A DNA stretch of 64,000 bases. Source: Nanobdellota archaeon. GTDB taxonomy: Archaea; Aenigmatarchaeota; Aenigmatarchaeia; QMZP01. Under the pieces are notes generated by a model, which worked only from the letters and a program-made list of their open reading frames with translations, searched no databases and was not told where the DNA came from. Positions 1 to 64,000 of this stretch are shown piece after piece (positions within the stretch are counted from its first letter, which is position 1; each line of letters starts with the position of its first letter). The DNA is taken from NCBI GenBank assembly GCA_043814765.1, contig JBDRJQ010000029.1, positions 16,821-80,820 on the forward strand, read 5' to 3'. The translations under genes were made by a program, and so were the position numbers.

Positions 1-60
1 CTGTTTTCACACAGACTCTTCCAACTTCGTACATATTATCATCCTATGAACGTTTAACAT

Positions 61-336
61 TTAAACCTTTCCCTTAAAGACGTCTTGACTTACCCTTTTC
101 TTTGCGCAGGTTGCACAAAGGTTTCCGCCATAAGCTCTTGTTGGTCTTTTGACGCTCTTTGCGGCGTTCTTTATTTTTGCAATAGATCCACTATTCACTC
201 CCTTTAATGGCTTCTTGCATGTAGCGCATTTGGCGACAGAAGGATCCTTTCTTTTATAGTGTATTATATATCCTCCTCCTGGCAGTCTTTTCTTTATCTT
301 TTTTAGGAAAGTAGTTCTCAATCCTGGTCGTGGCAT
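61..336 (-). CDS. rpl34e: 50S ribosomal protein L34e (eL34)
   Basis: 91-aa ORF. It has the MPRPGLRT N-terminus, a basic composition and a CxxC...CxxC zinc-ribbon pattern typical of eL34. Confidence 0.9.
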   Translation of the reverse strand: MPRPGLRTTFLKKIKKRLPGGGYIIHYKRKDPSVAKCATCKKPLKGVNSGSIAKIKNAAKSVKRPTRAYGGNLCATCAKKRVSQDVFKGKV

Positions 337-434
337 ATAATCACTTGTCTCCTTTTTATTTATTATATAATTATTTTTTATTTGCTTTTAAGCTATTCTA
401 TGCGCTAAAGTATATGTCTTAGACTAAGATATGA

Positions 435-1634
435 CTAGAGGTTTAAAAAACTATCTATGCGGCTCTGAGATAGTATTTTGCTTATTTTTATGTAGTTGTT
501 TATAGATATCTTAAGTTTTGGTTTTACGTATTCCAAAGCTTCTTGCGAAGTGTTGAATTTTTTTGGTCTTTGTTTCATGGCATTCCTAACATTCTCTCTA
601 ACCTGCCAAACTCCTAAAGGAATATTATATCCTTCATGAATCTCTCTAAAAACTACCACCCTAGACTGCTTGCGCATTGAATCTAAGGCCTCAGTCACAG
701 CAATCCTTGCTGCATAATAGCCTCCAGCTTCACTCTCCGCGTACTTAGTTCTTCCTTTGAAGGATTCGTACTCTTGGAGTATACCCCAGTCCTTTTTTTG
801 ACCGTACCACTGAGAATCAGGCGTCCAAGCTTCAAAATTCTCATACTCCCAGTTTCCTGGACACATTAAAATTATGAAATGGTTGTCAAGAAAATATGAC
901 TCGTAAACCAGGTATTCGTTTAATTGAGGATACTCTCTTATTTTTTTCATCAGCTCTTTTGCTATTATATCATCAACAGCAGTAATGGAATAGCGTGTCG
1001 GCACTAATTTCTTGTTTTTTTCCATGCCCATGACTCCAGAGGAAAGTATTGTTGATACTTTGTAAACATCTTGACCAGTCTTATACAACCTGAAACTTGC
1101 TTCAGCAGCTTTCAAATCATCGCTTACTATGCAATCAACCTTCTTTGGTATCTTTGGATTCTCTGCTATCTTCATCTTTTCAATATCTCCGCTTGGACCC
1201 ATTGGCTGAACATACTGTGAAAAACTAATTCTGTAAAAAGGCTTTTTCTTGAATGACATCTCCACATCAGTGGTATTAGCCATTGCAAGATCTTGCATGT
1301 CACTAACAAACTTTGATTTAGAGAATATGTTCTGATCATTTTTTGATCTAATCAAACCTCCCCGAAGTTTTATTATTTCACCGTAATCCATTCCAAACCA
1401 ACTGCTGGGCTTGTCCATGATAGGATTCCTTTCCATGCCTATCATGGGTCCAACAAAGACGTTCGGATAACCGTAGCTTCCAACAAACACTGAGTATGTC
1501 GGACCAAAGACATCCTTTGTTAGCTTTAGGTCTTTTGGCTGAATCATATAGTTAGAAAGTATGTCACATCTTCTCTGTTCTGCTGGCGTATGAAATTTCT
1601 TGCATTTTTTACAGAACAACTTCTGAGAAATCAT
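435..1634 (-). CDS. NreA-like archaeal DNA repair protein (DUF650/DUF651-type)
   Basis: 399 aa. An N-terminal CxxC cluster is followed by FGPTYSVFVGSYGYPNVFVGP, which resembles the conserved NreA block. Assigned from motif memory only. Confidence 0.55.
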   Translation of the reverse strand: MISQKLFCKKCKKFHTPAEQRRCDILSNYMIQPKDLKLTKDVFGPTYSVFVGSYGYPNVFVGPMIGMERNPIMDKPSSWFGMDYGEIIKLRGGLIRSKNDQNIFSKSKFVSDMQDLAMANTTDVEMSFKKKPFYRISFSQYVQPMGPSGDIEKMKIAENPKIPKKVDCIVSDDLKAAEASFRLYKTGQDVYKVSTILSSGVMGMEKNKKLVPTRYSITAVDDIIAKELMKKIREYPQLNEYLVYESYFLDNHFIILMCPGNWEYENFEAWTPDSQWYGQKKDWGILQEYESFKGRTKYAESEAGGYYAARIAVTEALDSMRKQSRVVVFREIHEGYNIPLGVWQVRENVRNAMKQRPKKFNTSQEALEYVKPKLKISINNYIKISKILSQSRIDSFLNL

Positions 1635-1692
1635 ATTAGAATTTTAAATAAAGTATTTAAAAGAAAGTCTATAGTTAATAATAACTGTTGGT

Positions 1693-2382
1693 ATGTATAT
1701 GAGCGAAAAATGTCCCAGGTGCAGAGCAGAAACAAAGAAGGAATGGAATTACTGTCCTGAATGCGGTTATGTGTTCAGTAATCAAATAGGATTCAACATC
1801 TTTAGTGATAAGTTTTTTGATCAAATATTCACTAAAATGAGAAATCAAATGAAGGATATGGATAAAGTGTTCGATAAAGAATTTGAGGTTCGTGACTTAA
1901 CTCCACTTTTCAAAAATGCGCAAAAGAAGGGTTCTGGTTTTACAATAAAAATAGTTAGAGAAAACGATAGCAAGCCTAAAATCTCTATTAAACCTTTTGG
2001 AAACGTTAACAAGGAAGATATCACAAGAGAGATATCAGAGCATCTAAATGATCTGGGTATAGAACAACCAATTGCTAGTGAAATAACAAATGAGCCAAAA
2101 AAAGAGAAAAGCTTCTGGCCATTTGGAAGAGACAAATTTCCTAAAACAACAGAGGAGCCAAAAGCTGAAGTCGTTACAACACCTGTCAATGTTTCTGTTG
2201 ATGTGAAGCTGCCGGACGTAAAGGAAATCAAGGACATAGAAGTCAAAGATCTTGAAAATTCAATAGAAGTAAAGGCAGTGTCTGGTGACAAAGCATATTT
2301 CAAGATACTCACGAAACCCTCACAGTTCAGGCTGAAAAGCAAGACTTTTGAAAAAGGTGTGTTACATTTGGAGTTTGCATAA
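1693..2382 (+). CDS. Zinc-ribbon protein with Hsp20/alpha-crystallin-like C-terminal region
   Basis: N-terminal CPRC...CPEC zinc ribbon. The C-terminal beta-rich segment (IEVKAVSGDKAYFKILTKP...GVLHLEF) resembles the small-HSP fold. Confidence 0.4.
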   Translation: MYMSEKCPRCRAETKKEWNYCPECGYVFSNQIGFNIFSDKFFDQIFTKMRNQMKDMDKVFDKEFEVRDLTPLFKNAQKKGSGFTIKIVRENDSKPKISIKPFGNVNKEDITREISEHLNDLGIEQPIASEITNEPKKEKSFWPFGRDKFPKTTEEPKAEVVTTPVNVSVDVKLPDVKEIKDIEVKDLENSIEVKAVSGDKAYFKILTKPSQFRLKSKTFEKGVLHLEFA

Positions 2383-2407
2383 ATAAATAAAAGCACAATA
2401 ATAATAT

Positions 2408-3343
2408 ATGAAGTTTGTTAAAATAGCAATTGTTTTGTTTTTTGTGTTGTTTGTACCTGTAAATGTTCTGGCCCAGGATTATTCAGAAACAAATGACTGT
2501 TGCCTATTGGTGATAAGCTGTGTCGAGGAAGGTTTAACTACAGTCTTAGATTATATCTGCCTGCCAGACACCACTATTTTTGGGGTGGATGAGGAATTCA
2601 CCAGCGAATTTTCTTGCGAGTTTTTCAAAGGGGTGCTGGAGGAAAAAAAATCAATGGGCGAGAATTTCACCTTTGGCAACTGCGTCATACTCAGCATAGA
2701 AACTGTTAAATGCAATGAGGATGCATGCAAGATGTATGATGGTTGCTGCTATACCAATTCCGGTCATTTCTCTTCCACAGAGGAGCAGTGCAAAAAAATC
2801 TATGAAGGATTCAACGCCGAGTATGGCGGGTATGATTGGGAATGGGTTGCAAAACCCTGCAATTATGATTGCGAATACAAGGCTTGGTGTGATGGGTCAA
2901 AAATGATGAGGCTGAGTAGAGAAACAGGTTGCGAACCCGAAGAAGTTGCTGATTGCAAATTTTATAGCACAGGCAAAAACGGCGTTGTGCATGATAACCC
3001 GAGGTGTATAATAGATTATCTTGGCATTCCCACTTGTGTGTGCGATAATGCATGCTGGTGCGACACCGTTGATACTATTAATTTTCTTAAAACAGACTGC
3101 GTAATAGAATCTGTATATTGTTATCCGGATAGATGCCAAGACTGTGAGTGTGTACCCGGTCCAAGCAGTAAAGAAAGCATAATAGGAGATTCGAACGCAC
3201 CGTTAGGTATTGGCTGGGCAGCAGGACCGTTTGGTGCAGGATATAATGTCATTGTTATCAGCCTTTTGATTGTTATTGTAGTTGCATTGCTGAGCGGTGG
3301 TATCCTCTACAAAAAAACCAAAAGGAAGGGAAAGAGTTTCTGA
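2408..3343 (+). CDS. Cys-rich secreted protein with C-terminal membrane anchor (GCCY family)
   Basis: Signal peptide (VNVLA/QD) and more than 30 Cys. It has a GCCY...TEEQC motif shared with ORFs 42915 and 43655. The C-terminus is GPFGAGY, one TM helix and a KKTKRKGKSF tail. Confidence 0.75.
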   Translation: MKFVKIAIVLFFVLFVPVNVLAQDYSETNDCCLLVISCVEEGLTTVLDYICLPDTTIFGVDEEFTSEFSCEFFKGVLEEKKSMGENFTFGNCVILSIETVKCNEDACKMYDGCCYTNSGHFSSTEEQCKKIYEGFNAEYGGYDWEWVAKPCNYDCEYKAWCDGSKMMRLSRETGCEPEEVADCKFYSTGKNGVVHDNPRCIIDYLGIPTCVCDNACWCDTVDTINFLKTDCVIESVYCYPDRCQDCECVPGPSSKESIIGDSNAPLGIGWAAGPFGAGYNVIVISLLIVIVVALLSGGILYKKTKRKGKSF

Positions 3344-3358
3344 ATATCTAAACGGTAA

Positions 3359-3730
3359 TTACTTTGTACATTTCTCACAGTCGTGTAATGTTGTATACAT
3401 TGCTTTATGAGCTTCACAAAAAGCTCCATCTTGGCGAAGGGCACGACAGAAGTCGCAAAATTCTAGAGTAACATCATATTGATTATGATTGCCTGATGCT
3501 ACTTTCTCTGCGATAGCGTGTATCAATGCCGCGATTCTTGGATTGTTATCATAATTATCTGTTAATCCTCTTACGCCTTTCATGTATTGGGATATAGCAG
3601 GCTGTGTTATGCCCATCATATCAGCTGATTTTTTCTGTGTAAAACCAAAATCGTCCATTAACCTCTTAGCTACCATTGCCCTGAAGTTGGGCAAGAATTC
3701 CTTTACGATAATTTCACAAGGAGGTTTCAT
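3359..3730 (-). CDS. HTH (XRE-like) transcriptional regulator with C-terminal Cys cluster
   Basis: The segment FTQKKSADMMGITQPAISQYMKG is a helix-turn-helix. The C-terminal Cys pattern is CDFC...C...CEKC. Confidence 0.7.
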   Translation of the reverse strand: MKPPCEIIVKEFLPNFRAMVAKRLMDDFGFTQKKSADMMGITQPAISQYMKGVRGLTDNYDNNPRIAALIHAIAEKVASGNHNQYDVTLEFCDFCRALRQDGAFCEAHKAMYTTLHDCEKCTK

Positions 3731-3783
3731 GTTTTATAATGTGTAAGATAATTAATAAATAACACTGTTATTAGAGGTGTTTT

Positions 3784-4107
3784 ATGTCAGAAGGAGAATC
3801 TTTACTAATAAAGTCTAAGGACTATGAGATAAGTTTCATAAAACCATGCGCTACTACACGTAAAAAAATATTAGCAGAAGTAATGTTGAAACATGGTTTC
3901 AAACCAAGAGCTTTATGTGAGCTCATATCAAAATCGAAAATAGCTAAATACGCTAAATGCTCTGAGGATCTTGGTGTTGCAAGGATTGAATGGGAAGGCA
4001 AAACCATTATTGTGTTCGCTTCTGGAGAGGTCAGCATACGAAGGGCTGATGATAAAAAAGACGCCATAAAGACTGCTAATTTTATAAAGGATATACTACT
4101 AGGTTAA
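3784..4107 (+). CDS. Hypothetical protein
   Basis: 107-aa ORF, divergent from the HTH regulator gene. The antisense ORF looks low-complexity. No family recognised. Confidence 0.5.
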   Translation: MSEGESLLIKSKDYEISFIKPCATTRKKILAEVMLKHGFKPRALCELISKSKIAKYAKCSEDLGVARIEWEGKTIIVFASGEVSIRRADDKKDAIKTANFIKDILLG

Positions 4108-4152
4108 AAGTACACACATTGATAAAGATACAACATAAGCGAGGAATTAGAA

Positions 4153-4860
4153 ATGAAAAATGGAGACTTCATAAAAATGGATTTTGTAGGCAGGCTCGTA
4201 GCAACAGGCGAAATATTCGATTCTACATCAGAAGAGCAGGCTAAAAAGGATGGCGTTCACGATCCAAAACAAAAATACGGACCTATTCTCATAATAATCG
4301 GAGCCAGTATGACGGTTCCTGGGGTCGAAAAACATCTCATGGAAATGAGGGTTGGAGAAGAGCGGGAGTTTGATGTAAAACCTAGCGAAGCATTTGGTCA
4401 GCGAAGCCCAGAATTAATGAGGGTATTGCCAATAAACAAATTTATCAAGGAAAAGATTAATCCTGTTCCTGGAATGTTTGTTACAATAGACCATAGGCAG
4501 GCAAAAATACAGTCAGTGTCTGGTGGTAGGATTAGGGTTGATTTTAATCATCCATTAGCTAGCAGAGAACTGCACTATAAGATTAAGATTACAGAGCTTA
4601 TAGAAAACCCACTGGAGAAAGCAAAAACTATAGCAGATTATTTCGCAATAAAATGTGAAGCAGAACTAAAAGAAGACGCACTAACCATAAAAACAGAGAA
4701 AAAGGCACCTGCTATTGTAGAAAAATTGTTAGGTGACTGGATAAAAAAATACATAACCGATATCAAGAGTATTGCTTTTGTCTCTAAAGAGGGGTCCAAG
4801 ACAAAACCTACTGAAAAAAAAGAAATTTCCACCGGAAAAAATCCTGATACAAAGCCTTAA
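4153..4860 (+). CDS. FKBP-type peptidyl-prolyl cis-trans isomerase (long archaeal/SlyD-like type)
   Basis: The pattern MKNGDFIKMDFVGRL..GEIFDST....HPLA is typical of archaeal FKBP. The SD-like sequence GAGGAA lies upstream. Confidence 0.85.
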   Translation: MKNGDFIKMDFVGRLVATGEIFDSTSEEQAKKDGVHDPKQKYGPILIIIGASMTVPGVEKHLMEMRVGEEREFDVKPSEAFGQRSPELMRVLPINKFIKEKINPVPGMFVTIDHRQAKIQSVSGGRIRVDFNHPLASRELHYKIKITELIENPLEKAKTIADYFAIKCEAELKEDALTIKTEKKAPAIVEKLLGDWIKKYITDIKSIAFVSKEGSKTKPTEKKEISTGKNPDTKP

Positions 4861-4961
4861 AAAACTTACTTCTATTACATAACTTAGAGCAGTTTACATG
4901 ATATAACAAAACTTGCTCTTGTATGCTGTTATCAAATTATTTAGTGATAGGAGGAATTGTT

Positions 4962-6095
4962 ATGTATGGTGCAACAGGAGGGGGATATTCATCGCAAGAC
5001 GTTGTAAGCAAAGTTCTTGAGAGAGATAATATTGAAGCTAGAAAAAATGTTGAAGCTGATGAGCAATTGAGAAAGATTCTTGAGTCTCGTAAAGCCGAGA
5101 TTAAGGTTGTTGGTGTCGGAGGAGCCGGTGGTAACACAATATCCAGGCTAATGGAAGTTGGCATTGTTGGCGCTGAAACCGTTGCCATTAACACAGACGC
5201 ACAGGACCTGTTATACACAGATGCTGACAGAAAAGTTTTAATCGGTAAAGAAATAACAGGCGGGCTTGGTGCTGGTGCTGATCCAAAAATCGGACTAGAG
5301 GCTGCAAAAGAATCAAAGGATGAAATAAAGAAGGCTTTGGAAGGAGCTGACATGGTTTTTGTCAACTGCGGACTTGGCGGAGGAACTGGTACAGGATCCA
5401 GTCCTGTGGTCGCTGATATTGCAAAGAAGCTCGGAGCTTTAACAGTAGGTATTGTTACAATCCCCTTTACAATGGAAGGTCATCAAAGAAAGAAAAACGC
5501 TATGGAAGGTTTAGAAGCCCTTGAATCTGTTGTAGATACCCTCATAGTAATTCCAAACGACAAGTTGCTGGAAATCGTGCCTGATGTATCTGTTATAACA
5601 GCGTTTAAGGTTGCAGATGAGATACTTGTTAACGCTGTAAAAGGTATAGCAGAGTTAATTACAAAACCTGGACTAGTGAACTTGGATTTTGCAGACATCA
5701 GAGCTGTCATGGGATCTGGCGGACTGGCAATGATTGGCATGGGAGAGTCTGACACAGAGAACAGGGCAATAGAGTCTGTTGAGAAGGCACTAAACAATCC
5801 GCTTCTTGATGTGGACATAGAGGATTCTGTAGGAGCATTAATTAATGTCTCTGGAGGATCTGATGTAACAATCAGAGAGTGCCAGGAAATAGTGGAGAGT
5901 GTTTCTTCAAAAATCAACCCAGACGCCAAGATAATCTGGGGAGCACAGATAATCAAAGAGCTTGGTGACACAATAAGATCAATGCTGATTGTCACTGGAG
6001 TTCGATCATCCCAGATATACGGTGCAGAAAAAACCTATACAGAAACAAGGCAGAAAGAGATTGAAAAAGTCTTAGGCGTTGACTTTGTGGGTTAA
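4962..6095 (+). CDS. ftsZ: Cell division protein FtsZ
   Basis: [19 protein letters not shown] and the [13 protein letters not shown] tubulin signature are present. The start was chosen at the ATG preceded by TAGGAGG. The ORF is open from 4923. Confidence 0.95.
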
Positions 6096-6134
6096 ACACC
6101 CACAAACATTTTATTTTCTTTTGGTTTTGTCAAC

Positions 6135-7250
6135 TTAATGAGACTTAACTCCATCATAATCTATTGTAGCATCGACCAGATAGAAGCCCGCTTCCTTCCA
6201 GGTATTTTTGACTTTTTCTGCGGATTCATTGTTGAAGCAAACAGCTATGCCACAATCTCCGCCACCTGCGCCTGATAGCTTTCCAGCAGCACCAGCCTCA
6301 TTTGCTAGTTCGCTCAACTGTTTCAGTTCAGGCGTTTCTATGTTGACACCTGAAGCTTGGCCAAGTTCTCTAAGATAATCTTCATTCTTTCTAAGAAGTT
6401 GTAGTATTGCTTCTTTATTTTTGTCTTTCCATTGAGGTATAAGCTCTCGAACAAGGTCTGCTATTTGTCCATAAATTCTGTTATAATCCTCTTTATGATC
6501 CGCAGCCCAGACATTCAACTGCTTCACCATTGCAGATGTGGAAGCTGATTCTTTTGTCCAGCCTATAACAAGCTTGAAGCCTTCTGGTATTTCCAGAGGC
6601 TCTGCTTTGAACCCTTTCCATTCGGCCCCAATAGCCTCGTTTATTGTTTTGCCGGATTCCATGAACTCAATAAGCCATTTTGGATCAAATCTTTGATAAT
6701 GAAAGACTCCACCATATGTGGATGCTGCGACATCAAAAGCAGAACCAACTTTGCCCTGAGTAAAATAATGGGCGAGTGCAGCAAGCTTGTATATTTTATC
6801 CTTGGCTTCTTTGCTTTCAATATCATGACTATGAAGTTTTAGCAATGCAGATGTTATTGCTACAACAGATGCTGCAGAGGAACCAAAACCTATTTTCTTT
6901 GTCTCTCCATTTTCTAAAGTAATTTGTGACAATTCGCCCCAGGATCTCATTTTGAATGTTTTCCATTCACCGATGTATTTCAAAACAGTTTCTATTGTTC
7001 TTTTTGTAAACATCAATCCTTGCACCTCTTCTTTTGTGGGTTCTTGTCTCCATTTAAGTTCAGTTCCATCAAAATCAGCCTTGAAATCTTTGATTCCAAA
7101 ATCATCTATTGTTATAGTTATTTCATCAGCTGGCTCAATTTCCACATGAACCCTTTTATTAACAGCTAGGACAAGTCCTGGATTGCCCACTTCAAGTATT
7201 GCCCATTCTCCGCTCAAAAACTGTTTTCCTGGTGCACTAACATGAATCAT
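6135..7250 (-). CDS. mvaK2: Phosphomevalonate kinase, bacterial/ERG8 (GHMP) type
   Basis: APGKQFLSGEWAILE, GFGSSAASVVA, GWTKESASTS and SGAGGGDCGIAV match blocks of streptococcal-type PMK. Confidence 0.85.
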   Translation of the reverse strand: MIHVSAPGKQFLSGEWAILEVGNPGLVLAVNKRVHVEIEPADEITITIDDFGIKDFKADFDGTELKWRQEPTKEEVQGLMFTKRTIETVLKYIGEWKTFKMRSWGELSQITLENGETKKIGFGSSAASVVAITSALLKLHSHDIESKEAKDKIYKLAALAHYFTQGKVGSAFDVAASTYGGVFHYQRFDPKWLIEFMESGKTINEAIGAEWKGFKAEPLEIPEGFKLVIGWTKESASTSAMVKQLNVWAADHKEDYNRIYGQIADLVRELIPQWKDKNKEAILQLLRKNEDYLRELGQASGVNIETPELKQLSELANEAGAAGKLSGAGGGDCGIAVCFNNESAEKVKNTWKEAGFYLVDATIDYDGVKSH

Positions 7251-7259
7251 TTATTCACC

Positions 7260-8195
7260 TCAAATACCCATCCTCGTCTTTAATGTTTCAAAACCTTCTC
7301 TCTCTATGGCTTCTGCAACTCTGTCCTGTAGCTCTGTTCCTGGTGTAAGGATTACAAGGCTTCCTCCACGGCATGTTCCTGTGAGCTTTGCTCCTAATGC
7401 GCCTTTTTCTTTTGCTACTTTTATTATCTGTTCAGCTTCTGGACAAGATAATGTCATTTCCCTCAGAAGCTCCTGATTTTTATTCATAAGCATTCCAAAC
7501 TGATTCAAGTCAAAGTTTTCCAGCGCATGTTTAGCTTCTTGGAACACATTTTCATAGTCAGAAAATATCCTTCCAAACTTTTCAGGATATTGTTCCCTTT
7601 TGCTACGAATGTTTGCAACAACTTCTTTTGTGTCCTGGGTTATGCCTGTGTTTGCCAACACAATCTCGAAAGGTTCTCTTGCCTTCATTTTTTCAATTGC
7701 ATTCGGACCGCCTTCTAGGTTCTTCTTAAATATAAGAAGACCACCATATGTTGCTGCGGTGTTGTCTATTCCAGAAGGAGTTCCTGCTGAACCCTTCTCG
7801 CCTTCGTAGGATATCTCATTTATCTTGTCGTCGTCTAGGTTTAGGTTGAAATGTTCAGAAAGTGCTCTTCCAACAGCAGTTGCCATTGCAGCGCTTGCTC
7901 CTCTGCCACCGACGCATTTCAGGTTGCCCTCAAGGGTTATTTTCAGCGGAGTCTTTTCAACATCAATATTCATGAATTTCAGAATAAGCTCCATAGCCCT
8001 GTCCTGCTCTCCTTTTTTCTTTTCTTTGTAACCTTCTGTTGCAGGCCTGTTATCAATCATCGTTAAACCACTTCCAGGTTCGCCTGGTTCTACCCTTGCA
8101 GTGGTATAAGAGTCCAGAGCAGCAACTATTCCCGGAAGCCCATAGACCACAAAATGCTCTCCAAACATGATAACTTTAGCATAACCCATGTTCAC
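7260..8195 (-). CDS. mvk: Mevalonate kinase
   Basis: KVIMFGEHFVVYG N-terminus, a GHMP motif (GRGASAAMATA) and C-terminal KLTGTCRGGS. Confidence 0.9.
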   Translation of the reverse strand: MNMGYAKVIMFGEHFVVYGLPGIVAALDSYTTARVEPGEPGSGLTMIDNRPATEGYKEKKKGEQDRAMELILKFMNIDVEKTPLKITLEGNLKCVGGRGASAAMATAVGRALSEHFNLNLDDDKINEISYEGEKGSAGTPSGIDNTAATYGGLLIFKKNLEGGPNAIEKMKAREPFEIVLANTGITQDTKEVVANIRSKREQYPEKFGRIFSDYENVFQEAKHALENFDLNQFGMLMNKNQELLREMTLSCPEAEQIIKVAKEKGALGAKLTGTCRGGSLVILTPGTELQDRVAEAIEREGFETLKTRMGI

Positions 8196-8255
8196 ACAAT
8201 CACCCCTAAATTGTTCTAATTACCTTGAAAGTTAGAAAAAAGATTTAAAAAGTTA

Positions 8256-8426
8256 TCATAAACCAACTGTTTTGGCGTATTCTCCAATTGTTTTTGTCAT
8301 GCCTTCTGTATTTCGGATAACGATAACTCTTCCGTCTTCATCAGCTTTTTCGAAATCATGAGTAACAGATGTTACATCTCTTTTCTCTTCTTTAGCGATT
8401 TTTTCTATTTCCTTAATCGGCAGCAT
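8256..8426 (-). CDS. Small hypothetical ORF (56 aa) between the Nudix and MVK genes
   Basis: Hand-translated as MLPIKEIEKIAKEEKRDVTSVTHDFEKADEDGRVIVIRNTEGMTKTIGEYAKTVGL. AAAGGAG lies upstream and the ORF overlaps the Nudix stop by 14 nt. It fills an otherwise empty co-directional gap. It is below the length cutoff of the ORF track. Confidence 0.3.
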   Translation of the reverse strand: MLPIKEIEKIAKEEKRDVTSVTHDFEKADEDGRVIVIRNTEGMTKTIGEYAKTVGL

Positions 8427-8847
8427 TTTCCATCTCCTTTAATTTATTTACAGCTGTTTTAGAATATATGGTCAGCTCTACTCTCTTCGTCTCTTCAAGG
8501 GTAAACCACCCAGAATCTGAGGATTCATTATTAATTTTAACTTCCTTTGGGTCTCCCTTTATCTTTGCCATGAAACAGTGCGCACGATGAATGTGTTCAG
8601 GAAGATTGTCATGCGGTCCAGCTTGATGCTCAAAAACAAAAAACGGGTCATATTCATCCAGTTCTATTTCCACACCAACCTCTTCGCTGGCTTCTCTTTT
8701 GATACATTCTTGTATTGTTTCACCTGGGTCCAGATGTCCGCCAGGAAAACACCATTTTCCTTTTTCAGGCTCTATTGCTCTTCTGACTAGGAGAAACTTT
8801 CCATTGTTTTCTATAACAACCAAAGCGGTTTTATGATATTCATCCAT
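8413..8847 (-). CDS. Nudix hydrolase
   Basis: Canonical Nudix box GGHLDPGETIQECIKREASEEVGV. Confidence 0.85.
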   Translation of the reverse strand: MDEYHKTALVVIENNGKFLLVRRAIEPEKGKWCFPGGHLDPGETIQECIKREASEEVGVEIELDEYDPFFVFEHQAGPHDNLPEHIHRAHCFMAKIKGDPKEVKINNESSDSGWFTLEETKRVELTIYSKTAVNKLKEMENAAD

Positions 8848-8870
8848 AAAAATAAGATAAGAAAAGCATC

Positions 8871-9863
8871 TTAAAATAGATGCTCATTTATAATCTTTGC
8901 AGCGTCGCCTGGCTTGCAAATTATTGCTTCTTTGACGCCTGGAAGCTGTTCAAGGCGGGTTTTTAATTCATCCGCATCCTTGGCCATGCACATGACCTTT
9001 ACATTGGGTCCTGCATCCATTGTGAAGTAGGATTCCAGGTCCTCTTCTCTCCAATCCTGAATCGCATGTAGAATTGACATTGTGGCAGGATTCCAGTATA
9101 TGATAGGAGGTTTTGTTGTTATCATTGTTGCATGCATCTTCAGTGAGTTATGTTCGGCTGTCTGACCAACTGTGGTGAAATCTTTGCTCTTGATTGCTTT
9201 TCTCATTACATTTATGTCATCTCCGACAGTAGCAAGCCACTTGTCATAATACGGACATGTGGCGATTGTCTGTGCCATGCCTGCCCTGCTCTTGACTTTC
9301 TTTTCTTCTGTGCTAACAATTGTTGTAATCATTCTGAAGTCCCAGTAGTCTTTAGGGGCTATCTGTTCACCAAAGCTGTCTGTTCCATCTTCCTTTTCGC
9401 CGCGGTGCCATTCTACAAAACCGCCTTCTATTGAACGTGTCGCGGAGCCGGAGCCTCTTCTCGAAAGAATTGAAAGTTCCTTGTTGTCAAGATTCAAGCC
9501 AACGGCCTTTGAAGCAGCAAGGCTCAGTGCAGCAAAACCAGAAGCTGAAGAAGCCAGGCCAGCTGCTGTTGGAAAGTTGTTCTTGGAAACGACCTTTGCT
9601 TTTTCATTAATTCCGGCCATCTCTCTAACAATACCCAAATGATCAGAAACCTTTTTTATTTCGCTTTCATCAGTAACTTCTTGATCATTGATTACAACAA
9701 TATCTTTTTCATAATTTAGACTGAATTCAACAGTGGTTGTTGTATTTAATCCCTCCAAAGTCATCGAAATGCTACCATTTTGTGGGAGCATTAGTTTACT
9801 ATCACGCTTTCCCCAGTATTTGGTTAAAGCGATGTTAGCATTTGCAACTGCAGTCGCCTTCAT
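8871..9863 (-). CDS. mvaD: Diphosphomevalonate decarboxylase
   Basis: NIALTKYWGKRD, GLASSASGFAAL and SGSATRS are MDD-family motifs. It is co-directional with the MVK and PMK genes. Confidence 0.9.
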   Translation of the reverse strand: MKATAVANANIALTKYWGKRDSKLMLPQNGSISMTLEGLNTTTTVEFSLNYEKDIVVINDQEVTDESEIKKVSDHLGIVREMAGINEKAKVVSKNNFPTAAGLASSASGFAALSLAASKAVGLNLDNKELSILSRRGSGSATRSIEGGFVEWHRGEKEDGTDSFGEQIAPKDYWDFRMITTIVSTEEKKVKSRAGMAQTIATCPYYDKWLATVGDDINVMRKAIKSKDFTTVGQTAEHNSLKMHATMITTKPPIIYWNPATMSILHAIQDWREEDLESYFTMDAGPNVKVMCMAKDADELKTRLEQLPGVKEAIICKPGDAAKIINEHLF

Positions 9864-9917
9864 GAAATCACCTCTAAGTTGAATAATATAGATTTACAAG
9901 AAAGGTTTATAAATGAG

Positions 9918-10051
9918 TGGGAGCACAGGGAGTCGAACCCTGATCTACCGGTATCTCTCTGCCGAAGCACATACCAGATTCCAATCATCCTTGGAAAGTC
10001 ATCGCTCCAGTCAAACTGGAGCCGATAATGATGCCATTACACCATGCTCCC
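9918..10051 (-). tRNA. tRNA-Trp (CCA) with a 63-nt intron at the canonical 37/38 site
   Basis: Hand-folded. Acceptor GGGAGCA/TGCTCCC plus A73. Anticodon stem ATCGG/CCGGT with loop CTCCAG-intron-A. T-arm CAGGG-TTCGACT-CCCTG. The intron is about 9953-10015 and its ACTGGAG pairs with the anticodon loop. No CCA is encoded. Confidence 0.8.
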
Positions 10052-10095
10052 TCTGATGTATATTCTTATAACTTAATTATATAAAATAAAAACAT

Positions 10096-10251
10096 GCCTC
10101 GTTAGCTCAGTCGGTAATGTGGTTTTTCCAAAAACCGTGTCGGTAGAGAGCGCAGCGTTGGTAAGAAACCTTTTTCATAAAAGGTTTCATCCAAAAGGAG
10201 TTAACACGTCCAAAAACGCTGAGGTCCCGGGTTCAATTCCCGGACGAGGCT
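10096..10251 (+). tRNA. tRNA-Thr (GGU) with two introns (D-loop about 29 nt, anticodon loop about 52 nt)
   Basis: Acceptor GCCTCGT/ACGAGGC plus U73. The D-arm GCTC...GAGC is interrupted by a GGTTTTTCCAAAAACC hairpin flanked by a GTCGGTA direct repeat. Anticodon stem CAGCG/CGCTG with loop TTGGTA-intron-A. T-arm CCGGG-TTCAATT-CCCGG. The mature length would be 75 nt. Confidence 0.8.
10166..10211 (+). repeat. Copy A of the conserved hairpin + CCAAAAGGAG module (inside the tRNA-Thr anticodon-loop intron)
   Basis: Sequence AAACCTTTTTCATAAAAGGTTTCATCCAAAAGGAGTTAACACGTCC. Confidence 0.8.
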
Positions 10252-10283
10252 TATTATTATTACAGTATGAGTAATAATTATAC

Positions 10284-10712
10284 ATGAAGGGACAGGCTGC
10301 TTTTGAATATATTATGATATTCATAATAGTGTTAGCTTTTGTTGTTCCTGTTTGGTTCTATCTTATAACTGTCCAAACTGATACCACAACAGAACTGCAT
10401 CTTACATACGCTAAGATAGCAGTAGAGAATATAGCAGAGAAAGCGGATCTAGTTTATTCACAAGGCGCCCCCGCAAAGGTTACTATAAAGGTGTATATGC
10501 CCAAGAATATAATAAACGCAAGCATTGTCAGTAAAACAGTCTTATTGAACATGAAGGTAAATTCACATGATACTTTTGTAACGGCAACTTCCACAGCCAC
10601 ATTAGACGGCTATCTTCCTCAAACAGAGGGAGTGTATATATTTGAAATAGAGGCCATAGATGGTGTCGTTAATATATGTCCTAAAGGGGATGAGTTTGCA
10701 GGATTTTGTTAA
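10284..10712 (+). CDS. Class III signal peptide (archaeal type IV pilin-like) protein
   Basis: The N-terminus MKG/QAAFEYIMIFIIVLAFVV matches the prepilin-peptidase-type KGQxxxEY motif plus a hydrophobic helix. Confidence 0.7.
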   Translation: MKGQAAFEYIMIFIIVLAFVVPVWFYLITVQTDTTTELHLTYAKIAVENIAEKADLVYSQGAPAKVTIKVYMPKNIINASIVSKTVLLNMKVNSHDTFVTATSTATLDGYLPQTEGVYIFEIEAIDGVVNICPKGDEFAGFC

Positions 10713-11124
10713 AAAAAATAAAGCACAGAGCTCGATAGAGTTTTTGTTGATTTTTGCCTTTTTGATAGCAATATTGCTTTCAGTAAGTTTTATAGTTTTT
10801 CACAAGTCGAATAGTGTTTTGGATGCTCAAAATGATTTTGAAGCTGACGGACTTCTAAAGGAAGTAGCAAATAAAATAAACACCGTCTTCATAGAAGAGT
10901 CTGGATTTTCAATGAATATAACAATACCAGAAACTATATCGGGAGAAGACTACAATTTTTCTATTGTGGGAGGTGCCAACCTCTTAAGACTCTCAATTTT
11001 TGAAAAGACTTATGATATGTTATTGGTAACAGAGGACGTGGTTGATATCAATAAACTGAATAATAAGAATGGAAAATACCTATTAAAAAATATTGATAGT
11101 ATAGTTTACATAATAGATATATAG
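10690..11124 (+). CDS. Class III signal peptide (type IV pilin-like) protein
   Basis: KA/QSSIEFLLIFAFLIAILL motif. The start was set at the ATG preceded by AAAGGGG, because the longer ORF from 10660 overlaps the previous gene. Confidence 0.65.
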   Translation: MSLQDFVKKNKAQSSIEFLLIFAFLIAILLSVSFIVFHKSNSVLDAQNDFEADGLLKEVANKINTVFIEESGFSMNITIPETISGEDYNFSIVGGANLLRLSIFEKTYDMLLVTEDVVDINKLNNKNGKYLLKNIDSIVYIIDI

Positions 11125-11133
11125 AGTGATTTT

Positions 11134-11628
11134 ATGAAAGCTCAAGTTTGGTCAACTGATTTCATTGTTTCAGCAGTTATATTCTTATCAGCATTCCTTC
11201 TCCTCATGTTTTCTTGGAGTTATGTAACAATCATAACACAGGAACAGGCTGCTACAAATGATATAGAAAGCGCAGTACTAGAGGTCACTGATATACTGGT
11301 TAGAAGTCCTGGATTGCCTAAAAACTGGACAGTTATAAACGTTAAGAGTATAGGGTTAGCTGTAAAGGAAAATGAACTGGATGATGTTAAGATTGAAAAT
11401 TTCTTAGCACTTGATTATGGTAAGTCTAAAGATCTTTTAGGCATCAGGAACTATGATTATTATTTAGAAGCGTACAATCTAGACAATTCCACAGTAAAGA
11501 CTCAGAGCGGAACTGATATTATAAAGGGCCAGTATCCAGCAGATCCTGCTATAGTAATACCGCTTGAACGGTACGCTCTCTATAATGAAAATATAGTAAA
11601 ATTAAAATTTGTTTTCTGGGCAGGATAG
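11134..11628 (+). CDS. Class III signal peptide (type IV pilin-like) protein
   Basis: MKA/QVWSTDFIVSAVIFLSAFLLLMF N-terminus. It is the third co-directional pilin-like gene. Confidence 0.65.
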   Translation: MKAQVWSTDFIVSAVIFLSAFLLLMFSWSYVTIITQEQAATNDIESAVLEVTDILVRSPGLPKNWTVINVKSIGLAVKENELDDVKIENFLALDYGKSKDLLGIRNYDYYLEAYNLDNSTVKTQSGTDIIKGQYPADPAIVIPLERYALYNENIVKLKFVFWAG

Positions 11629-11889
11629 CTACAGTTCCAGTTCAAAAAACTTATACTTTATTTTGATTTTAAATCCTAATTTCTTTGCAGAACTCAAAAT
11701 AGGCTTATCTGCCTTATTTTTCTTAAACATTTCTTGTATTCCAAATTCAAGAGCTAGAATTGGGTTTTTAACCTCAATTTTTATTTCTTTGTTCTTAAAA
11801 TGAACTATAAAAGCAGGTTTGTTTTCTATATAAAAAACTATATTTGCCTTTCCTGAAACATTTTCTAAAAGTTGTGATAAAGTTCCCAT
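11629..11889 (-). CDS. Hypothetical protein (86 aa)
   Basis: It is the only sizeable non-low-complexity ORF in this interval. It is Lys-rich and soluble. No family recognised. Confidence 0.4.
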   Translation of the reverse strand: MGTLSQLLENVSGKANIVFYIENKPAFIVHFKNKEIKIEVKNPILALEFGIQEMFKKNKADKPILSSAKKLGFKIKIKYKFFELEL

Positions 11890-11913
11890 ATCTACACACT
11901 GTAGTTCTAAAGC

Positions 11914-12114
11914 CTACTTTTTCTTTTTGGTTTTAGTTGGTGCAATAGTTAGGTTGATAGTGCCACTCAATTTTACTTGCATGTTTTTACCTAAAATGAA
12001 TTTTATTCCATCCAAATTCAAATCTGCACTGGCTTGCTTTCCTTCAAGAACATTGATTATTTTAACAATTATTTCTTCTTTATGCTCTAAAATTTCATCA
12101 ACAATACCTGCCAT
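11914..12114 (-). CDS. Hypothetical protein (66 aa)
   Basis: ORF divergent from the ATPase gene, with a KKKK C-terminus. No family recognised. Confidence 0.4.
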   Translation of the reverse strand: MAGIVDEILEHKEEIIVKIINVLEGKQASADLNLDGIKFILGKNMQVKLSGTINLTIAPTKTKKKK

Positions 12115-12176
12115 TTATTCACCTCTTTATATGTTTGGTTAAATATTATTATTTTAGATAATATAAAGATAAAGAT

Positions 12177-13484
12177 ATGGAAAAAATAATTGTTGGTAGG
12201 GATCGTGATGATATTAAACGTTACGGCTCTAAGGCTACTATTTTTATAGGTAAGCATATCGTAGGCGAGGGTGAGGAAGCACACCTCACAAACCCTGTAT
12301 ACCTGGATGTTAACAGACCGCATGTTATGCTGATATGTGGTAAAAGGGGTAGTGGTAAATCGTACTCTAGCGGCGTCATAGGAGAGGAGTTCATGGCACT
12401 GCCACCAGATTTGAGAAAAAATCTTTCTGCTCTAATAATAGACACCATGGGAATATACTGGTCTATGAAAAGTCCAAACAGTCAGCAGACTGTTTTATTA
12501 AAAAGATGGGGGCTCAAGCCCAGTGGCATAAATACGAACTTCCTCGTACCAAAACCGTATGTTGAGGAATATGAAACCCTTGGGATGAAATATGATGGTA
12601 CCTTTACATTTACTTGCTCTGAATTAACAGCAACAGATTGGATACTAGCATTTGGTTTTTCTCCTATAGATCCGCATGGAGTGGGCATAGAAAAAGTGAT
12701 TAGTAGAGCCCGCAAAGATTATGAAAACATCTACGGAATAGATGATATAATAAGACTGATAGAGGAAGATGATGAACTGGGGCATGATGTAAAAAATTCT
12801 CTCATGAACAGGTTTTCTCTGGCAAAGGATTGGAACGTTTTTGAAAAGAAGGGCATGGATGTAAATAGCTTCTTTAAGCCTGGCGAATTAACAGTTTTGG
12901 ATGTGTCAAGGTTTTCAGGAGCTTCTACAAGCTGGTCTGTGAGAAACATGCTTGTTGGTCTTTTGTGCAGAAAGATATATCAAAAGAGGTTAGTTTCTAA
13001 AAAGGCAGAAGAGTTTGGTTTAATAACATACCATGAAAAGAAAACAATACCAATGATATGGATTATGATAGATGAAGCTCATCAGTTTTTACCAGATGTG
13101 GGTGAGACTGCGGCATCTTCTGCTCTCCACACCATAGTAAAACAGGGAAGGGAACCAGGCATATCATTGGTTCTGATGACTCAGCGTCCGAATAAGCTGC
13201 ATCCGGATGCATTGGCACAATCTGATATTGTTATATCACACCGCCTTACTGCAGAAGCTGATCTTACAGCTCTTCGCTCTATAATGCAGAGCTACATGTT
13301 AGAAGATATTCAGGATAAAATCAATAATCTTCCACGACAGAAAGGAACTGCTGTTGTTTTAGACGATAATTCAGAGAGGCTTTATTCTATACAGATCAGA
13401 CCAAGAATATCATGGCATGCCGGTGGTTCACCAAGTGTAATAAAAAAGAAGACGTTTTTTGAGGAAGAAGAATTTGATGCTTAA
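12177..13484 (+). CDS. HerA/FtsK-like P-loop ATPase (DUF87/COG0433 type)
   Basis: Walker A GKRGSGKSYS about 55 aa from the N-terminus. Walker B-like IWIMIDEAHQF and TQRP...ISHRL blocks are typical of HerA-like ATPases. Confidence 0.8.
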   Translation: MEKIIVGRDRDDIKRYGSKATIFIGKHIVGEGEEAHLTNPVYLDVNRPHVMLICGKRGSGKSYSSGVIGEEFMALPPDLRKNLSALIIDTMGIYWSMKSPNSQQTVLLKRWGLKPSGINTNFLVPKPYVEEYETLGMKYDGTFTFTCSELTATDWILAFGFSPIDPHGVGIEKVISRARKDYENIYGIDDIIRLIEEDDELGHDVKNSLMNRFSLAKDWNVFEKKGMDVNSFFKPGELTVLDVSRFSGASTSWSVRNMLVGLLCRKIYQKRLVSKKAEEFGLITYHEKKTIPMIWIMIDEAHQFLPDVGETAASSALHTIVKQGREPGISLVLMTQRPNKLHPDALAQSDIVISHRLTAEADLTALRSIMQSYMLEDIQDKINNLPRQKGTAVVLDDNSERLYSIQIRPRISWHAGGSPSVIKKKTFFEEEEFDA

Positions 13485-14722
13485 CGTTTCTTGTCTCTGT
13501 CTCGCTTCCAAAAAAATATTATGAACGGTATCACCAATAGAATTATTATTAACTGTATTAGAAACCAGTTAGTACAGCCACTTAAACATGTTCCACCGCA
13601 ATCAATTCCTTCTTCATTGGAGTTTTGTATTCCATCGGAACAGTGTTCACAATTATCATCAACAACTCCGCTACAATCATCATCCAGTTCATTAAAACAT
13701 GTCTCTTCTTCAGAATAAACAGCATTTATGCAATCTCCCCAGAGCTCGTTCTCACCGCATGTGGATATTCCAAACTCGCAAATGCCTAATTCTGTGTTTG
13801 GTCCGCAGTCTCTTGTTTCTCCGGGAACAAAACAACAATCAGCGTAATCATCAATTATGCCATTACAGTCATCATCAATACCGTTACATGACTCTTGTGT
13901 CGGATCCTGGCCGCCAACGCAAAAGCATGAAGTTTCCTCTACTGATATTGCACCGTATAAATCATCTATTATGTCATTGCAATCATCATCAATTGTGTTG
14001 CAAGCTTCATCTGAGGGATAAACAGCATCTTGACAATCTGTCCATTTTTTGTTTTCGCATTTCATTACCCCCTTTTTGCATGCACCAGTTTCATCATCTG
14101 GTCCGCATGGTTTGGTGGATCCTTCTTTGCATATAACAGCGGCTCCTCCGCCGCCTCCGCCACCGCCGCCTCCGCCTCCGCCAGAGTCACTAGAGCCTCC
14201 GCCGTCGTCGGTGGATTGACCGCAATTAGAATCATCTAGCACGCAGTCGCTCCAATAACCACTAACACAGCTCTTGTAACCGGTGCAATTTACTTCGTTT
14301 ATGATTTCAAAACAACTAATTGGGTCATTGGTTACGTTGCAGTCAAAACAGGACTCAGAACAACAAAACATAGATTCCTCTGGAAGAACGAATTCCGTCA
14401 AGGTATCATTACAAAACTGGTCTGGTCCGCAACCATAATAACCGTCATCATATGAGCAAGTGTAAACACAGTTAGCATCACAAGGGGAGCTTTCATTAAC
14501 ACACTCTGCGATTAAACCACTATATTCTTGACATGGATTATCCACGCTACACTCTGGTATAGTACAAGTATCATTACAGCAGAATTCTCCTGCTATTTGA
14601 TTGCAATCATCATCAATAGAACAGAGGACATTAGCTCCTGTTTCTCCTGTAATAGCAAAAACCTGATTGGCAATAAATAAAACTGAAAATATCATGATTA
14701 GAGAAATCAGCAAAATTCTCAT
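13481..14722 (-). CDS. Cys-rich surface protein with DDDCNG/DDDCDG-type repeats, poly-Gly linker and C-terminal TM anchor
   Basis: It has a signal peptide and about 60 Cys. The linker is GGGSSDSGGGGGGGGGGGGG. Repeats CNGIDDDCNGIIDD, CNTIDDDCNDIIDD and LDDDCSGVVDD follow. The C-terminus is a TM helix plus a KRDRDKKR tail. Confidence 0.85.
   Translation of the reverse strand: MRILLISLIMIFSVLFIANQVFAITGETGANVLCSIDDDCNQIAGEFCCNDTCTIPECSVDNPCQEYSGLIAECVNESSPCDANCVYTCSYDDGYYGCGPDQFCNDTLTEFVLPEESMFCCSESCFDCNVTNDPISCFEIINEVNCTGYKSCVSGYWSDCVLDDSNCGQSTDDGGGSSDSGGGGGGGGGGGGGAAVICKEGSTKPCGPDDETGACKKGVMKCENKKWTDCQDAVYPSDEACNTIDDDCNDIIDDLYGAISVEETSCFCVGGQDPTQESCNGIDDDCNGIIDDYADCCFVPGETRDCGPNTELGICEFGISTCGENELWGDCINAVYSEEETCFNELDDDCSGVVDDNCEHCSDGIQNSNEEGIDCGGTCLSGCTNWFLIQLIIILLVIPFIIFFWKRDRDKKR
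14145..14182. repeat. GC-rich GGN trinucleotide tract encoding poly-Gly
   Basis: The plus-strand sequence cctccgccgcctccgccaccgccgcctccgcctccgcc is a GC island in an AT-rich gene. Confidence 0.9.
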
Positions 14723-14745
14723 AATTATTTATTGGTCTTTCTCCT

Positions 14746-15399
14746 TTAGATGTTTTTGTCTCTTCTAACTATTTTTAGATCGTCTGTTGGAAGATTATAT
14801 ACTTTGACTAGAGTTAAATCATCTAATTTATGACACTTATGAGAATCTAGTAATAACATATCATTTTCAAGTAGTTTATTTCTAATTTTCTTTATTTTTT
14901 TCATGTTAATAGAAGGTGTAGCTATCTTTCCTTTTGGTGCCGAAGGTGCATCGTTTCTATTTGAATAATATGATAGTGGTATTTTGTTTTCTACAAAAGA
15001 AATAAGATTGGATGATCCAAAGATTATAAATTTTTTTGAATCAAAAAGGAAATGAACTAGTTTATAATGATCATAAACGTTTTTTATATTATTAACAAAA
15101 TATTCTGATTGATATGTTTCATCTGTTAGATGCCTCTCAAAAAAATTTATAACATCGTCAAAATTATGGGCTCCTAAAAAGGTCTCATAAAACTCTACCA
15201 TAGAAAATTTATATGAAGTCACACTATCTATCTCTTCATATCTGTTTTCATCGGAATTTCCAAAGAGATAGTCTCTTCTGTCAAATCTATATTGCAGAAA
15301 GGGATTCAAATCTATTATGCTTAAATCTTTGTGAAATTCCAATGTTTTAATTCCATCATTTCCAGGCAACATGCCGTAAGGTACTAAACACCCGCTCAT
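14746..15399 (-). CDS. Hypothetical protein (217 aa)
   Basis: Clean ORF immediately downstream of, and co-directional with, the endonuclease-like gene. No family recognised. Confidence 0.55.
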   Translation of the reverse strand: MSGCLVPYGMLPGNDGIKTLEFHKDLSIIDLNPFLQYRFDRRDYLFGNSDENRYEEIDSVTSYKFSMVEFYETFLGAHNFDDVINFFERHLTDETYQSEYFVNNIKNVYDHYKLVHFLFDSKKFIIFGSSNLISFVENKIPLSYYSNRNDAPSAPKGKIATPSINMKKIKKIRNKLLENDMLLLDSHKCHKLDDLTLVKVYNLPTDDLKIVRRDKNI

Positions 15400-15414
15400 G
15401 AAAATAGTTGGGTA

Positions 15415-15786
15415 TTAGTTTTTTATTGTGAATGTTCTGAATTCTATTTTTCCTTGATTAACAAGATCCTTTATTCTGTTCTGTTTAACTGACAGCCTGG
15501 AGTCTCCTGTCTTGAACTCTATGAATATTACTTTGTCATCTTCGAACTGTACACCATCTATCGGGCTTCCCAAAAAACGGAAATTTTGCTGGTTGTATGG
15601 ATAAACATCCAAAAACGGCATGAATTGTTCTGTCATTTTACCGTATTTAGTACTAAGGCTCTGTTTTTTTGAAATAGTGTCATCCACTAAAGCCCCTAGC
15701 CTTCTGTTTTCCTTGTAAGATCTTCTATATAGATAGAGAATCACAACTATAAAGAGTGCTAGTATAGCAAAAACAAATTCATTCAT
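15415..15786 (-). CDS. Membrane-anchored endonuclease related to archaeal Holliday-junction resolvase (Endonuc_Holl-like)
   Basis: An N-terminal TM helix is followed by PIDGVQFEDDKVIFIEFKTGDSRLSVKQNRIKDLV, a D...E-x-K nuclease-like core resembling the COG4741 family. Confidence 0.5.
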   Translation of the reverse strand: MNEFVFAILALFIVVILYLYRRSYKENRRLGALVDDTISKKQSLSTKYGKMTEQFMPFLDVYPYNQQNFRFLGSPIDGVQFEDDKVIFIEFKTGDSRLSVKQNRIKDLVNQGKIEFRTFTIKN

Positions 15787-15836
15787 GTTTTAATACTTTG
15801 AATGATAATATATATTATAGGAGGTAACGTTTTGAT

Positions 15837-16052
15837 ATGAAAGGAGAAATATCAAGAGGTATTGTAACAGGTCTCATAGTGGTACTAGTTTTGGTTTCTG
15901 TAATTGGAGCAAGTGCAGTATTATCAAGCATATCAGCAACTGACGTTCCAGTAGCATTAGAACAAGACAAAGACAGTGGCACAGTAGGCGCTAACATAAA
16001 ACCTCCAAATTCAATAACAGTAGGAGAAGTTAGTTTAACCGTTACAGGTTAA
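15837..16052 (+). CDS. Small signal-anchored protein (71 aa)
   Basis: TAGGAGG lies upstream. The N-terminus MKGEISRGIVTGLIVVLVLVSVIGASAV resembles an archaeal pilin-type N-terminus. The short mature part ends in the beta-strand-like VGEVSLTVTG. Confidence 0.5.
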   Translation: MKGEISRGIVTGLIVVLVLVSVIGASAVLSSISATDVPVALEQDKDSGTVGANIKPPNSITVGEVSLTVTG

Positions 16053-16066
16053 TATAGGAGGATAAA

Positions 16067-16633
16067 ATGGTAGATAATAACATATTAGCGGCTCTTGTTG
16101 TAGTTGCAATAGTGGTCTCTCTTGGGACAGTTGCTGTTACATACAACACCCTAAGCAGTATAACAACAGTTGGAGCAGGAACAGCTCTTGGACAAACTTT
16201 TTTAGATCTTCAAACATCAACAGACATATCACTTCCTACGAACACTGTACTGTTCGGTACAGTTAACGTTGGTGAAACACACGACACAACTGATGACGTA
16301 CCATTGCCATTCACTGTTCAAAATGATGGCAGTGTAAACGTGGATGTTGAGATTAAAGCAACTGATTTATGGACAGCAGAAGTGAACCCAACACCATATT
16401 ATCAAGCAATGTGCGGCAATTCATTAGAAACAGTATGTCCAATAGGTTCAGTTATGTTGTTTAGTAACATACCTGAAAATGATGCTCTTATTGGATTACA
16501 GGTGATAAAAAACATGGATTTCGCTGATGCAAACGATTTGCTTGAAGTTGAAATAAGAATAGAAGTGCCACCTAGCGAAGGAGCTGGAACCAAATCGTCA
16601 GATGTAACATTTACAGCAACACAAGCATTATAA
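16067..16633 (+). CDS. TasA/camelysin-like secreted protein (candidate fibre subunit)
   Basis: TAGGAGG lies upstream and the N-terminus is a hydrophobic helix. GQTFLDL, FGTVNVGE...FTVQNDGSVNV and the C-terminal VTFTATQ parallel the TasA motifs SGTLDL, NLKPGD...FENNGSL and FSFEATQ. Confidence 0.5.
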   Translation: MVDNNILAALVVVAIVVSLGTVAVTYNTLSSITTVGAGTALGQTFLDLQTSTDISLPTNTVLFGTVNVGETHDTTDDVPLPFTVQNDGSVNVDVEIKATDLWTAEVNPTPYYQAMCGNSLETVCPIGSVMLFSNIPENDALIGLQVIKNMDFADANDLLEVEIRIEVPPSEGAGTKSSDVTFTATQAL

Positions 16634-16660
16634 GGGGTCATCAGACCCTTTTTAACTTTT
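16634..16660 (+). terminator. Hairpin plus T5 tract after the TasA-like gene
   Basis: GGGTC-ATCA-GACCC is followed by TTTTT immediately after the stop codon. Confidence 0.45.
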
Positions 16661-16694
16661 TAGTTATTGTTATCTAAATTAATACAGTGAGCAA

Positions 16695-17609
16695 ATGGAC
16701 GGTAAAAAATTAATAATATTAACTCTTGTTTTGAGTTTTAGCTGTATGATTTCAAGCTCTGAAGCTATTGGGGTATCTCCTAGCAGACTCGTAATTGATT
16801 TTGAGCCCGGTCTTCAGGAAATACGCGAATTTAGCATCTTGAATAACGGTGAAAACACACTAAACATAGAAATATACAAAAAAGGTGATCTAGCCGAATA
16901 CATAACACTTTATGACACTGCTTCTTCATTAGAACCTGGTGAGAGAAAATATTTTACTTATGATATAAATCTTCCAGAAACACTGGAGGGTTTTGGTATA
17001 TTTGATACGAGAATAGGTGCTGTTGAAGCCGCACCAGAAGGCTCTATGATGGGTGGTAGAGCTGCTGTAGAATCACAGTTATGGATTAAAAAATTATTCG
17101 ATGGAAAATATGCAGAAGTTAATCTCATATTAAACAACATTTATGCCGGCGATATTATGAATTTCAGAATAAAAATATCCAATTTCGGCACTGAAACAAT
17201 AGACTGTGATACTATTTTGAAAATATACAATTCTAATGATGAAAGCGTAAAGGAAATAGCTCTTGAAGATATTGTAATAAGTTTTGATGTAGTTGATTAT
17301 CTGAACAGTGAATGGGATACTGAAACAGTAGAAGCGGGTGACTACAAAGCCGTTGCAATAGTTTCTTATAATGGCAAAGAAGCTACTGATGAAAAAATGT
17401 TTACACTAGTACAAACAGAATTTGAAGATGAAGTTGATGTTAATACAGAATCAAACGATATTATAATAGGTGATACAGAAAAACCTGCAGAAACAATTGC
17501 GCAGGTTACAAATGAAGGATTTCCTATCCAATATCTGCTTATCATATTTTTCATAGGAATTGGATTGATTGGCGCCATACTCTATTTCACAAAATTGAGG
17601 GTGAAGTGA
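16695..17609 (+). CDS. Secreted, C-terminally anchored protein with CARDB/Ig-like beta domains
   Basis: It has a signal peptide. The beta-rich repeats IGVSPSRLVIDFEPG...FSILNNGENTL and NFRIKISNFGTETIDC are CARDB-like. The C-terminus is EGFP, a TM helix and KLRVK. Confidence 0.65.
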   Translation: MDGKKLIILTLVLSFSCMISSSEAIGVSPSRLVIDFEPGLQEIREFSILNNGENTLNIEIYKKGDLAEYITLYDTASSLEPGERKYFTYDINLPETLEGFGIFDTRIGAVEAAPEGSMMGGRAAVESQLWIKKLFDGKYAEVNLILNNIYAGDIMNFRIKISNFGTETIDCDTILKIYNSNDESVKEIALEDIVISFDVVDYLNSEWDTETVEAGDYKAVAIVSYNGKEATDEKMFTLVQTEFEDEVDVNTESNDIIIGDTEKPAETIAQVTNEGFPIQYLLIIFFIGIGLIGAILYFTKLRVK

Positions 17610-18023
17610 TTGGAAACAAGATTCAAAATTATTATAGCTACATTCGTTGCAATGTTTTCTATTATAGCTGTTTTTTTCTATTTTTATTTGCCTGTTGAGA
17701 CTCAGGCAATAAAGATGTATGTAACTGTAAGCAATTACACGGGGTTCAATGTTGACACAGATGCTATTTATTTTGGAACTCTTCCAGGCGTAGGTACAGC
17801 TAGCCGAAAGTTCAATCTAACAAACAATATTAAAGAGGATCTCTTTGTACACATTTCATCTGATGGTAATATATCAGAATTCCTTTCTATCTCTAAAAAC
17901 AATTTCTTAATGGAAAGAAGTTCTGTTGAAGAGATTGTAGTTGCAGTAACTATTCCAAATGGCAATGAAATTGGAGAATATTCAGGCACTTTGTATGTTA
18001 AATTCACTAGAACTATTTCTTGA
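17610..18023 (+). CDS. Signal-anchored beta-domain protein (137 aa)
   Basis: TTG start directly after the preceding stop codon. It has an N-terminal TM helix. FGTLPGVGTASRKFNLTNN...GTLYVKF resembles the N-terminal domain of ORF 16695. Confidence 0.5.
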   Translation: METRFKIIIATFVAMFSIIAVFFYFYLPVETQAIKMYVTVSNYTGFNVDTDAIYFGTLPGVGTASRKFNLTNNIKEDLFVHISSDGNISEFLSISKNNFLMERSSVEEIVVAVTIPNGNEIGEYSGTLYVKFTRTIS

Positions 18024-19161
18024 TGTGTAGTTCCACTATGTCATTATCTTGCAGTTTCTTTTCTGGTCCTATCTTCTGTCCAGGGAACTTTGCAGAAGGC
18101 CCCCACAATCTTGCGAATGTAAACCTGTCCTTAAACATCCTATGTATCGTCGTACAGACGTCTTCTATGGTGGAGTTCTTCCTTAAAACGAGAGGCTCTT
18201 TCATGTCAGGCTCTTTACCTATTTTCTTAAGGAATATTCTTATTAGACCAAGGGTTTTCCATATATTATTCTTAAGATCCTCTATGTTTTCACCCTTATC
18301 TGCAGATATTGGTATTACGTTGTTCTTTCTGCAAAACATCTCTACTTCTTCTTCTCTCATTAAATCTGTTTTATTGAGCAAAATTATCATAGGAGCATAA
18401 GTTCTGTTGCCTAGCACAACATCAATGAACTCGTCTGCTGTTATGTCATTCCTTATAAGAACGTCCGCATTGTGTATGCCGAATGTGTTTGCAATGGATT
18501 TTATTTCATCTATGCTAGTCTTTGTCAACTTGACGGTAGATTCTACGCTTATTCCTCCCATAGATTTCTTTTCTATTTTAACATCAGGAGGATGCTGATT
18601 TATTCTGAAACCAGATTCATAAAGTTCCCTTTTCATCACTTTTATTTTTCTTTCTGGATCCTTGTTATCCAGAACATAAACTATCAAATCAGCTACTCTA
18701 ACTACAGAAAGGACTTCCTTACCACGACCCTTTCCAGCAGAAACTCCTTCTATAAGCCCAGGAACATCCAATACCTGTATTTTAGCGCCATTGAGTTCCA
18801 TTATGCCCGGAACAACTTCCAAAGTTGTAAACTCGTAATGAGCAACTTTAGATTTTGCATCAGTTAATTTGTTCAGAATAGTGGATTTTCCTACTGATGG
18901 ATAGCCCACAAGTACAACAGTAGCGTCACCGGATTTTTTTATGCCATAACCAAGACCCTGAGGACCACCAGAGGTTTTTTGTGCCTCTTGACGAAGCTTG
19001 GCAAGTTTGGCTTTTAGAGCACCTATATGTTTCTGAGTAGCCTTGTTGTATTTGGTTCGTTTTATTTCTTCCTCAATCTCTGTTATTTGTTCCTGTTTTC
19101 CAGAGATTTTCGTCTTTTTGACCTCTTCTTCCAGTTCTTTTAATTGGTGCCTCTTTCCCAT
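18013..19161 (-). CDS. Developmentally regulated GTP-binding protein (DRG/Rbg, Obg family) with TGS domain
   Basis: KNKATQKHIGALKAKLAKL, G1 GYPSVGKST, G3 DVPGLI and G4 NKTD are present, with a TGS-like C-terminus. Confidence 0.9.
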   Translation of the reverse strand: MGKRHQLKELEEEVKKTKISGKQEQITEIEEEIKRTKYNKATQKHIGALKAKLAKLRQEAQKTSGGPQGLGYGIKKSGDATVVLVGYPSVGKSTILNKLTDAKSKVAHYEFTTLEVVPGIMELNGAKIQVLDVPGLIEGVSAGKGRGKEVLSVVRVADLIVYVLDNKDPERKIKVMKRELYESGFRINQHPPDVKIEKKSMGGISVESTVKLTKTSIDEIKSIANTFGIHNADVLIRNDITADEFIDVVLGNRTYAPMIILLNKTDLMREEEVEMFCRKNNVIPISADKGENIEDLKNNIWKTLGLIRIFLKKIGKEPDMKEPLVLRKNSTIEDVCTTIHRMFKDRFTFARLWGPSAKFPGQKIGPEKKLQDNDIVELHIKK

Positions 19162-19199
19162 AATATAATGATTTAAGCAGTCTTCCTTTAATAATCAGT

Positions 19200-19745
19200 A
19201 TGGACAAGGACCAACACTTCATGATTGATAAAGAAACTATTAGAAAAATAGTTTCACTCGCAGAGATTGGACCAGAGGAAACAGTCATAGAAATAGGCGC
19301 TGGGCATGGAGCAATGACAAAGGAGCTTGTAAAGCATGCAAAGAAAGTCATTGCAATAGAACTGGATAAAAAACTGAAACCCATTTTAGAGAGGAATGTT
19401 GGAGGTTTTAAAAATGTTAACTTGCTAATAAAAAACGCACTCAAAACAGATCTATCTGCAGACAAGATTATTGGAAACTTGCCTTATGCTATATGTGAAG
19501 CTCTAATTCAGAAGCTTTCTGAACATGATTTCAAGAAGGCTGTTTTCACTGTTTCCAAGTCTTTTGCCTACAGGCTTTTAGCAAAATCCGGCGATCAAAA
19601 TCACAGCAAATTGTCTGATTTCTCGCAGAAAAATTTCAAAATAAGGATAGAAATGAGTGTCCCAAAAGAGGTTTTTAAGCCAAAACCAAAAACTAATTCT
19701 GTAGTAATTTCTTTAGTAAAAACCGATAGAAAGCGACTTAAATAA
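19200..19745 (+). CDS. ksgA: rRNA adenine dimethyltransferase KsgA/Dim1, short form
   Basis: DQHFMID, the SAM motif VIEIGAGHGAMT, IGNLPY and the FKPKPK(T)NS block are present. At 181 aa it appears to lack the usual C-terminal helical domain. Confidence 0.8.
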   Translation: MDKDQHFMIDKETIRKIVSLAEIGPEETVIEIGAGHGAMTKELVKHAKKVIAIELDKKLKPILERNVGGFKNVNLLIKNALKTDLSADKIIGNLPYAICEALIQKLSEHDFKKAVFTVSKSFAYRLLAKSGDQNHSKLSDFSQKNFKIRIEMSVPKEVFKPKPKTNSVVISLVKTDRKRLK

Positions 19746-19848
19746 AGCTATTTATAGCTTAAAAATCAATATATAATAATATATTAACAGTTAATAGACA
19801 AGGTAATTTAATATTCTAAAGGAACTAAACAAGTTAAACGGAGTTACT

Positions 19849-21486
19849 ATGACTGAAATAAAAACTGCAGAGCTTATGGCTAAAGATCAGAAAGAGATAA
19901 GCATAAGCCAATTTTTTGAAAAAAATAGGCACCTTTTAGGTTACGATAACAAAATCAAGGCACTTCTAACTATAGTAAAAGAGGGTGTAGACAACGCTCT
20001 TGATGCTACGGAAGAGGCAAGAATTCTTCCTGATATATATATAAAAATAGAGGAAATGGATAAAGAAAAATACAAAATTGTTATAAGAGATAACGGTCCT
20101 GGCATTGTAAAAAATCAAATTCCAAAAATATTTGGTAAGCTGCTTTATGGAAGCAAGTTTCATAGGCTTCGTCAATCCCGTGGACAGCAGGGCATAGGTA
20201 TTAGCGGTGCTGTTCTTTACTCTCAACTAACCACAGGTGAATCCACGAAAATACTTACTTCTACTGGCAAGGGAGAAACACATAAAATAGAACTTAAGAT
20301 TGATGTTAAAGTCAACGAGCCAAAAATACTGAAAGATGAGGTAATAAAAAATGGTGCTGATTGGCGTGGCTTACAGATAACGTTTATTGTTGAAGGAATA
20401 TACAGAGAACACAAGCAGTCTGTTTTAGAGTATCTGAAACAGGTGGCTATATCAAATCCTTATGCTAATTTAACCTTTGATTCGCCAAATGGTCGGATAG
20501 ATTTTAAACGTGGTGTTAATCATCTGCCAAAAGAGCCTAAGGAAATCAAACCACATCTTTATGGTATCGAAGTTGGTATAATGACCAGAATGCTTCAGGA
20601 AACAAAGGCCCGTTCTGTTCTGGGTTTCTTAATTACAGAATTTAGCAGAGTAGGTAAAACTAGCGCTGAAGAGATTGGTAAGAAAGCTGGCATTAACACA
20701 AAGGTAAGCCCTAAGAAACTGGAACATAAAGACATAGTTTCAATGGTAAACGCTGTAAAGGAAGTTAAGCTTTCAAGACCCCCTACAGATTGCCTGTCTC
20801 CGCTTACACAAGAGCTTATAGAAAGCGGCATGCAGAAGGAACTTAATCCAGAATTCGTTGCATCAATATCAAGGCCACCAAGTGTTTACAGAGGATGGCC
20901 GTTTCAGGTTGAAGTTGGTATTGCATACGGAGGTTCTATACACGAAGGGACTGTAATGAGGCACGCCAACAGGGTTCCGCTACTATATCAACAAGGGGAT
21001 TGCGCAATAACAAAAGCTGTTGGTCAGGTTGGTTGGAAAAGGTATGGTTTGCCAGGAGATAAAATACCAGAGGGTCCCATTGTTATCTTCGTTCATTTAT
21101 CATCTGTTTGGGTTCCATTTACATCAGAATCTAAAGAGGCTATAGCCTCTTACACGACAATAATAAAGGAGATAAAACTTGCTCTACAGGACTGTGCAAG
21201 AAAGCTATCTTTATACCTTTCTGGTATTAGAAGAGCTGGGAGAATAGCCGAAAAGAAAAAGATATATGAAAAGTATGCACATGAGACTGCCATAGCTCTT
21301 AACGAGCTTACAGGAGATGAAAAGGAAAAGATAGAGAAGATGATTTTAAAAATAGTTGAAGAGCGGTGGGGGGACATAGAAAAAGAGGAAAATGGAGAAA
21401 ACAATAATGAAGAAACTCTTGAAAAGAAGGAAGCTCCTGAAAAAGAAAATAAAAAGAGTGTAGAAGAGGATAAAGAGGGTGAATAA
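19849..21486 (+). CDS. top6B: DNA topoisomerase VI subunit B
   Basis: GHKL ATPase blocks ([23 protein letters not shown]) and Top6B-typical length and order. It has an acidic/Lys-rich tail. Confidence 0.95.
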
Positions 21487-21487
21487 A

Positions 21488-22576
21488 ATGACAGAAAAAG
21501 AAACTATTGAAAAGCTTTCAAAACTTGGAAACGAGGTATTGAATGATATAAAAAAGGTGAAAAACCCAGACATACAGCTACCAGTAAGAACATTATCTAA
21601 TATTTATTTTGATGAAAAGAGCAGATTGATTAAGCTCGGTGATAAGGTAAGCCATAGAAGCTACATGAATATTGCTCACACAAGAAAATTCATGCAAACG
21701 CTACTTGTTGCAGCAGAGTGCAAGAAGATAATAAATCAAAACGTTTCAACTTCTATCAGGGATTTGTATTATGCTGTAAAGCACACCATTCCTGGCACAA
21801 AAGAAAACACGTTTGAAGAGCAGAGTGAATCAGATCCTATAATAGAGGATATAGAGGCAGCTTTAAACACGTTAAGAGAGATGCTTCATCTTCAAGCAGA
21901 TAGAAAGGGGTATCTCGCAGGAAGTCTTATAATTAATGATACAGGCGATGAAATAGATTGTGGTAAAATGGGTTCATCTGGCTGGGCAATACCATCAAAT
22001 GCTGAAGACAATAGAATAAAGTTTGAAAAATGCGATGCTGATTATGTTTTGATGGTGGAGAAAGACGCCATATGGCAGAGGCTGAATGAGGATAAGTTCT
22101 GGAAAAAACAAAACTGTTTAGTACTAACAGGAAAAGGACAGCCTGCTCGTGGAACAAGAAGATTAGTTAACAGGCTTCACAGAGAACTAAAACTTCCTAT
22201 ATACGTGCTTACTGATGCTGATCCTTGGGGATATTATATTTATTCTGTCTTGAAACAGGGTTCTATTAATCTGTCTTTCCTTTCAGACAGGCTAGGGACA
22301 CCTGAAGCCAAGTTCATCGGTTTGACAACAATAGATGTTGAAGAATTTGAAATACCAAAAACTGTAACAATCAAATTAAACGAAGGTGACAAAAAGAGAA
22401 CAGTAGAAATGATGAACTACGTCTGGTTCAAGCCAAAAGAGTGGCAGGATGAGATGAAGAACATGATGAAGGTTGGTTACAAACTAGAACTTGAGGCTCT
22501 GTCTGCTAAAGGCATCAAGTTCATCAGCGAGAAATATTTACCACAAAAAATAGAGAATAAGGAATTTTTACCATAA
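21488..22576 (+). CDS. top6A: DNA topoisomerase VI subunit A (Spo11-like)
   Basis: IRDLYY (catalytic Tyr region), VLMVEKDAIWQRL and the Toprim block VLTDADPWGYYI. The ATG lies 2 nt after the top6B stop codon. Confidence 0.95.
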   Translation: MTEKETIEKLSKLGNEVLNDIKKVKNPDIQLPVRTLSNIYFDEKSRLIKLGDKVSHRSYMNIAHTRKFMQTLLVAAECKKIINQNVSTSIRDLYYAVKHTIPGTKENTFEEQSESDPIIEDIEAALNTLREMLHLQADRKGYLAGSLIINDTGDEIDCGKMGSSGWAIPSNAEDNRIKFEKCDADYVLMVEKDAIWQRLNEDKFWKKQNCLVLTGKGQPARGTRRLVNRLHRELKLPIYVLTDADPWGYYIYSVLKQGSINLSFLSDRLGTPEAKFIGLTTIDVEEFEIPKTVTIKLNEGDKKRTVEMMNYVWFKPKEWQDEMKNMMKVGYKLELEALSAKGIKFISEKYLPQKIENKEFLP

Positions 22577-22609
22577 ACTTTTAGGAAAAAGTTTAGCTTC
22601 CAGAAAAAC
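22575..22609 (+). repeat. Copy F of the hairpin module, abutting the top6A stop codon
   Basis: In TAAACTTTTAGGAAAAAGTTT-AGCTTCCAGAAAAAC the stop TAA forms the 5' end of the hairpin. The last 13 nt are identical to the 3' end of the tRNA-Ser intron (56381-56393). Confidence 0.6.
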
Positions 22610-23067
22610 TATACATCACAACCGAATGTGTTAGCAAGACTTTCTAATGATTTCTCTCCTGGATAGCTTTTACCAGAACCTATCCAAGTTGGATAACCGC
22701 CAACGCCTGCTGTATCACAAGCTGCTTTGTCTTCAGTGCATTCTACATAATCAACGTATTGGAAAGCGTCTCCAAACATTGTTTTTTGATTATTGCAGTG
22801 ACCGCACCAGGAAGCACCGTACATTTTTACACCCTTATCAGTAAGGCATTTCGCAAGGGCTTCCTCATAGCTAACTTCTCCTGCAATTACATTATTATTG
22901 TTATTATCGCTTCCTGTGTTAATATCGTCCATTGCAAAACCAAAAATACCACAAACCATGCCTGTAGCAGTTGTTTGGCAGGAGCTAATATACACTAAAG
23001 CTATGCCTATGAGCGCAATTACTACTATTGCGGCTATTACAACAATGTTTCTTGTTTTCTTGTCCAT
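22609..23067 (-). CDS. Membrane-anchored extracytoplasmic thioredoxin-like protein (WCGHC)
   Basis: An N-terminal TM helix is followed by GASWCGHCNNQKTMFG...VDYVEC...C...GVGGYPTW. This resembles the Trx-like domains associated with VKOR-type disulfide systems. Confidence 0.7.
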   Translation of the reverse strand: MDKKTRNIVVIAAIVVIALIGIALVYISSCQTTATGMVCGIFGFAMDDINTGSDNNNNNVIAGEVSYEEALAKCLTDKGVKMYGASWCGHCNNQKTMFGDAFQYVDYVECTEDKAACDTAGVGGYPTWIGSGKSYPGEKSLESLANTFGCDV

Positions 23068-23130
23068 TGAATCACTTCTTTATTGTTTTATGCAAGTTAT
23101 TTAAATACTTCCCTTAAACAATAGTTTTCT

Positions 23131-25278
23131 ATGAGCTATACTTTGATAATAACAGAAAAACCAAGTGCAGCAGAAAAGATAGCAAATGCGCTAGCAGAAG
23201 GCAAGATTGATAAAAAAACCAAAGGTAAAGTTAGCCATTACATAATTAACAGAAAGGGAGAAAAAATTGTTGTTGTTTCTGCTGTAGGGCATCTGTTTGT
23301 AATTGATGAAGAAGACAGCAAAATTAAATGGACTTATCCTGTCTTTAAAGTGAAATGGGTACCAACATTCACTGAAAAGGGTAGTGCATGGGCAAAACCT
23401 TATTATGAAAACATAAAAACACTCGCAAAGGGAGCAGACAATTTTGTTTCTGCATGCGATTATGACATAGAAGGTTCTACCATAGCCTTCAATATTCTTA
23501 GATTCATTTGTGATACTGAAAAAGGTAGAAGAATGAAATTCTCTACGTTAACAAAAGAAGAGTTGATAGAGGCTTATGAAAAATCTTCTCCAACTCTGGA
23601 CTTTCCGCAAATAGAAGCTGGCCTAACAAGACACCAGCTTGACTGGTATTTTGGTATAAACCTGTCGCGTGCTCTAACATTATCAGTGGAGCATGTTGGT
23701 GGTTTTTGGACGCTTTCCACAGGCAGAGTTCAGGGACCAACACTTAAAATTCTTAATGAAAGAGAAAAGAGTATCGCAAAATTCGTGCCAAAGCCTTACT
23801 GGGAAATAGAAGCCCATTGTTTATTGGGTGAAAAAAACGTAGAAGCTCATCACGAAAATGACAAGTTCTGGAAGAATGATGAAGCTAATAAAATATTCAA
23901 TAAATGCAAAGGTAAGAACGGTGTTGTGGATGATGTGAAGAAAACAACACAGAAGCAGAAGCCACCTGTTCCTTTTGACTTAACAACTCTTCAGCGAGAC
24001 AGCTATAATCTTTTCAAGTACTCTCCTAAAATGACTCTGGATGTGGCTCAATCATTATACGAGCATGCACTAATAAGCTATCCAAGAACATCCAGTCAGA
24101 AACTTCCTGCAAAGCTTGGTTTAAAGAAAATACTAACAGATCTTTCTAAGCAAAATGAGTACGCTGCTTACTGCAAAGAGCTTCTAGCTAAAAAAGAACT
24201 GAAGCCAAACGAAGGAAGCAAGACAGATTCTGCACACCCAAGCATATTCCCAACAGGTGTGGTTCCAAAGAAACTTAACAACTACCAGAAGAGAATTTAT
24301 GATCTTATTGTAAAACGGTTCTTTGCTGTATTTGGCGATCCTGCTATTCGTGAACATATATGTGTAAAGATAAACGTTAATGACGAGATTTTCGTAACAA
24401 ATGGTGTGAGAACTGTAAAAGCTAACTGGATAGATTTATACAAACCATACGCAAAATTCAAAGATCAAGTTCTTCCAGAAGTTAAGAACGGTGATAATGT
24501 AAAGATTAAAGACTTGAATCTTCTTGATAAGAAAACAGAGCCTCCTAACAGATACAGCCAGGCATCAATACTGAAGGAGATGGAATCTTTAAGCCTTGGA
24601 ACAAAAGCCACACGTGCAGGCATACTGCACACACTGTATGAGCGAGGTTATATAAGAGATGCCTCTATAAGCGTGACCAAGCTAGGACAGGCTGTCACAT
24701 CAGCGCTTTCAAAACACTGCCCTGAAATAATCTCTGCTGAACTGACCAAAAGATTTGATCAGGAAATGGAAGACATACAATCAGGCAAACAGAAAAGGGA
24801 AAAAATAATAAAGGATGCTGAGAAAGAGCTGACAAAAATATTAACAGATTTCAAAGCGCATGAGAAAGAGATAGGCAATGAGATGCTTGGAGCAATAAAG
24901 GAATACGAGCATATTCTGCACACTCTGGGACCATGCAACAAATGCAAAACAGGAGAGCTTCATATTATTCATTCGCCCAAAACCCATAAGAGATTCATAG
25001 GATGCACAGGCTATCCAAAATGTTCCAATTCACTGCCTCTACCACAGAGAGGATGGATAGAGGCAACAAAGAGAAAATGCAAAGACTGCGGTCTCTTCGA
25101 GCTGCTCGTAAAATCCAAGGGAAGAAGGCCATGGAACTTCTGTGCAAAGTGCGGTTATGAGAAGTACAAAGCAACTCTAGCAGCGAAAGCAAAGGCTGGA
25201 AAGACTGTTGTAATAAAAGGCGTTTCAAGCACAGTCAAAAATAAAGATGTTAAAGCTAGTTTTGCCAAGAAAAAATGA
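23131..25278 (+). CDS. topA: DNA topoisomerase I (type IA)
   Basis: Toprim N-terminus LIITEKPSAAEKIA, the catalytic-Tyr block ISYPRTSSQ and C-terminal Cys4 zinc ribbons (CNKC...C, CKDC...CAKC). Confidence 0.95.
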   Translation: MSYTLIITEKPSAAEKIANALAEGKIDKKTKGKVSHYIINRKGEKIVVVSAVGHLFVIDEEDSKIKWTYPVFKVKWVPTFTEKGSAWAKPYYENIKTLAKGADNFVSACDYDIEGSTIAFNILRFICDTEKGRRMKFSTLTKEELIEAYEKSSPTLDFPQIEAGLTRHQLDWYFGINLSRALTLSVEHVGGFWTLSTGRVQGPTLKILNEREKSIAKFVPKPYWEIEAHCLLGEKNVEAHHENDKFWKNDEANKIFNKCKGKNGVVDDVKKTTQKQKPPVPFDLTTLQRDSYNLFKYSPKMTLDVAQSLYEHALISYPRTSSQKLPAKLGLKKILTDLSKQNEYAAYCKELLAKKELKPNEGSKTDSAHPSIFPTGVVPKKLNNYQKRIYDLIVKRFFAVFGDPAIREHICVKINVNDEIFVTNGVRTVKANWIDLYKPYAKFKDQVLPEVKNGDNVKIKDLNLLDKKTEPPNRYSQASILKEMESLSLGTKATRAGILHTLYERGYIRDASISVTKLGQAVTSALSKHCPEIISAELTKRFDQEMEDIQSGKQKREKIIKDAEKELTKILTDFKAHEKEIGNEMLGAIKEYEHILHTLGPCNKCKTGELHIIHSPKTHKRFIGCTGYPKCSNSLPLPQRGWIEATKRKCKDCGLFELLVKSKGRRPWNFCAKCGYEKYKATLAAKAKAGKTVVIKGVSSTVKNKDVKASFAKKK

Positions 25279-25281
25279 ATT

Positions 25282-28200
25282 TCAAATTTTAGAAGTTACT
25301 TCATCATCTGTTAATGGAGGTCCGCCAAAATCTCCTGCAGGTGGTCCTGGCCAGTATGCTGTCCAATCGGCATATTCAGCATATGCGCTTATTCCTGCTC
25401 CAGTAGCCATTGTAGCATATATTGATGCCATCGCAATCCATCCTGCTCCTCCAGTTAGTATTCCAACTGCTAATACTCCGAGTGTTCCTACCGCTACACC
25501 AGTCCATTTTAATCCTGCTTGTCTTGCACCCAGAGGATTTACGCAGTAATTGTATTCTCCTCTTTCAACTGTCTCAAGTTTAGGAGTTATTACTATTGTT
25601 TCTGAAGCACACTTGGGATCTACAGAATAAGTGTCGAATGTACCATCTTCATCAACATCCGTAAGTATGAGCTTATAATCAATATCTCTAATGAAAACCC
25701 CTCCAACTTCATGGAATATGAACGTTATGGTTTCAAAAGAAGAGTCCAGTGGATCTTCTCCAATATCGGAATATATTCTTCCTGCATTCATTTCATCTTC
25801 AAAATCAACATTCTGGATATTGACTTTCATTGGGTCTTCCCTGCCAGGAATTTCTATGCTGAATTCCTTTGTATATATTCCATTATTAATTCTTTCTCCT
25901 TCCGAATTATCTGGATCTATATCAAATGTTGTCAAAAGATCTTCTCTTTTCAGGTTGAATAAATCGCTGATTGTCAGTTGCTGTCCATTGCGATTGCTAC
26001 TTGGAGCGTTTATTTTAATTCCTCCAAAATTTATGCTTTCGAATATTTCATTAATTGAGCATGAAGGAACGTCTGAAGGGCAGGCATCAGTCCCAGCACT
26101 GCCTTCTGTAAATATTTTTGAATTCTCGCATGTCGATGCACCTTCTTCAATTATGCTTTCCCATTTGTTGTTGATGCCGAAAAAATTCACATCTTTGTAA
26201 ACATATGTGTATAGCTGGCAGATTACACACTCATTTTCTTCTGTTCCTGGCACTATCTTATTAATTTCAAGTGTGTCAATCTTGCATGGAGAGACAAGAT
26301 GAAATGGCTTCCTTCTTTCGAAGCTGAATGTATCTGGGTCCCAATATATTATAACCGGTGTTCCTTTCATTTCATCAGGAAGTTTGTAAACAACCTCTTT
26401 ATTGAAAGGCTCTTTGAGAACTATTGAATTCGCATGCTGGTTGTATTTTGCATTATAGCTGTCTACAATAGAAGCTGCCCATGTAGCTCCGCCAACCGTC
26501 AGTCCAACTAAAGCACCAGCAACCGTTCTCTTGCTCAAAACTAACTTTACACCATTGATTCCAATATTAAGAGCCCTCGTCTTAAAGGCATTTATGAGAT
26601 TATCTCTAAGGAATTTTCCTGCGGCATTTTTTAAGGCCATGCCAATTATTTGAGATCTAGTAAGCGATAAACCTTTTAATGCGGCCTTTTCAGCGGCATA
26701 TTTTACTCCAAGATTAGCAACTCCATTTGCTACTGTACCTACAACTTTGCCTATGGGTATTGCCGTAAGAAGAGCCAAACCTGCTGCTAATTTCCAGTTA
26801 GGTTTGTATGTCCAGGTGTCTTGGTCTGCTGGGAACTCCTGCCAATAAATTATGTATTCCGGGTCTCCATATTTTGCTATGAACTTGTCTTGCCATTTGT
26901 TAACCTCTTCAATGGTTTGTGGTAAATATATGTTTTTTATTATGCAAGTATCAAAATTTTCAGGTAAAATAAAAAATGAATTTTGTGTAATTATAGAATT
27001 AGGTGTTCCATAAATCTTAGAAAAGTCTTTTCCGCTGATACTAGTCTTTCCAGAAAACAAACAATTAACATTAGTTGTTTCTGTTGATAAACTTTCTCCT
27101 TGAACACCAAAAAATCTTTCACACCTTTTTGGATAGTTTGGAACTTCGTTCATTAACTCGTCAGCTATTACATTAATATCACCTAAAGTTTCATGCCTGT
27201 AAGTTTCTGATATTCCATTTGAATATTCTATACGTATTTCATGATTTGAAGAAGCATCTAAAGCTAGCACACTAAAAAGCTTTTTAATTCCCTCTTTATA
27301 GTCATTTTTATATGACCATAAAAGGTCTGCTATAGTTGCATAATGAACACCATCAGTTGGGGTATCTAAATCAAATTTGAAATAGGATTTTTTAGGATCT
27401 TCGTCTCCAAATCTTTCATATTTTGTTGCACCTTCGAAAAAATCGTTATTGCATCCAGGACATCGCCATATCCATTCCTTATTCTTTGCATCAAAATAAT
27501 AATATATATCCTTAGTTGCACCCGATACGAAATTATCTTTATCGTCATAGATGAAGTGCGGCATTATTCGTTCACAATTATTATCATCAATATAAAATGG
27601 GTCTGGTAATGTTGTTATATGCATAGGCTCAGCGTCAATTACTGGCAACAAAGCAAGGGTGAAACCTCTCTCTATTTGACTGTTAATACAATTATTGGAA
27701 ACTCCATCCGTATACTGAATATCGGATAAACTTATTATATGATAGTTCGATATGGTATCTACTGTATCCAAAACTCTTACTAAATCCCCTCTTTTTAATT
27801 CACAAAAAACATCATCAAAATTTACTTCGTCGTAAAGATTTCCATCTGTTTCAAAATATATACTGGCTTTTTCTCTTTCATTAGGTCCTGAAGAACCATC
27901 AAGAGTCATTGGTTTAATCACATACCAATATTCTTCTAGCTGTAAATCTATTTTTTCTTCCTTACCAGTAATTTCTTCATCATTTACAGCTGTTGGGGAT
28001 AATAAGAACCCACCTAATATACCAGATAACCCTGATTCATCTTCATTATTCTCTGCAAAATCGTTATTCTCTTTAAGAGCATCCACAACACCTCCACCAA
28101 CAACAACATCTGCACCACATGGAGTATTCATATCACCAGTAACTGTCCATGTCAATGCACAGTGTATGGCTTCTGCAGCTACTGTTGCACTATCGTCGGA

Positions 28201-28437
28201 AAAACCAGTTGTCTTTCCGCACATCTCTGGATATCTCAAACAAAGATCTTGATATAAACCGTATCCTAAAACAACGACGCCTATTATTATTGCTACTACG
28301 ACGATGAATGAAACAACCTGTAGAATAATATCAGCTGCTGGTTTGGTCATTGCCCACTCGGATTGTTTTAAAGGTCTGCGAATGTTTCCTTTAGAAAAAA
28401 CACTATTAGAATTTAAGTTCAATCCGGTAATTCGCAT
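25282..28437 (-). CDS. Large polytopic membrane/surface protein of unknown function (1051 aa)
   Basis: One N-terminal TM helix, central hydrophobic segments around aa 556-680 and Gly/Ala-rich C-terminal TM helices. The two large intervening domains have scattered Cys. No family recognised. Confidence 0.75.
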   Translation of the reverse strand: MRITGLNLNSNSVFSKGNIRRPLKQSEWAMTKPAADIILQVVSFIVVVAIIIGVVVLGYGLYQDLCLRYPEMCGKTTGFSDDSATVAAEAIHCALTWTVTGDMNTPCGADVVVGGGVVDALKENNDFAENNEDESGLSGILGGFLLSPTAVNDEEITGKEEKIDLQLEEYWYVIKPMTLDGSSGPNEREKASIYFETDGNLYDEVNFDDVFCELKRGDLVRVLDTVDTISNYHIISLSDIQYTDGVSNNCINSQIERGFTLALLPVIDAEPMHITTLPDPFYIDDNNCERIMPHFIYDDKDNFVSGATKDIYYYFDAKNKEWIWRCPGCNNDFFEGATKYERFGDEDPKKSYFKFDLDTPTDGVHYATIADLLWSYKNDYKEGIKKLFSVLALDASSNHEIRIEYSNGISETYRHETLGDINVIADELMNEVPNYPKRCERFFGVQGESLSTETTNVNCLFSGKTSISGKDFSKIYGTPNSIITQNSFFILPENFDTCIIKNIYLPQTIEEVNKWQDKFIAKYGDPEYIIYWQEFPADQDTWTYKPNWKLAAGLALLTAIPIGKVVGTVANGVANLGVKYAAEKAALKGLSLTRSQIIGMALKNAAGKFLRDNLINAFKTRALNIGINGVKLVLSKRTVAGALVGLTVGGATWAASIVDSYNAKYNQHANSIVLKEPFNKEVVYKLPDEMKGTPVIIYWDPDTFSFERRKPFHLVSPCKIDTLEINKIVPGTEENECVICQLYTYVYKDVNFFGINNKWESIIEEGASTCENSKIFTEGSAGTDACPSDVPSCSINEIFESINFGGIKINAPSSNRNGQQLTISDLFNLKREDLLTTFDIDPDNSEGERINNGIYTKEFSIEIPGREDPMKVNIQNVDFEDEMNAGRIYSDIGEDPLDSSFETITFIFHEVGGVFIRDIDYKLILTDVDEDGTFDTYSVDPKCASETIVITPKLETVERGEYNYCVNPLGARQAGLKWTGVAVGTLGVLAVGILTGGAGWIAMASIYATMATGAGISAYAEYADWTAYWPGPPAGDFGGPPLTDDEVTSKI

Positions 28438-28491
28438 AATATATTATTGGATTATACTTTATATTAATGCTCTGATAACAGTTAATTAGGT

Positions 28492-28755
28492 ATGTTGTTT
28501 AGCGGTGCAACCATGACAAAGAAGTGGACAAAGGAAGAGAGAAAGGAAAATACCAGATCAAAATTCTATAAGAGAAGAGAGAAGCTCTTGACTGTTTTTT
28601 TCATAGCAATAATCTTCATAGTGTTATTAGCTGCATTATCTTTTGCTATACAGATAACCAATTTTGCTCTGATAGCTCTGCTTGTTTTGCTGTTGATTGT
28701 TTTGGTGCCATTCTCTATTTTTGTAACGGATACAATCTTTTTTGAGACTGAGTAA
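28492..28755 (+). CDS. Small membrane protein (87 aa, 2 TM)
   Basis: A basic N-terminus is followed by two hydrophobic helices. Its stop TAA forms the 5' end of module copy B. Confidence 0.4.
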   Translation: MLFSGATMTKKWTKEERKENTRSKFYKRREKLLTVFFIAIIFIVLLAALSFAIQITNFALIALLVLLLIVLVPFSIFVTDTIFFETE

Positions 28756-28923
28756 ACCTTTTTCAGAAAAGGTCTTATCTCCAATATAATGGAGTAAGAG
28801 ATAATCTCTAACTCAATATGATAGGAGATTATATCTCATCTCAAATCTCAATGAATGAGGGATGGTCTCTGCGCTCATTATAATGTGAGACGCAGATTTA
28901 ATCCAAAAGGAGCTAACGCTTCC
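28754..28923 (+). ncRNA. Copy B: free-standing expanded version of the tRNA-intron module (candidate structured RNA)
   Basis: AAACCTTTTTCAGAAAAGGTCTT is followed by an insert of about 120 nt and then TTAATCCAAAAGGAGCTAACGCTTCC. The insert has several local hairpins (CTCCA/TGGAG, AGAGA/TCTCT, GAGAT/ATCTC, TCTGCG..CGCAGA). The 3' box matches the tRNA-Thr intron sequence AAAGGAGTTAACACGTCC. Confidence 0.4.
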
Positions 28924-28933
28924 TAAATAGAAT

Positions 28934-29914
28934 TTATTGCTGACTGTTTAGGATTATCTTCTTTATTTCAATAGGCTCCTTGTTGCTTGGTTCTCTGATA
29001 GCCTTTCTTAGCATAATAAGTCTTTTCTTTGGTCCTGGAATAGAGCCGTGTAGTAGCATGTAGTCTCCTTTAACTTCGCCGTATTTCAAGAAACCGCCTT
29101 TAGGTGTTATGTCTCCTTTACCAATCTTCAGGACGCGCTTGTTGTATTCTGTTCTTGTTTGGAAACCGAGCTGACCAGGCATTGCAATCTTTCCTGGAAA
29201 CACTCTGCCCTGTCCAACAGAACCTATGTTTCCAATATGCCTTCTCTTTTTTTCGTGCTTTCTTCCGCGGATTGTGACACCGAACCTTTTTACAGGTCCT
29301 TGAAAACCTTTTCCTGTGGTTACTGCTCTAACATCAGTCCACTCGCCTTCCTTGAAGACTTCCTCTGGTTTTATTTCTTTTCCAAGCTTCTCTTTGGCGT
29401 AATTCCACTTGTCTTCTAGCTTGCCGCCAAGATTCAGTTCAAACAACTCTGGTGTCTTTTTGCCAAAAGCATCTCTTGGCTTTGTGCAAACCAGAAGTCT
29501 TAAATTAAAATGATTGCTTATATCGCTGTTCATTTGTTCAATGTCTTTTTTGTTGTCATTTTTTTCTCTTATAGGTGTTTTACGATTCAGGTCTTTGGGT
29601 AATTTTTCAGCCCAGATAGTTTTTGTGTTTTTGAGGCCATAAGCTGTCTTTTTGTAAGTCTTTATTCCGCAAACAATTATTGAAGGGCATTCTAAAACAG
29701 AAACAGCCTCTGTAATATCATGACCGTTTGTCGGTGAGTTTTTACGGTTGTCTGTATAAATTACCTGTACCATTCCTGCCTTGTAGCATGCAAAGTTTAG
29801 TGGCACTGCTTCTGATGAATCAACATTACTCTTAAAGCTACTATATATCCTCTTTGCCCTTTTCTTTGGCCAGTATGCACGAGAACCGGCAACTGGTTTG
29901 TGTCCCTTAGCCAT
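28934..29914 (-). CDS. rpl3: 50S ribosomal protein L3 (uL3)
   Basis: MAKGHKPVAGSRAYWPKKRA N-terminus and GKGFQGPVKRFG block. Confidence 0.95.
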   Translation of the reverse strand: MAKGHKPVAGSRAYWPKKRAKRIYSSFKSNVDSSEAVPLNFACYKAGMVQVIYTDNRKNSPTNGHDITEAVSVLECPSIIVCGIKTYKKTAYGLKNTKTIWAEKLPKDLNRKTPIREKNDNKKDIEQMNSDISNHFNLRLLVCTKPRDAFGKKTPELFELNLGGKLEDKWNYAKEKLGKEIKPEEVFKEGEWTDVRAVTTGKGFQGPVKRFGVTIRGRKHEKKRRHIGNIGSVGQGRVFPGKIAMPGQLGFQTRTEYNKRVLKIGKGDITPKGGFLKYGEVKGDYMLLHGSIPGPKKRLIMLRKAIREPSNKEPIEIKKIILNSQQ

Positions 29915-29947
29915 AATATCTAATTCCCTAATTACATTTAATTTTCT

Positions 29948-30541
29948 TTAAATTCTCCTGCCACGCCTTCCGCCTGGTTTTCTTGTGTGATCATGGGGTA
30001 TTGGTGTAACATCTTCTATATTGCCTATGCGCAATCCTGTACGAACAAGTGCTCTTATGGCAGGCTGTGCACCCTGCCCAGGCATCTTTCTTTTATGCCC
30101 TCCAGGCGCTCTAACCCTTAGATTAACACCCACTATTCCTTTAGTAAGTGCTTCGCTTGCAACTTTCTTCGCAATAAGCATTGCAGGAAATGCTGATCCC
30201 TTGTCTTTGTCTTTTTGTGTAACCATACCACCAGAGCATATTGATATTGTCTCTGCTCCTGTTATGTCTGTTATATGAACTATAGTGTTGTTGTTTGATG
30301 AGTAAATATGAGCCACTCCCCATTTTCCTTCTTTCTTAGGTGGACTAAATCTTTCAGTTCTTCTATCAAACCTTCTTGGTCCATTTTCATTAGAAGTAGT
30401 GTTTTCTTCACTTTTTGATTCTACTTTTGGTTCTGCTTTCTTCTCTTCCTTAGGAATTTCTTTTTTTTCTGCAGGTTTGGATACAGTCTTTTCTAAAGGC
30501 TGATTAGGCTTCTCTTCCTTTTTTGGTATTTTTTCTGCCAT
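29948..30541 (-). CDS. rps11: 30S ribosomal protein S11 (uS11) with a Lys/Glu-rich N-terminal extension of about 65 aa
   Basis: The core [18 protein letters not shown]...PGGRRGRRI is uS11. The N-terminal part is low-complexity KE/P-rich. Confidence 0.95.
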
Positions 30542-30542
30542 A

Positions 30543-31013
30543 TTATTTCCTCATCTTTGAATTTTCTTGAAATGCTATTTTATTCTCCTCTTCAAGAGGA
30601 ACTAAATATGAAGGAAACACTATCCTTCTGTCATCTATAACAATATGACCGTGTGTTATCATCTGTCTTGACTGTTTTGGCGTTTTAGCCAATCCTTTGT
30701 TTTTCAAAATTGTTTGAAGTCTTCTATTAAGAATATCAGTAACTTGTAAAGCAAGAACATTATCAAGATCCTTTGTTCCCTTAACTAGACCCAGCTTGGA
30801 AAGTTTGTCTAAAAGAAGCTTCTCCTTTTCTTCGTTTTTCTCTCCAATTAAAGCTCTTGCTCTCTGACGAAAATTACGCAAAATAGCCTCTGCTGAACGA
30901 AGCTCTTTTTTTCTCTGTAAACCATAAGTGTTCATTAGCGTTCTCTCTTCTTTTATCTGAACCTTGTTCCAAGGCGCTCTTGGTTTCTTGGTTTTCTTTC
31001 TTATCTTTCTCAT
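30543..31013 (-). CDS. rps4: 30S ribosomal protein S4 (uS4)
   Basis: YGLQRKKEL and the S4 domain [33 protein letters not shown]. Confidence 0.95.
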
Positions 31014-31021
31014 ACAAACAC

Positions 31022-31552
31022 CTATTTACTTCTAGCCTTTCTCTTTACACCAACTGCCTTGCCTTTTCTGAATGATCCTCTGGTTCTCTGTCCACGTACA
31101 GTCAATCCAAGACCATGTCTTATGCCTCTATAGCTTCTTATTTTTTTCATCGCGTCAACGTCTGTTCTCTTTCTCATGTCTAGACGTGACACAGAAAGAT
31201 GCTCAGTAACACCTGTTAAAGGATCGTTTTTTCTATTGAAAAGCCAATTTGGTATTCCATATTTCTGAGGATTAATGATAATGTCTTCTAGTTTCTTTAG
31301 TTCTTCTTCGTTTAATAATCCAACCTTTTTGTCAGGATATGGATATTTAGAAACAATGGCATTGCTGAACATGAATGAAATGCCTTTTATTTTTCTTATA
31401 GCAGATTTAACAGGTTTTGTACCATCTAAATTTGTCTCAACTAAACGTATAATTTGTTGTACATCTTCTGCAGGCTTACCCTCTTTCTGAGGATGGGCCT
31501 TTTCCGGAGGTTTTCCCCCAGCTTCAACGGCTTTGTCCTCTGCCATACTCAT
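31022..31552 (-). CDS. rps13: 30S ribosomal protein S13 (uS13)
   Basis: IIRLVETNLDGTKPV...IKGI and SYRGIRHGLGLTVRGQRTR blocks. Confidence 0.95.
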   Translation of the reverse strand: MSMAEDKAVEAGGKPPEKAHPQKEGKPAEDVQQIIRLVETNLDGTKPVKSAIRKIKGISFMFSNAIVSKYPYPDKKVGLLNEEELKKLEDIIINPQKYGIPNWLFNRKNDPLTGVTEHLSVSRLDMRKRTDVDAMKKIRSYRGIRHGLGLTVRGQRTRGSFRKGKAVGVKRKARSK

Positions 31553-31586
31553 TAATTCCTTGTTTATGTTTGTTGATTATTATAAA

Positions 31587-31614
31587 GACAGCTATATGCA
31601 TTTTATTAGCTGTC
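31587..31614. promoter_or_regulatory. Perfect 8-bp inverted repeat in the divergent S13 / L4 intergenic region
   Basis: GACAGCTA-TATGCATTTTAT-TAGCTGTC, between the two divergent r-protein operons. Function unknown. Confidence 0.25.
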
Positions 31615-31671
31615 AACAATATCCTGTATTTGATTAGTAGTTAACTTATTAAGCTGTAATAACATTTAAAT

Positions 31672-31690
31672 TTACTTATATATATAAAAA
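31672..31690 (+). promoter_or_regulatory. TATA-box-like element upstream of the L4 operon
   Basis: ACTTATATATATAAAAAGC lies about 30-45 nt upstream of the L4 ATG, at archaeal TATA/BRE-type spacing. Inferred only. Confidence 0.35.
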
Positions 31691-31716
31691 GCTATTCATT
31701 GGTAGATAGTGGTATT

Positions 31717-32508
31717 ATGAAAATTCCTGTGTATGGTTTGGAAGGGAAGGTAACATCTCATATAGATGTTAAAAGATTATTTTCTGAACCTGTGAGGAAG
31801 GATCTGATAAAAAGAGCTGTTTTAGCTGAAAAGTCTATGGAAAGACAGGCATACGGTACAGATCCTATGGCTGGCAAGAGAACTTCTGCGCACTATCATG
31901 GCAGCAGACATTACAAGCATAGTATGATGAATCGCGAGATGGCAAGAATGAAGAGGATTCACGGTTCTGGTTTTTTGAGCATGAGAGCTCGTTTTGTTCC
32001 TCAGGCTGTAAAGGGTAGAAAAGCTCACCCTCCAAAAGCTGAGAAGGTTTGGAAACTGAAAATAAACAAGAAAGAGCATCTGAAAGCTCTAATGTCTGCA
32101 ATAACAGCAAGCTCTGTAAAGGATATTATTGCTGAAAGAGGACACCGAATAGAAGATGTAAAGCATGTTCCCTTAGTATTTGATGATTCCTTTGAGAAAT
32201 TAAAGAAGGTTAAAGAAGTTATAGCAGCATTAGAACACGCAGGTTTAAAGGAAGAGATAGAAAGAGTAAAAGAAAAGAAGATTCGTTCTGGTAAAGGAAC
32301 CATGAGGGGAAGGAAATACAAGAAAAGGAAAGGCCCTATTATAATAGTAAACAATGATGATTTGATAAGCAAGACTGCAAGAAACCTTTCTGGTTTCGAT
32401 GTTGTAGTAGCAAAGAATCTATGTGTTGATTCTCTTGCACCAGGAACAGAACCTGGTCGTTTATGTGTTTGGACAAAATCAGCAATAGAAAGCCTTGATA
32501 AGAGTTAA
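31717..32508 (+). CDS. rpl4: 50S ribosomal protein L4 (uL4)
   Basis: MKIPVYGLEGK N-terminus and SGKGTMRGRKYK block. The start was set at the ATG, although the ORF track begins at an upstream TTG. Confidence 0.9.
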   Translation: MKIPVYGLEGKVTSHIDVKRLFSEPVRKDLIKRAVLAEKSMERQAYGTDPMAGKRTSAHYHGSRHYKHSMMNREMARMKRIHGSGFLSMRARFVPQAVKGRKAHPPKAEKVWKLKINKKEHLKALMSAITASSVKDIIAERGHRIEDVKHVPLVFDDSFEKLKKVKEVIAALEHAGLKEEIERVKEKKIRSGKGTMRGRKYKKRKGPIIIVNNDDLISKTARNLSGFDVVVAKNLCVDSLAPGTEPGRLCVWTKSAIESLDKS

Positions 32509-32576
32509 AAAAGTGCTTTTTCTCTATAAACCTTTTATATATAATTATATTAATTCATCTATTACTATTGATTGAT

Positions 32577-32912
32577 ATGGCTGAAAAGAAGGTTAAAGCA
32601 GTGAAGAAGGAAGTTCCTAAAGAGGAACCTAAAAAAGTTAGTGCTGAAATTACCAATGAATGGGATGTTTTAATATATCCTCATCTAGCAGAAAAATCAA
32701 TGAACATGATAGAACTTGAAAATAAATTAATATTCGTAGTTAAACGCAACGCCAAGAAAAGCCAGATAAAAGAAGCTCTTGAAAAAGGATTTAACATAAA
32801 AGTACTGGAAATAAACACAGAAATAACAAAGAGTGGTGAAAAGAAAGCTTATGCTAAACTGCATCCTGACAGTTCGGCTATTGATATCGCTACCAGGATG
32901 GGAATGATATAA
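32577..32912 (+). CDS. rpl23: 50S ribosomal protein L23 (uL23)
   Basis: LIYPHLAEKSMNMIE..NKLIFVV......K.QIKEALEKGFNIKV is the uL23 pattern. It has a Lys-rich N-terminal extension. Confidence 0.9.
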   Translation: MAEKKVKAVKKEVPKEEPKKVSAEITNEWDVLIYPHLAEKSMNMIELENKLIFVVKRNAKKSQIKEALEKGFNIKVLEINTEITKSGEKKAYAKLHPDSSAIDIATRMGMI

Positions 32913-32940
32913 ACCTTTTGAAAAAAGGTTTAATCCAAAA
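32911..32940 (+). repeat. Copy C of the hairpin module between rpl23 and rpl2
   Basis: In TAAACCTTTTGAAAAAAGGTTTAATCCAAAA the rpl23 stop TAA is part of the hairpin. Confidence 0.6.
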
Positions 32941-32955
32941 CATTATGGTGATAAA

Positions 32956-33624
32956 ATGGGTAAGAGAATAATTGCACAAAGACGTGGAAGAGGTACATCA
33001 ACATACAGGGTACCGGAATATTCGTTTAAACCAAGGATTATATACAAAAACCAAAAAGGCAAGGTTATTGATATTGTTACAGATAGAATACACAATGCTC
33101 CTTTAATTGAAATATTATACGAAGACAAGTCAAAGGGTTACATTGTTGCTCCTGAGGGCATAAAAGTCGGTGATGAAATAAATGACATCGTAAAACCGCT
33201 TTCGAAGATAGAAGAAGGAACTCGGGTATTTGCTATAGAGAGTTATCCAAACTCTGGTCCTAAGTTCTGCAGAACAGCAGGATCATCTGCAGTTGTTGTT
33301 TCAAAGGACAAGAAAAACGTTATAATTGAATTCCCTTCAAAGAAAATCAAAAAACTTAATATTAATTGCAGGGTAACAGTTGGTATACCAGCAGGCGAAG
33401 GCAGAAGAGAAAAGCCTTGGGTCAAGGCCGGTAAGAAATGGATTGCAATGCATAAACGAGGAAAACTATACCCAAGAACTTCAGCAAAGGCAATGAACGC
33501 TGTTGATCATCCTTTCGGTGGTGGTGGAATAGGTAAAGCAAGACCTCCTGTATCAAGAAATGCTCCTCCTGGAAGAAAGGTTGGAACACTGGCTTCGAAG
33601 AGAACGGGTAGGAAAAAGAGGTAA
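32956..33624 (+). CDS. rpl2: 50S ribosomal protein L2 (uL2)
   Basis: [13 protein letters not shown] and HPFGGG...G motifs. Confidence 0.95.
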
Positions 33625-33626
33625 AT

Positions 33627-34007
33627 ATGGCTAAATTCACTTTAAAGGGAAAAAGTATTGAAGAAATTGAAAAAATGAACTTAGAAGAATTTAGAAACTT
33701 ATTGCCTGCTAAGCAGAGAAGATCATTAAAAAGGTCTCTAACTCCTGTTCAGAAAAAGTTTTTAGAGAAAGTAAAGAATGAGCCAAAAAAGTTTCACAAA
33801 ACTCATAACAGAGATCTTATTGTGCTACCAGAATTGGTTGGTAAAAAGATCGGAATTCATACTGGAAAGGAATACGTTACCATTGAGATAAACCCTGAAA
33901 TGCTTGGACACAGACTGGGTGAGTTTGCACCAACAAGAAAAATAGTAAAACATTCTTCGCCTGGTTTCGGTGCAACAAGATCATCCAAGTTCGTTCCATT
34001 AAAGTAG
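33627..34007 (+). CDS. rps19: 30S ribosomal protein S19 (uS19)
   Basis: [31 protein letters not shown] block. Confidence 0.95.
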
Positions 34008-34015
34008 AGGTTATT

Positions 34016-34399
34016 ATGATAAAATACGCTTTAAATCCAAAAGCTTCAAAGTCTGCAAGAGTTTATGGTAGAGCTCTAAGGGTTTCAAGAAAGAGTTCTG
34101 TATTAGTTTGTAAGAAATTGAGCAAAATGAAGCTTGAAAGGGGTAAAAGTTTCCTTAGAAATCTTATAGATGAAAAGGAAAACATTAGCGGTAAACACTA
34201 TACAAACACTGCAAAAGAGTTGTCAAATTTGCTAGCTTCTGCTGAAGCCAACGCAGAGGCAAAGGGTTTAGACTTGAATAAAATTTATATTTCCGCATCT
34301 GCGAACAAGGGTTTCACTTTTTGGAGGCCAAGAAACTGGAAGCAGAGAAGAACCAAGAGAAAAATGTCAAATATACAAATAGTGCTGGAGGAGAAGTAA
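34016..34399 (+). CDS. rpl22: 50S ribosomal protein L22 (uL22)
   Basis: SARVYGRALRVSRKSSVLVCKKL pattern and its position between S19 and S3. Confidence 0.9.
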   Translation: MIKYALNPKASKSARVYGRALRVSRKSSVLVCKKLSKMKLERGKSFLRNLIDEKENISGKHYTNTAKELSNLLASAEANAEAKGLDLNKIYISASANKGFTFWRPRNWKQRRTKRKMSNIQIVLEEK

Positions 34400-35178
34400 T
34401 GTTAAATCAATACTTCATAAAACAGGGAATAAAGGAAGCTGAGATAGAAAAATTTATCAGAAAGGAATTTCCAATGGGAGATTATTCTAAAATAGAGCTT
34501 CAGAGAACGCCTATTGGTATAAAAATTGTGATTCATACTAACAAGCCTGGAAAAATTATAGGTCGTGGAGGATCCAATATAAACGACATAACAGAAGCTG
34601 TAAAGAAGAGGTTTGAACTGGAAAATCCACAAGTTGATGTTAAAATGGTTAAAAATCCTGATTTGGATGCAAAGATAGTTGCAAAACAAATATCATCTGC
34701 ACTTGAAAAGGGATACAATTACAAGAAAATTGGCAATTTAACTATCAAGAGAATAATGGATGCAGGCGCAGTAGGTGCTGAAATATTAATTTCAGGGAGG
34801 ATAAGCGGCAGTAAAGGTATGAAAGGAAGATTTAATCAGGGTTATCTAAAGCACTGCGGATATCCGGCAAAGGAGCTGGTTGATTATGGTTTTGAAGAGG
34901 CTAACACAAGACCCGGAAAGATTGGTGTTAAAGTTAAAATAATGAAGCAATTTATGGATATAACAGGAGAATTAAGAAATAAAGTTGAGCCTGTTCGTGA
35001 ATCTGCTAAAAAAGAAGAAGATTTAATAGAAGAAAAAATGGAAGGTGTTAAGATTTCTAAGAAACCAAGCAAAAAGATTGCTAAAAAATCAGCTAAGAAA
35101 GATGTCAAGAAAAGGCCTTTAGAAAGGGCTGACTCTAAGACGAGTGAAAGAAATAAAAAGACTTCGGTTAAAAAATAA
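34399..35178 (+). CDS. rps3: 30S ribosomal protein S3 (uS3) with a Lys-rich C-terminal tail
   Basis: KH domain (PGKIIGRGGSNI) and GRISGSKGMKGRFNQG. The start ATG overlaps the L22 stop codon (TAATG). Confidence 0.95.
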   Translation: MLNQYFIKQGIKEAEIEKFIRKEFPMGDYSKIELQRTPIGIKIVIHTNKPGKIIGRGGSNINDITEAVKKRFELENPQVDVKMVKNPDLDAKIVAKQISSALEKGYNYKKIGNLTIKRIMDAGAVGAEILISGRISGSKGMKGRFNQGYLKHCGYPAKELVDYGFEEANTRPGKIGVKVKIMKQFMDITGELRNKVEPVRESAKKEEDLIEEKMEGVKISKKPSKKIAKKSAKKDVKKRPLERADSKTSERNKKTSVKK

Positions 35179-35192
35179 TTAAGGATATTAAA

Positions 35193-35411
35193 ATGGTTAT
35201 TTCAAGATCAAAAGATTTAAGGAAAATGAATGAAAAGGATTTAGATAAGCGCTTAAAAGAACTAAACTTAGAGCTATCTAAAGAAAGAGCTAACATAAGC
35301 ATAGGCGCTTCTGTTGTTTCTCCAGGTAAAATACATGAAATAAGAAAAACTATTGCTCGAATTAAAACCATTAAAAAGGAAAAAACGGAGGGTAAAGAAA
35401 CGAATGAGTAA
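35193..35411 (+). CDS. rpl29: 50S ribosomal protein L29 (uL29)
   Basis: 72 aa, with the LRKMNEKDLDKRLKELNLELSKER pattern. Confidence 0.85.
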   Translation: MVISRSKDLRKMNEKDLDKRLKELNLELSKERANISIGASVVSPGKIHEIRKTIARIKTIKKEKTEGKETNE

Positions 35412-35709
35412 GATTTGCGACAAGTGCGGTTTACCCAAAGAGCTCTGTGTATGTGAAACAATAGCAAAGGAAAAGGAAAAAATAAATGTTTCTTCTGTCA
35501 AACGAAGGTTTGGTAAGATAACTACCTTAGTTGAAGGCATAAGCAAAGATGTTGACAATAAAAAAGTACTAAAGGAGCTTAAGGGAAAACTTGCATGTGG
35601 TGGAACATTAAAAGGTAATACAATAGAACTTCAAGGAAATCATAAAGACAAGGTTAAAGGCATCCTTGTTAAGATGGGATTCTCGGCTGACCAGATTGAG
35701 GTTGTATAA
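35404..35709 (+). CDS. sui1: Translation initiation factor SUI1 (aSUI1/eIF1)
   Basis: The pattern CDKCGLPKELCVCE...KRRFGKITTLVEGI...LKELKGKLACGGT is typical of aSUI1. The start ATG lies within the L29 stop region. Confidence 0.9.
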   Translation: MSKICDKCGLPKELCVCETIAKEKEKINVSSVKRRFGKITTLVEGISKDVDNKKVLKELKGKLACGGTLKGNTIELQGNHKDKVKGILVKMGFSADQIEVV

Positions 35710-36133
35710 TCACGAAGGGAAGGTAATCATTGTCGTCATTGATAGTTTTAGTAACGAATATGCCGTCATCCATAGAAATGTTTCCAGAAAGGGACTGGTA
35801 AAAAAAATCTAAAAAGTCAGCTAATTCTTCTTTATCAAAAAACTCATTTTCAAATTCAGTATCAAATAAATACCCAAATATTATGCATTCTTGATCATAA
35901 ATCTGATTATCAGCACTTTTTTGATTTGTTTTTATTTTTCTCAAGTCTTCTACATAAAAATCAGGACAAGCTTTTGTTATAATATAGAAGGGGCTGTTCG
36001 GTATCTCTTCTGGTCTGGCTTCTAAATTAAATTTGATAGGACAATGAAAATAGACTCCCCTGTTAAGATAATCTTGTATTGTTTTTCCATTTCTCCAAAG
36101 ATATATGGGTTCTGATAGAAAAGGGTTCTTCAT
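35669..36133 (-). CDS. Hypothetical protein (154 aa) on the opposite strand inside the r-protein cluster
   Basis: Non-low-complexity acidic ORF in an interval with no plus-strand gene. Its 3' end overlaps the sui1 3' end by 41 nt. No family recognised. Confidence 0.5.
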   Translation of the reverse strand: MKNPFLSEPIYLWRNGKTIQDYLNRGVYFHCPIKFNLEARPEEIPNSPFYIITKACPDFYVEDLRKIKTNQKSADNQIYDQECIIFGYLFDTEFENEFFDKEELADFLDFFYQSLSGNISMDDGIFVTKTINDDNDYLPFVIIQPQSGQPRIPS

Positions 36134-36221
36134 ATGAGATTCTTTGCCATAGTAATCAGAAACTAGTTGGCCTATTAAACCACCTAATTGAATATATAAT
36201 GCACATAGCTAAATATTTAAC

Positions 36222-36500
36222 ATGAATCCGAAGGATATAGTAAAACACGAACTGATTGGTTTACATGTAGAGGTAGTTGATTCCACAGATCCAAGCATGG
36301 TTGGATTAGACGGTCGTGTAATAGATGAGACTAGAAACACTCTAATCATAGAAAAGGAAGACGGCTCTGCAAAAACCATTGTAAAAGAGAACTGTACACT
36401 CAGTTTTGAATATGAAGCTGGTAAAAGAGTCAAAGTTGTGGGTAAATTGCTCGTGGCTAGGTCAGAAGACAGGATAAAGAAAAAACTGAAAAAATGGTAA
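36222..36500 (+). CDS. rnp1: RNase P protein component 1 (Rpp29/Pop4)
   Basis: HELIGLHVEVVDSTDPSMVGLDGRVIDETRNTLII pattern, at the canonical position upstream of S17. Confidence 0.8.
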   Translation: MNPKDIVKHELIGLHVEVVDSTDPSMVGLDGRVIDETRNTLIIEKEDGSAKTIVKENCTLSFEYEAGKRVKVVGKLLVARSEDRIKKKLKKW

Positions 36501-36584
36501 ATGGCTCTGTTTTAGCTTGTTTTTGAAAATGTTTATATATTTATTAATTAATATAGCAACTTATAGTTACTGTAACATGATATT

Positions 36585-36911
36585 ATGAAAAAATCAATAG
36601 GGGTGAGGCTAGAACCTCCAAAGGAAACTTGTAATGATTCGCACTGTGCTTGGCATGGTCAGTTAGCTGTAAGAGGAAAGGTTTTTAGTGGTGTTGTTAA
36701 ATCTGACAAAACTAAAAATACTTCGGTTGTTGAATGGAAATATCACAAAAAAATACAAAAATATGACAGATATGAGAGAAGAAAATCACGAGTAACTGCA
36801 CACAAACCCGATTGCATGAAGGCTAAAGAAGGTGACAGGGTTGTAATAGCTGAATGCAGACCACTTTCAAAGACAAAACATTTCGTCGTGGTTGCTGTTG
36901 TAAAGGAGTAA
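36585..36911 (+). CDS. rps17: 30S ribosomal protein S17 (uS17)
   Basis: GVVKSDKTKNTSVVEW.....KYDRYERR.SRV.AH....AKEGDRVVIAECRPLSKTK pattern. Confidence 0.9.
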   Translation: MKKSIGVRLEPPKETCNDSHCAWHGQLAVRGKVFSGVVKSDKTKNTSVVEWKYHKKIQKYDRYERRKSRVTAHKPDCMKAKEGDRVVIAECRPLSKTKHFVVVAVVKE

Positions 36912-36915
36912 TCAT

Positions 36916-37314
36916 ATGAAAGCGCTGCAAACCAAACCCATAAAGTCGTTGCCTGTGGGCGCACGCCTTAACTGTATCGACAACAGTGGTGCAAAAATTC
37001 TGGAGATAATTGCTGTTCGCGGACACAAGGGCACTAGAAGGAGCAAACCAAAAGCTGGCGTAGCGAATATTGTAATGTGCAAGGTAATAAAAGGTAATGA
37101 GAAGGTAAGACATCAGGTTTTCAAGGCTGTCATAGTGAGACAGAAAAAGGAGTACAAACGACTGAATGGCATGCGAATAAGATTTGAAGATAATGCAGCT
37201 ATTTTGGTTGACGATAAGTTTGAAGCAAAGGGAACTGTTATAAAAGGTCCTGTTGCAAAGGAATCTGTTGAAAGATTTCCTGTAATAGGAAAAATAGCCA
37301 ATATTGTTGTTTAG
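36916..37314 (+). CDS. rpl14: 50S ribosomal protein L14 (uL14)
   Basis: LNCIDNSGAK...IRFEDNAAILV...GTVIKGPVAKE blocks. Confidence 0.95.
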   Translation: MKALQTKPIKSLPVGARLNCIDNSGAKILEIIAVRGHKGTRRSKPKAGVANIVMCKVIKGNEKVRHQVFKAVIVRQKKEYKRLNGMRIRFEDNAAILVDDKFEAKGTVIKGPVAKESVERFPVIGKIANIVV

Positions 37315-37325
37315 ATGGTGATAAA

Positions 37326-37652
37326 ATGGAAAATGTATCATTTGACGAGTGGCAGAAGATGGATGTAAGAGTAGCAAAAATAGAGTCGGCAGAAAGGATT
37401 GAAGGCGCTGATAAACTTCTAAAGCTTGTTGTTAGTTTAGGCAAAGAAAAAAGGGATTTGGTAGCTGGCATAGCAGAATTCTATGCATCTGAAGAGCTTG
37501 TAGGCAAGACAATTCCTATTCTCACAAATCTTGAACCGAAACAGTTCAAGGGCGTAACAAGTCATGGTATGATTCTGGCAATAGAACATAAAGGAAAAGC
37601 TGTTTTAATGTTGCCTGATAAGGATGTTAAAGAAGGAAGTAAAGTAATGTAG
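37326..37652 (+). CDS. Stand-alone tRNA-binding domain protein (Trbp111/CsaA/MetRS C-terminal-like OB fold)
   Basis: The pattern DVRVAKIESAERIEGADKLLKLVVSLG...RDLVAGIAEFY..EELVGKTIPILTNLEPKQFKGVTSHGMILA is typical of the family. Confidence 0.85.
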   Translation: MENVSFDEWQKMDVRVAKIESAERIEGADKLLKLVVSLGKEKRDLVAGIAEFYASEELVGKTIPILTNLEPKQFKGVTSHGMILAIEHKGKAVLMLPDKDVKEGSKVM

Positions 37653-37659
37653 GTGTTAT

Positions 37660-38148
37660 ATGAAAAAAGCATGGTCAACTAGTTGGGTGAGCAGCAAGCA
37701 ACCAAGAAAGCAGAGAAAATATAGATATAATGCTCCTATGCATGTAAGACAAAGCTTTGTTTCTGTTCATCTTTCACCTTCTCTAAGAAGTCAATTCAAA
37801 ACTCGTTCTGTTCCTGCAAGGAAGGGTGACGAATTAAGAATTATGGATGGATCGTTTAAAGGGAAGACAGGAAGTGTTGAAAAAGTCAATCTTAAAAAAT
37901 GTAAAATTTATGTTGATAACATAAAAATCAAAAAAGGAGACGGTTCTGAAGTGATGAAAGCTCTTGAACCGTCAAATCTGATGATAACTAAATTGAACAT
38001 GGATGATAAATTAAGACAAAAATCATTGAATAGGAAACGCCTGAAAGGTAAAAAACCTTTAGAAAAACCTAAAGAAAGTGTTTTAGAAAAACCAGCAAAG
38101 AAAACTGTTAAAAGTGTTGTAAAGCATAAAAAGGATTCTGGCAAGTGA
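37660..38148 (+). CDS. rpl24: 50S ribosomal protein L24 (uL24) with a Lys-rich C-terminal extension
   Basis: KQRKYRYNAPMHVR and the KOW motif RKGDELRIMDGSFKGKTGSV. Confidence 0.9.
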   Translation: MKKAWSTSWVSSKQPRKQRKYRYNAPMHVRQSFVSVHLSPSLRSQFKTRSVPARKGDELRIMDGSFKGKTGSVEKVNLKKCKIYVDNIKIKKGDGSEVMKALEPSNLMITKLNMDDKLRQKSLNRKRLKGKKPLEKPKESVLEKPAKKTVKSVVKHKKDSGK

Positions 38149-38153
38149 TGATT

Positions 38154-38837
38154 ATGGCTCATTTAAAAAGATACTCAATGCCGAACATATGGCCCCTTTC
38201 CGTTAAGGATAAGGTTTGGGTAGGCAAACCTATGCCTGGTACACATAGAAAAGACAAGTGCATAACAATGAGCATACTAGTCAGAAACATTTTAAAATAT
38301 GGAGATAGCGCAAAGGAAACTAAAAAATTAATAGGTGAAGGAAAAATTCTAGTTGATAAGATTCCTAGAAAAGAACCTAATTTCCCTTTAGGTTTTATGG
38401 ATATTATTGAAATTCCTGAGATTAAAGATTATTTCAGGGTTAACATAAATAACAAAGGCTTGGTTTTAGAGAAGATAAATTCTGCTGATTCTGAAAAAAA
38501 GATGTGCATAATTCTAGACAAAACCATAATCAAAGGTGGAAAATGTCAATTAAATCTGCATGATGGAAAAAATCTCATAGTTGATAAACCAAAAACTTAT
38601 AAAACCGGTGACACTGTAATAATAGATTTGACCAGTAAAAAAATAATCAAACACTTCCAGTTGAATAAAAACGCATCAGCTCTAATAATTGATGGTAGAA
38701 ACAGAGGATTAACAGGAAAAATAAAGGAGATAAAGGAAAGAGGAAGTGTACAAGAAAAGGCTAGCATTATCATGAATATTAAGGGGAAGGAAATAGAAAC
38801 TCTTAAAAAATATGTTATGGTTGGTGATTTCGCATGA
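38154..38837 (+). CDS. rps4e: 30S ribosomal protein S4e (eS4)
   Basis: MAHLKRYSMPNIWPL and the KOW-like GRNRGLTGKIKEI. The alternative in-frame starts at 38145 (GTG) and 38148 (ATG) cannot be excluded. Confidence 0.9.
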   Translation: MAHLKRYSMPNIWPLSVKDKVWVGKPMPGTHRKDKCITMSILVRNILKYGDSAKETKKLIGEGKILVDKIPRKEPNFPLGFMDIIEIPEIKDYFRVNINNKGLVLEKINSADSEKKMCIILDKTIIKGGKCQLNLHDGKNLIVDKPKTYKTGDTVIIDLTSKKIIKHFQLNKNASALIIDGRNRGLTGKIKEIKERGSVQEKASIIMNIKGKEIETLKKYVMVGDFA

Positions 38838-39358
38838 AAACAGAAAATCCCATGAAGCAGATAAAAATTGAAAAAATCACTATCAATCGAGGTGTAGGAG
38901 AAGCAGGACCTGGAATAGAGAAAGCACAAAAAATGCTTCAAATGATTACAGGAAACAAGAAAGTTGTTGTAACAAAAACTCATAAAAGAAACACGTTTGG
39001 TGTTGCAAAAGGCAGACCTATAGGAGTAAAGACAACCGTAAGAGGAAAGGATGCAAAAGTTTTGCTGGAAAAACTTCTAGGTGAATCAGAAAAAATGATA
39101 AAACCTTCATCTTTTGACAATCAAGGCAACTTTTCATTCGGAATTCATGAGTACATAAACATACCAGGTGTGAGATACGATCCTGATATAGGTATTCTTG
39201 GCATGGATGTATGTGTTACACTAGAAAGGCCTGGATTTAGAGTTAAAAAACGTAGATTAAAGAATAAAATAGGCAGATCTCATAGAATAACAAAAGAGGA
39301 ATCAATCGAGTTTGCAAAAAAGGAACTCGGTGTTAAACTTATAGAGGATAAGGAATGA
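38834..39358 (+). CDS. rpl5: 50S ribosomal protein L5 (uL5)
   Basis: [21 protein letters not shown] and [24 protein letters not shown] blocks. Confidence 0.95.
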
Positions 39359-39576
39359 GTTACGAAAGAGTTAGAAAACAGATAGAGAATAAGCCTGAAA
39401 AACTGGCTAGATTTGAAAAATTCAATAAAGCCAGGGATAGAAAATTCGGGAAAGGTACGTTTAAATGTAGAAAATGCAATAGACATGGTGGCATAGTCAG
39501 AAAATACGGACTTTTCTACTGCAGACAGTGTTTTAGAGAAGAAGCTGAGAATATTGGCTTCAAAAAATATTCATAG
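39355..39576 (+). CDS. rps14: 30S ribosomal protein S14 (uS14, zinc type)
   Basis: [25 protein letters not shown]. Confidence 0.9.
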
Positions 39577-39586
39577 GTGGATTGAT

Positions 39587-39973
39587 ATGAAACATGATTT
39601 GGTCGCAGACATGTTCTGCAATATAAAGAATGCGGAGAATATAGGTAAGAAAGAATGCCTTACACCTGCCTCTAAAACTATAGAATCTATTCTAGCTATA
39701 ATGAAGAAAGGTAATTATATTGGTGATTTTGAAAGAATAAAGGATGGTAAAGGTGATAGATTTAAAATCAATCTTTTAGGAAAGATAAACAATTGCAATG
39801 TCATAAAACCGAGATTTTCTATTAAAAAAAACGATTTCATAAAATGGGAAAAGAAATTCCTGCCTGCTAACAGCATAGGAATTCTTATTTTAACAACATC
39901 CGCTGGCGTAATGAATCAGAAAGAATCTATGGATGGAAATATTGGCGGCAAACTTTTAGGTTTTGTTTATTGA
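39587..39973 (+). CDS. rps8: 30S ribosomal protein S8 (uS8)
   Basis: DLVADMFCNIKNAENIGKKEC...GILILTTSAGVM pattern. The start was set at the ATG with upstream GGTGG. Confidence 0.9.
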   Translation: MKHDLVADMFCNIKNAENIGKKECLTPASKTIESILAIMKKGNYIGDFERIKDGKGDRFKINLLGKINNCNVIKPRFSIKKNDFIKWEKKFLPANSIGILILTTSAGVMNQKESMDGNIGGKLLGFVY

Positions 39974-39980
39974 GGTTGAC

Positions 39981-40241
39981 ATGAGCGAGAAAGATATCAA
40001 AAATGCAATAAAAGAGAAGAAAATTGAAATTGGCAGCAAAAGCGTGATTAACGGTCTCAAAAACAGCCTTTTGGCAACTGTTTTCTATGCTGACAACTGT
40101 CCAGAAACAGTATTAAATCAATTAAATCATTATTCTAAGGTTTCAAACATAGCAATTAAAAAGTTTAATGGTAATTCAGAAGTGCTCGGTGAGCTATGCG
40201 CAAAACCATTTAATATACTAATGGTCGGCATAAAAAAGTAG
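39981..40241 (+). CDS. rpl30e: 50S ribosomal protein L30e (eL30)
   Basis: GSKSVINGLKNS.....YADNCPE......YSKVSNI.I..F.G.S.VLGELCAKPFNILMVGI pattern. Confidence 0.85.
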   Translation: MSEKDIKNAIKEKKIEIGSKSVINGLKNSLLATVFYADNCPETVLNQLNHYSKVSNIAIKKFNGNSEVLGELCAKPFNILMVGIKK

Positions 40242-40285
40242 AAGACTTAAATAAAATCATGTACAATTAAAACTAGTGGGATACG

Positions 40286-40690
40286 ATGAGTGTTAAACTT
40301 AAAACAGATGATATAAGAACTATTGCAGTTTTTGAAAATATGACAAAGGTTCACGCAAAGGATTGTATTATAACAGACGATTGTGTGTATTTTCTTGTTG
40401 ACCAGAAAAAAATTGGCCTGGCTATAGGTAAGAACGGTGTAATTGTAAGAGAGGTTAGAAATGCTCTCGGAAAGCCAATAAAAATATTTGCTTATTCCAG
40501 TAACCCAAAAGAGCTTATCAGCAACATGATACCCAACATAAAGAATCTTGATTTTAGCGGCGACTCAATGACAATAACAATTCCAGCTGAGGAAAAGATG
40601 GGGGCTATAGGAAAAAACGGAAAAAACATTAAAATTATAAAATCTATCATGGAAAGGCATTTTAACATAAAGAACGTTAAAATAAGATAA
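40286..40690 (+). CDS. nusA: Archaeal NusA-like protein (two KH domains)
   Basis: IGLAIGKNGVIVREVRNALG and MGAIGKNGKNIKIIKSI GxxG KH motifs. It follows L30e, as in the canonical cluster. Confidence 0.85.
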   Translation: MSVKLKTDDIRTIAVFENMTKVHAKDCIITDDCVYFLVDQKKIGLAIGKNGVIVREVRNALGKPIKIFAYSSNPKELISNMIPNIKNLDFSGDSMTITIPAEEKMGAIGKNGKNIKIIKSIMERHFNIKNVKIR

Positions 40691-40770
40691 AACGATTGTA
40701 AGCAAGACATAACTTTATAATTCATAATCTACAATAAAGTTTATAAACTAGAAAGATAATTGAGTTTGTT

Positions 40771-41544
40771 ATGAAAACAAAGATTCTATCCAAGAAAGGA
40801 GATCACTTGAGTTTTTTGCTGGAAGACACTACACCTGCTTTTGCAAACGCTCTTAGAAGAATAATGATTTCTGAAGTGCCAACAATGGCTGTAGAATGGG
40901 TTGATTTTCAAGACAACTCTTCAGCACTATTTGATGAAATAGTAGCGCACAGGTTGGGAATGTTACCTATAAAATTTAATTCAGACAAGTTCAATTTCAC
41001 AGAAGATTGTAAATGCAAGGGTAAGGGATGTCCTCTGTGTCAGGTTGTTTTTTCTGGAAATAAAGAAGGGCCTGGTATTATCTATTCAGGGGATATGAAA
41101 TCATCTAATTCCAGTGTTAAAATAACAGATCCTAATTTTCCTATCGTAGAACTATTGAAAGGTCAAAAAATTAAATTTAATGCTGTTGCACGCTTGGGTA
41201 TAGGTAAAAATCACATAAAGCATCAAGCTGCGAATGCCGCTTACAGATATTATCCTGAAATTGTGGCTGAAGGAAAGGACTGGAAAAAGTTTGTCAGCTC
41301 TTGCCACAGGGATCTAATAAAAGCAGGAACTCAGCCAAAACTCAGCGATCCTGTAAAGTGTAATCTCTGCAGGTCATGTGAGGAAATCAGCAATGGAGAG
41401 CTTCGTATTATAGGCAATGAAAACGCCTTCATATTCAATATTGAATCTGTTTCAGGTCTTACTCCTGCTGATATTGTAATAACCGCATCAAATATACTCG
41501 GTAATAAAACATCTGAATTTAAAAAGCTGGTTGCCAAATTATAA
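40771..41544 (+). CDS. rpoD: DNA-directed RNA polymerase subunit D (Rpo3)
   Basis: TPAFANALRRIMISEVPTMAVEWV and HRLGMLPI blocks. The Cys clusters are CKCKGKGCPLC and CNLCRSC. Confidence 0.9.
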   Translation: MKTKILSKKGDHLSFLLEDTTPAFANALRRIMISEVPTMAVEWVDFQDNSSALFDEIVAHRLGMLPIKFNSDKFNFTEDCKCKGKGCPLCQVVFSGNKEGPGIIYSGDMKSSNSSVKITDPNFPIVELLKGQKIKFNAVARLGIGKNHIKHQAANAAYRYYPEIVAEGKDWKKFVSSCHRDLIKAGTQPKLSDPVKCNLCRSCEEISNGELRIIGNENAFIFNIESVSGLTPADIVITASNILGNKTSEFKKLVAKL

Positions 41545-41560
41545 ATGTTTGGTGTAATTA

Positions 41561-41755
41561 ATGACTTCAAAGGCTATAACTTTTTGGATAATTGGAGCTT
41601 TGTTAATTTTTGCAGGTTCTTGGATAATAGGCAACCTCGAATTAACAGTTGGTGTTGACGTGGGTATTTACACCATAATGGCTGTAGTTTCGTTCCTTTT
41701 TATATTGATGGGCGGAATATGCTGGATATACGTAAGTAAAAGAGATATCAAATAA
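41561..41755 (+). CDS. Small membrane protein (64 aa, 2 TM)
   Basis: Two hydrophobic helices. It lies between rpoD and rps12. No family recognised. Confidence 0.4.
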   Translation: MTSKAITFWIIGALLIFAGSWIIGNLELTVGVDVGIYTIMAVVSFLFILMGGICWIYVSKRDIK

Positions 41756-41824
41756 ACCAACTTATTTATAAATATACTGTTTATATTGTATAGTTATACA
41801 ATCATTTCGAGATGGAGTAATTAC

Positions 41825-42250
41825 ATGCCAGGAGAATTCGCTGCACGAACTTTGAAGAAGAAAAGAAACAAGTTTAGATGGAAGTCTACGCCTCATAAGA
41901 TAAAAAAGATGAAGCTTTGGGCACTCAGGCCAATGAGAGGTGCTCCTCGTGCAAAAGCTATTGTTTTAAAGAAAAAGGGTATTGAGCAAAAACAGCCGCA
42001 CTCTGGTATAATAAAGGCAGTCCGTGTTCAGCTAATAAAAAATGGCATACATGTAACAGCTTTTGTGCCAAAAACAGGTGCCATAAAACACATAGATGAG
42101 CACGATGAAGTTACTATTGAAGGCATAGGCGGTTCTCAGGGCGGTGCAGTTGGTTCTATGCACGGCATTAAATATAAAGTAGTTGCTGTTAATGGTGTCT
42201 CTTTAAATGAGATATTAAAGGGTAAGAAGGAGAAACCAAAGGGTGCTTAA
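41825..42250 (+). CDS. rps12: 30S ribosomal protein S12 (uS12)
   Basis: [19 protein letters not shown]...VTAFVP..G......EHDEV.IEGIGG pattern. The ATG is preceded by GGAG. Confidence 0.95.
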
Positions 42251-42251
42251 T

Positions 42252-42848
42252 ATGACTGATATTCTTTTGTTCAATAAATGGAACTTGACTGATGTAAAAG
42301 TCGAGGATCCAGGACTAGTTAGCTACATAAATTTAAGACCTGTTATTGTTCCAAAATCTAGCGGAAAGTACTCCGCAGGCATGCACAAAAACAAGATGAA
42401 TATTGTTGAGCGCTTCATAAACAGACTGATGGTTCCTGGCCATAGAGGAAAGAAACACAAGATAACTTCTGGTCATTCACCGGCAAGTTACAACGCTATA
42501 TATCTTTCTGTAAAGGATGCTTTTGACATAATAGAGAGAAAAACCAAGAAAAATCCTGTTCAGGTTCTCGTCAGTGCTGTTGAAAATTCAGCTATGATGG
42601 AAGAAGTTGCTTCTTACAGACTTGGTGGAACAATAGCGAGAAAAGCAGTTGTATGTACTCCACAGAGAAGAGTAGATCTTGCTCTAAGATACCTAACACA
42701 AGGCATTTTCAAAGTAACATTCAAGAATAGGAAATCATTTGCGAATGTTATAGCTGATGAATTGATTACCGCATCAAACAACGACAGCAAGAACTTCGCC
42801 ATCTCTGAAAGAAACAGGCTGGAAAAGGAAGCAGAAGGTGCAAGATAG
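42252..42848 (+). CDS. rps7: 30S ribosomal protein S7 (uS7)
   Basis: LLFNKWNL..V.V.DPGL..YI and ERFINRLM...H.GKK blocks, with C-terminal NRLEKEAEGAR. Confidence 0.95.
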   Translation: MTDILLFNKWNLTDVKVEDPGLVSYINLRPVIVPKSSGKYSAGMHKNKMNIVERFINRLMVPGHRGKKHKITSGHSPASYNAIYLSVKDAFDIIERKTKKNPVQVLVSAVENSAMMEEVASYRLGGTIARKAVVCTPQRRVDLALRYLTQGIFKVTFKNRKSFANVIADELITASNNDSKNFAISERNRLEKEAEGAR

Positions 42849-42914
42849 AAAGCGCAAGATAAAGTCCACAAGATATATATGTGTTTATTTCTAATAATAT
42901 AATATCATTCAAAG

Positions 42915-43598
42915 GTGGATAAAATCAAAAAAACATTTTTCATTTCAGGAATATTGGTTTTGTTATTCTTTTTTGTAATCGGCAGTGTTTCTGCAGTTCA
43001 GGATGACCTATGCGACACATCCAACCCGGAAGGGTATGGCTGCATGCGCTTTGAATGGATATGCTGGGATGCACCTTTTATTAATATATTCATAGATACA
43101 ACTTGCTATAGCAGTAATCTTAATCCATATAAGTTTCCGTATCCAGATTCAGATTGTGAAGACCTAGAACCTTTTTGGTGTTATAATGATAAGGGAGTAG
43201 CGACGCACCTAGCGCGCATATACGTTGATTGCGCTGATTGTGATGTCATTAAAGGGTGCTGTTACAACATAACAAAACCATATAATCACTTAATTTTAAT
43301 TGGGATTTTAACTGAAGAAGAATGCTATGAAAACGACATATATGATGAATATTACTGGGACAAAGATTGTATGAGGGGGTATAATGATTTTTGGCCACTT
43401 GTTGCTAGGGCTGTTTCACGCTCAGGAGAGCCTGCCGTTTCTCCTGCATCAGGCCGAAGCATGGGACCTTTCATTGATGCGCTTCCGCAGATAAGCGTCA
43501 TCGTCATTGCAGCGCTTGCGTGCTTGTTTGTCTATGTGATGACGGCTGGAAAGTTCATAAAGCGCAGAACCAAAAAGAAGGGTAAAAGGAAGAAGTAA
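42915..43598 (+). CDS. Cys-rich secreted, C-terminally anchored protein (GCCY family, paralog 1)
   Basis: GTG start and a signal peptide ending SVSA/VQDD. It has the IKGCCY...TEEEC motif. The C-terminus is GPFIDALPQ, a TM helix and a KRRTKKKGKRKK tail. Confidence 0.8.
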   Translation: MDKIKKTFFISGILVLLFFFVIGSVSAVQDDLCDTSNPEGYGCMRFEWICWDAPFINIFIDTTCYSSNLNPYKFPYPDSDCEDLEPFWCYNDKGVATHLARIYVDCADCDVIKGCCYNITKPYNHLILIGILTEEECYENDIYDEYYWDKDCMRGYNDFWPLVARAVSRSGEPAVSPASGRSMGPFIDALPQISVIVIAALACLFVYVMTAGKFIKRRTKKKGKRKK

Positions 43599-43654
43599 GT
43601 TTTATTTTTCATCTGGGAAAAGGTAATATATTCGCGCGCACCAATTATTAAGCA

Positions 43655-44518
43655 ATGAAAAATATTCTTTTCGCAGGGATTTTATTCATATTTGCATTTT
43701 CTATAATCGGCAGTGTTTCTGCAGTTCAAGATGACCCGTGCGATACATCCAACCCGGAAGGGTATGGCTGCATGCGCCTTGAGTGGATATGCTGGGATGC
43801 ACCTTTTATTAATATATTTATAGATACAACTTGCTATAGCAGTCGTCTTGGTCCAGACGCGTTGAAAGGTATTGGGCATCCAGATTCAGACTGCAAAAAC
43901 CTAACACCTCTTATGTGTTACAATGATAACGGAGTAGCGACACACCAAGCGCGCATGTATCTTGATTGTGATGATTGCGAAGTCATTAAAGGGTGCTGTT
44001 ACGGCAAAGAGCCAGGATTTTACCCACGTTTTATTGGGTTTACAACTGAAGAAAAATGCAGAGACTTCGGAGAATACTATTCCTGGAGCAAAGATTGCAA
44101 AGGAGCTGACTGCTTTCAATATTCTCTTTGTGAAAGTGATGATGTTATAGTATACGGAGATGAAAATTGCATAAAACATTATGTAAGTTGTTCAGAGATA
44201 GCTGAAGGCGTTGATTCACCACATTGTGAACAAATAACCGGTAATAGTGCAGAATGCCGATGTGATCCAGGTATTTACAAAACAGCTGACAGCGAAGAAA
44301 TAAGAATTGGATTTGATTGTAGAAGGGTTCCTATCTTACGATCTTTGCCGCGGCCCATTTCACCAACATCGGGCTGGGGTGTAGGACCGTTTATTGATGC
44401 GCTTCCGCAGATAAGCATCATCGTCATAGCGGCGCTTGCATGCTTGTTTGTCTATGTTATGACGACTGGAAAGTTTGTAAAGCGTCATACCAAAAGGAAG
44501 GGCAAAAGGAAGAAGTAA
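43655..44518 (+). CDS. Cys-rich secreted, C-terminally anchored protein (GCCY family, paralog 2)
   Basis: It has the same signal peptide and N-terminal domain as ORF 42915, by my count about 95% nt identity between 43706-43844 and 42978-43116. The anchor is also shared. It carries an extra Cys-rich insert of about 60 aa. Confidence 0.8.
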   Translation: MKNILFAGILFIFAFSIIGSVSAVQDDPCDTSNPEGYGCMRLEWICWDAPFINIFIDTTCYSSRLGPDALKGIGHPDSDCKNLTPLMCYNDNGVATHQARMYLDCDDCEVIKGCCYGKEPGFYPRFIGFTTEEKCRDFGEYYSWSKDCKGADCFQYSLCESDDVIVYGDENCIKHYVSCSEIAEGVDSPHCEQITGNSAECRCDPGIYKTADSEEIRIGFDCRRVPILRSLPRPISPTSGWGVGPFIDALPQISIIVIAALACLFVYVMTTGKFVKRHTKRKGKRKK

Positions 44519-44535
44519 AGTTTTAAATGGAAGGT

Positions 44536-46887
44536 TTAAAATCTGAGAACTTTAGTTGCTTCATCAGATTCCTTTTTTCTTTCAAGTTTGTAGAAATGTC
44601 CTGTGACACCTTCGCTAATTCGTTCTTCATGTGTAATTAGAAAGACCTGGTTTGCGAAGTTGTGTATTTTTTCTCTCAGTATGCTGGCGAATTGCATGAT
44701 TGCATTCTGATCTAAATTATGAGTTGGTTCATCTAAGATGAGCCATTTAAGGTTTGGTATGAAAGCCATTGAAAAGGCAATGCGCAAAGCGAGACAAGCA
44801 AGCGAGCGTTCTCCGCCAGATACTGTTCCTTCTACATTGACCCAGCCTTCGCTTGTTTTTAATTGCAGTGAGTAATCTCCGCTCTCTATGAAAAACTGTA
44901 TCTCTTTGAAATCTCCATAAGGATAAAGATCTTCCCAGATTTCGTTCATTAAATTATTAACAGTCTTCAGGAACTCTTCCCTTAATTGGTCCTGTGTTGC
45001 TCTCAGAACTGTTATGAAAGTATCAAGATTATTGGCTATTCTCCAATCATCGGTTATCTCTTTCTGATATTTCTTCATCATGTTATATTCGCTTTCAATT
45101 TCAGAAAGCCTTGCTTGTTTTTCTTTTAATAAATCATCTATAGAAGATATCTTTACGTATAATTCTGCTTCCCTTGCCAAAGCTTCTTTGTGGCGTTTCT
45201 TAATTTCATTTATTTCAATGCTCTTTATTGAGTTGTCTATCAGAGCTTTCTCCTCTATTAATCTTCTAGATTTTTTAATGTTTTCTTTGATTTTGCTCTC
45301 AACTTCATCAAACTTTTCTACAAGCTCTGAAATGTTTTTGGCTTCTATAAATTTCTCCCTCATTAAAACAACATTATCTTCGTCTTTCTTTATGGTTGAT
45401 TCAACTGTCTGTATTTTTGCCACGTTGCTCTTTACCAATTCCCTGTGCTTTTTAGCCTTAATTCTGGCATCTTCCAGATCTTTTTTTACGTTTTCAAAAT
45501 TCTTGATTCTCTCCTCGATTAGAGCCATTTCTTGTTTATCCTTTTCCAAGGAATATATAACATTCTTCAAATCCTCTATAACAATGTTGTTTTTCTCAAT
45601 ATCCGTCTTGAAAGTCTCTATTAGCCCCATTTTCTCCTTCAAAACGTGCTCTCTGTGCTCTTCTGTAAGCTCTCTGGAGCATGTTGGACATATAGCTTTC
45701 GCGGATTCAAGCTCTGTAATCTGTTTAAGCGCCCCCTCTTGCTTTGCACGCATAGAAGAGATGATTTGGTATAGGGTTTCCATCTGTTTTTTCTTCTCTT
45801 CTATGGATTCCCTTTCAAGCTTGTCTCTTAATTGCTCCAGTTTAGTTCTCTGCTTAAAAACCTCCTGAATCTGTTTTTCCATTTCAGGTATCTTCTTTTT
45901 CTCCAAATCAGATATTATTGTGTTGGTAGAAGCTGTTTCTTCTCTCATTTTGTTGGCAAAACTCTTGTTATCTGAAATGTTTTTTTCAAAGAGTTTTATG
46001 TCTCTTTCTATGTTTTCTTTCTCTCTAAGTATTCCTTCTACGCTTTTACCTTCTGTCTTTGCTCTTAAATCATTCAAGTTATTTTTCATTTCACTAAGCG
46101 TTGCCTCAACAGAAGCAATCTCCTTTTCAACAACGTTTAATCTTTCTGTTTTTTTATCGAATTTTGCTATCTGCTCTTCAAGCTTGTTTTTTGTGTCAGA
46201 AAATCTTTTTTTATCAATATCAAAAAGTGATTTTTCCTTTTCCATTTTGCGAACTTTTGTTCTGAGTTCGTTAAGCTTCTGATCAAGATCCTTCCTCTCA
46301 AAATCAGTTAGCATCCTTATCTTCTCCTCGTTTTGATGCATAAGCTTGTTCTTTAGCTTTACCGTACCTTCTCTTGCTAATTCAAATCTGTCAACCTTCA
46401 ACATCTTATCTATTTGCTGCATTCTATTGCCCTTGGGTATCCTGAGGAAGTAGTCTAGACCGTTTTGTTCTGAATAAACTGCTTTAGAGAATAAATCATA
46501 GTCTACCTGCAGAATTCTTTCTATCTCTTTGCTAACAGCAGCTGGGTTAACGTTTAACTGTGTACTGCCTTCTATTATCTCTGCATGCGTGGTTCCTTTG
46601 CCTAATTCTATTCTTCTTATAACAGTGTATTTTTTCCCGGCGTTTTCGAATGTCAATGAAACCTCTGCAGTGCTTTTGTTTTGAGGTTTTTTCATTATCA
46701 AGTCATCAATCTTTATTTTTTTGTTCTGCAGTGCAGGAAACGTACCAAAAAGCGCAAAAGATATTGCCTGCATTATCGAGCTCTTGCCAGAACCCATGTC
46801 TCCAATAATGCAATTTATTCCCTGTGAAAAATCAAAACTAGAATCTAAATGAGATTTCCAGTTCTTCAGAGAAAGGTTTGTTATCAT
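44536..46887 (-). CDS. rad50: DNA double-strand break repair ATPase Rad50
   Basis: Walker A GDMGSGKSS, a long coiled coil with a central CPTC zinc hook, the signature VSGGERS and Walker B LILDEPT. Confidence 0.9.
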   Translation of the reverse strand: MITNLSLKNWKSHLDSSFDFSQGINCIIGDMGSGKSSIMQAISFALFGTFPALQNKKIKIDDLIMKKPQNKSTAEVSLTFENAGKKYTVIRRIELGKGTTHAEIIEGSTQLNVNPAAVSKEIERILQVDYDLFSKAVYSEQNGLDYFLRIPKGNRMQQIDKMLKVDRFELAREGTVKLKNKLMHQNEEKIRMLTDFERKDLDQKLNELRTKVRKMEKEKSLFDIDKKRFSDTKNKLEEQIAKFDKKTERLNVVEKEIASVEATLSEMKNNLNDLRAKTEGKSVEGILREKENIERDIKLFEKNISDNKSFANKMREETASTNTIISDLEKKKIPEMEKQIQEVFKQRTKLEQLRDKLERESIEEKKKQMETLYQIISSMRAKQEGALKQITELESAKAICPTCSRELTEEHREHVLKEKMGLIETFKTDIEKNNIVIEDLKNVIYSLEKDKQEMALIEERIKNFENVKKDLEDARIKAKKHRELVKSNVAKIQTVESTIKKDEDNVVLMREKFIEAKNISELVEKFDEVESKIKENIKKSRRLIEEKALIDNSIKSIEINEIKKRHKEALAREAELYVKISSIDDLLKEKQARLSEIESEYNMMKKYQKEITDDWRIANNLDTFITVLRATQDQLREEFLKTVNNLMNEIWEDLYPYGDFKEIQFFIESGDYSLQLKTSEGWVNVEGTVSGGERSLACLALRIAFSMAFIPNLKWLILDEPTHNLDQNAIMQFASILREKIHNFANQVFLITHEERISEGVTGHFYKLERKKESDEATKVLRF

Positions 46888-46955
46888 AGAAGTAACTTGT
46901 AACTAAACAATTTATTACTATTTCTAGTTCTAAATTTATATGGAAGTTAAAACAA

Positions 46956-47153
46956 TTATAATACAATAAATGGAGGGTGATATTTAATGGTTGTTTCCCA
47001 GCTTTTGGTTATACTAATTGCAGCTTTTGCAGCTCTGGTATTATACGTATTCACGAATCCTGCATCAAGAAGAACATCGTTTTTAAAATCAACAACTAGA
47101 GCATACAAACCAAAAAAGACTGTAAAAATAGTTGCTACAAAGAAAACAAACAA
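46956..47153 (-). CDS. Doubtful small hydrophobic ORF (65 aa, TTG start)
   Basis: It is open only from a TTG codon and has no internal ATG. It sits between the rad50 start and the RPA-like gene. Confidence 0.2.
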   Translation of the reverse strand: MFVFFVATIFTVFFGLYALVVDFKNDVLLDAGFVNTYNTRAAKAAISITKSWETTIKYHPPFIVL

Positions 47154-47160
47154 GAAAAAA

Positions 47161-47192
47161 TAAGACCTTTTGGAACCTTTTCCAGAAGGTTA
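47161..47192 (-). repeat. Copy G of the hairpin module directly after the stop codon of the RPA-like gene
   Basis: The minus strand reads TAA-TAACCTTCTGGAAAAGGTTCCAAAAGGTCTTA, with hairpin AACCTT/AAGGTT followed by a CCAAAAGG box. Confidence 0.5.
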
Positions 47193-47825
47193 TTATATTT
47201 TCTTTATTTTTCCAGGAGTTGGTTCATAGCATATGCCTTCTGCCAATAAATCATTAATTATAAATTCTATATCCTTTTCAGGAGCGCTGACATTCTCAAC
47301 AACAGATCCATATTCCACTCCATCATCATTTGATGATATATAACTTATAACATTTTTTCTTAGAAGATTTTTATCACTGGTTTGTTCTGCTATAACACTC
47401 TGTCCTGTTTTCTGGCTGTTTGGAATTTTTGATTTTTTTAACAACTCTAATTTGCGTAAAAGTTCCATATTAGGGTCTGTGATTTTTTTAACTATTTCAG
47501 GAATCATATAGATTTCTGTGTTATACTCTCTGATTTTTCCTATCACGTCTACAATTTCTCCTATTTCTGTGGTGTCAAGCGGTTTTACTGTTTTGAAAGT
47601 TTTTACTCGTATGGTATCACTGGAATCGTCTATTGTTAATGAAGCAAAATTTCCATCTTCTGCAAGGAACTTGCCAACAACTGTTCCCAATATCCTTGCA
47701 CGGGATACTTCTTCTCCTGAAGAAGTAGTAACAAAGCTTGGTTCAAACCCCTCTTTCTTAACCCATTCACCATTTACAATATCAGAAATATTCACTTTTA
47801 GTGCAGTCATTCTTTGTATAGGCAT
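47193..47825 (-). CDS. OB-fold ssDNA-binding protein, RPA32/Stn1-like, with C-terminal winged-helix-like region
   Basis: The pattern SRARILGTVVGKF...FASLTIDDSSDTIRVKTF is typical of an RPA-type OB fold. The C-terminal 60 aa resemble the RPA32 winged-helix domain. Motif-level call only. Confidence 0.6.
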   Translation of the reverse strand: MPIQRMTALKVNISDIVNGEWVKKEGFEPSFVTTSSGEEVSRARILGTVVGKFLAEDGNFASLTIDDSSDTIRVKTFKTVKPLDTTEIGEIVDVIGKIREYNTEIYMIPEIVKKITDPNMELLRKLELLKKSKIPNSQKTGQSVIAEQTSDKNLLRKNVISYISSNDDGVEYGSVVENVSAPEKDIEFIINDLLAEGICYEPTPGKIKKI

Positions 47826-47932
47826 AATAAAGAGTGGTGAATTAGCTTTTTAAACATTAGTGCCTCAAAAAAATTATCTCGTTAAAACGAGTTAACTTTT
47901 AAATATCTGACAATGTTAAATGTTAAATTGTT

Positions 47933-48085
47933 ATGAAATGTGAGATGTGTGGAAAGAATGTAAATAGAACAGTTTGCAACAAAAGTAAGGGAAACCCAAA
48001 ATTCTACAGGATGTGTAAAGACTGCTGTGTAAAAGAAGGCGGTCATAAATGCGCATGGTGGGAAGTTTGTTGGAATAGGAAATAG
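47933..48085 (+). CDS. Small Cys-rich ORF (50 aa, 8 Cys)
   Basis: Hand-translated as MKCEMCGKNVNRTVCNKSKGNPKFYRMCKDCCVKEGGHKCAWWEVCWNRK. The CxxC...C...CxxCC...C...C pattern suggests a zinc-binding mini-protein. It is below the ORF-track cutoff. Confidence 0.3.
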   Translation: MKCEMCGKNVNRTVCNKSKGNPKFYRMCKDCCVKEGGHKCAWWEVCWNRK

Positions 48086-48200
48086 ATATGTCTAATGTAA
48101 GCGCTGAACATGAAATATTGATTTTTTTGGAAAAATTATGTGAAACAAGAACTAATAGTAATTGGTTATACTGAAACGGTAATTGGGAAATGCTGGTTAA

Positions 48201-48737
48201 TTACTTATTTTCTTCATTAGATTTCTCTTCAGATTTTTGTTCTTCCTTAGGCTCTGATTTTTCCTCTGCAGGCGCTTCTTCAAGCTTTGGTTCTTCCTTT
48301 GTTGGTTCCTCTTTCTTCTCTGCAGGTTTTTCTTCTTTAGGAGTCTCTTTTGGCTCTTCCTTCTTTGCTCCCATAAGTTCTGCAAGAGATTTCTGCCCCT
48401 GTCCTGTAATTTTTGCGTTGATTTGGACTATATTTGAAGAAACTGTGTTGCCACAAATAGATTTCCTTTTTCTCTGGCCCTTGTGTTCTGGATGAAATCC
48501 TGGAGGAAGTGAGATTAGTATTTTTTTTCTAACTGTTCCGTCTACATCCCTTCTCATTGGGAATCCCTGTTTGTCAGAACCGCCAGTTATTTCGAGCTCG
48601 TATCCTGTAAGACCTAAAACATTTCCTGAGAATTTGTGGCCTATTTTTTTGTTTAAAAGAGTTGATGCGTTTTGATCAACTTCCTTTTGATAGGCTTTTT
48701 TTGACTTTGGATCTGATATTACAATCTTGAAATTCAT
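48201..48737 (-). CDS. rps6e: 30S ribosomal protein S6e (eS6) with a Lys/Glu/Pro-rich C-terminal extension
   Basis: MNFKIVISDPKSKKAYQKEV...GYELEITGGSDKQGFPMRRDV pattern. Confidence 0.9.
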   Translation of the reverse strand: MNFKIVISDPKSKKAYQKEVDQNASTLLNKKIGHKFSGNVLGLTGYELEITGGSDKQGFPMRRDVDGTVRKKILISLPPGFHPEHKGQRKRKSICGNTVSSNIVQINAKITGQGQKSLAELMGAKKEEPKETPKEEKPAEKKEEPTKEEPKLEEAPAEEKSEPKEEQKSEEKSNEENK

Positions 48738-48830
48738 ATTGACAACCTCCCCAGTTAACCAATTATTTGGTTTTCCGGGTTCATCTGACTATGTATAGAT
48801 TTTATTCACGCTTAGGATATTTAAAGGTTT

Positions 48831-50195
48831 CTAGAACAGCATTGGTATAACGAAGTTACCAACCAATATTAACAGCGTTGCCCAGCTTACTATTTTCATT
48901 ATGCTATCAGCCTTTTTTGGTATATATCTAACGAGAAGTATGTGCCACATTCTGCCTCCGTCCAGAGGCTTTATTGGAAGCAGATTTGCCAGTCCAACTC
49001 CTAGATTGATTAAAAATAGGAAGAAGAGTAGTCCGCTAGTAAATTCTATTACAGGTGCGAAAGCAACGAATTCTGTTTTGAGTTCATTAACGTCATAAAC
49101 TCCTATAATTCCTATAAAACCTGGTTCGGGTAGCTGTTCTACCTCTTGTTCCAGTTCCATGATATTTTTGCTTGCTTTTTGCTCTAGGTGTGGGTAGTTA
49201 TCTTTCATATATTCCCAATACTGTATTTCCATTTTTAGTTCTGTCCAACTCTTTTCAGAAAGAGCTCCTATGGATTTTGAAAAATCAATAGTATTAGGTA
49301 TAACAGAATCAATAGATGCTACTAAATTATCCATGAACGACGGTTTAAAGAGGGGTACTGGTTTTGATGCTGTTTCTAATGTGAATTCCAGTTCTTCTTT
49401 CCCATTGTAAGTTTTTATATCAATTGTCTTTCCAGATCCTACTGAACTCAAAACTGTATCAAGATCATAAGTATTCTGTATAGGCTGTCCGTTAATAGCT
49501 ATTATGCCACCGCTTATATTCACTAAATCAGCTGGATAGTCAGTTATCAAGCCCTGGTAACCAACGCCTGAAGACATAAACAGTCCTGGAAGAGTTATTG
49601 TTAATATGGAAAAGGCTAATAGAGCCAGCAAGAAATTTGCAAATGATCCGGCTGCATAAACACGCAATTGGGACAATGTGGATTTTTTTGCTATCTGTTT
49701 CTCATCTGGTTCAACAAAAGCCAGTGGTAAAATTGCCAAAACTCCCCATCCTAGAGATCTTATTCTTACGTTTTCCATTGCAGCCATTATTCCATGAAAA
49801 CCTTCATGAACAAGTACCAATAAACCAATTGATATTATCCAGTACCAGAAAGGCACTAAGAGGTAACCTGGGCCTATATTGGCCGTAGTGGTTGCTGCTG
49901 GAAGAACAATAGCCAAGCCGGCAGAAACGGTTTCTGTTGTGAACACTTTCAAAAGATTATCTACTAACCAATAAAATATGAACATAGATGCTATAAAACC
50001 GGTTACGACACCTATGGTGCCTACAACCTTCCAGAATCTTCTAAAGGATGTACCGATTTTGATTATTGTTGCTTTACCTCGCTGTGTTTTCCTTAAAAAC
50101 ATTACGGATTGTCTTTCCACATTTTTTCTGTCTTTAAAGAGAATTAGCACTATAACTGCAGCAAATACAACAACAGAAAGCAAATAAAAATCCAT
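48831..50195 (-). CDS. Site-2 protease family (M50) membrane metalloprotease with PDZ-like insert
   Basis: The HExxH motif is LVHEGFHG. There are multiple TM helices and a C-terminal NLLPIKPLDGG motif. Confidence 0.85.
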   Translation of the reverse strand: MDFYLLSVVVFAAVIVLILFKDRKNVERQSVMFLRKTQRGKATIIKIGTSFRRFWKVVGTIGVVTGFIASMFIFYWLVDNLLKVFTTETVSAGLAIVLPAATTTANIGPGYLLVPFWYWIISIGLLVLVHEGFHGIMAAMENVRIRSLGWGVLAILPLAFVEPDEKQIAKKSTLSQLRVYAAGSFANFLLALLAFSILTITLPGLFMSSGVGYQGLITDYPADLVNISGGIIAINGQPIQNTYDLDTVLSSVGSGKTIDIKTYNGKEELEFTLETASKPVPLFKPSFMDNLVASIDSVIPNTIDFSKSIGALSEKSWTELKMEIQYWEYMKDNYPHLEQKASKNIMELEQEVEQLPEPGFIGIIGVYDVNELKTEFVAFAPVIEFTSGLLFFLFLINLGVGLANLLPIKPLDGGRMWHILLVRYIPKKADSIMKIVSWATLLILVGNFVIPMLF

Positions 50196-50331
50196 ACAAT
50201 TATTATCGTTAGCATCTGTTAAATACGTTGTCTTTTTGTTCGGAAAACACCTAAAACAGCATAGAAGAAACCTATATAAAGCCTCATGACAACACTATTG
50301 TATATAATTTATGTTTACTGGAGGTGTTATA

Positions 50332-50703
50332 ATGACTGAAGAAAATAAACCAAAAAATGATGAAATTGATGATAAATTAGCTTTCCCAGAAGCTTCAATA
50401 GTTAGAATAATGAAGAAGCACTTGGACAATGAAAAAATGATCAAAAAGGAAGTAAAGGTAGCAATGAATAAATGGCTTGAAAAGGTATGCGCAAATGTTG
50501 CAAAGGAAATGAACAAGGTTCCTTATGTTATGATGAATCTTCATGAATTCAAAGAAGGAACAAGGGTTTATGACATACTGGAAGATTTCGACCATGAAAA
50601 GAAAAGAATTCTGGCCCACATGGCAGCAATGAAAATGGACATAGAAAAGCTGGAAAGGGATCTTGGAAAGGTTGAAGATGCGACCGATGAGCAACCAAAC
50701 TGA
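50332..50703 (+). CDS. Histone-fold (NF-Y/CBF-like) protein with C-terminal coiled-coil extension
   Basis: LAFPEASIVRIMKKHL and KKEVKVAMNKWLEKVCANVAKEMNK resemble helices alpha1 and alpha2 of the histone fold. TGGAGGTG lies upstream of the ATG. Confidence 0.5.
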   Translation: MTEENKPKNDEIDDKLAFPEASIVRIMKKHLDNEKMIKKEVKVAMNKWLEKVCANVAKEMNKVPYVMMNLHEFKEGTRVYDILEDFDHEKKRILAHMAAMKMDIEKLERDLGKVEDATDEQPN

Positions 50704-50721
50704 GGAATTTATTAATTCCTC
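50702..50721 (+). terminator. Perfect 8-bp hairpin overlapping the stop codon of the histone-fold gene
   Basis: GAGGAATT-TATT-AATTCCTC. No clear T-tract follows, so a terminator role is uncertain. Confidence 0.3.
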
Positions 50722-50736
50722 TGTCTTATTCTTATT

Positions 50737-51330
50737 ATGAAATTGATATTGGTTAGACATGGCAGAACAGTCGATAATGAAAAAAGAATAATGCAAGGAC
50801 AGATGCAGGGCAAACTATCAGAAGCAGGAAAAGAGCAGGCTAAGAAAGTCGCTCTTCGCTTAAAGAGAGAAAAGATAGATTTTATTTATTCCAGCAATCT
50901 TAAAAGAGCTTCAGACACAGCAAAAGAAATAGCCAAATATCATCCCGATGCACCAATTGAATTTGTAAAAGAACTTAGAGAAAGGCACTGGGGGTCATTG
51001 CAGGGCAAAAGCAAAGATTCAATAGACTGGAACAATATCCCGGATGACGTAGAACCATTGAGTGGTTTAGTAAAAAGAGTGAAATTGTTTCTTGATAAGG
51101 TATATGAAAAGCATTCAGAATCAACTGTTTTATTTGTGTCTCATGGAAGGCTTTTAAAGGCACTTCTTTGCATCATATTTAATAAACCTTTTGATACATT
51201 GAATAAACCTCTAAGTGATGATTCAACAGGAATTGGAAAAATAGACAATGCTTCAGTAACAATTTTCGAGATAGATGAGGATAAAAATCATAAAATACAT
51301 GTATTGAATTGTGTTAAACATTTGGAATGA
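50737..51330 (+). CDS. Histidine phosphatase (phosphoglycerate mutase-like) family protein
   Basis: LVRHGRTVDN catalytic RHG motif, plus the later ERHWG and VSHG motifs. Confidence 0.85.
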   Translation: MKLILVRHGRTVDNEKRIMQGQMQGKLSEAGKEQAKKVALRLKREKIDFIYSSNLKRASDTAKEIAKYHPDAPIEFVKELRERHWGSLQGKSKDSIDWNNIPDDVEPLSGLVKRVKLFLDKVYEKHSESTVLFVSHGRLLKALLCIIFNKPFDTLNKPLSDDSTGIGKIDNASVTIFEIDEDKNHKIHVLNCVKHLE

Positions 51331-51331
51331 T

Positions 51332-51522
51332 GCGGGAGTTTCCGAGCGGCCAAAAATTGATGACTTGGATTGTATTCATCAAGTCATCTTTTGGCTATAG
51401 GAGCAGGGCTAAGGACCCTGTAGCTTAGTGCTTTCGCAGGTTCGAAATAAACCTTTTTCAGAAAAGGTTTAATCCAAAAGAAGGCTGAAGCCTTTCGCGG
51501 AACGAGAATCCTGCCTCCCGCA
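51332..51522 (+). tRNA. Type II tRNA, Leu-like (apparent anticodon AAG), with D-loop and T-loop introns
   Basis: Acceptor GCGGGAG/CTCCCGC plus A73. The D-stem TCC/GGA is interrupted by about 44 nt containing the GATGACTTG/CAAGTCATC hairpin. Anticodon arm CAGGG-CTAAGGA-CCCTG. Long variable arm TAGCTTAGTGCTTTC. The T-arm GCAGG-TTCGAA/T-CCTGC is interrupted by about 62 nt (51447-51508). Confidence 0.75.
51449..51494 (+). repeat. Copy D of the hairpin + CCAAAAG module (inside the tRNA-Leu T-loop intron)
   Basis: Sequence AAACCTTTTTCAGAAAAGGTTTAATCCAAAAGAAGGCTGAAGCCTT. Confidence 0.8.
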
Positions 51523-51528
51523 TTAGAA

Positions 51529-52425
51529 TTAATTTGCTTCCATAACATCCACTGTTGATGTTCCTGTATTAGGATCTGGTGCGCTTATAAATGGACATTC
51601 GTTCTCACAGTCTTCTGATGGACATTCTATGTATTCGTTAGTCTCATAACAATTACAATCTTTTTCACATACTACTGTTGTTTGCGGAACGCAGTTTCCG
51701 TTATTATATGTGTATGATGTTGTAGTTGTGCATGGTATGAATGCTTCATCACATTCGCCCTCTCTGCAGACACGTGCATTACAACCTTCCCAGTCATCAC
51801 AAGCGGGATCTACTGTATTAATGTCTTTACATTCTCCCCGATTGTGTGCCTGTGCCAATGTTATAGGTTCTATACAATTTAACCAAAATCCACTGCCATC
51901 AGGGTTTTCACCTGCTGCAGAACCGCTGTTAGGATCAGGGAGAGGCAAGCATCTCTTGTTCCAGTTTGTGGTTTTTGTTTTAGGGCATTCATTATTACCT
52001 ACTGGTTTCATAGCATCGGTGTCTGGATTTGCGCAATCAGGATCGTCTGCGCACCAGCACATTGTTGTCCCATCAGAAGTTAATTCGCATCCGCCTTTGC
52101 AATAATAATTTTCTGTTTTACCGTTACAGGTAACTGATATCCAGTTATCTGCCACGCATTCGTAAACGCATGGATTTCCAACTGGAGGAATGTCTGGCTC
52201 TATGCATCTATCTCTTCCTTCTACAGTTTTGCACTCATAAATGCATTCTATAGTTGTTATTTCGTTTGTCAGATGTTTGCTGTCTAAACAATACCAATAA
52301 CCACTATTTTCTGCTGACTTTAGTGACCCTATTCCCCACAGCTTTTCTGTTCCAGAAGGCTCTGTAGTACAGCCGCTTACAACAACTAAAAAAATAAATG
52401 ATACTATAATGAAGAAATATCTCAT
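51529..52425 (-). CDS. Cys-rich secreted protein, lipoprotein-like signal (VVSGC)
   Basis: The signal peptide has a lipobox-like VSGC. There are about 40 Cys in 298 aa and no C-terminal TM helix. Confidence 0.75.
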   Translation of the reverse strand: MRYFFIIVSFIFLVVVSGCTTEPSGTEKLWGIGSLKSAENSGYWYCLDSKHLTNEITTIECIYECKTVEGRDRCIEPDIPPVGNPCVYECVADNWISVTCNGKTENYYCKGGCELTSDGTTMCWCADDPDCANPDTDAMKPVGNNECPKTKTTNWNKRCLPLPDPNSGSAAGENPDGSGFWLNCIEPITLAQAHNRGECKDINTVDPACDDWEGCNARVCREGECDEAFIPCTTTTSYTYNNGNCVPQTTVVCEKDCNCYETNEYIECPSEDCENECPFISAPDPNTGTSTVDVMEAN

Positions 52426-52474
52426 AGTTTATATTAAAAAATAGCCTTTAAATTGTTTAGTTTTTTCTACGGTT

Positions 52475-53311
52475 TTAATAGTATTTCCAAAGCTTTGCTC
52501 TGCCATAAAGCCCAGAAGCACCGAAACCCAACTTGGCCAGACATCTCCATGCCCAATAGCTGTTGTCTACTGTTGAAAAGACATAGTTGTTTAAAAGATG
52601 ACGAGAAGCCCATGCTTTGGGCTCTTTGTAATTTTTTTCAATATAATTAAGAATCTGCAAATAAGATTTTGTCATCCTGTCTCTGCTCCAGTCAATTGCT
52701 TCTTCTGCAGAAACATATTTTTTTTCCAATAAAACATCGCCCTTTTTTATTTTCTTCAATATGCCATCTAGGCTTCTAGCGTTTATGATGTTAACAGCAC
52801 TTCCTAACATACCAAGACTGTGTGCATCTGATCCCACAGTCATTGATAATCCTAATCTCTTAGCGTGTTTTTCAGTTAACCTGTTAGATACCTTATCAAA
52901 ACTAAAGGCGTTGAATACTTCCACAGCATCTGTTTTTCTTATCTCTGTCCTTATTCCCATGCCTCTGATATCAAAGGGATGAGCAGCTACTGATACAGCG
53001 CCCTGTTCTTTTATTTTATCCAGTGTTTCATCCAAACTAATGCCCTTTTTAATAGTGGAATTAAGACCTAAACCTAATACATGTCCAGATTTTGTACTTA
53101 TTTCAACAGCAGGAATAAAGACCATTTTTAATTTTTTAGCCTCCTCTGATGCCTGCTTCCATCCTTTGGTGGTATCATGATCTGTTAAAGCCAGTCCATC
53201 AAGTCCTTTTTTCTTAGCTGTACGAATTAACTCTCTTGGAGATTGAGGTGCCTCTAAAACAATTTTAGTTCCTTCTGAATAGTGGCTGTGGCAATGGAGC
53301 TCAAATCTCAT
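52475..53311 (-). CDS. PHP-domain metal-dependent phosphoesterase
   Basis: MRFELHCHSHYSEG N-terminus, with the later LTDHD and AHP motifs. Confidence 0.85.
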   Translation of the reverse strand: MRFELHCHSHYSEGTKIVLEAPQSPRELIRTAKKKGLDGLALTDHDTTKGWKQASEEAKKLKMVFIPAVEISTKSGHVLGLGLNSTIKKGISLDETLDKIKEQGAVSVAAHPFDIRGMGIRTEIRKTDAVEVFNAFSFDKVSNRLTEKHAKRLGLSMTVGSDAHSLGMLGSAVNIINARSLDGILKKIKKGDVLLEKKYVSAEEAIDWSRDRMTKSYLQILNYIEKNYKEPKAWASRHLLNNYVFSTVDNSYWAWRCLAKLGFGASGLYGRAKLWKYY

Positions 53312-53444
53312 AGTATCACAGTGTTATTTAAGAGAAAAGGTTTATATAATGTACACGCTCACGAAACGTTTATTAAATTATCGTCTAATAGGTTTGATAT
53401 GAGTCTGGATATAAATTTAAATAGCGAGGTTTAAAATTATAGAT

Positions 53445-54188
53445 ATGAAAAGATCTACTGCAGCACATGGATTCAATATTACTAACACACCAAAACATGT
53501 AGGAATAATCCCAGATGGCAATAGAAGATTTGCTAAACGCTTGATGGAAAATCCATGGAAAGGCCACGAATGGGGCAATGATAAGATGAAAAAAGTCTTT
53601 GGGTGGTGCAAAGAGTGCGGCATCAAGCACATGACTTTTTACACTCTCTCCAAGGAAAATTTAAACAAAAGGCCTAAGAAAGAAATGGATTTTCTTTTAA
53701 AATTGGCTCACGGAGAAGTAAAGGAAATGATTCATGATAAAAACCATTTCACTAACAAAAACAAGGTTAAAGTGACTTTTTTTGGCAGACTTGACTTGCT
53801 TCCAAAGGAATTGAGTCTTGACATGAAAAGAGCAATGAAGCTAACAAAAAACAATAACAGATTCACAATGAATTTTGCTGTCGCATATGGCGGAAGACAA
53901 GAAATAGTTGATATGACCAAGAATGTTGCAAGGGCTGTTTCAAGTGGAAGATTGAACCCTGAAAAGATAACAGAAGATATTATTAAAAGCAATTTGTATA
54001 TAAACGGTGTGCCTGATCCAGATTTGATAATAAGAACAAGCGAGAGAAGACTCAGCGGTTTCTTGTTATGGCAGTCTGCCTATGCAGAATTTGCCTTCAT
54101 TGACACTCTATGGCCAGAATTAACAAAAAAACAGTTTGTAGACGTAATTAAGGATTATTCCAAGAGGCACAGAAGGTTTGGAAAGTGA
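53445..54188 (+). CDS. uppS: cis-Prenyltransferase (undecaprenyl-diphosphate synthase family)
   Basis: HVGIIPDGNRRFAK, AVAYGGRQEIV, IRTSERRLSGFLLWQSAYAEF blocks. Confidence 0.9.
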   Translation: MKRSTAAHGFNITNTPKHVGIIPDGNRRFAKRLMENPWKGHEWGNDKMKKVFGWCKECGIKHMTFYTLSKENLNKRPKKEMDFLLKLAHGEVKEMIHDKNHFTNKNKVKVTFFGRLDLLPKELSLDMKRAMKLTKNNNRFTMNFAVAYGGRQEIVDMTKNVARAVSSGRLNPEKITEDIIKSNLYINGVPDPDLIIRTSERRLSGFLLWQSAYAEFAFIDTLWPELTKKQFVDVIKDYSKRHRRFGK

Positions 54189-54215
54189 TTTAAAGCTTTA
54201 CACATTTAATAAAAC

Positions 54216-54446
54216 ATGTCTGTATGCTATCTGTTTGTAAGCAAAAAAGAAGCTGAAGAATCGGGCTTTGATATAAATTCTTTAGAGTTTGATGGATACT
54301 GGCCTGCAATAACCAACATTCGTAATTATAAGTTAAAGGATTGTCATTTATTCAGATCAACTGACATTGATAGTGAGGAATTCAAAAAATTGGATTCCAA
54401 TCCAGAATATAAGAAAATTACACTCTGGCAACTGAATTCATTATAA
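54216..54446 (+). CDS. Hypothetical protein (76 aa)
   Basis: ORF in an otherwise empty interval. No family recognised. Confidence 0.35.
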   Translation: MSVCYLFVSKKEAEESGFDINSLEFDGYWPAITNIRNYKLKDCHLFRSTDIDSEEFKKLDSNPEYKKITLWQLNSL

Positions 54447-54552
54447 CCGTTAACTATATATATACTATTCGCATATTTGTTACTATTGAAGTTACTATAC
54501 AGCTGGGGTGACGCCTGTCGCTCGGGCTGTTTATGAAGGAAAAGGTGATAAT

Positions 54553-55827
54553 ATGGCAGAAAAGCCACATATGAACATTATAACAGCAGGTCATGTCGAC
54601 CATGGTAAGTCAACATTGATAGGCCGATTGCTGTTTGATTCTGGTGCAATACCAGAACAAGAATTAAGAAAATTAAAAGAAAAGGCAAAAGAGCTTAAGA
54701 AAGAAACATTCGAATTCGCTTTTGTTATGGATAATTTGAAAGAAGAAAGAGAGCGAGGTGTTACAATAGACCTGATGTACAAAGGATTTGATACAGACAA
54801 GTATTACTTCACTATAATTGATTGCCCAGGCCACAAGGACTTTATTAAAAACATGATAACAGGGGCCTCACAAGCAGATGGCGGAATACTTATTGTATCT
54901 GCAAAAGATGGTATACAGGAACAGACAAAAGAACATCTGTATCTTTCAAAGGTTCTTGGAATTAACCAGTTAATTGTAGCTGTTAACAAAATGGATGCAG
55001 TGAACTGGGACGAGTCCAAGTTCAAAGAAATTAAAGATGCTGTAAGCAAGCTTTTGACTTCGGTTGGTTACAAACTCGAAAAAATTCCTTTCGTACCGGT
55101 ATCAGCTTATCAAGGGGATAACGTATTCAAGAAATCAAGTAATATTGGTTGGTACAAGGGACCAACACTGTTCGAGGCTTTGGACCAAACATTTAGTCCT
55201 CCTGAAAAGCCTACAGACAAGCCATTGAGAATGCCTATCCAAGATGCATACAGCATTACTGGTGTAGGTACAGTGCCTGTAGGTAGGGTTGAGACTGGTG
55301 TATTGAGGCCAGGAGACAAGATTGTCTTCAAGCCAAGCGGTGCAACTGGCGAAGTAAAATCCATTGAAATGCATCACAAGGAATTACCAAAGGCAGAGCC
55401 TGGTGACAACGTTGGTTTCAATATCAGAGGTGTTTCAAAAAAGGACATTAAAAGAGGAGACGTTGTAGGTCACTTGGACAATCCACCAACAGTTGCAAAA
55501 GAGTTCACAGGACAGATAATCGTACTTCAGCACCCAACAGTCATCACAAAGGGTTACACACCTGTATTTCACGCACACACAGCACACGTTGCATGCAAGA
55601 TAATTGAGATTGTGAAGAAAATCGATCCAAAAACAGGTGCAACAATACAGGACAATCCAGACATGCTGAAATCTGGCGACGCTGCTATAATCAAGGTTCA
55701 ACCAATGCAGCCATTGTCAATAGAGAAACAATCTGAATTTCCACAACTTGCAAAGTTCGCAATAAGGGACATGGGAAAAACAGTTGCAGCTGGTATTGTA
55801 ATCGATTTGGTTAAAGCTGATAAATAG
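54553..55827 (+). CDS. tuf: Translation elongation factor EF-1alpha (aEF1A)
   Basis: [18 protein letters not shown] and NKMD GTPase motifs. The start was set at the ATG preceded by AAGGTGAT. The ORF track starts upstream at 54508. Confidence 0.97.
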
Positions 55828-55856
55828 AGGGCATTCGCCCTTCTTTTTTTCTTTTT
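55828..55856 (+). terminator. Hairpin plus T-rich tract after tuf
   Basis: AGGGC-ATTC-GCCCT is followed by TCTTTTTTTCTTTTT. Confidence 0.5.
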
Positions 55857-55879
55857 ATCTTTGTCAATTAATAGGTATA

Positions 55880-56245
55880 TTAGAAGAATTCTTTGCCTGA
55901 ATCAACTTCATATGTACTCATATTTTTTTGGTGTTCAAAATTATATATTTTGGTTATGATAAATTTTCCTGAAGTGGTTTTCTTTTTCGCATCAATCGTT
56001 TGTTTAATTATATGACAATGACCCCAATACAACCATTTTCCATTAATATTATGCACTAGAAAAACTCTCGTAGGTGCAAGATGGTATATTCTCATGTTAG
56101 GTTTATCATGAAAAGAGAATATTTTACCTTTGAAATCACTAGATTTAAATGGTTTCTTAAGATGTTTTTCTAATGTCAATTCTTTAGGAAATCCCTGTTC
56201 AGAAGTTATCTGCAGAGTATCGTTTAATTCTATATAACTGCCCAT
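55880..56245 (-). CDS. Hypothetical protein (121 aa)
   Basis: Clean ORF with normal composition. No family recognised. Confidence 0.5.
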   Translation of the reverse strand: MGSYIELNDTLQITSEQGFPKELTLEKHLKKPFKSSDFKGKIFSFHDKPNMRIYHLAPTRVFLVHNINGKWLYWGHCHIIKQTIDAKKKTTSGKFIITKIYNFEHQKNMSTYEVDSGKEFF

Positions 56246-56298
56246 AAGAGTGGTTTAATTTATGTATTAATAAATCAAACTAGAGAATTACTATACAT

Positions 56299-56499
56299 GC
56301 CGAGGTGGCGGAATGGTTAACGCGCACGACTGGAAGAAACTTTTTTGAAAAAGGTTTCATCAAAAAAGGAGGCTGACGCCTTCCAGAAAAACGGAAATCG
56401 TGTGTCCGAAAGGGCGTGCAGGTTCAAAGCAACCCTTTTCGGTGCGAGACAAACAAAAGGTCTGCACCCCAAAAGGAAGTGAAAATCCTGTCCTCGGCG
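56299..56499 (+). tRNA. tRNA-Ser (GGA) with anticodon-loop and T-loop introns
   Basis: Acceptor GCCGAGG/CCTCGGC plus G73. D-arm GCG-GAATGGTTAA-CGC. Anticodon stem CACGA/TCGTG with loop CTGGAA-intron(56336-56396)-A. Variable arm TGTCCGAAAGGGCGT. The T-arm GCAGG-TTCAAA/T-CCTGT is interrupted by about 57 nt (56429-56485). A T-run follows. Confidence 0.8.
56337..56386 (+). repeat. Copy E of the hairpin + AAAAGGAGG module (inside the tRNA-Ser anticodon-loop intron)
   Basis: Sequence AAACTTTTTTGAAAAAGGTTTCATCAAAAAAGGAGGCTGACGCCTTCCAG. Confidence 0.8.
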
Positions 56500-56528
56500 T
56501 TTTTATTTCTTATGATTAATTGTACTGT

Positions 56529-56912
56529 ATGAAAGCGAACAGAAATGATACGCATCTTAATTTGACACTAGACTTCAATGACTGTTGTTTGTTAAGAAGA
56601 GGCGAAGAGCTTTATGCTCCAATGACTTATGGTTGGGAAAATAAAGAAACAACAAAAACTGTTGTTTTGAAATACGACTCTGGATTAGAAGGTCAAAATA
56701 GTGTGATTAATTATATTCCAGAAGAGGTGTATGGTTTGGATGAAAAACAGAAAATAGACATAACAATATCAGATTTCTATCTTGATCAATTAGTGTCGCA
56801 AAAATTCACTATTATTAGATACGGTATCAGTAGTGTAGATTTTTATCTGGAGGAAGACATTTCATCAATAGAAGGTCCTAGTGGCTGGTCTCAGCCCAGT
56901 TTGTTCAAATAA
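56529..56912 (+). CDS. Hypothetical protein (127 aa)
   Basis: ORF with normal composition. The first ATG is at 56529, and the ORF track starts at a TTG at 56520. No family recognised. Confidence 0.45.
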   Translation: MKANRNDTHLNLTLDFNDCCLLRRGEELYAPMTYGWENKETTKTVVLKYDSGLEGQNSVINYIPEEVYGLDEKQKIDITISDFYLDQLVSQKFTIIRYGISSVDFYLEEDISSIEGPSGWSQPSLFK

Positions 56913-57410
56913 TCACTTCTCTTTCATTACGCTTTCCAGGAATTTCATGGCCTTGGTTATTTCTTTTGCCAGTTTTTCTCTATTAGCCACTTCTTTTTCT
57001 GGGTTGTTCATTATAGAATTATAAATCTTTATCTTTTCATATAGCCTTTCCAGTTTTGTTCTAATATTTGTTTGAAGGCCTAAAAAATCAGGTGAGTTTA
57101 TTGTAAAAATCCAGATATTTGTTGTTAACTCTATTCTCTTGCTGTCGTTCAGTCTCTTTAAATTTGCTTCCAATTCTCTGTATATTGGATAAAAAACAGT
57201 TTTGGTGTAAATCTTTTTTTCTGATCTGTCCTGAAGATACTTCTGTGCACGGTATGATGCTATATATGTGCCTACAGCAGCTATGACAGAACCGAGCAGA
57301 ATTGTAACAAACGTGGTTGTTTCGGGCATTATATAAATGAAATAGAATCCCATTAAGATTGTAAAGGATAAAACAAGCAGACCATAAAGTATCTCTTTCA
57401 TTGATATCAA
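56913..57410 (-). CDS. Membrane protein (2 N-terminal TM helices plus a helical C-terminal domain)
   Basis: Two hydrophobic helices are followed by a charged helical region. No family recognised. Confidence 0.55.
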   Translation of the reverse strand: MISMKEILYGLLVLSFTILMGFYFIYIMPETTTFVTILLGSVIAAVGTYIASYRAQKYLQDRSEKKIYTKTVFYPIYRELEANLKRLNDSKRIELTTNIWIFTINSPDFLGLQTNIRTKLERLYEKIKIYNSIMNNPEKEVANREKLAKEITKAMKFLESVMKEK

Positions 57411-57643
57411 CCTATATATTATTAATCTTATTATTAATTAAATTTTGACATGCAGACAATGGTGCTATACACGCGTGCACAAGCGCTCTGAGCAAATTCT
57501 AGAGCTCGCTTGCGTTCTTAACGAAGCTGGTATTGTTCTGCAAAAGCCTACAAGAAACTGATGATAAAATGGTTGTTTTAGTGTAGTGGTGTTAGCCAAC
57601 CTAATCTACTGTCTCTCTCCACTTCTTCGAATGCTGAGGCATA

Positions 57644-60600
57644 TTATTTTTTTTCAACCTTATTTTTAATTCTTTTTAAGAAATCGCTTGGTGATTCTGT
57701 TTTTGGTTTGAATGGTTTTGGTGCTGGACTTGGTTTTACTGGAGATGGTTTCGAGACAACGGTCTTTGGTTTAAACTTGCTTACAAAAGGTTTTGGTTCT
57801 CTGTCAGGCCTTGAGAAAATGCCCAGAGGTGCTAAAATCATTAGAAGTGCTACTGCAATTGCTATCATTAGTATTACACTCTCATCGTCTCCTCTGCATC
57901 CTTCATCAACTTCTCCATTACAATTGTCATCAAGACCGTTTGAACATATCTCTTCTTCAGGATAAACAGCGCCTTCACACATGTCTCCCCAAAGCTCGTC
58001 TTCACCGCAAACACTTATTCCTTTAGCACATATGCCAATTCCTGCTTGCTGAGGTCCGCACAATCTTGTATCTCCTGGTATGCAGCAATCTGCATTATCA
58101 TCTATCAAGCCGTTACAATCATCATCAATACCATTGCACAATTCAGTTTTTGGTTCTCCGCCTTCAAAGCATTGACATTTTGTGCCTTCGACACTAAGCT
58201 TGCCGTCAACATTATCTATTATGCCATCACAGTCATCATCAAGACCGTTACAGTAATCATAATCAGGTAGTACAGAGCAGAGTCCCCATAAATTATTGTT
58301 ACAAACACTTATTGATCCTTCACAAACACCTAACTGGTTTTCACATAGATCAGTATCACCTGTTGTACATTTTCTGCTTGAAGCGCCGCCTCCGCCGCCG
58401 CCTCCGCCGCCTCCGCCGCCTCCGCCGCCTCCGCCGCCATCTGGACAGCTACCGCAGTCAGCAGGGCAGGTGGAGCAGGTTTCGTCTCCTGTACACTGTT
58501 CATCGCCACATACGTCGCCATCGCAATCTGTATCGCATTCGCAGTTTCCTGTTCCTAAGGAATTTAAGTCGCATTCTGAACTTATATCGCAGAGACAAAA
58601 TATAGGACAAAGGTCTGGTGTTCCGTCATCATCTTCATCAAGATATTTGCAGCTCCATTTTGGATCACATGCATCATCCTCACACCCAGCTGCATTACTG
58701 TTGCAAACAAAGAATGTCTCACTAGAAGATTTTACTTTATCCGGATTGCTTCCGAATTCGGTTATCTCAACATAAACTTCATACATTTCGTCTAATGCTG
58801 GAGATAATATACTACCATGGCATATTATTATATCATTGTTTGTTGGAGACTGTTCAGCTGTTAATACCTGTTCTGTGTAACTGGAAGCTGAAGAACTCTT
58901 GTAAAATGCTGAACAGGTGCCATCACCATTTGTTCCGAAATTTGCAGATATTCCCACAGGATCACCGCTCTTAAAGAATCTTTCTGTCAAACTGAAACTA
59001 CCAACATAAGACGGTTTGATATCAACGAAATATGGTTCTGATGTATGAGGTCCTTTGTTTCCAGATGTGTCTTGTGCCCAGGTTTCTACGTTATATTGTC
59101 CTCCTTCAACAATGTTATTAAATACGAACTGACAATTTGTTGAGGACATATCTCCTGTATCATAACCTCCTGGACCAGTGACACTTGCCCAGCATTGATA
59201 TATTTGTGTGTATTGTAATGGTAGGTTTGGATCAGGCACAACCGTATCAGAGGATTTTACTCCTATCCAAGCAGAACCATCATAGTTAATTTTGTTGCTG
59301 GAAGGTTCTTCTACTACATTATCTACAACAGGCGCATTATTGTCTAATATTGTAGATGAAAGTATTACACCTTGTATCTGATCTCCTCCACCACTCTGTA
59401 CATTATGCAAATATTCAAATGTTTCACTCAAAAGTGTGTTGTCTGTTGGAATATTTACAATAATTTCAAAATTATCTACCTCATAAGTGATGCTACTATA
59501 TACAAGAATTTGATATTGATCAGAAGTTGGCTCCTGCACGAGCAATGTGAAATCATCTTTATTGGCTCCTGTAAGATAAGCATTAGCAACATCAAGGCCA
59601 ACACCGCCTTGTATGAAATCGCCATTCGTGTTTCCTAAAGTTATACTAGCCAGACCGTTTACCGGTTGATTGTATTGTATGCTTACTGTGTAAGGTATTC
59701 CAATTCTTTCTCTTTGAGAATAAACTACGATAGCGTTTCCTGTATTAGATGCTGTTATTTTAAGAGGTGAAAGATCTGTTGTACCATCATCATATACAAG
59801 ATTGCAATTAATTTTACACTCTTCGTAATCTTGACAATCAATTAATCCGTCCCCATCATTGTCTATGTTATCAGAACAGTCTGCGCTTTCATCGTTTCTA
59901 CAATAATTAACATTGCCACCATTTACACAGTCCGGATCATCACAGTCTATTCCTTCATTACCATCATTATCAAACCCATCGTTACATATTGTTTCAGTAT
60001 CATATTCGCATGTCTGATGATCATAGCTTCCTATATATGAATCACAATCGGTATCTCTGCAATCCATGCAGTTTCCTCCAGGACATTCTGCATTAACATA
60101 ACCACCGCCAGAAGCTATATCATAATCACTATCAAAATTGTCTGCACAAGCATCCCAATCGTTTGTTTCTACTGCAGAACATGGTTTGCACCAGTAAAGA
60201 TCTGATCCTGGATGGTTTTTGTTACATTCAAGGGTATCTTCAGGTGAACCATCTGGTACGAGGTTATCTAAACAATCAATTCTTCCGTCAACATCATTAT
60301 CTACTATATCAGAACACTGATCAGGATATTCTGTGTTTGTGCATCTAACTGCTGGATGGTCTGGATCAGCAACGCCTAAACAATCAGGATCACCACAATC
60401 TATTCCTCCTGGTGGACTGTCCAGATTATCAAGATCGTTATCTGTATCATCGAAACACCATTCTGGATGAGCTAAACCGTTAATGTCGTACAACTCGCTT
60501 GTTGGGCAGTATTGAGAACCTTTACAGTCATAATCATCACAGTCCGCATCATCGGCATATGATAAACTAAATTGGCTAAAGTAATCATTATATGAAGTTG

Positions 60601-63600
60601 CATCCCAGCCTGCATGTGGATGTCCAGGATCCTCATGATCAAAATCGTTATCAAAGCTGTCATCGCATGTTGTTTCTGTGCCCAGTTCGCAAACGTGTCC
60701 AGCGATGTCTATTATTTCTTGATCACAGTCCTCGTCTGGATAATTTTCTAGCCAAGCGCAATCCATACCCGTTAAAGTTACTTCATCCTGTATTCTGTAT
60801 CCTGAAAGTCCGCCTGTTGTTGTTACCCACTTATCCCAATCATTATCTATATTATCGTCACAATCCAATCCTAATTCAGAATCTTTAATGTTGTTTCTAC
60901 AGAAAGTTGCGCAATCATATTCTGCATCGTCGTAAGTGCCGCCAGCAACTATGTTGCAATCGAATCTGTTGTAGTGATCGTTATCGTATAAATTTGTTAA
61001 TGAACATTCGGTTTCAGTTAAATAATTACATGCCCTCGGCAAGTTATTGAACTTATCAGTTGGTCCCAATTTGGTATTGCAAGCATCATCTCTGCAGTCA
61101 GGAAGCATGATTGTTGCACTTGGGTTCAAATGACCTTGTGTTAAGTCTTCTGTGGCCCAATCGTTATTGTATCTATCATCACAGGTTATTTCTTCTGTGT
61201 ACTCACATATTTTTCCATTGCCATATCCTCCTGTGGAACCCCCTATATATGGGTTTACTGCAGGTGGTCCTACTTCAAGATTACAATTAACATCATAACA
61301 ATCGTAACTTGATTGGTCAAAAGAGTTTTGCTCGTTACCTATTTTATTCAAGTAATCAAAATCATTATTTAATGCATCACTGCATGCTGACCAAGCAACT
61401 CCTTGAACATTAATTTCAACATTATCTTCTTCTTCGTTGCTCATCTGGTTGTCGCATTCTCCTGATAACTCATCACAGAAGTATAAAGTTATGGTTTGGG
61501 TATCATCGATGCATGTCGGATTACAATACGTAACTGTTATATCTATGCCATAACTTCTTGAATAATCAATTCCATCAGGATCTTCAAACTCTATTTCTAC
61601 AGTCGTGTCTAAATTCTGTATTGGATCGCTTGCATCTGATGATTTTATTACAAATTTATTTGGGAAAGTTTGCCATGCATCTCCAACGTTATTGCTTAAA
61701 TAATCTGCCTCTACTGTTGGCTGATCTGCTGGAGTGGCACTCTTAAAGAAAAGCATTTTTCCTGTTTGGCTTGTTTCGCCTGAAGAATATTTATGTACGC
61801 TCTTTATTTCAGGGAAACCTGTTCCAGGAGAGCCTTCTGCTATTATTCCAAGCATTGCATTTATTCCCCACTTTTTAAACCTAATTTTGAATTTTCCTTT
61901 GTTAGGGGTTCCTTGATCGTCCTCTGCTTTTGGATTTGAATGCTGGGTCCATATAACATCTATTCCTCCTGTTGTAGCACTTGATGTCCAGCTATCTATG
62001 TTTCCTACGTCAGGAACAGGAGATTTTGTGGCCAATGAAATAGAACCTGATGGCGAGTAATTAGGGTCTCTGCATTTACTTTCTATACAAAGTTCTGGTG
62101 GATTACATTCACTGTTATCACTGCATTCTGTAAGAGTTGATATTAAATCAAGTTTTGGAATCCAATCATATGTTATGCCACGACAATCAAAGTCCTGACC
62201 GTAGCATGCATCGCCAGGCACGCAGTCTAAACAGTAATCTGCACAACCGTCTTGATCATCATCTATACCGTCGTTGCATTTCTGTTCAACAAGAGTTCCT
62301 GCGTAATATCGACTGGCTAATTCAACATCACCGCTGTAATCGCACTGTATTGTATTGAACAAGAATTCTTGAGCTTGTTTGTTGTAGCCCAAACCAGCTC
62401 TAAATATTTCTCCAGTAACCCATGGATAAGGATCATGTGTATGTATTCTCCAGTTAATATAATCTATTTTATCATTGCCTCCTGAGTCTCCTGTCACATA
62501 ACAGTTATCTATTTCCCAAGGTATCCAGTTATCAGCAAATGTACAACCAACAGTATCATCAGTTGGACATCCTCCAGGAGGATAGCTAGAAACTTGTCTT
62601 CTTATTGAATCTGAATCCACTATATCATAATGAACACTATCAGTTCCACTATCATAGTTTTGTGTTAAAATTTTCTCTACATTTATAACACTGCAACCAG
62701 GTATTTTTTCGTCCGGATCAGTCGCATGATTATCATCGTAACAGTCAGATTGTTTTATTTCACAGCCTATGGTTGCACCACTGTTAGCAACTAGATTTCC
62801 AAAGTAAATATCAAATCCATACTTCAGATTCTGTACTGATGTGAATCCTGTGTTAAGAGGATCGTTTGGATTGTCAACGTATATTCCCTGTGGGAATATA
62901 TAATCTTCATTTCCTTCGCAAAGTAATGGATCGTCTATTATTCCGTTGCAATCGTTGTCTAAACCATCACCGCATATTTCTCCTACTGGACATTGTTCAT
63001 TGCCGCATAATCCCCACATGCCCTCAGAGTCACATGTTCTTGTACCGCTATGACATTCTCCAATTGGAAGAGGATCCCAATACTCTGAACAAGTACCACA
63101 ATTCCCTGTTTCACCAGTTGTACATTCGTCACAGTAATCTTCAAAACAACACTGTTCACCATTATTACCCCACCAAGGTATATTTCCACCAGTTGAACAG
63201 AAATTGTCAGGCTCGCCAAAAGGTGGACACACAATACCACCAACATCTTCAATGCTGCAAGTACATGAAGGATCTTCGTCATCTAATCCGTCTATTTTAG
63301 TATCACAGTCGTTGTCTTCGCCATCTTTACACTGTTCAACAGCTCCTGGGTTCTTACATATTGCACACGTTGATGTTAACGGACTACAATCTCCTTTGAT
63401 AACTGGACAACTTGATGGATCGTCGTTTATATCATCATCGCAATCATACTCTGTGTAGCCAGTGCAAATATAGGTTGGGTTCGTACTGGATTGTGGGAAG
63501 TATCCATCAAAGTCTTTGTCGAAGAAGAAATCATCAACATCATCTCCGTTGCTGTCATAACCTTCATCAATCAGTCCATCGCAGTCATCGTCTTGATTGT

Positions 63601-64000
63601 TGCATGTTTCTTGTTCAGGATAACAAGGCTCGCATCCCTCGTCTGTTATGCCGTCACAATCGTCGTCAATATAATTGTAGCATATTTCATCTACTGGTCC
63701 GACATAAGCGCCACCACAATTCTCTTCCCAAACGCCGCCAACACAGTTTTGAGTGCCTTGTTCGCATGCGCCCTCACTTGTTCCGCATGATTGGATCTCT
63801 CCAGAAGTGCATGCACAGCCTTCATCTGTTATGCCGTCACAATCATTGTCGTTGCCTTCACAATTATCATCCAAGAATTCATCAGGAGTATCTGATGTAT
63901 AAGGATTGTCTTCATGCATATCATCACCACAGCATGCATTAACCCCAATCTTTCCTGTCCATCCCCAAGGATATGGACATAGCTGCTGGCAATCATCTGG
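57644..64000 (-). CDS. Giant Cys-rich surface protein (more than 2118 aa, N-terminus beyond the window edge)
   Basis: The frame stays open upstream of the annotated Met at 63919 to position 64000 (hand-checked as PDDCQQLCPYPWGWTGKIGVNACCGDD-MHED). It has many DxDxDCDGxxDEGC and DNDxDGxxDC repeats and a Cys-free Ig-like region with the motif AQDTSGN. A Gly19 linker precedes a C-terminal module paralogous to ORF 13481. The protein ends with a TM anchor and a Pro/Lys-rich tail. Confidence 0.9.
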   Translation of the reverse strand, partial: PDDCQQLCPYPWGWTGKIGVNACCGDDMHEDNPYTSDTPDEFLDDNCEGNDNDCDGITDEGCACTSGEIQSCGTSEGACEQGTQNCVGGVWEENCGGAYVGPVDEICYNYIDDDCDGITDEGCEPCYPEQETCNNQDDDCDGLIDEGYDSNGDDVDDFFFDKDFDGYFPQSSTNPTYICTGYTEYDCDDDINDDPSSCPVIKGDCSPLTSTCAICKNPGAVEQCKDGEDNDCDTKIDGLDDEDPSCTCSIEDVGGIVCPPFGEPDNFCSTGGNIPWWGNNGEQCCFEDYCDECTTGETGNCGTCSEYWDPLPIGECHSGTRTCDSEGMWGLCGNEQCPVGEICGDGLDNDCNGIIDDPLLCEGNEDYIFPQGIYVDNPNDPLNTGFTSVQNLKYGFDIYFGNLVANSGATIGCEIKQSDCYDDNHATDPDEKIPGCSVINVEKILTQNYDSGTDSVHYDIVDSDSIRRQVSSYPPGGCPTDDTVGCTFADNWIPWEIDNCYVTGDSGGNDKIDYINWRIHTHDPYPWVTGEIFRAGLGYNKQAQEFLFNTIQCDYSGDVELASRYYAGTLVEQKCNDGIDDDQDGCADYCLDCVPGDACYGQDFDCRGITYDWIPKLDLISTLTECSDNSECNPPELCIESKCRDPNYSPSGSISLATKSPVPDVGNIDSWTSSATTGGIDVIWTQHSNPKAEDDQGTPNKGKFKIRFKKWGINAMLGIIAEGSPGTGFPEIKSVHKYSSGETSQTGKMLFFKSATPADQPTVEADYLSNNVGDAWQTFPNKFVIKSSDASDPIQNLDTTVEIEFEDPDGIDYSRSYGIDITVTYCNPTCIDDTQTITLYFCDELSGECDNQMSNEEEDNVEINVQGVAWSACSDALNNDFDYLNKIGNEQNSFDQSSYDCYDVNCNLEVGPPAVNPYIGGSTGGYGNGKICEYTEEITCDDRYNNDWATEDLTQGHLNPSATIMLPDCRDDACNTKLGPTDKFNNLPRACNYLTETECSLTNLYDNDHYNRFDCNIVAGGTYDDAEYDCATFCRNNIKDSELGLDCDDNIDNDWDKWVTTTGGLSGYRIQDEVTLTGMDCAWLENYPDEDCDQEIIDIAGHVCELGTETTCDDSFDNDFDHEDPGHPHAGWDATSYNDYFSQFSLSYADDADCDDYDCKGSQYCPTSELYDINGLAHPEWCFDDTDNDLDNLDSPPGGIDCGDPDCLGVADPDHPAVRCTNTEYPDQCSDIVDNDVDGRIDCLDNLVPDGSPEDTLECNKNHPGSDLYWCKPCSAVETNDWDACADNFDSDYDIASGGGYVNAECPGGNCMDCRDTDCDSYIGSYDHQTCEYDTETICNDGFDNDGNEGIDCDDPDCVNGGNVNYCRNDESADCSDNIDNDGDGLIDCQDYEECKINCNLVYDDGTTDLSPLKITASNTGNAIVVYSQRERIGIPYTVSIQYNQPVNGLASITLGNTNGDFIQGGVGLDVANAYLTGANKDDFTLLVQEPTSDQYQILVYSSITYEVDNFEIIVNIPTDNTLLSETFEYLHNVQSGGGDQIQGVILSSTILDNNAPVVDNVVEEPSSNKINYDGSAWIGVKSSDTVVPDPNLPLQYTQIYQCWASVTGPGGYDTGDMSSTNCQFVFNNIVEGGQYNVETWAQDTSGNKGPHTSEPYFVDIKPSYVGSFSLTERFFKSGDPVGISANFGTNGDGTCSAFYKSSSASSYTEQVLTAEQSPTNNDIIICHGSILSPALDEMYEVYVEITEFGSNPDKVKSSSETFFVCNSNAAGCEDDACDPKWSCKYLDEDDDGTPDLCPIFCLCDISSECDLNSLGTGNCECDTDCDGDVCGDEQCTGDETCSTCPADCGSCPDGGGGGGGGGGGGGGGGGGASSRKCTTGDTDLCENQLGVCEGSISVCNNNLWGLCSVLPDYDYCNGLDDDCDGIIDNVDGKLSVEGTKCQCFEGGEPKTELCNGIDDDCNGLIDDNADCCIPGDTRLCGPQQAGIGICAKGISVCGEDELWGDMCEGAVYPEEEICSNGLDDNCNGEVDEGCRGDDESVILMIAIAVALLMILAPLGIFSRPDREPKPFVSKFKPKTVVSKPSPVKPSPAPKPFKPKTESPSDFLKRIKNKVEKK
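58385..58438. repeat. (GGA GGC GGC)n microsatellite encoding Gly19
   Basis: On the plus strand the unit gccgcctcc is repeated with 9-nt periodicity. It is a near-pure GC island in an AT-rich gene. Confidence 0.9.

Follow-up and report, generated by a model that had tools for sequence, protein, structure and literature searches.

A hairpin–tail module shared by tRNA introns and gene spacers in a DPANN archaeon

Organization of the locus

The window, by which we mean the whole 64 kb stretch of DNA that was analysed, has a G+C content of 37% and encodes FtsZ, topoisomerase VI, Nre, Rad50, aEF-1alpha and a ribosomal-protein cluster. Three of its proteins have 100% identical counterparts in a MAG labelled 'Nanoarchaeota archaeon', the next relatives carry the labels Nanoarchaeota or Aenigmatarchaeota, and the host is evidently a DPANN archaeon and not a member of the Thermoproteales. 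Seven copies of one hairpin–tail module are present, all on the + strand (Table 1). Four of them lie in tRNA introns, at position 37/38 of tRNA-Thr, 59/60 of tRNA-Leu, 37/38 of tRNA-Ser and, in diverged form, 59/60 of tRNA-Ser; the other three are outside tRNA genes, each immediately 3' of a stop codon. The set comprises four intact copies and three degenerate ones, which the covariance model described below scores weakly or misses.

Table 1. tRNA genes, introns and module copies in the window
Feature	Position	Strand	Evidence and remarks
tRNA-Thr(GGU), two introns	10096-10251	+	Rfam tRNA 44.9 bits; exons compared with L111 ortholog
Thr D-loop intron	10116-10146	+	sequence unlike the module; 7-nt direct repeat GTCGGTA at the flanks
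Thr anticodon-loop intron (37/38)	10164-10215	+	model R1 42.5 bits; BHB-constrained fold
Truncated module copy	22574-22609	+	behind TopoVI-A stop codon; 19.7 bits, hairpin only
Split module copy	28753-28923	+	behind small ORF, convergent with L3 gene; pattern match and relatives
Module copy, L23-L2	32910-32942	+	H1 and tail between L23 stop codon and L2 start; 52.4 bits
tRNA-Leu, anticodon loop CTAAGGA	51332-51522	+	D-loop intron (about 51355-51398) and T-loop intron; by eye
Leu T-loop intron (59/60)	51447-51508	+	model R1 43.4 bits; constrained fold
tRNA-Ser(GGA)	56299-56499	+	anticodon-loop intron and T-loop intron; cloverleaf by eye
Ser anticodon-loop intron (37/38)	56336-56396	+	1-nt boundary ambiguity; model R1 50.3 bits
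Ser T-loop intron (59/60)	56429-56485	+	diverged module copy; perfect central helix UUCA/UGAA

Removal of the introns restores canonical tRNAs, with 44.9 bits against the Rfam tRNA family for tRNA-Thr and cloverleaves drawn by eye for tRNA-Leu and tRNA-Ser. ARAGORN run without its intron mode found no tRNA; with -i it miscalled tRNA-Thr as tRNA-Trp, the D-loop intron being swallowed. Brute-force splicing followed by ARAGORN on all copies gave ambiguous boundaries and served merely as a guide.

Anatomy of the module

As a moving unit the module measures 30–60 nt. It begins with H1, an A/U-rich hairpin of 10 bp (N-AAAC(C)UUUU paired with AAAA(G)GUUU-N'), 3' of which comes a single-stranded tail, AUC(C)AAAA, often followed by a second helix (H2), GGAG…CUUCC. 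The preliminary description had seen an 'SD-like box' behind the hairpin, a label that falls away since no ORF follows.

In the Thr 37/38 intron H1 occupies 10165-10188, the tail ATCCAAAA 10189-10196 and GGAG 10197-10200. TCCAAAA stands twice in this intron, before and after the second helix, and the second occurrence (10209-10215), a copy of the module's own tail, supplies the central-helix strand CCAA together with the AA of the bulge. The Leu 59/60 intron consists of H1 (51448-51471), the tail (51472-51479) and H2 (GAAGGC-UGAA-GCCUUU, 51480-51495), and towards its 3' end provides the central-helix strand CGAG (51503-51506) and the bulge AA. H1 of the Ser 37/38 intron (56336-56358) includes one U.G pair and is followed by the tail ATCAAAAA, H2 (GGAGGC-UGAC-GCCUUC) and then CAGAAAAAC. 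Aligned over 38 bases, the Thr and Leu module copies agree at 35; the bodies of the two tRNAs are unrelated.

Outside the tRNA genes, the copy convergent with the L3 gene is interrupted, its H1 (28753-28773) being separated from the tail and H2 (28897-28923) by a unique insert of 123 nt (28774-28896). The copy behind TopoVI-A has H1 (TAAACTTTT-AGG-AAAAAGTTTA) and then directly GCTTCCAGAAAAAC, which is also present in the Ser intron as GCCTTCCAGAAAAAC; likewise, CTTCCAGAAAAAC of the Ser intron is found again in this non-tRNA copy at 22597-22609. A search of the window and of related sequences gave no further copies of the other introns or of the nested 123-nt insert.

Statistical support

The core AAAAGGTTTMATCMAAAAG has four matches in the window at no more than three mismatches, against 0.36 expected, and none of 100 dinucleotide shuffles reached four. 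For the hairpin pattern there are six matches against 0.02 expected, and again no dinucleotide shuffle out of 100 attained that count. Eighteen module copies of equal length were used to build a covariance model, R1, which was run on the window and on the DNA of relatives. Its scores on the + strand are 42–52 bits for the four intact copies of the window (E values 2e-8 to 2e-6); on the - strand the model reaches about 21 bits at most, which is the contribution of the palindrome alone. In local alignments of the Thr 37/38, Leu 59/60 and Ser 37/38 introns with one another, none of 500 shuffles was as good.

The preliminary description had proposed that introns of three different tRNAs share one module, and had named shuffling, as a guard against AT-rich similarity, and a covariance model as checks. 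All of the strings that it quoted are present in the window at the coordinates that it gave, and the sharing is borne out by the pattern shuffles, with observed counts above those of all 100 dinucleotide shuffles, by model R1 and by pairwise alignment. It had also placed the Ser T-loop intron among the module copies as a diverged member. This intron escapes model R1 but aligns to the Thr intron (p<=0.004) and to the joined 28753 copy (0 of 500 shuffles as good). Because the alignment is significant once a 12-nt insertion in the loop of H1 is allowed for, it is plausibly read as a module copy carrying that insertion.

Predicted bulge–helix–bulge geometry

The three intact intronic copies (Thr, Leu and Ser 37/38) can be folded into a common bulge–helix–bulge (BHB) arrangement: a stem of 5 bp, a central helix of 4, 4 and 3 bp, respectively, a 3-nt bulge and the 10 bp of H1. 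A second bulge of 3 nt lies symmetrically on the 3' side, so that bulges flank the central helix on both sides. The central helix is UUGG/CCAA (4 bp) in Thr, UUCG/CGAG (4 bp) in Leu and CUG/CGG (3 bp) in Ser. For Thr the BHB-constrained fold has an energy of -21.3 kcal/mol against -23.0 kcal/mol for the minimum free-energy fold (a gap of 1.7); for Leu the values are -25.2 and -25.5 kcal/mol (gap 0.3), and in Ser 37/38 the BHB fold is itself the minimum, at -21.4 kcal/mol (gap 0).

In all three introns H1 starts one nucleotide past the predicted 5' cleavage site, directly after the 3-nt bulge, and thereby takes the place of the outer helix h' of the BHB. These folds suggest that the splicing endonuclease uses H1 as its h' helix and that the introns are probably spliced. 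Canonical archaeal BHB tRNA introns, including the C/D-box intron of tRNA-Trp, have the same hBHBh' organization, the 3-nt bulges, the 4-bp central helix and the positions 37/38 and 59/60, but their h' is built from the two ends of the intron, whereas here it is a self-contained hairpin at the 5' terminus. The remainder of the intron consequently branches from a three-way junction, where its sequence can change and nested inserts can be accommodated.

The last six bases of each intron provide the 3' strand of the central helix and two bulge bases: CCAA and AA in Thr, CGAG and AA in Leu, (A)CGG and AA in Ser. The earlier view that only the 3' end of the intron is tRNA-specific therefore holds in part: since TCCAAAA is doubled in Thr and the Ser string CTTCCAGAAAAAC recurs at TopoVI-A, some of the supposedly tRNA-specific sequence belongs to the module. 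Of the two pairings put forward with that view, CCAA with the Thr loop is the 4-bp central helix CCAA:UUGG. CTTCCAG does complement the Ser anticodon loop, but it is module sequence lying out of the BHB register, which CUG/CGG fits.

The same geometry was recognized by eye in tRNA-Gly(CCC), tRNA-Arg(UCU) and tRNA-Ser(CGA) of three other genomes (L041, L082 and L003, respectively). In the tRNA-Arg intron, which has only 38 nt, the module's own GGAG serves as a central-helix strand. A BHB intron in the L23-L2 mRNA spacer was considered and rejected, as the outer helix is missing and splicing would destroy the reading frames.

Filled and empty sites in relatives

The relative L111 (GCA_018829405.1), in which the MVD protein adjoining tRNA-Thr is 83% identical, has an intronless tRNA-Thr(GGU) at 9869-9941. 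When 10116-10146 and 10164-10215 are removed, the exons of the window tRNA-Thr equal the L111 tRNA but for one base in the acceptor stem; the D-loop intron is thus not present in L111 either. The adjacent tRNA-Trp keeps its C/D-box-like intron in both genomes. This comparison of intron presence and absence covers one tRNA and one relative, and would look no different had the relative precisely lost its introns. Around homologs of the histidine phosphatase in relatives, synteny with tRNA-Leu is not kept and no Leu ortholog was located.

Two protein-gene spacers give further comparisons. Between L23 and L2 the relative L120 (L2 80% identical) has 15 nt (TTATGATGTGATATT), whereas the window has 45 nt between the same flanks; the difference is an exact insertion of 30 nt (32913-32942) that corresponds to H1 and the tail. 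The spacer between the small ORF and L3 exists in three states: empty in L119 (L2 82% identical to that of the window), filled in L120 with an intact module (hairpin, CATCCAAAA, GGAGTTCATC…GATGAACTTCC), and filled in the window with the module that carries the nested 123-nt insert. With its filters off, model R1 found one clear copy in a total of 87 kb from five relatives, against four intact and three degenerate copies in 64 kb here.

Since close relatives lack the module at the corresponding positions, it has the look of an insertable element that gives rise to new, spliceable tRNA introns. Filled and empty sites and copy numbers together form the pattern of an insertional repeat, one that has apparently expanded in this lineage. 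We infer that the polymorphism is probably due to insertion (gain) and not to loss, a polarity that is read from one or two relatives per site. Intron mobility or duplication, offered earlier as one interpretation of the shared core, gains direct support from the intronless tRNA-Thr, the exact 30-nt indel, the three-state site and the copy numbers.

Distribution and covariation of the wider family

Scanning one genome of each prokaryotic species with a module pattern gave at least 110 loci. Among the matches listed about half are archaeal, and the complementary 5' arm, which the pattern does not demand, is complete in 49, of which 46 are archaeal. The DPANN phyla among the matches listed are Micrarchaeota, Aenigmatarchaeota, Pace-, Woese- and Nanoarchaeota and Diapherotrites; the other groups listed are Thermoplasmata, ANME-1/Methanophagales, Methanosarcinales, Syntrophoarchaeum, Bathyarchaeia and Methanocaldococcus. 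Searching JGI metagenome contigs with a long pattern brought up five loci only, and viral contigs gave no module match. Rfam 15, searched at the gathering threshold and at E<=5, returned tRNA matches only and has the module in no family. Within the literature library that was searched, with the motif string and by topic, no paper describes it.

In other DPANN genomes, introns with the module interrupt tRNAs for Gly, Arg, Ser, Lys, Thr and Leu in the D-loop, the anticodon loop or the T-loop; one tRNA has two copies. The module had first been described as an intron sequence, yet it is not specific to introns: besides the copies at or next to stop codons there are others that start 1–2 nt past a tRNA 3' end or follow the final repeat of a CRISPR array by 3 nt. 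ANME-type copies lie about 40 nt downstream of housekeeping genes and antisense to them, whereas DPANN copies are sense. Across related ANME-1-type genomes a 31-mer keeps its place behind SRP54 and other housekeeping genes.

Covariation was assessed in 69 distinct copies aligned to the model. As this alignment was fitted to the structure, the proportion of cells that pair (97%) is inflated; the double changes, seen at six of ten pairs, are unaffected. The closing pair of H1 is GC in 24 of the 69 copies, UA in 24, CG in six and AU in three. In a control for H1 pairing none of 500 shuffles attained the observed values, and sliding the partner strand collapsed the pairing. Among the non-Watson–Crick pairs only U.G on the module strand is frequent, with 13 cases against a single other one. 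Since the pairing is specific to the sense strand, the element folds as a single strand of module sense, as would be expected of RNA, or of single-stranded DNA that forms G.T pairs.

Comparison with known systems

Eukaryotic introner elements and MITE-derived spliceosomal introns are short non-autonomous repeats that carry or create their own removal signals. They resemble the present module in that insertions into genes persist as introns and in that copy number differs sharply between close relatives. The differences are that removal here is predicted to be by a protein endonuclease and ligase at a BHB motif and not by the spliceosome, that the hosts are tRNA genes, and that no clear target-site duplications or terminal inverted repeats and, among 30 window ORFs scanned, no transposase were identified.

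REP/BIME sequences and palindrome-associated transposable elements (PATEs) are linked to HUH transposases of the IS200/IS605 type. Like the module they are short extragenic hairpins with a conserved adjoining single-stranded motif, strand-specific, multi-copy and found at gene 3' ends. In common with MITEs, REPs and PATEs, the module is dispersed in multiple copies, and orthologous sites are polymorphic for its insertion. In contrast to them, no TnpA/RAYT/TnpB gene was seen with it among 30 window ORFs or beside ANME-type copies, where the ORFs are housekeeping genes, and no conserved 5' target tetranucleotide was found; REPs are not known to serve as introns. The possibility that ANME-type copies are the right end of an IS200/IS605 element was ruled out, the convergent ORFs of 300–450 aa being SRP54, aminotransferase, glutamate kinase, Pol D and others.

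The nearest precedent comes from the Thermoproteales, for which intron transposition on a large scale has been inferred, with similar introns in different tRNAs and at different positions; a review that summarizes this work calls the mechanism unknown and presumes a process at the DNA level (PMC4090602). The present case, likened by description, is the same in kind, with near-identical introns in unrelated tRNAs at different positions, intron presence and absence in orthologous tRNAs of relatives (here for tRNA-Thr and L111 only), a BHB motif that makes splice sites transplantable and gain that would be recent relative to species divergence. The Thermoproteales had been invoked as a precedent in the preliminary description, and as such they stand, except that the host here is a DPANN archaeon and not a crenarchaeon. 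Further differences are that the core is a defined 30–60-nt hairpin–tail module, which many phyla share and which is not confined to tRNA genes, and that there are clean presence/absence indels in protein-gene spacers. The best reading is that the DPANN module introns extend the intron 'transposition' known from the Thermoproteales.

A possible mechanism of intron gain

On balance we favour the view of the module as a structured repeat of this lineage that inserts, by mobility or by duplication, supplies ready-made BHB introns and is not peculiar to introns. A copy inserted in a tRNA loop would be tolerated because it brings most of the BHB splice substrate with it. H1 would act as the outer helix h' beside the 5' bulge, and some six nucleotides at the 3' end would suffice to pair with four exon bases before the insertion site and to leave a bulge of 3 nt. 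Excision of the copy by the splicing endonuclease and ligase could follow, and by virtue of this removal the insertion would persist as a new intron of the anticodon loop, T-loop or D-loop. Outside tRNA loops, copies would survive only in the very short spacers that follow stop codons or tRNA 3' ends.

The insertion sites show no clear target-site duplication or terminal inverted repeat, the hairpin being the sole inverted repeat; boundaries are ambiguous by one or two A residues, and TCCAAAA lies on both sides of H2. Among 30 window ORFs scanned there is no gene for a transposase, reverse transcriptase, homing endonuclease, splicing endonuclease or RtcB, and the ORFs beside ANME-type copies include no transposase.

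A bolder version, which we offer tentatively and hold to be possible rather than probable, is that H1 and the tail form a pan-archaeal 'tRNA introner' with its own half of the BHB, spreading either via RNA or as a hairpin of single-stranded DNA. By the RNA route the endonuclease and RtcB would re-ligate the excised or circular intron into cleaved RNAs, from which it would return to DNA by copying. On this view, the non-intron landing sites would be those after CRISPR arrays, stop codons and the 3' ends of tRNAs.

Alternative explanations

That hairpin and tail are nearly identical in distant phyla, and that the 31-mer holds a stable position behind ANME-1-type housekeeping genes, argues for a putative function beyond selfish spread. 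One might go further and regard the module as a conserved functional RNA element, concerned with protein binding, 3'-end formation, processing or stability and recruited into introns as a stable helix, its recurrence then reflecting selection and not mobility. The other interpretation in the preliminary description, a shared RNA–protein recognition element, is of this kind and may yet apply; the single-stranded tail is conserved across phyla. The same hairpin and single-stranded tail, AUC(C)AAAA, in many archaeal phyla would be expected of such an element, as would sense-strand pairing, copies placed behind RNA units (stop codons, tRNA 3' ends and CRISPR arrays) and the conserved place behind SRP54 and other genes among ANME-1-type genomes. 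Yet the module is missing at orthologous gene ends in the nearest relatives and so is not needed there, ANME-type copies run antisense to the preceding gene where DPANN copies run sense, and there is no Rfam match. A role in termination meets a further difficulty. The T4–T6 runs in the 5' (ascending) arm of H1 resemble archaeal termination signals, and copies do lie behind stop codons, but copies also lie inside tRNA genes, where such signals are awkward and a terminator would be harmful. We consider this account, the main rival, rather unlikely.

We find it improbable that the introns are old and vertically inherited, with their likeness produced by gene conversion or by convergent constraint from the endonuclease and with loss in the relatives. 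That only one relative was compared for tRNA-Thr, that BHB geometry constrains the first helix and that the C/D-type intron of tRNA-Trp is stable in both genomes are all compatible with old introns. What such an account leaves unexplained is the identical module in clean indels of protein-gene spacers, the conserved single-stranded tail, for which the BHB has no need, and the gap in copy number with respect to the relatives.

Still less credible, to the point of being very improbable, is a reading of AAAAGGTTTAATCC as a BRE/TATA-type promoter and of the hairpin as a T-rich terminator, the 'introns' being junctions of split tRNAs joined in trans. AAAAGGTTTAATCC does resemble the archaeal consensus AAANNTTTATATA, T4–T6 runs are found in the 5' arm, and since H1 is a local hairpin a BHB could also form between two separate transcripts. 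But a start about 25 nt past the TATA-like box would, judged by eye, coincide with the central-helix strand of Thr and Ser or lie beyond it and so remove that strand, the intergenic copies stand at variable distances from downstream ATGs, two of them face a convergent gene end, and the actual tRNA promoters here have classical boxes of the TTATATAA type. A promoter as such was ruled out by the want of a fixed spacing to downstream genes.

Chance likeness of low-complexity, AT-rich sequence, which A/T runs flanked by CC/GG in a window of 37% G+C might bring to mind, can be set aside given that the observed counts exceed those of all 100 dinucleotide shuffles, that model E values are 2e-8 to 2e-6 and that a complementary 5' arm is very rare in the bacterial pattern matches (among the matches listed, 46 of the 49 complete hairpins are archaeal).

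Conclusions

The finding is real, solid in statistical terms and more general than was first stated. How archaeal tRNA introns are gained, several per gene and at odd positions in some lineages, is an unsolved question. Here the moving unit is delimited, with a structural place in the predicted BHB, a life outside introns and empty as well as filled sites. With an insertional repeat of this kind, the question of intron gain becomes testable in concrete ways, which should be of interest for archaeal RNA processing and for intron evolution. The tail conserved across phyla flags an uncatalogued archaeal RNA or DNA motif. If the 'tRNA introner' were true, it would be a long-sought source of non-canonical and multiple archaeal tRNA introns.

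Inserts within and around the module copies

Two inserts, the first of them only a possible one, were noted within the module, that is, the A/U-rich hairpin with its single-stranded tail AUC(C)AAAA and, often, a second helix. Firstly, the motif TCCAAAA lies directly on each side of the second helix, GGAG…CUUCC (window 10189-10215; L120, from a related genome, 6232-6285; and, at two further loci, L114 6640-6670 and L094). Since the motif flanks the helix on either side, the sequence suggests that the helix may be an insertion nested in the tail, with a 7-nt duplication. Secondly, in one window copy a 123-nt insert rich in short hairpins (28774-28896) separates the hairpin from the tail; no second copy of this insert was present in the window or in any of the fetched loci.

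A single tRNA gene can carry two copies of the module. In tRNA-Lys(CUU) of L079 (1-110) they occupy the anticodon-loop and T-loop introns, and in a tRNA of L099 (3885-3989) one lies in the T-loop intron and the other directly behind the tRNA 3' end.

Coordinates of the features considered here
Feature	Location	Strand	Remarks
Seven module copies (starts)	window 10165, 22574, 28753, 32910, 51448, 56336, 56429	+	
tRNA-Leu	window 51332-51522		anticodon loop about 51407-51413
tRNA-Trp(CCA)	window 9917-10051	-	L111 counterpart 8903-9031
Thr D-loop intron region	window 10110-10146		intron 31 nt
251-aa ORF	L111 9050-9805		faint LAGLIDADG_3 match

The tRNA-Thr and tRNA-Trp neighbourhood was compared with L111, the locus of the closest relative (neighbouring protein 83% identical). 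The Thr D-loop intron contains a hairpin, GGTTTTT/AAAAACC, and has the 7-nt direct repeat GTCGGTA on both sides. These repeats may be a footprint resembling a target-site duplication; alternatively, the repeat may supply the GUCG/CGGU central helix. The Thr introns, that of the D-loop included, are missing from L111, which retains the 37/38 intron of tRNA-Trp(CCA). The latter carries C/D-box-like motifs (GCGATGA and GGATGATT) and is probably the known tRNA-Trp intron guide RNA. The order of the two tRNA genes in L111 is rearranged relative to the window, and inserted between them is the 251-aa ORF, of which the window has no counterpart.

The anticodon stem-loop of the window tRNA-Leu reads CAGGG-CTAAGGA-CCCTG; the anticodon is accordingly AAG, and position 34 is an A. 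To our knowledge, archaea normally lack A34 tRNAs.

Other archaeal genomes contain an identical 31-mer, CAAACCTTTTAGAAAAAGGTTTAATCCAAAA, in two contexts. In ANME-1/Syntrophoarchaeum-type genomes it follows the last CRISPR repeat (…GATTGAAAC ATC; L074 1-900, L046, L061, L075, L077, L084, L093, L102 and L109), and in L074 it is triplicated along with a degenerate repeat, with a period of 148 nt. In ANME, Methanosarcinales and Bathyarchaeia it lies between GGGAGGGTTGATAAG-like direct repeats, antisense to housekeeping genes and about 40 nt downstream of them (L004, L010, L011, L027, L030, L035, L043, L097, L100 and L110); the adjoining gene in both L010 and L043 is SRP54.

All seven window copies of the module share one strand, each in the orientation of its host tRNA or upstream ORF. 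Insertion might be biased with respect to strand or replication, or the uniformity might simply follow from a requirement for the sense orientation.

Follow-up and report, generated by a model that had tools for sequence, protein, structure and literature searches.

The window, that is, the whole 64-kb stretch of DNA that was analysed, contains a gene for a small membrane protein of approximately 80 amino acids (28492..28755, + strand) and, convergent with it, rpl3, the gene for ribosomal protein L3 (28934..29914, − strand; Pfam PF00297). The small protein, identified as an open reading frame, shows 55–63% identity to its counterparts in the related lineages L013, L017, and L024 in a protein alignment, with a conserved COOH-terminus (...ETE followed by the stop codon) in all relatives, and the rpl3 product is 100% identical to an NCBI entry described as 'MAG: 50S ribosomal protein L3 [Nanoarchaeota archaeon]'. 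The synteny of the two genes is conserved. Between them lies an element of about 170 bases (28753–28923) that is flanked by the stop codons of the small open reading frame and rpl3, not by exons. The element starts at 28753, one base before the start given in the original prediction, with the T of the TAA stop codon of the small open reading frame, and this stop codon (28753–28755) doubles as the first three bases of a hairpin, H1. Positions 28924..28933 (TAAATAGAAT) were assigned to the residual original spacer by comparison of the junctions in the window with those in L013 and L017, and they are the counterpart of the 7-nt spacer AATAAAC at the empty site in L013.

Architecture of the element

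Two kinds of small mobile repeats, modules A and B, both of which form hairpins, are stacked in the element. Module A consists of the 10-bp hairpin H1, a linker (ATCCAAAAG, also given as NATCCAAAAG), and a second hairpin, H2, of the form GGAG-stem-CTTCC. Its left part (28753..28772, + strand) comprises the 5′ arm of H1 (TAAACCTTTT), the loop TCAG, and the first six bases of the 3′ arm, and shows zero mismatches to the module A pattern. The split lies within the 3′ arm of H1, between AAAAGG, which ends at 28772, and TTTAATCC, which starts at 28897. The right part (28897..28923, + strand) contains the remaining 3′ arm and the linker (TTTAATCCAAAAG) followed by H2 (28909–28923, + strand; GGAGCTAACGCTTCC), and a 23-nt exact match links it to a tRNA intron of L006. 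The original prediction held that the two ends together reproduce the core of the tRNA-Thr intron, and this was borne out by identities of 82–93% to copies in the tRNA-Thr and tRNA-Leu introns. The 5′ end (28753–28779, TAAACCTTTTTCAGAAAAGGTCTTATC), including the left part of module A, is 93% identical to 51448–51474 in the tRNA-Leu intron and 85% identical to 10165–10191 (D15), and the 3′ end (28894–28927), including the right part, is 82% identical over 34 nt to 10182–10215 in the tRNA-Thr intron (D20).

The insert that separates the two parts measures 124 nt (28773–28896), in agreement with the approximately 120 nt of hairpins described previously, and consists of two adjacent copies of module B in opposite orientation. 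The first copy (B1; 28773..28833, + strand) is in the sense orientation and reads TCTTATCTCC...GGAGATTATA, a two-hairpin MITE-like unit. The second copy (B2; 28834..28896, − strand) is antisense and diverged, reads TCTGCGTCTC...GAGATGAGA on the − strand, and includes the earlier-noted hairpin TCTGCGCTCA/TGAGACGCAGA. The hairpins listed in the original prediction are all present in the sequence, and all with the exception of GAGAT/ATCTC (28796–28800 with 28804–28808) appear in the minimum-free-energy fold, which pairs the bases of the latter otherwise, with a long helix between 28801–28809 and 28824–28832. Comparison of folding with that of shuffled sequences gave z = −4.6 for the + strand and −5.0 for the − strand, with none of 200 shuffles being as stable.

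As had been claimed, no tRNA body surrounds the element, with neither ARAGORN (introns on or off) nor Rfam giving a match, and no credible open reading frame spans the insert. The longest frame within the insert, an ATG frame of 21 codons, is not kept in L024 and was rejected as a small gene. A search of the whole window against Rfam at the gathering threshold gave no match at the element, and a search of 28400–29000 with E values up to 10 returned noise only (RsaD, 22 bits versus a cut-off of 50 bits). A C/D-box or H/ACA RNA was rejected on inspection of both strands by eye, with no RUGAUGA/CUGA pair being found, and a tandem-repeat origin was set aside given that TRF yielded nothing.

tRNA introns and splice motifs

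Rfam matched a tRNA at 10096–10251, the hand-spliced sequence of which was called as tRNA-Thr(GGT), and the spliced forms of 51331–51522 and 56299–56500 were called as tRNA-Leu and tRNA-Ser, respectively. Three of the four tRNA genes in the window escaped default tRNA finders and Rfam, for which the introns are the likely reason. The bulge-helix-bulge (BHB) splice motif that we sought at both borders consists of a helix, a 3-nt bulge, a 4-bp helix, a 3-nt bulge, and a helix. Our own scanner recovered this motif, with an outer helix of 5 bp, for both the tRNA-Thr and the tRNA-Leu intron (gcaggTTCG[AAA]/CGAG[AAT]cctgc for tRNA-Leu). Around 28753/28923 it found only weak AT-rich matches, with 97.6% of shuffled flanks scoring as well, and around the free copies of module A it found none above chance. 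The element thus has the sequence homology of a BHB intron, and has neither the position between exons nor the border motif.

These results bear on the proposal that the element is a stand-alone structured noncoding RNA that is excised or circularised as an orphan intron by the tRNA splicing endonuclease and ligase. Sequence in common with real BHB introns and a strong fold would suit such an RNA, as would the approximately 60 nt of the insert that are common to the outgroup L024 at the same site with one compensatory change (TATCTC/GAGATA versus TGTCTC/GAGACA), and DPANN endonucleases have been reported to accept relaxed BHB motifs (PMC5829648). The BHB match at the borders is not above chance, however, and no Rfam family matches. 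Moreover, two of five orthologous spacers lack the element and a third has it reduced to 69 nt, the 60 nt shared with L024 belong to a repeat family that is found at unrelated loci and also reversed, and no promoter-like signal lies upstream, the element starting at a stop codon. Such a stand-alone RNA is improbable. The empty spacers in two of the five lineages also weaken the broader designation of the element as a candidate novel structured RNA; absence from two lineages, reduction in a third, and the lack of an Rfam family are not what an independent noncoding RNA gene would present.

Copies and distribution of module A

Six copies of module A are present in the 64-kb window, all on one strand. 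The reference copy, of the long form, is the entire 52-nt 37/38 intron of tRNA-Thr(GGT) (10164..10215, + strand). Another lies in the T-loop (59/60) intron of tRNA-Leu(AAG) (51447..51508, + strand; gene span, 51331–51522), and a third corresponds to the 61-nt 37/38 intron of tRNA-Ser(GGA) (56336..56396, + strand; gene span, 56299–56500). Besides the copy at the element, a short free-standing form (H1 plus AATCCAAAAC; 32910..32941, + strand) is located exactly between the TAA stop codon of rpl23 and rpl2, and a fuzzy search detected a degenerate free copy (TAAACTTTTAGGAAAAAGTTTAGCTTCC; 22574..22601, + strand) that begins at the TAA stop codon of the gene for topoisomerase VI subunit A; the spacer there is likewise convergent, and its flanking genes were annotated with Pfam. 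The hairpin pattern AAACYTTTT-N4-AAAAGGTYTNATC, counted on both strands since it is palindromic, gave nine matches at five places, compared with 0.03 expected by chance.

A 27-base exact pattern of module A was found at 12 further loci in other MAGs, in tRNA introns as well as in spacers. These MAGs are labelled Micrarchaeota, Aenigmatarchaeota, Woesearchaeota, and Nanoarchaeota, so that exact copies occur under four DPANN phylum labels. The module is also present on one IMG/VR contig, and a metagenome scan with an H2-anchored pattern yielded a single contig, the sequence of which is identical to L006. No copies were found in the approximately 90 kb of sequence that was retrieved from relatives through protein homology (21 kb of it from L026), and the distribution of module A is patchy. 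Its near-invariance across the four phylum labels could stem from horizontal transfer in recent times or from strong constraint on function. No description of module A emerged from literature searches that covered the motif itself, repeats in DPANN tRNA introns, and MITEs within tRNA introns of archaea.

Among the free copies, nine of 13 begin exactly at the TAA stop codon of the upstream gene and in the same orientation as that gene. The module is nearly always in the sense orientation, and inverted copies of H2 are present in L012 and L024. The T of the stop codon is the covarying closing base of H1, the closing pair of which shows all four Watson-Crick combinations among 24 copies, and further compensatory changes in H1 are apparent in L017 (AT to TA) and in L009 and L024 (CCT/AGG to CCC/GGG). 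Covariation keeps H1 paired. The start of H1 at a stop codon could reflect a role connected with translation or with transcript ends and not mere target preference. H2 varied in length from 14 to 41 nt and formed a hairpin on folding in all 16 copies tested, with no difference between sense and antisense (11 versus 5 copies, p = 0.41), and in the absence of such strand asymmetry in folding energies a hairpin acting at the RNA level is indistinguishable from one acting at the DNA level. Covariation had been put forward as a check on the RNA proposal, and that observed here resides in the repeat units and not in a locus-specific RNA.

The 3′ arm of H1 contains AAAAGG-TTTAAT, which might be read as BRE/TATA, an archaeal TFB-recognition element together with a TATA box, with the T-rich inverted partner serving as a terminator, making the element a DNA-acting promoter or terminator-promoter cassette. 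In favour of this explanation, AAAAGGTTTAAT is similar to genuine promoters of tRNA genes in related MAGs, an example being CCAAAAGCTTTATAGA, which is located 32 nt before a tRNA in L006 and L018; an ATG lies 24–28 nt past TTTAAT in several free copies, including those at rpl2 (+27), in L003, and in L019; and L019, a viral contig, has the hairpin upstream of three genes. At the locus studied here, however, TTTAAT at 28897 faces the end of rpl3 in antisense and has no gene to drive. GGTTT is often followed by C or G, since this position covaries with the closing base of H1, and the conserved feature is the pairing, not the quality of the TATA sequence. The variable length of H2 also means that the spacing from TATA to the start is not kept, and module A is present inside tRNA introns as well. 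We consider a promoter function highly improbable.

Module B and the composition of the insert

Module B, a unit of approximately 60 nt, contains two hairpins, and its termini form inverted repeats of 10 bp that pair imperfectly (TCTTGTCTCC/GGAGATGAGA). The insert matches its own reverse complement (E = 8.6e-5), with copy 1 aligning with the module B copies in L024, L009, and L030, and copy 2 doing so as the reverse complement. A leave-out HMM, built solely from the copies in L024, L009, and L030 and searched against 312 kb, identified 28773–28829 on the + strand (E = 1.8e-4) and 28870–28834 on the − strand (E = 1.2e-3), with no further matches in the 312 kb. Module B was recognised only through nhmmer and additional loci; neither BLAST nor an exact search revealed other copies of the whole 124-nt insert in the window and the first 17 loci. 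Outside the insert, module B lies at unrelated loci and in both orientations, and in the T-loop intron of a tRNA-Ser gene in L030 it is found reversed inside H2 of a module A copy. The sequence ATGAAT...TTATAATGT is also present in the Aenigmatarchaeota introns L004 and L007; considered as a shared third module, it is now explained as part of diverged B-like sequence.

Nested insertion into a repeat had been one of three possibilities raised for the element, and the finding of two module B copies inside module A, together with the occurrence of module B elsewhere in both orientations, upholds it. Another of the three was an ancestral or full-length form that seeded the tRNA introns, in which case deletion would have given rise to the short modules there. 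The presence of both module ends plus extra sequence is in line with such a history, and an expanded form is found in the outgroup L024 as well. The extra sequence, however, consists of two inverted copies of an unrelated repeat family. The compact module is also common in distant MAGs, being widespread at the 12 further loci, and is what L017 has at the same site, and the location of module B elsewhere in module A (in H2) and in the other orientation in L030 indicates that B enters A and did not belong to it originally. Derivation of the tRNA-intron modules from the element is thus largely refuted.

Filled and empty sites in related lineages

We compared the spacer between the small open reading frame and rpl3 in five related lineages (the window, L013, P0004, L017, and L024). 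The spacer is 7 nt, and thus empty, in L013 and the P0004 contig, 69 nt with a compact module A in L017, 178 nt with modules A and B in the window, and 227 nt with remnants of module A together with module B in the outgroup L024. With a spacer of only 7 nt in sister lineages, the element is best read as inserted DNA that the locus can do without. The NJ tree is near-star and is therefore compatible both with three gains and with three precise losses at the spacer.

Similar differences were apparent at other sites. At the rpl23 stop codon, module A is present in the window and in L024 (long form), and the corresponding junctions in L017 (15 nt) and L013 (10 nt) contain no module A. In L026, the closest relative, the ortholog of tRNA-Thr(GGT) has no intron, and the window gene differs from it by clean insertions of 31 and 52 nt, the latter being module A; synteny is not kept in further relatives for this comparison. 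The tRNA-Ser(GGA) ortholog in L030 is without the A-type 37/38 intron. No clear target-site duplication flanks module A or B, with the junctions being ambiguous by 1–3 nt; possible flanking repeats are TAA...TAA at the window element and TCCGA...TCCGA at module B in L030, with no consistent duplication. A Pfam scan of 50 open reading frames in the window detected no transposase, integrase, or HUH protein, and no autonomous parent was identified.

The element might alternatively be a domesticated cis-acting 3′-end element, its hairpin cluster acting in the transcripts or during transcription as a bidirectional terminator or 3′-end stabiliser for the mRNAs of the small open reading frame and rpl3, with module A being in general a copied transcript-end or intercistronic signal. 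Bacterial REP/BIME elements play such a role. The site between two convergent genes is appropriate for this function, as are the start of H1 at a stop codon in nine of 13 free copies, the run of four or five T residues in the 5′ arm of H1 and the TTTT after H2 on the rpl3 strand, the strong structure on both strands (z of about −5), and the preservation of H1 pairing by covariation. However, most convergent pairs in the window have spacers of 0–50 nt and no such element, and the small ORF/rpl3 pair itself has a 7-nt spacer in two sister lineages (L013 and P0004). A terminator would also do harm in the three tRNA genes containing module A, and module B occurs in both orientations. A dedicated 3′-end function is an unlikely explanation, although it retains some weight.

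Discussion

We conclude, with a probability of roughly 0.7, that 28753–28923 is a non-coding mosaic produced by nested insertion of two non-autonomous mobile hairpin repeat families, and it is probably selfish DNA, not a new RNA gene. Part by part, the element is homologous to repeat families, the repeats are present or absent at three orthologous sites, and module B lies in both orientations.

Miniature inverted-repeat transposable elements (MITEs) are short, non-coding, dispersed, and structured elements with terminal inverted repeats, among which nested insertions occur. Modules A and B resemble them in being short, non-coding, structured, and dispersed, with six copies of A in the window and at least 12 loci elsewhere, and with two copies of B in the window in addition to those in L024, L009, and L030. 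The likeness extends to their presence or absence at orthologous sites (the rpl3 spacer, the rpl23 stop codon, tRNA-Thr, and tRNA-Ser), both orientations of module B, and the nesting; the imperfect terminal pairing of module B is a possible further similarity. Unlike MITEs, module A, nearly all copies of which are in the sense orientation, has two internal hairpins in place of inverted repeats at its ends, and neither a consistent target-site duplication nor an autonomous parent was found here, the 50 window open reading frames including no transposase-encoding relative.

Bacterial REP/BIME mosaics and the pneumococcal BOX are extragenic palindromic units, often in alternating orientation, that are located at gene ends or between cistrons; they are co-transcribed and have conserved ends and variable inner modules. 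The alternation of palindromic units (B1 +, B2 −) at gene ends in the element appears similar to REP/BIME at the sequence level, as does the combination of conserved ends with variable inner modules. The element differs from REP/BIME and BOX with regard to its archaeal host, the lack of a RAYT-type gene in the window, the presence of units in tRNA introns, and a module sequence that is conserved across several phyla instead of being species-specific. Palindrome-associated elements (PATEs), which are derived from IS200/IS605, have hairpins near both ends, 20–40 nt inside the element ends, and insert by a short fixed sequence without duplication. Module A likewise has hairpins near both ends, seemingly precise empty sites, window copies that are all (six of six) on one strand, and apparent insertion next to TAA or AA without duplication, a preference that is judged from few junctions. 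Unlike the situation in PATEs, H1 is at the very edge of the element, and the window contains no TnpA or TnpB. The RNAs of IS200/IS605 in archaea have been discussed (PMC12558985).

Modules A and B may spread at the DNA level by means of a hairpin-recognising enzyme encoded elsewhere. The nearest precedent for such an enzyme is provided by HUH/Y1-type transposases of the IS200/IS605 or REP-RAYT kind. The modules would then persist only where they are harmless, beside stop codons or in tRNA loops. In the latter case, the 3′ end of module A, TCCAA(AA), is predicted to pair with the tRNA loop and so to generate a BHB motif, allowing the insert to be spliced out. At the small ORF/rpl3 locus, the element is probably a passenger in the 3′ untranslated ends of both convergent transcripts, where its hairpins and T-runs may incidentally aid 3′-end formation or stability.

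A 2010 study of Thermoproteales, as summarised in PMC4090602, described near-identical introns that occupy canonical as well as non-canonical positions in different tRNA genes, and the similarity was taken there to imply recent spread, probably at the DNA level. For the origin of protein-spliced tRNA introns in archaea, this similarity is the only evidence on a large scale, and its mechanism was left open (PMC4090602). The copies of module A are similar in that the same intron sequence is present in different tRNA genes and positions. They differ in their DPANN host, in the presence of the same sequence outside tRNA genes beside stop codons, in that intronless orthologs and empty spacers are seen directly, and in that a second element is nested in the first.

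Eukaryotic introners are transposon-derived spliceosomal introns for which the ends of the element and the target together supply the splice signals (PMC11282704). Module A might be their archaeal counterpart, probably shared horizontally among several DPANN phyla and making ready-made BHB introns, a tentative suggestion to which we assign somewhat less than even odds. According to this suggestion, module A would land next to TAA stop codons and in the anticodon or T loops of tRNAs. Introners and module A have in common differences in intron presence between close relatives, with the creation of an intron by the element being suggested by two orthologous comparisons only in the case of module A; splicing in archaea, unlike that of introners, is performed by a protein endonuclease on a BHB motif and not by the spliceosome.

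Even if the element is only local junk, a false candidate for a novel RNA has been removed. Module A is at once an entire tRNA intron that is missing from the orthologous gene of the closest relative, an intergenic copy at sites that are empty in sister lineages, and a landing pad for module B, and the pairs of filled and empty sites, the defined ends, and a candidate rule for pairing of TCCAA with the loop render intron gain testable. If module A does act in the manner of introners, the free copy and the introns of tRNA-Thr, tRNA-Ser, and tRNA-Leu would be products of one ongoing process, and that process would explain the gain of introns by archaeal tRNA genes.

Structure of the element

Direct reading of the sequence confirmed the element described in the original prediction, which occupies positions 28753–28923 between the stop codon of a small ORF and rpl3. 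At the 5' end, it shows 93% identity to 51448–51474 and 85% to 10165–10191, and its 3' end shares 82% identity over 34 nt with 10182–10215. Folding of the interval was far more stable than that of shuffled sequences on both strands (z = -4.6 and -5.0). No tRNA or known RNA was detected at the element with ARAGORN or Rfam, and no credible ORF spans it.

The ends of the element belong to a repeat, module A, the anatomy of which was derived by comparison of 24 copies. It consists of a 10-bp hairpin (H1) of the form N-AAACCTTTT / AAAAGGTTT-N', a linker (ATCCAAAAG), and, in the long form only, a second hairpin (H2), the base of which is fixed (GGAG...CTTCC) and the top of which varies (14–41 nt). 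Pairing in H1 is preserved, with all four Watson-Crick combinations found at the closing pair (GC 7, TA about 8, AT 3, CG 4) and more compensatory changes beyond it. Folding energies showed no difference between the strands and are compatible with hairpins formed in either RNA or DNA. The H1 pattern occurs at five places in the window, compared with a chance expectation of 0.03 matches.

In the element, module A is interrupted inside the 3' arm of H1, between AAAAGG and TTTAATCC, by a 124-nt insert (28773–28896) that seemed unique in first searches. Searches with nhmmer linked its first half with the outgroup locus L024 and an unrelated spacer of locus L009, and the insert proved similar to its own reverse complement. 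A fourth copy of this second repeat, module B, lies in reverse orientation in the T-loop intron of tRNA-Ser in locus L030, nested in H2 of a module A. Alignment of all these copies divided the insert into B1 (28773–28833, sense) and B2 (28834–28896, antisense). An HMM trained solely on the three outside copies yielded exactly two matches in 312 kb, B1 (E = 1.8e-4) and B2 (E = 1.2e-3). Module B is about 60 nt long and has two internal hairpins and an imperfect 10-bp terminal pairing. Because both orientations occur and the entry points into A differ, module B acts like a mobile unit at the DNA level and is no original part of A. The suggestion that the element is an ancestral form of the tRNA introns was on these same grounds not supported, whereas the presence of two B copies inside the H1 3' arm supports the proposal of a nested insertion into a repeat.

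Empty and filled orthologous sites

A small membrane protein gene (...ETE*) convergent with rpl3 (...SQQ*) is kept in five lineages. The spacer between them is empty, at 7 nt, in locus L013 and in the P0004 contig (the latter from coordinates only). It measures 69 nt with an intact, compact module A in L017, 178 nt with A and two B copies in the window, and 227 nt with A remnants and B in L024. The borders of the element are precise, since it runs in all filled spacers from the conserved TAA to a 7–10 nt stretch matching the empty spacer. Module A also follows the rpl23 stop codon in the window and L024; in L017 and L013, the junction without it measures 15 and 10 nt, respectively. No target-site duplication was evident, and a scan of 50 window ORFs revealed no mobilising enzyme.

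The possibility of an orphan processed RNA found no support, given that exons are absent, that bulge-helix-bulge (BHB) splice motifs are not above chance, and that two sister lineages have an empty site; on the first two points the element is not an intron here, and on the last it is not a conserved RNA gene. A promoter is also improbable: the TATA-like TTTNAT varies so as to preserve H1 pairing and, at this locus, aims antisense into the end of rpl3. The element might serve as a terminator or stabiliser of transcripts; however, sister lineages manage the gene pair without it, and such a role would be harmful within tRNA genes. The element is probably dispensable, selfish DNA.

Module A in tRNA introns

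The three reference copies of module A were confirmed inside tRNA introns. Hand-spliced sequences were called tRNA-Thr(GGT), tRNA-Leu(AAG), and tRNA-Ser(GGA) by ARAGORN, with two introns apiece: in the D loop and at 37/38 for tRNA-Thr (10096–10251, also the position of the Rfam tRNA-Thr match), in the D loop and at T-loop position 59/60 for tRNA-Leu (51331–51522), and at 37/38 and in the T loop for tRNA-Ser (56299–56500). The spliced tRNA-Leu has A at position 34, which is unusual for archaea. A purpose-written BHB scanner recovered textbook motifs for the Thr 37/38 and Leu 59/60 introns. The central helix in tRNA-Thr pairs TTGG of the anticodon loop with CCAA at the end of module A, and the module's own end therefore provides half of the splice motif.

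The closest relative found is L026 (neighbouring decarboxylase, 83% identity), whose orthologous tRNA-Thr(GGT) shares the upstream region and has no intron; compared with it, the window gene carries a 31-nt and a 52-nt insertion, both clean, the latter being module A alone. The tRNA-Ser(GGA) of L030 (EF-1α, 91% identity) lacks the window's 61-nt module-A intron at 37/38 and shares its A-derived T-loop intron. These comparisons indicate that the presence of tRNA introns varies with that of module A; with a single comparator in each case, the change may have been either a gain or a loss.

Default ARAGORN and Rfam overlooked a fourth tRNA gene, at 9917–10051 on the minus strand, the intron of which measures about 60 nt. 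It is probably tRNA-Trp(CCA); its L026 ortholog (8898–9035) was called tRNA-Trp with a 65-nt intron. The intron bears GATGA-like boxes and may hold a C/D-type guide, as is the case in other archaea. Between tRNA-Trp and tRNA-Thr, L026 encodes a 251-aa ORF (9050–9805) with a faint LAGLIDADG_3 match; the window has no counterpart there, and the flanking segment is inverted between the two.

Distribution of module A

A 27-base exact pattern of module A matched one IMG/VR contig and 12 loci in species-representative genomes. These genomes carry the labels Micrarchaeota, Aenigmatarchaeota, Woesearchaeota, and Nanoarchaeota, and the sequence is near-invariant across these phylum labels. Some copies occupy 37/38 or T-loop introns of tRNA genes, and long Aenigmatarchaeota T-loop introns are mosaics of module A-type units. 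In 9 of 13 free-standing copies, H1 starts exactly at the TAA stop of the upstream gene, in the same orientation. Apart from the element, the window holds two free copies, a short form between rpl23 and rpl2 (32910–32941) and a degenerate one after topoisomerase VI-A (22574–22601).

A Micrarchaeota MAG (L001, 6440–6600) carries two tandem short forms, each after a GCGATGGAATACCAG-like sequence, in a small array-like layout directly upstream of an ATG. Three intergenic H1-like hairpins (1303, 2101, and 4899) occur in a contig classed as viral (IMG/VR UViG_3300011335_000688), two of them followed by TTTACCCAAAAT and a conserved CTACGCAGTG right before the start codon, which suggests either promoter-region use of a related palindrome or that a DPANN host, or a virus of such a host, is the source of the contig. 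The half-site ATAAACCTTT(T/C), an H1 5' arm that lacks its partner, adjoins TATA-like sequence at 9900–9915, 32525–32545, and 53335–53350, upstream of genes 8871–9863, 32577–32912, and 52475–53311, respectively; these half-sites may be left over from H1 or may represent a real promoter-proximal motif.

Genomic setting

The window is gene-dense and AT-rich, with archaeal ribosomal-protein, topoisomerase VI, EF-1α, and mevalonate-pathway genes. Its rpl3 product is 100% identical to a protein of an NCBI MAG labelled 'Nanoarchaeota archaeon'; the next relatives show 75% identity, and still farther ones bear the Aenigmatarchaeota label. Ribosomal-protein gene order is unusual (28934–31552 and 31717–33624), with rpl3 after S13-S4-S11 and apart from rpl4-rpl23-rpl2. 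Close relatives differ, with rpl23 followed by rpl3 in L013 and L024 and by rpl2 in the window and L017, which points to recent rearrangements around module-bearing junctions.

Three very large ORFs (13481–14722, 413 aa; 25282–28437, 1051 aa; 57644–63919, 2091 aa), none with a Pfam match where scanned, probably encode surface proteins. The first and last have in common a repeated unit some 38 codons long (families D1–D4, D11, and D14), and both contain GGC/GCC-rich runs (D2). Adjacent paralogous ORFs at 43044–43598 and 43655–44518 (within 42946–44523) show 83–87% DNA identity over about 500 nt (D5–D7), and neither was matched in Pfam.

Discussion

Literature searches found no description of the module family, its nearest precedent being intron transposition in Thermoproteales (PMC4090602). 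Many disrupted tRNA genes are known in DPANN lineages (PMC5829648). Rfam at the gathering threshold detected one of the window's four tRNA genes, and standard annotation would therefore under-count tRNAs in this genome. The interest of these observations lies in the repeat family, not in the single element.

Follow-up and report, generated by a model that had tools for sequence, protein, structure and literature searches.

A two-intron leucine tRNA gene with the anticodon AAG in an Aenigmatarchaeota genome, a probable replacement of tRNA-Leu(GAG)

The stretch of archaeal DNA analysed here (64,000 nucleotides, hereafter the window) holds a leucine tRNA gene that has an adenosine in the first anticodon position and is interrupted by two introns outside the anticodon arm. 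Judged from its sequence, the locus is a real leucine tRNA gene, and the match is far beyond chance because the exons are common to a paralog and to orthologs in many genomes. Comparison among related genomes indicates that it is very probably a functional gene that replaces tRNA-Leu(GAG). We give a probability of about 0.5 to the complete explanation, according to which this two-intron tRNA-Leu(AAG) gene is functional, is the ortholog and the replacement of the GAG gene, and would yield a tRNA whose A34 stays unmodified.

The genome that carries the locus (G000) is a metagenome-assembled genome (MAG) of 859 kb in 39 contigs, 88% complete and with 37% G+C, and the window lies on its largest contig. 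Archaeal markers are found near the tRNA (aEF1a, S6e, a histone and a ribosomal protein operon), and the closest relatives of its aEF1a belong to Aenigmatarchaeota MAGs. The host is an ultrasmall DPANN archaeon of the Aenigmatarchaeota.

As read from the sequence, the pre-tRNA-Leu(AAG) gene occupies window positions 51332-51522 on the plus strand (191 nt, two introns), and the locus is organized as follows:

50737..51330, plus strand: upstream CDS of the histidine phosphatase family, with its TGA at 51328-51330, one base before the tRNA
51290..51297, plus strand: candidate archaeal TATA-like box ATAAAATA, predicted from sequence, 35-42 nt upstream of the mature 5′ end and within the 3′ end of the upstream CDS
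51332..51353, plus strand: exon 1, with the 5′ strand of the acceptor stem, U8, the 5′ strand of the D-stem and most of the D-loop; it matches exactly an intronless stretch of the Leu(UAG) paralog (G000:C35:29819)
51354..51398, plus strand: intron 1, 45 nt with a register ambiguity of 1-2 bases inside an A-run, in the D-loop at about 20b/21, with a 9-bp hairpin; neither the paralog nor the G001 and G009 orthologs have it
51399..51446, plus strand: exon 2, with the 3′ strand of the D-stem, G26, the anticodon arm (C32 at 51409, U33 at 51410, A34-A35-G36 at 51411-51413, then G37 and A38), the long variable arm, the 5′ strand of the T-stem and the T-loop to position 59
51447..51508, plus strand: intron 2, 62 nt, in the T-loop at 59/60, made of a hairpin module that is repeated in other tRNA introns
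51509..51522, plus strand: exon 3, with U60, the 3′ strand of the T-stem, the 3′ strand of the acceptor stem and A73, as given by the sequence and by ARAGORN on the spliced form

The spliced product, 84 nt long, belongs to the class II tRNAs and has A73 and the anticodon loop C32-U33-AAG-G37-A38. Its 7-bp acceptor stem is built from GCGGGAG (51332-51338) and CTCCCGC (51515-51521), the leucine identity elements are present as the discriminator A73 at 51522 and a variable region of 15 nt, and the T-stem reads GCAGG/CCTGC; ARAGORN finds the remaining features of a leucine cloverleaf in the spliced form, namely a 3-bp D-stem and a T-arm with the loop UUCGAAU. The anticodon arm CAGGG-CTAAGGA-CCCTG (51404-51420) forms a clean 5-bp stem and a 7-nt loop with no interruption. 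The breaks lie in the D-arm after GGCCAA (45 nt) and in the T-loop after UUCGAA (62 nt), and the gene encodes no CCA. With 51354-51398 and 51447-51508 removed, ARAGORN assigns the 84-mer to tRNA-Leu(aag). On the interrupted gene it called no tRNA, either by default or in intron mode, the latter being unreliable on neighbouring genes (e.g., Phe(aaa) was given for Glu(UUC)), and an Rfam search of 51250-51600 at gathering and permissive thresholds returned noise only, including weak snoRNA-like matches on the minus strand. Standard tRNA finders thus miss the gene, and leucine decoding is therefore mis-annotated in such MAGs. In the predicted fold of the 191-nt precursor, which has a free energy of -77.1 kcal/mol (z = -5.6 relative to shuffled sequences), the cloverleaf frame and both intron hairpins are formed.

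These results agree with an earlier note on this DNA, which had described a type II tRNA-Leu with A73, an uninterrupted anticodon arm reading AAG, a D-loop intron of about 44 nt with a 9-bp hairpin, a T-loop intron of 62 nt at about position 58-60, and a gene start 1 nt after the preceding stop codon. The leucine identity is borne out by ARAGORN on the spliced form, the check with this program having been suggested in the note itself, and by the Rfam matches of intronless orthologs described below, which also carry the same anticodon loop; the introns were found to measure 45 and 62 nt, the second one being placed between 59 and 60. Directly downstream of the tRNA, a convergent ORF of 298 aa (window 51529-52425, minus strand) ends six bases past the tRNA; it has no Pfam match, and its homolog was found at the same place in the same-genus genome only. 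The content of the interval between the tRNA and the PHP gene differs among relatives, as does its length (0.1-1.9 kb).

Both exon-intron junctions can be drawn as a 4-bp helix between two 3-nt bulges, with weak outer or inner helices, and because of these weak flanking helices they represent relaxed forms of the bulge-helix-bulge (BHB) motif. In intron 1, the central helix is GGCC:GGCU and the bulges are AA/A and AU/A, the hairpin being formed by GAUGACUUG/CAAGUCAUC, while in intron 2 the central helix UUCG:CGAG, with the bulges AA/A and AA/U, is stacked directly on the T-stem. The positions of both junctions are fixed independently by the Leu(UAG) paralog of the same genome (G000:C35:29819-29983), because its exons are identical to those of Leu(AAG) except for T34; the paralog has no D-loop intron, and its T-loop intron differs from that of Leu(AAG). 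Moreover, introns are entirely lacking in the orthologs of G009 and G308, which carry the CTAAGGA loop and score 51 and 50 bits, respectively, with the Rfam tRNA model (RF00005).

Intron 1 is present as a single copy in the genome. The hairpin-plus-tail module of intron 2 (AAACCTTTTT..AAAAGGTTTAATCCAAAAG) occurs at least 19 times in the genome, in full or in part; the 59/60 introns that contain it, with 94-100% identity, include those of Ser(UGA), Ser(CGA), Pro(GGG) and Leu(CAA), besides other tRNAs. Apart from window 51447-51508, copies lie at G000:C35:13719-13768, C35:29245-29294, C8:23252-23301, C27:15722-15755 and C28:38835-38868. The genome encodes an EndA of 396 aa that matches the epsilon2 enzyme of ARMAN-2 (PDB 4FZ2) over its full length (E 2.5e-94), as well as RtcB (522 bits), so the machinery for non-canonical introns is present.

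A T-loop-anchored scan recovered most of the tRNA genes of the genome, many of them with 1-3 introns. All other family boxes that were resolved carry G34 (Ala GGC, Ser GGA, Pro GGG, Thr GGU, Val GAC, Arg GCG and Gly GCC), and the isoleucine anticodon is GAU. The leucine inventory, which the earlier note had recommended, comprises four genes, AAG, UAG, CAA and UAA; Leu(GAG) and Leu(CAG) were looked for and not found in this 88%-complete genome, and a GAG gene, or a deaminase, could reside in its missing part. Ser-type tRNAs carry G73, and the Ser genes of this genome end accordingly in G73. Among other intron-bearing genes, tRNA-Leu(UAA) (G000:C37:1659-1857, minus strand) contains three introns: one of 28 nt at 30/31 with a perfect bulge-helix-bulge, one of 43 nt at 37/38 with a single C-C mismatch in the central helix and an inner helix that a U-to-C change makes stronger in the same-genus ortholog, and one of 44 nt in the T-loop. 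Within the window, tRNA-Ser(GGA) at 56299-56499 (plus strand) has introns at 37/38 and in the T-loop, G73, and G34 like the other family boxes. An intron-split tRNA at 10096-10251 (plus strand) was read as Thr(GGU) with D-loop and 37/38 introns and reported by ARAGORN in intron mode as Trp(cca), while the one at 9918-10051 (minus strand) looks like Trp(CCA) and was reported as Thr(ggt). Two distinct genes were present in the MAG for tRNA-Ser(GCU) (G000:C10:1572-1655 and C35:11638-11721) and for tRNA-His(GUG) (C39:7777-7848 and C37:1274-1414); these could be real duplicates, or could result from a strain mixture or slight contamination, which is estimated at 1.2%.

In regard to the distribution of the gene, BLAST searches against 40 relatives detected Leu(AAG) in the same genus, in the same family and in another family. 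The anticodon stems of the AAG orthologs vary (CAGGG, CTGGG, CACGG, CTGGC) and the 3′ strands match in each case, thus presenting compensatory changes. The phylum was further scanned, in 371 genomes, with a pattern consisting of the D-arm GGYCAAAGG, position 26, the 5′ stem strand and YTNAGG, which detects only genes with this D-arm and an uninterrupted 5′ anticodon stem, and which missed the gene of the window's own genome. Controls with the pattern reversed matched 3 genomes when AAG was scanned for, and in the second scan they had no match. Leu(AAG) was found in 34 of the 371 genomes, belonging to four families of the window's order (f1, f2, f5 and f6) and to one further family (f40), and Leu(GAG) in 41, of which 30 belong to other families and 11 to families that also bear AAG. 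Not one of the 371 genomes held both. Kinship among the genomes limits any statistics. Where the CAG and UAG genes were also detected, genomes had either AAG+UAG+CAG or GAG+UAG+CAG, and AAG therefore takes the position of GAG in the set. A looser GAG pattern applied to five GC-rich or well-assembled AAG genomes gave only matches whose flanks, inspected by eye, are unable to form an anticodon stem.

The two anticodons also share one genomic location. Family f1 keeps the gene order S6e-M50-histone-[tRNA-Leu]-PHP-UPPS-aEF1a, and the slot is occupied by GAG in seven genomes (G018, G003, G318, G324, G014, G004 and G332) and by AAG in seven others (G000, G001, G017, G013, G024, G016 and G006), while in family f6 the tRNA gene adjoins M50 both in G305 (GAG) and in G308 (AAG). 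Since one syntenic slot serves both anticodons, the AAG and GAG genes are positional orthologs. In a tree of the concatenated neighbouring proteins, based on patchy data and with some weak nodes, AAG and GAG states are interspersed, and sister pairs of opposite state are G305 (GAG)/G308 (AAG), with a support of 0.996, and G332 (GAG)/G006 (AAG), with 0.957; parsimony on this tree requires about four changes between AAG and GAG. Confinement of AAG to one order and one further family, together with its recurrence there, hints at an enabling factor specific to the clade, possibly a deaminase.

The replacement of the anticodon is accompanied by changes in the loop. At the syntenic locus, the loop is TTGAGGG with GAG and CTAAGGA with AAG, position 38 being G and A, respectively, and in the phylum scan C32 was present in 33 of 34 AAG genes as opposed to 6 of 41 GAG genes. 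The UAG genes have a C32/A38 loop like AAG, and the CAG genes have U32, with G38 like GAG. One AAG gene, in G314, is found in a loop of the GAG type (TTAAGGG, with U32/G38) and is possibly transitional. In each of the two genomes G000 and G001 (L013 and L015 in the latter), AAG and UAG exons differ at position 34 only. Between these two genomes the AAG and UAG genes differ at the same four sites and their introns are unrelated; the shared exon changes alongside differing introns therefore point to concerted evolution of the exons only. The AAG gene could have arisen in two ways: G34 mutated directly to A, after which positions 32 and 38 were retuned, or a copy of the UAG type overwrote the slot and then underwent T34A. 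The gene of G314 favours the direct G34A transition with later retuning for at least one case.

Two explanations would make the AAG anticodon only apparent. The locus could be an unexpressed or decaying pseudo-tRNA, or A34 could come from a G-to-A error during assembly or binning, as might be supposed for a gene that standard tRNA finders miss in a MAG of 39 contigs. However, A34 recurs in 34 other genomes, from independent assemblies and at a syntenic locus, the stems are intact with compensatory changes, there is no GAG gene to do its job, and the gene lies on the largest contig, near the ribosomal protein operon and aEF1a. A pseudogene or a sequencing error was rejected on the independent assemblies, the synteny and the compensatory stems, and we consider this explanation very improbable. 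The other possibility, that the anticodon is a different one owing to an additional intron or to splice sites displaced within the anticodon loop, draws on the anticodon-arm introns of other leucine genes here and in relatives, such as the Leu(UAA) gene on C37 with its introns at 30/31 and 37/38. Against it stand the clean 5-bp stem with its 7-nt loop and the paralog that fixes both junctions, and splicing to GAG or UAG is ruled out by the intronless orthologs with the same loop, leaving this possibility a negligible weight. The earlier note had named precisely splicing to GAG or UAG, and an unexpressed pseudo-tRNA, as outcomes that would speak against it; the intronless orthologs with CTAAGGA contradict the first, and the conserved syntenic locus with its compensatory anticodon-stem changes is not that of a decaying gene.

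The functional gene would then be used as follows. The precursor would be transcribed, probably from a promoter within the end of the upstream CDS. The epsilon2-type EndA, which is encoded, would cut both introns at the relaxed BHB motifs, RtcB, likewise encoded, would join the exons, and CCA would be added after transcription. Soma and colleagues reportedly described in 1999 that leucine identity in archaea resides in A73 and the long variable arm. Following this identity rule, LeuRS would charge the tRNA through these two elements, independently of the anticodon. Leu(AAG) would read CUU by a Watson-Crick A34:U pair and would also have to cover CUC, with an anticodon loop presumably retuned from U32/G38 to C32/A38. 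If A34 is unmodified, CUC would be read by relaxed pairing of A34, by the C32-type tRNA-Leu(UAG), or by both.

Whether A34 is modified is a question on which the codon usage and the deaminase searches bear. As the earlier note had advised, CUN usage was inspected, and no avoidance of CUC was found in the genome of the window, where CUC/(CUC+CUU) is 0.22, similar to the G34 boxes. The leucine-specific C/U balance showed no significant difference when 16 AAG genomes were compared with 13 GAG genomes (p = 0.30), and GC-rich AAG genomes favour CUC over CUU (505 vs 129 in G308). In the ribosomal and EF genes of the window's genome there was no shift towards CUU, the CUC/CUY ratio being unchanged. 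In the same group of genes (window 31699-42848 and genome-wide), U-ending codons are favoured beyond the genome average in the G34 boxes of Ser, Pro, Ala and Gly (p 0.001-0.035). Searches of the 88%-complete genome with the PF00383, PF14437 and PF02137 profiles, and with a regular expression for ORFs with the CDA zinc motif, found no deaminase. Among the 40 relatives, the CDA fold had no match in ten AAG-bearing genomes, and the matches obtained elsewhere occur in AAG and GAG genomes alike, without tracking AAG; three deaminases sampled from these matches resemble ComEB/dCMP deaminase and reach 31-37 bits with the TadA model, for which the cut-off is 150.

It is possible, with somewhat less than even odds, that A34 is converted to inosine by an enzyme unrelated to TadA/ADAT2 or diverged from it beyond recognition, so that Leu(IAG) would read CUU, CUC and CUA as in eukaryotes. 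The free use of CUC, which outnumbers CUU in GC-rich AAG genomes, the missing preference for CUU in ribosomal and EF genes, and the recurrence of AAG only within one clade, as expected for a clade-specific permissive factor, count in its favour. In addition, to our knowledge archaea make m1I57 by a deaminase that has never been identified, and tRNA adenosine deaminases of this obscure kind therefore appear to exist in archaea. Also, in E. coli the unmodified AAG-G37 tRNA was poor at CUC, reading CUU and CUC at 87:13 (PMC11066159), because of which heavy use of CUC fits inosine better. On the other hand, no CDA-fold or ADAR/ADAT1-type deaminase was found in the 88%-complete genome of the window, the ten AAG relatives lack the CDA fold, the matches in others do not track AAG and, in the three sampled, resemble dCMP deaminase, and I34 is reported in no archaeon in the literature searched. 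Unmodified A34 tRNAs are known to work in four-fold boxes, and in E. coli an AAG tRNA with G37 was no longer edited by TadA (PMC11066159; bioRxiv 10.64898/2026.05.15.725136). We lean narrowly towards an unmodified A34, given that many independent genomes lack the enzyme, while regarding the chances of this reading, which is drawn from genome comparison, as about even. The wider proposition that this Aenigmatarchaeota clade, and by extension other A34-bearing DPANN archaea, makes wobble inosine with a deaminase unrelated to TadA/ADAT is less likely than not. If it were true, I34 decoding would have arisen a third time, independently, and in a domain held to be without it; its trace in the genomes would be the repeated switching from G34 to A34 at one locus together with the parallel changes at 32 and 38.

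Reviews up to 2026 deny archaea both A34 tRNA genes and wobble inosine, and the near-universal avoidance of unmodified A34 is regarded as a puzzle. The earlier note had likewise held that archaea use G34, U34 and C34 and lack the A34-to-inosine system, in agreement with reviews that describe archaea as without A34 tRNA genes and TadA/ADAT (PMC11066159; bioRxiv 10.64898/2026.05.15.725136); as far as A34 genes are concerned, this does not hold throughout, since an A34 tRNA-Leu had already been reported in DPANN archaea (PMC3239211). Three ANN genes are counted among 10,517 archaeal tRNAs (bioRxiv 10.64898/2026.05.15.725136), and the literature search found no papers on A34 in Aenigmatarchaeota. 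Here, one archaeal clade has repeatedly swapped G34 for A34 in one orthologous leucine tRNA; a deaminase is not recognisable in it, and CUC codons are not avoided. This means either that a C-ending codon in heavy use is read by unmodified A34, which would bear directly on the puzzle of A34 avoidance, or that archaea possess an undiscovered route to inosine.

Among known systems, the introns have their closest counterpart in the multi-intron tRNA genes of ARMAN-2 with their epsilon2 EndA (PMC3239211, PMC3488258), which likewise have D-loop and 59/60 introns with relaxed hBH/HBh′ motifs, and the EndA found here is similarly composed of three units and homologous to 4FZ2. Transposed tRNA introns of Thermoproteales resemble the present ones in that intron sequences are common to unrelated tRNA genes. 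The intron architecture of Leu(AAG) is thus an ordinary example of the known relaxed-BHB kind, with no essential difference.

In regard to the anticodon, tRNA-Leu(AAG) of Lactobacillales (Lactobacillus, Lactococcus, Streptococcus, Leuconostoc and Oenococcus) also replaces GAG in a four-fold box and is kept across genera (bioRxiv 10.64898/2026.05.15.725136), but these bacteria have TadA, and IAG modification is reported in some of them, whereas no TadA homolog was found here. Eukaryotes, with tRNA-Leu(IAG) and ADAT2/ADAT3, share the A34 in the CUN box, the absence of G34 and a separate UAG isoacceptor, yet their system needs a heterodimeric deaminase of the CDA fold, of which none was found here, and inosine in the present case is only hypothetical. 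Unmodified A34 is known from tRNA-Thr(AGU) of Mycoplasma, from tRNA-Arg(ACG) of TadA-less Mollicutes (PMC3711424) and from engineered tRNAs (PMC11066159), likewise in four-fold boxes and in reduced genomes free of the deaminase, and in these systems position 32 and the loop context affect how undiscriminating the reading is. However, the known cases are bacterial or organellar, and their C-ending codons tend to be rare, while several AAG-bearing Aenigmatarchaeota use CUC heavily.

The nearest relative of the present system was described by Fujishima et al. (2011, NAR 39:9695; PMC3239211), who reported A34 tRNA in ultrasmall archaea briefly, in one paragraph. ARMAN-4 and ARMAN-5 are, as here, DPANN archaea with an A34 tRNA-Leu and without the synonymous G34 gene, and they also have a tRNA set rich in non-canonical introns and belong to a lineage with a broad-specificity endonuclease (PMC3239211). 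They differ in being Parvarchaeota, whereas the present gene belongs to Aenigmatarchaeota, and in contrast to them only Leu has switched in the genome studied here, where Pro is GGG. The 2011 paper was without synteny, distribution, loop covariation and a deaminase search (PMC3239211). An A34 leucine tRNA in DPANN archaea is therefore a known, little-studied kind, to which this locus adds a member and, for Aenigmatarchaeota, the orthologous slot, the mutual exclusivity with GAG, the recurrent switching of the anticodon, the covariation of positions 32 and 38, and the codon-usage result.
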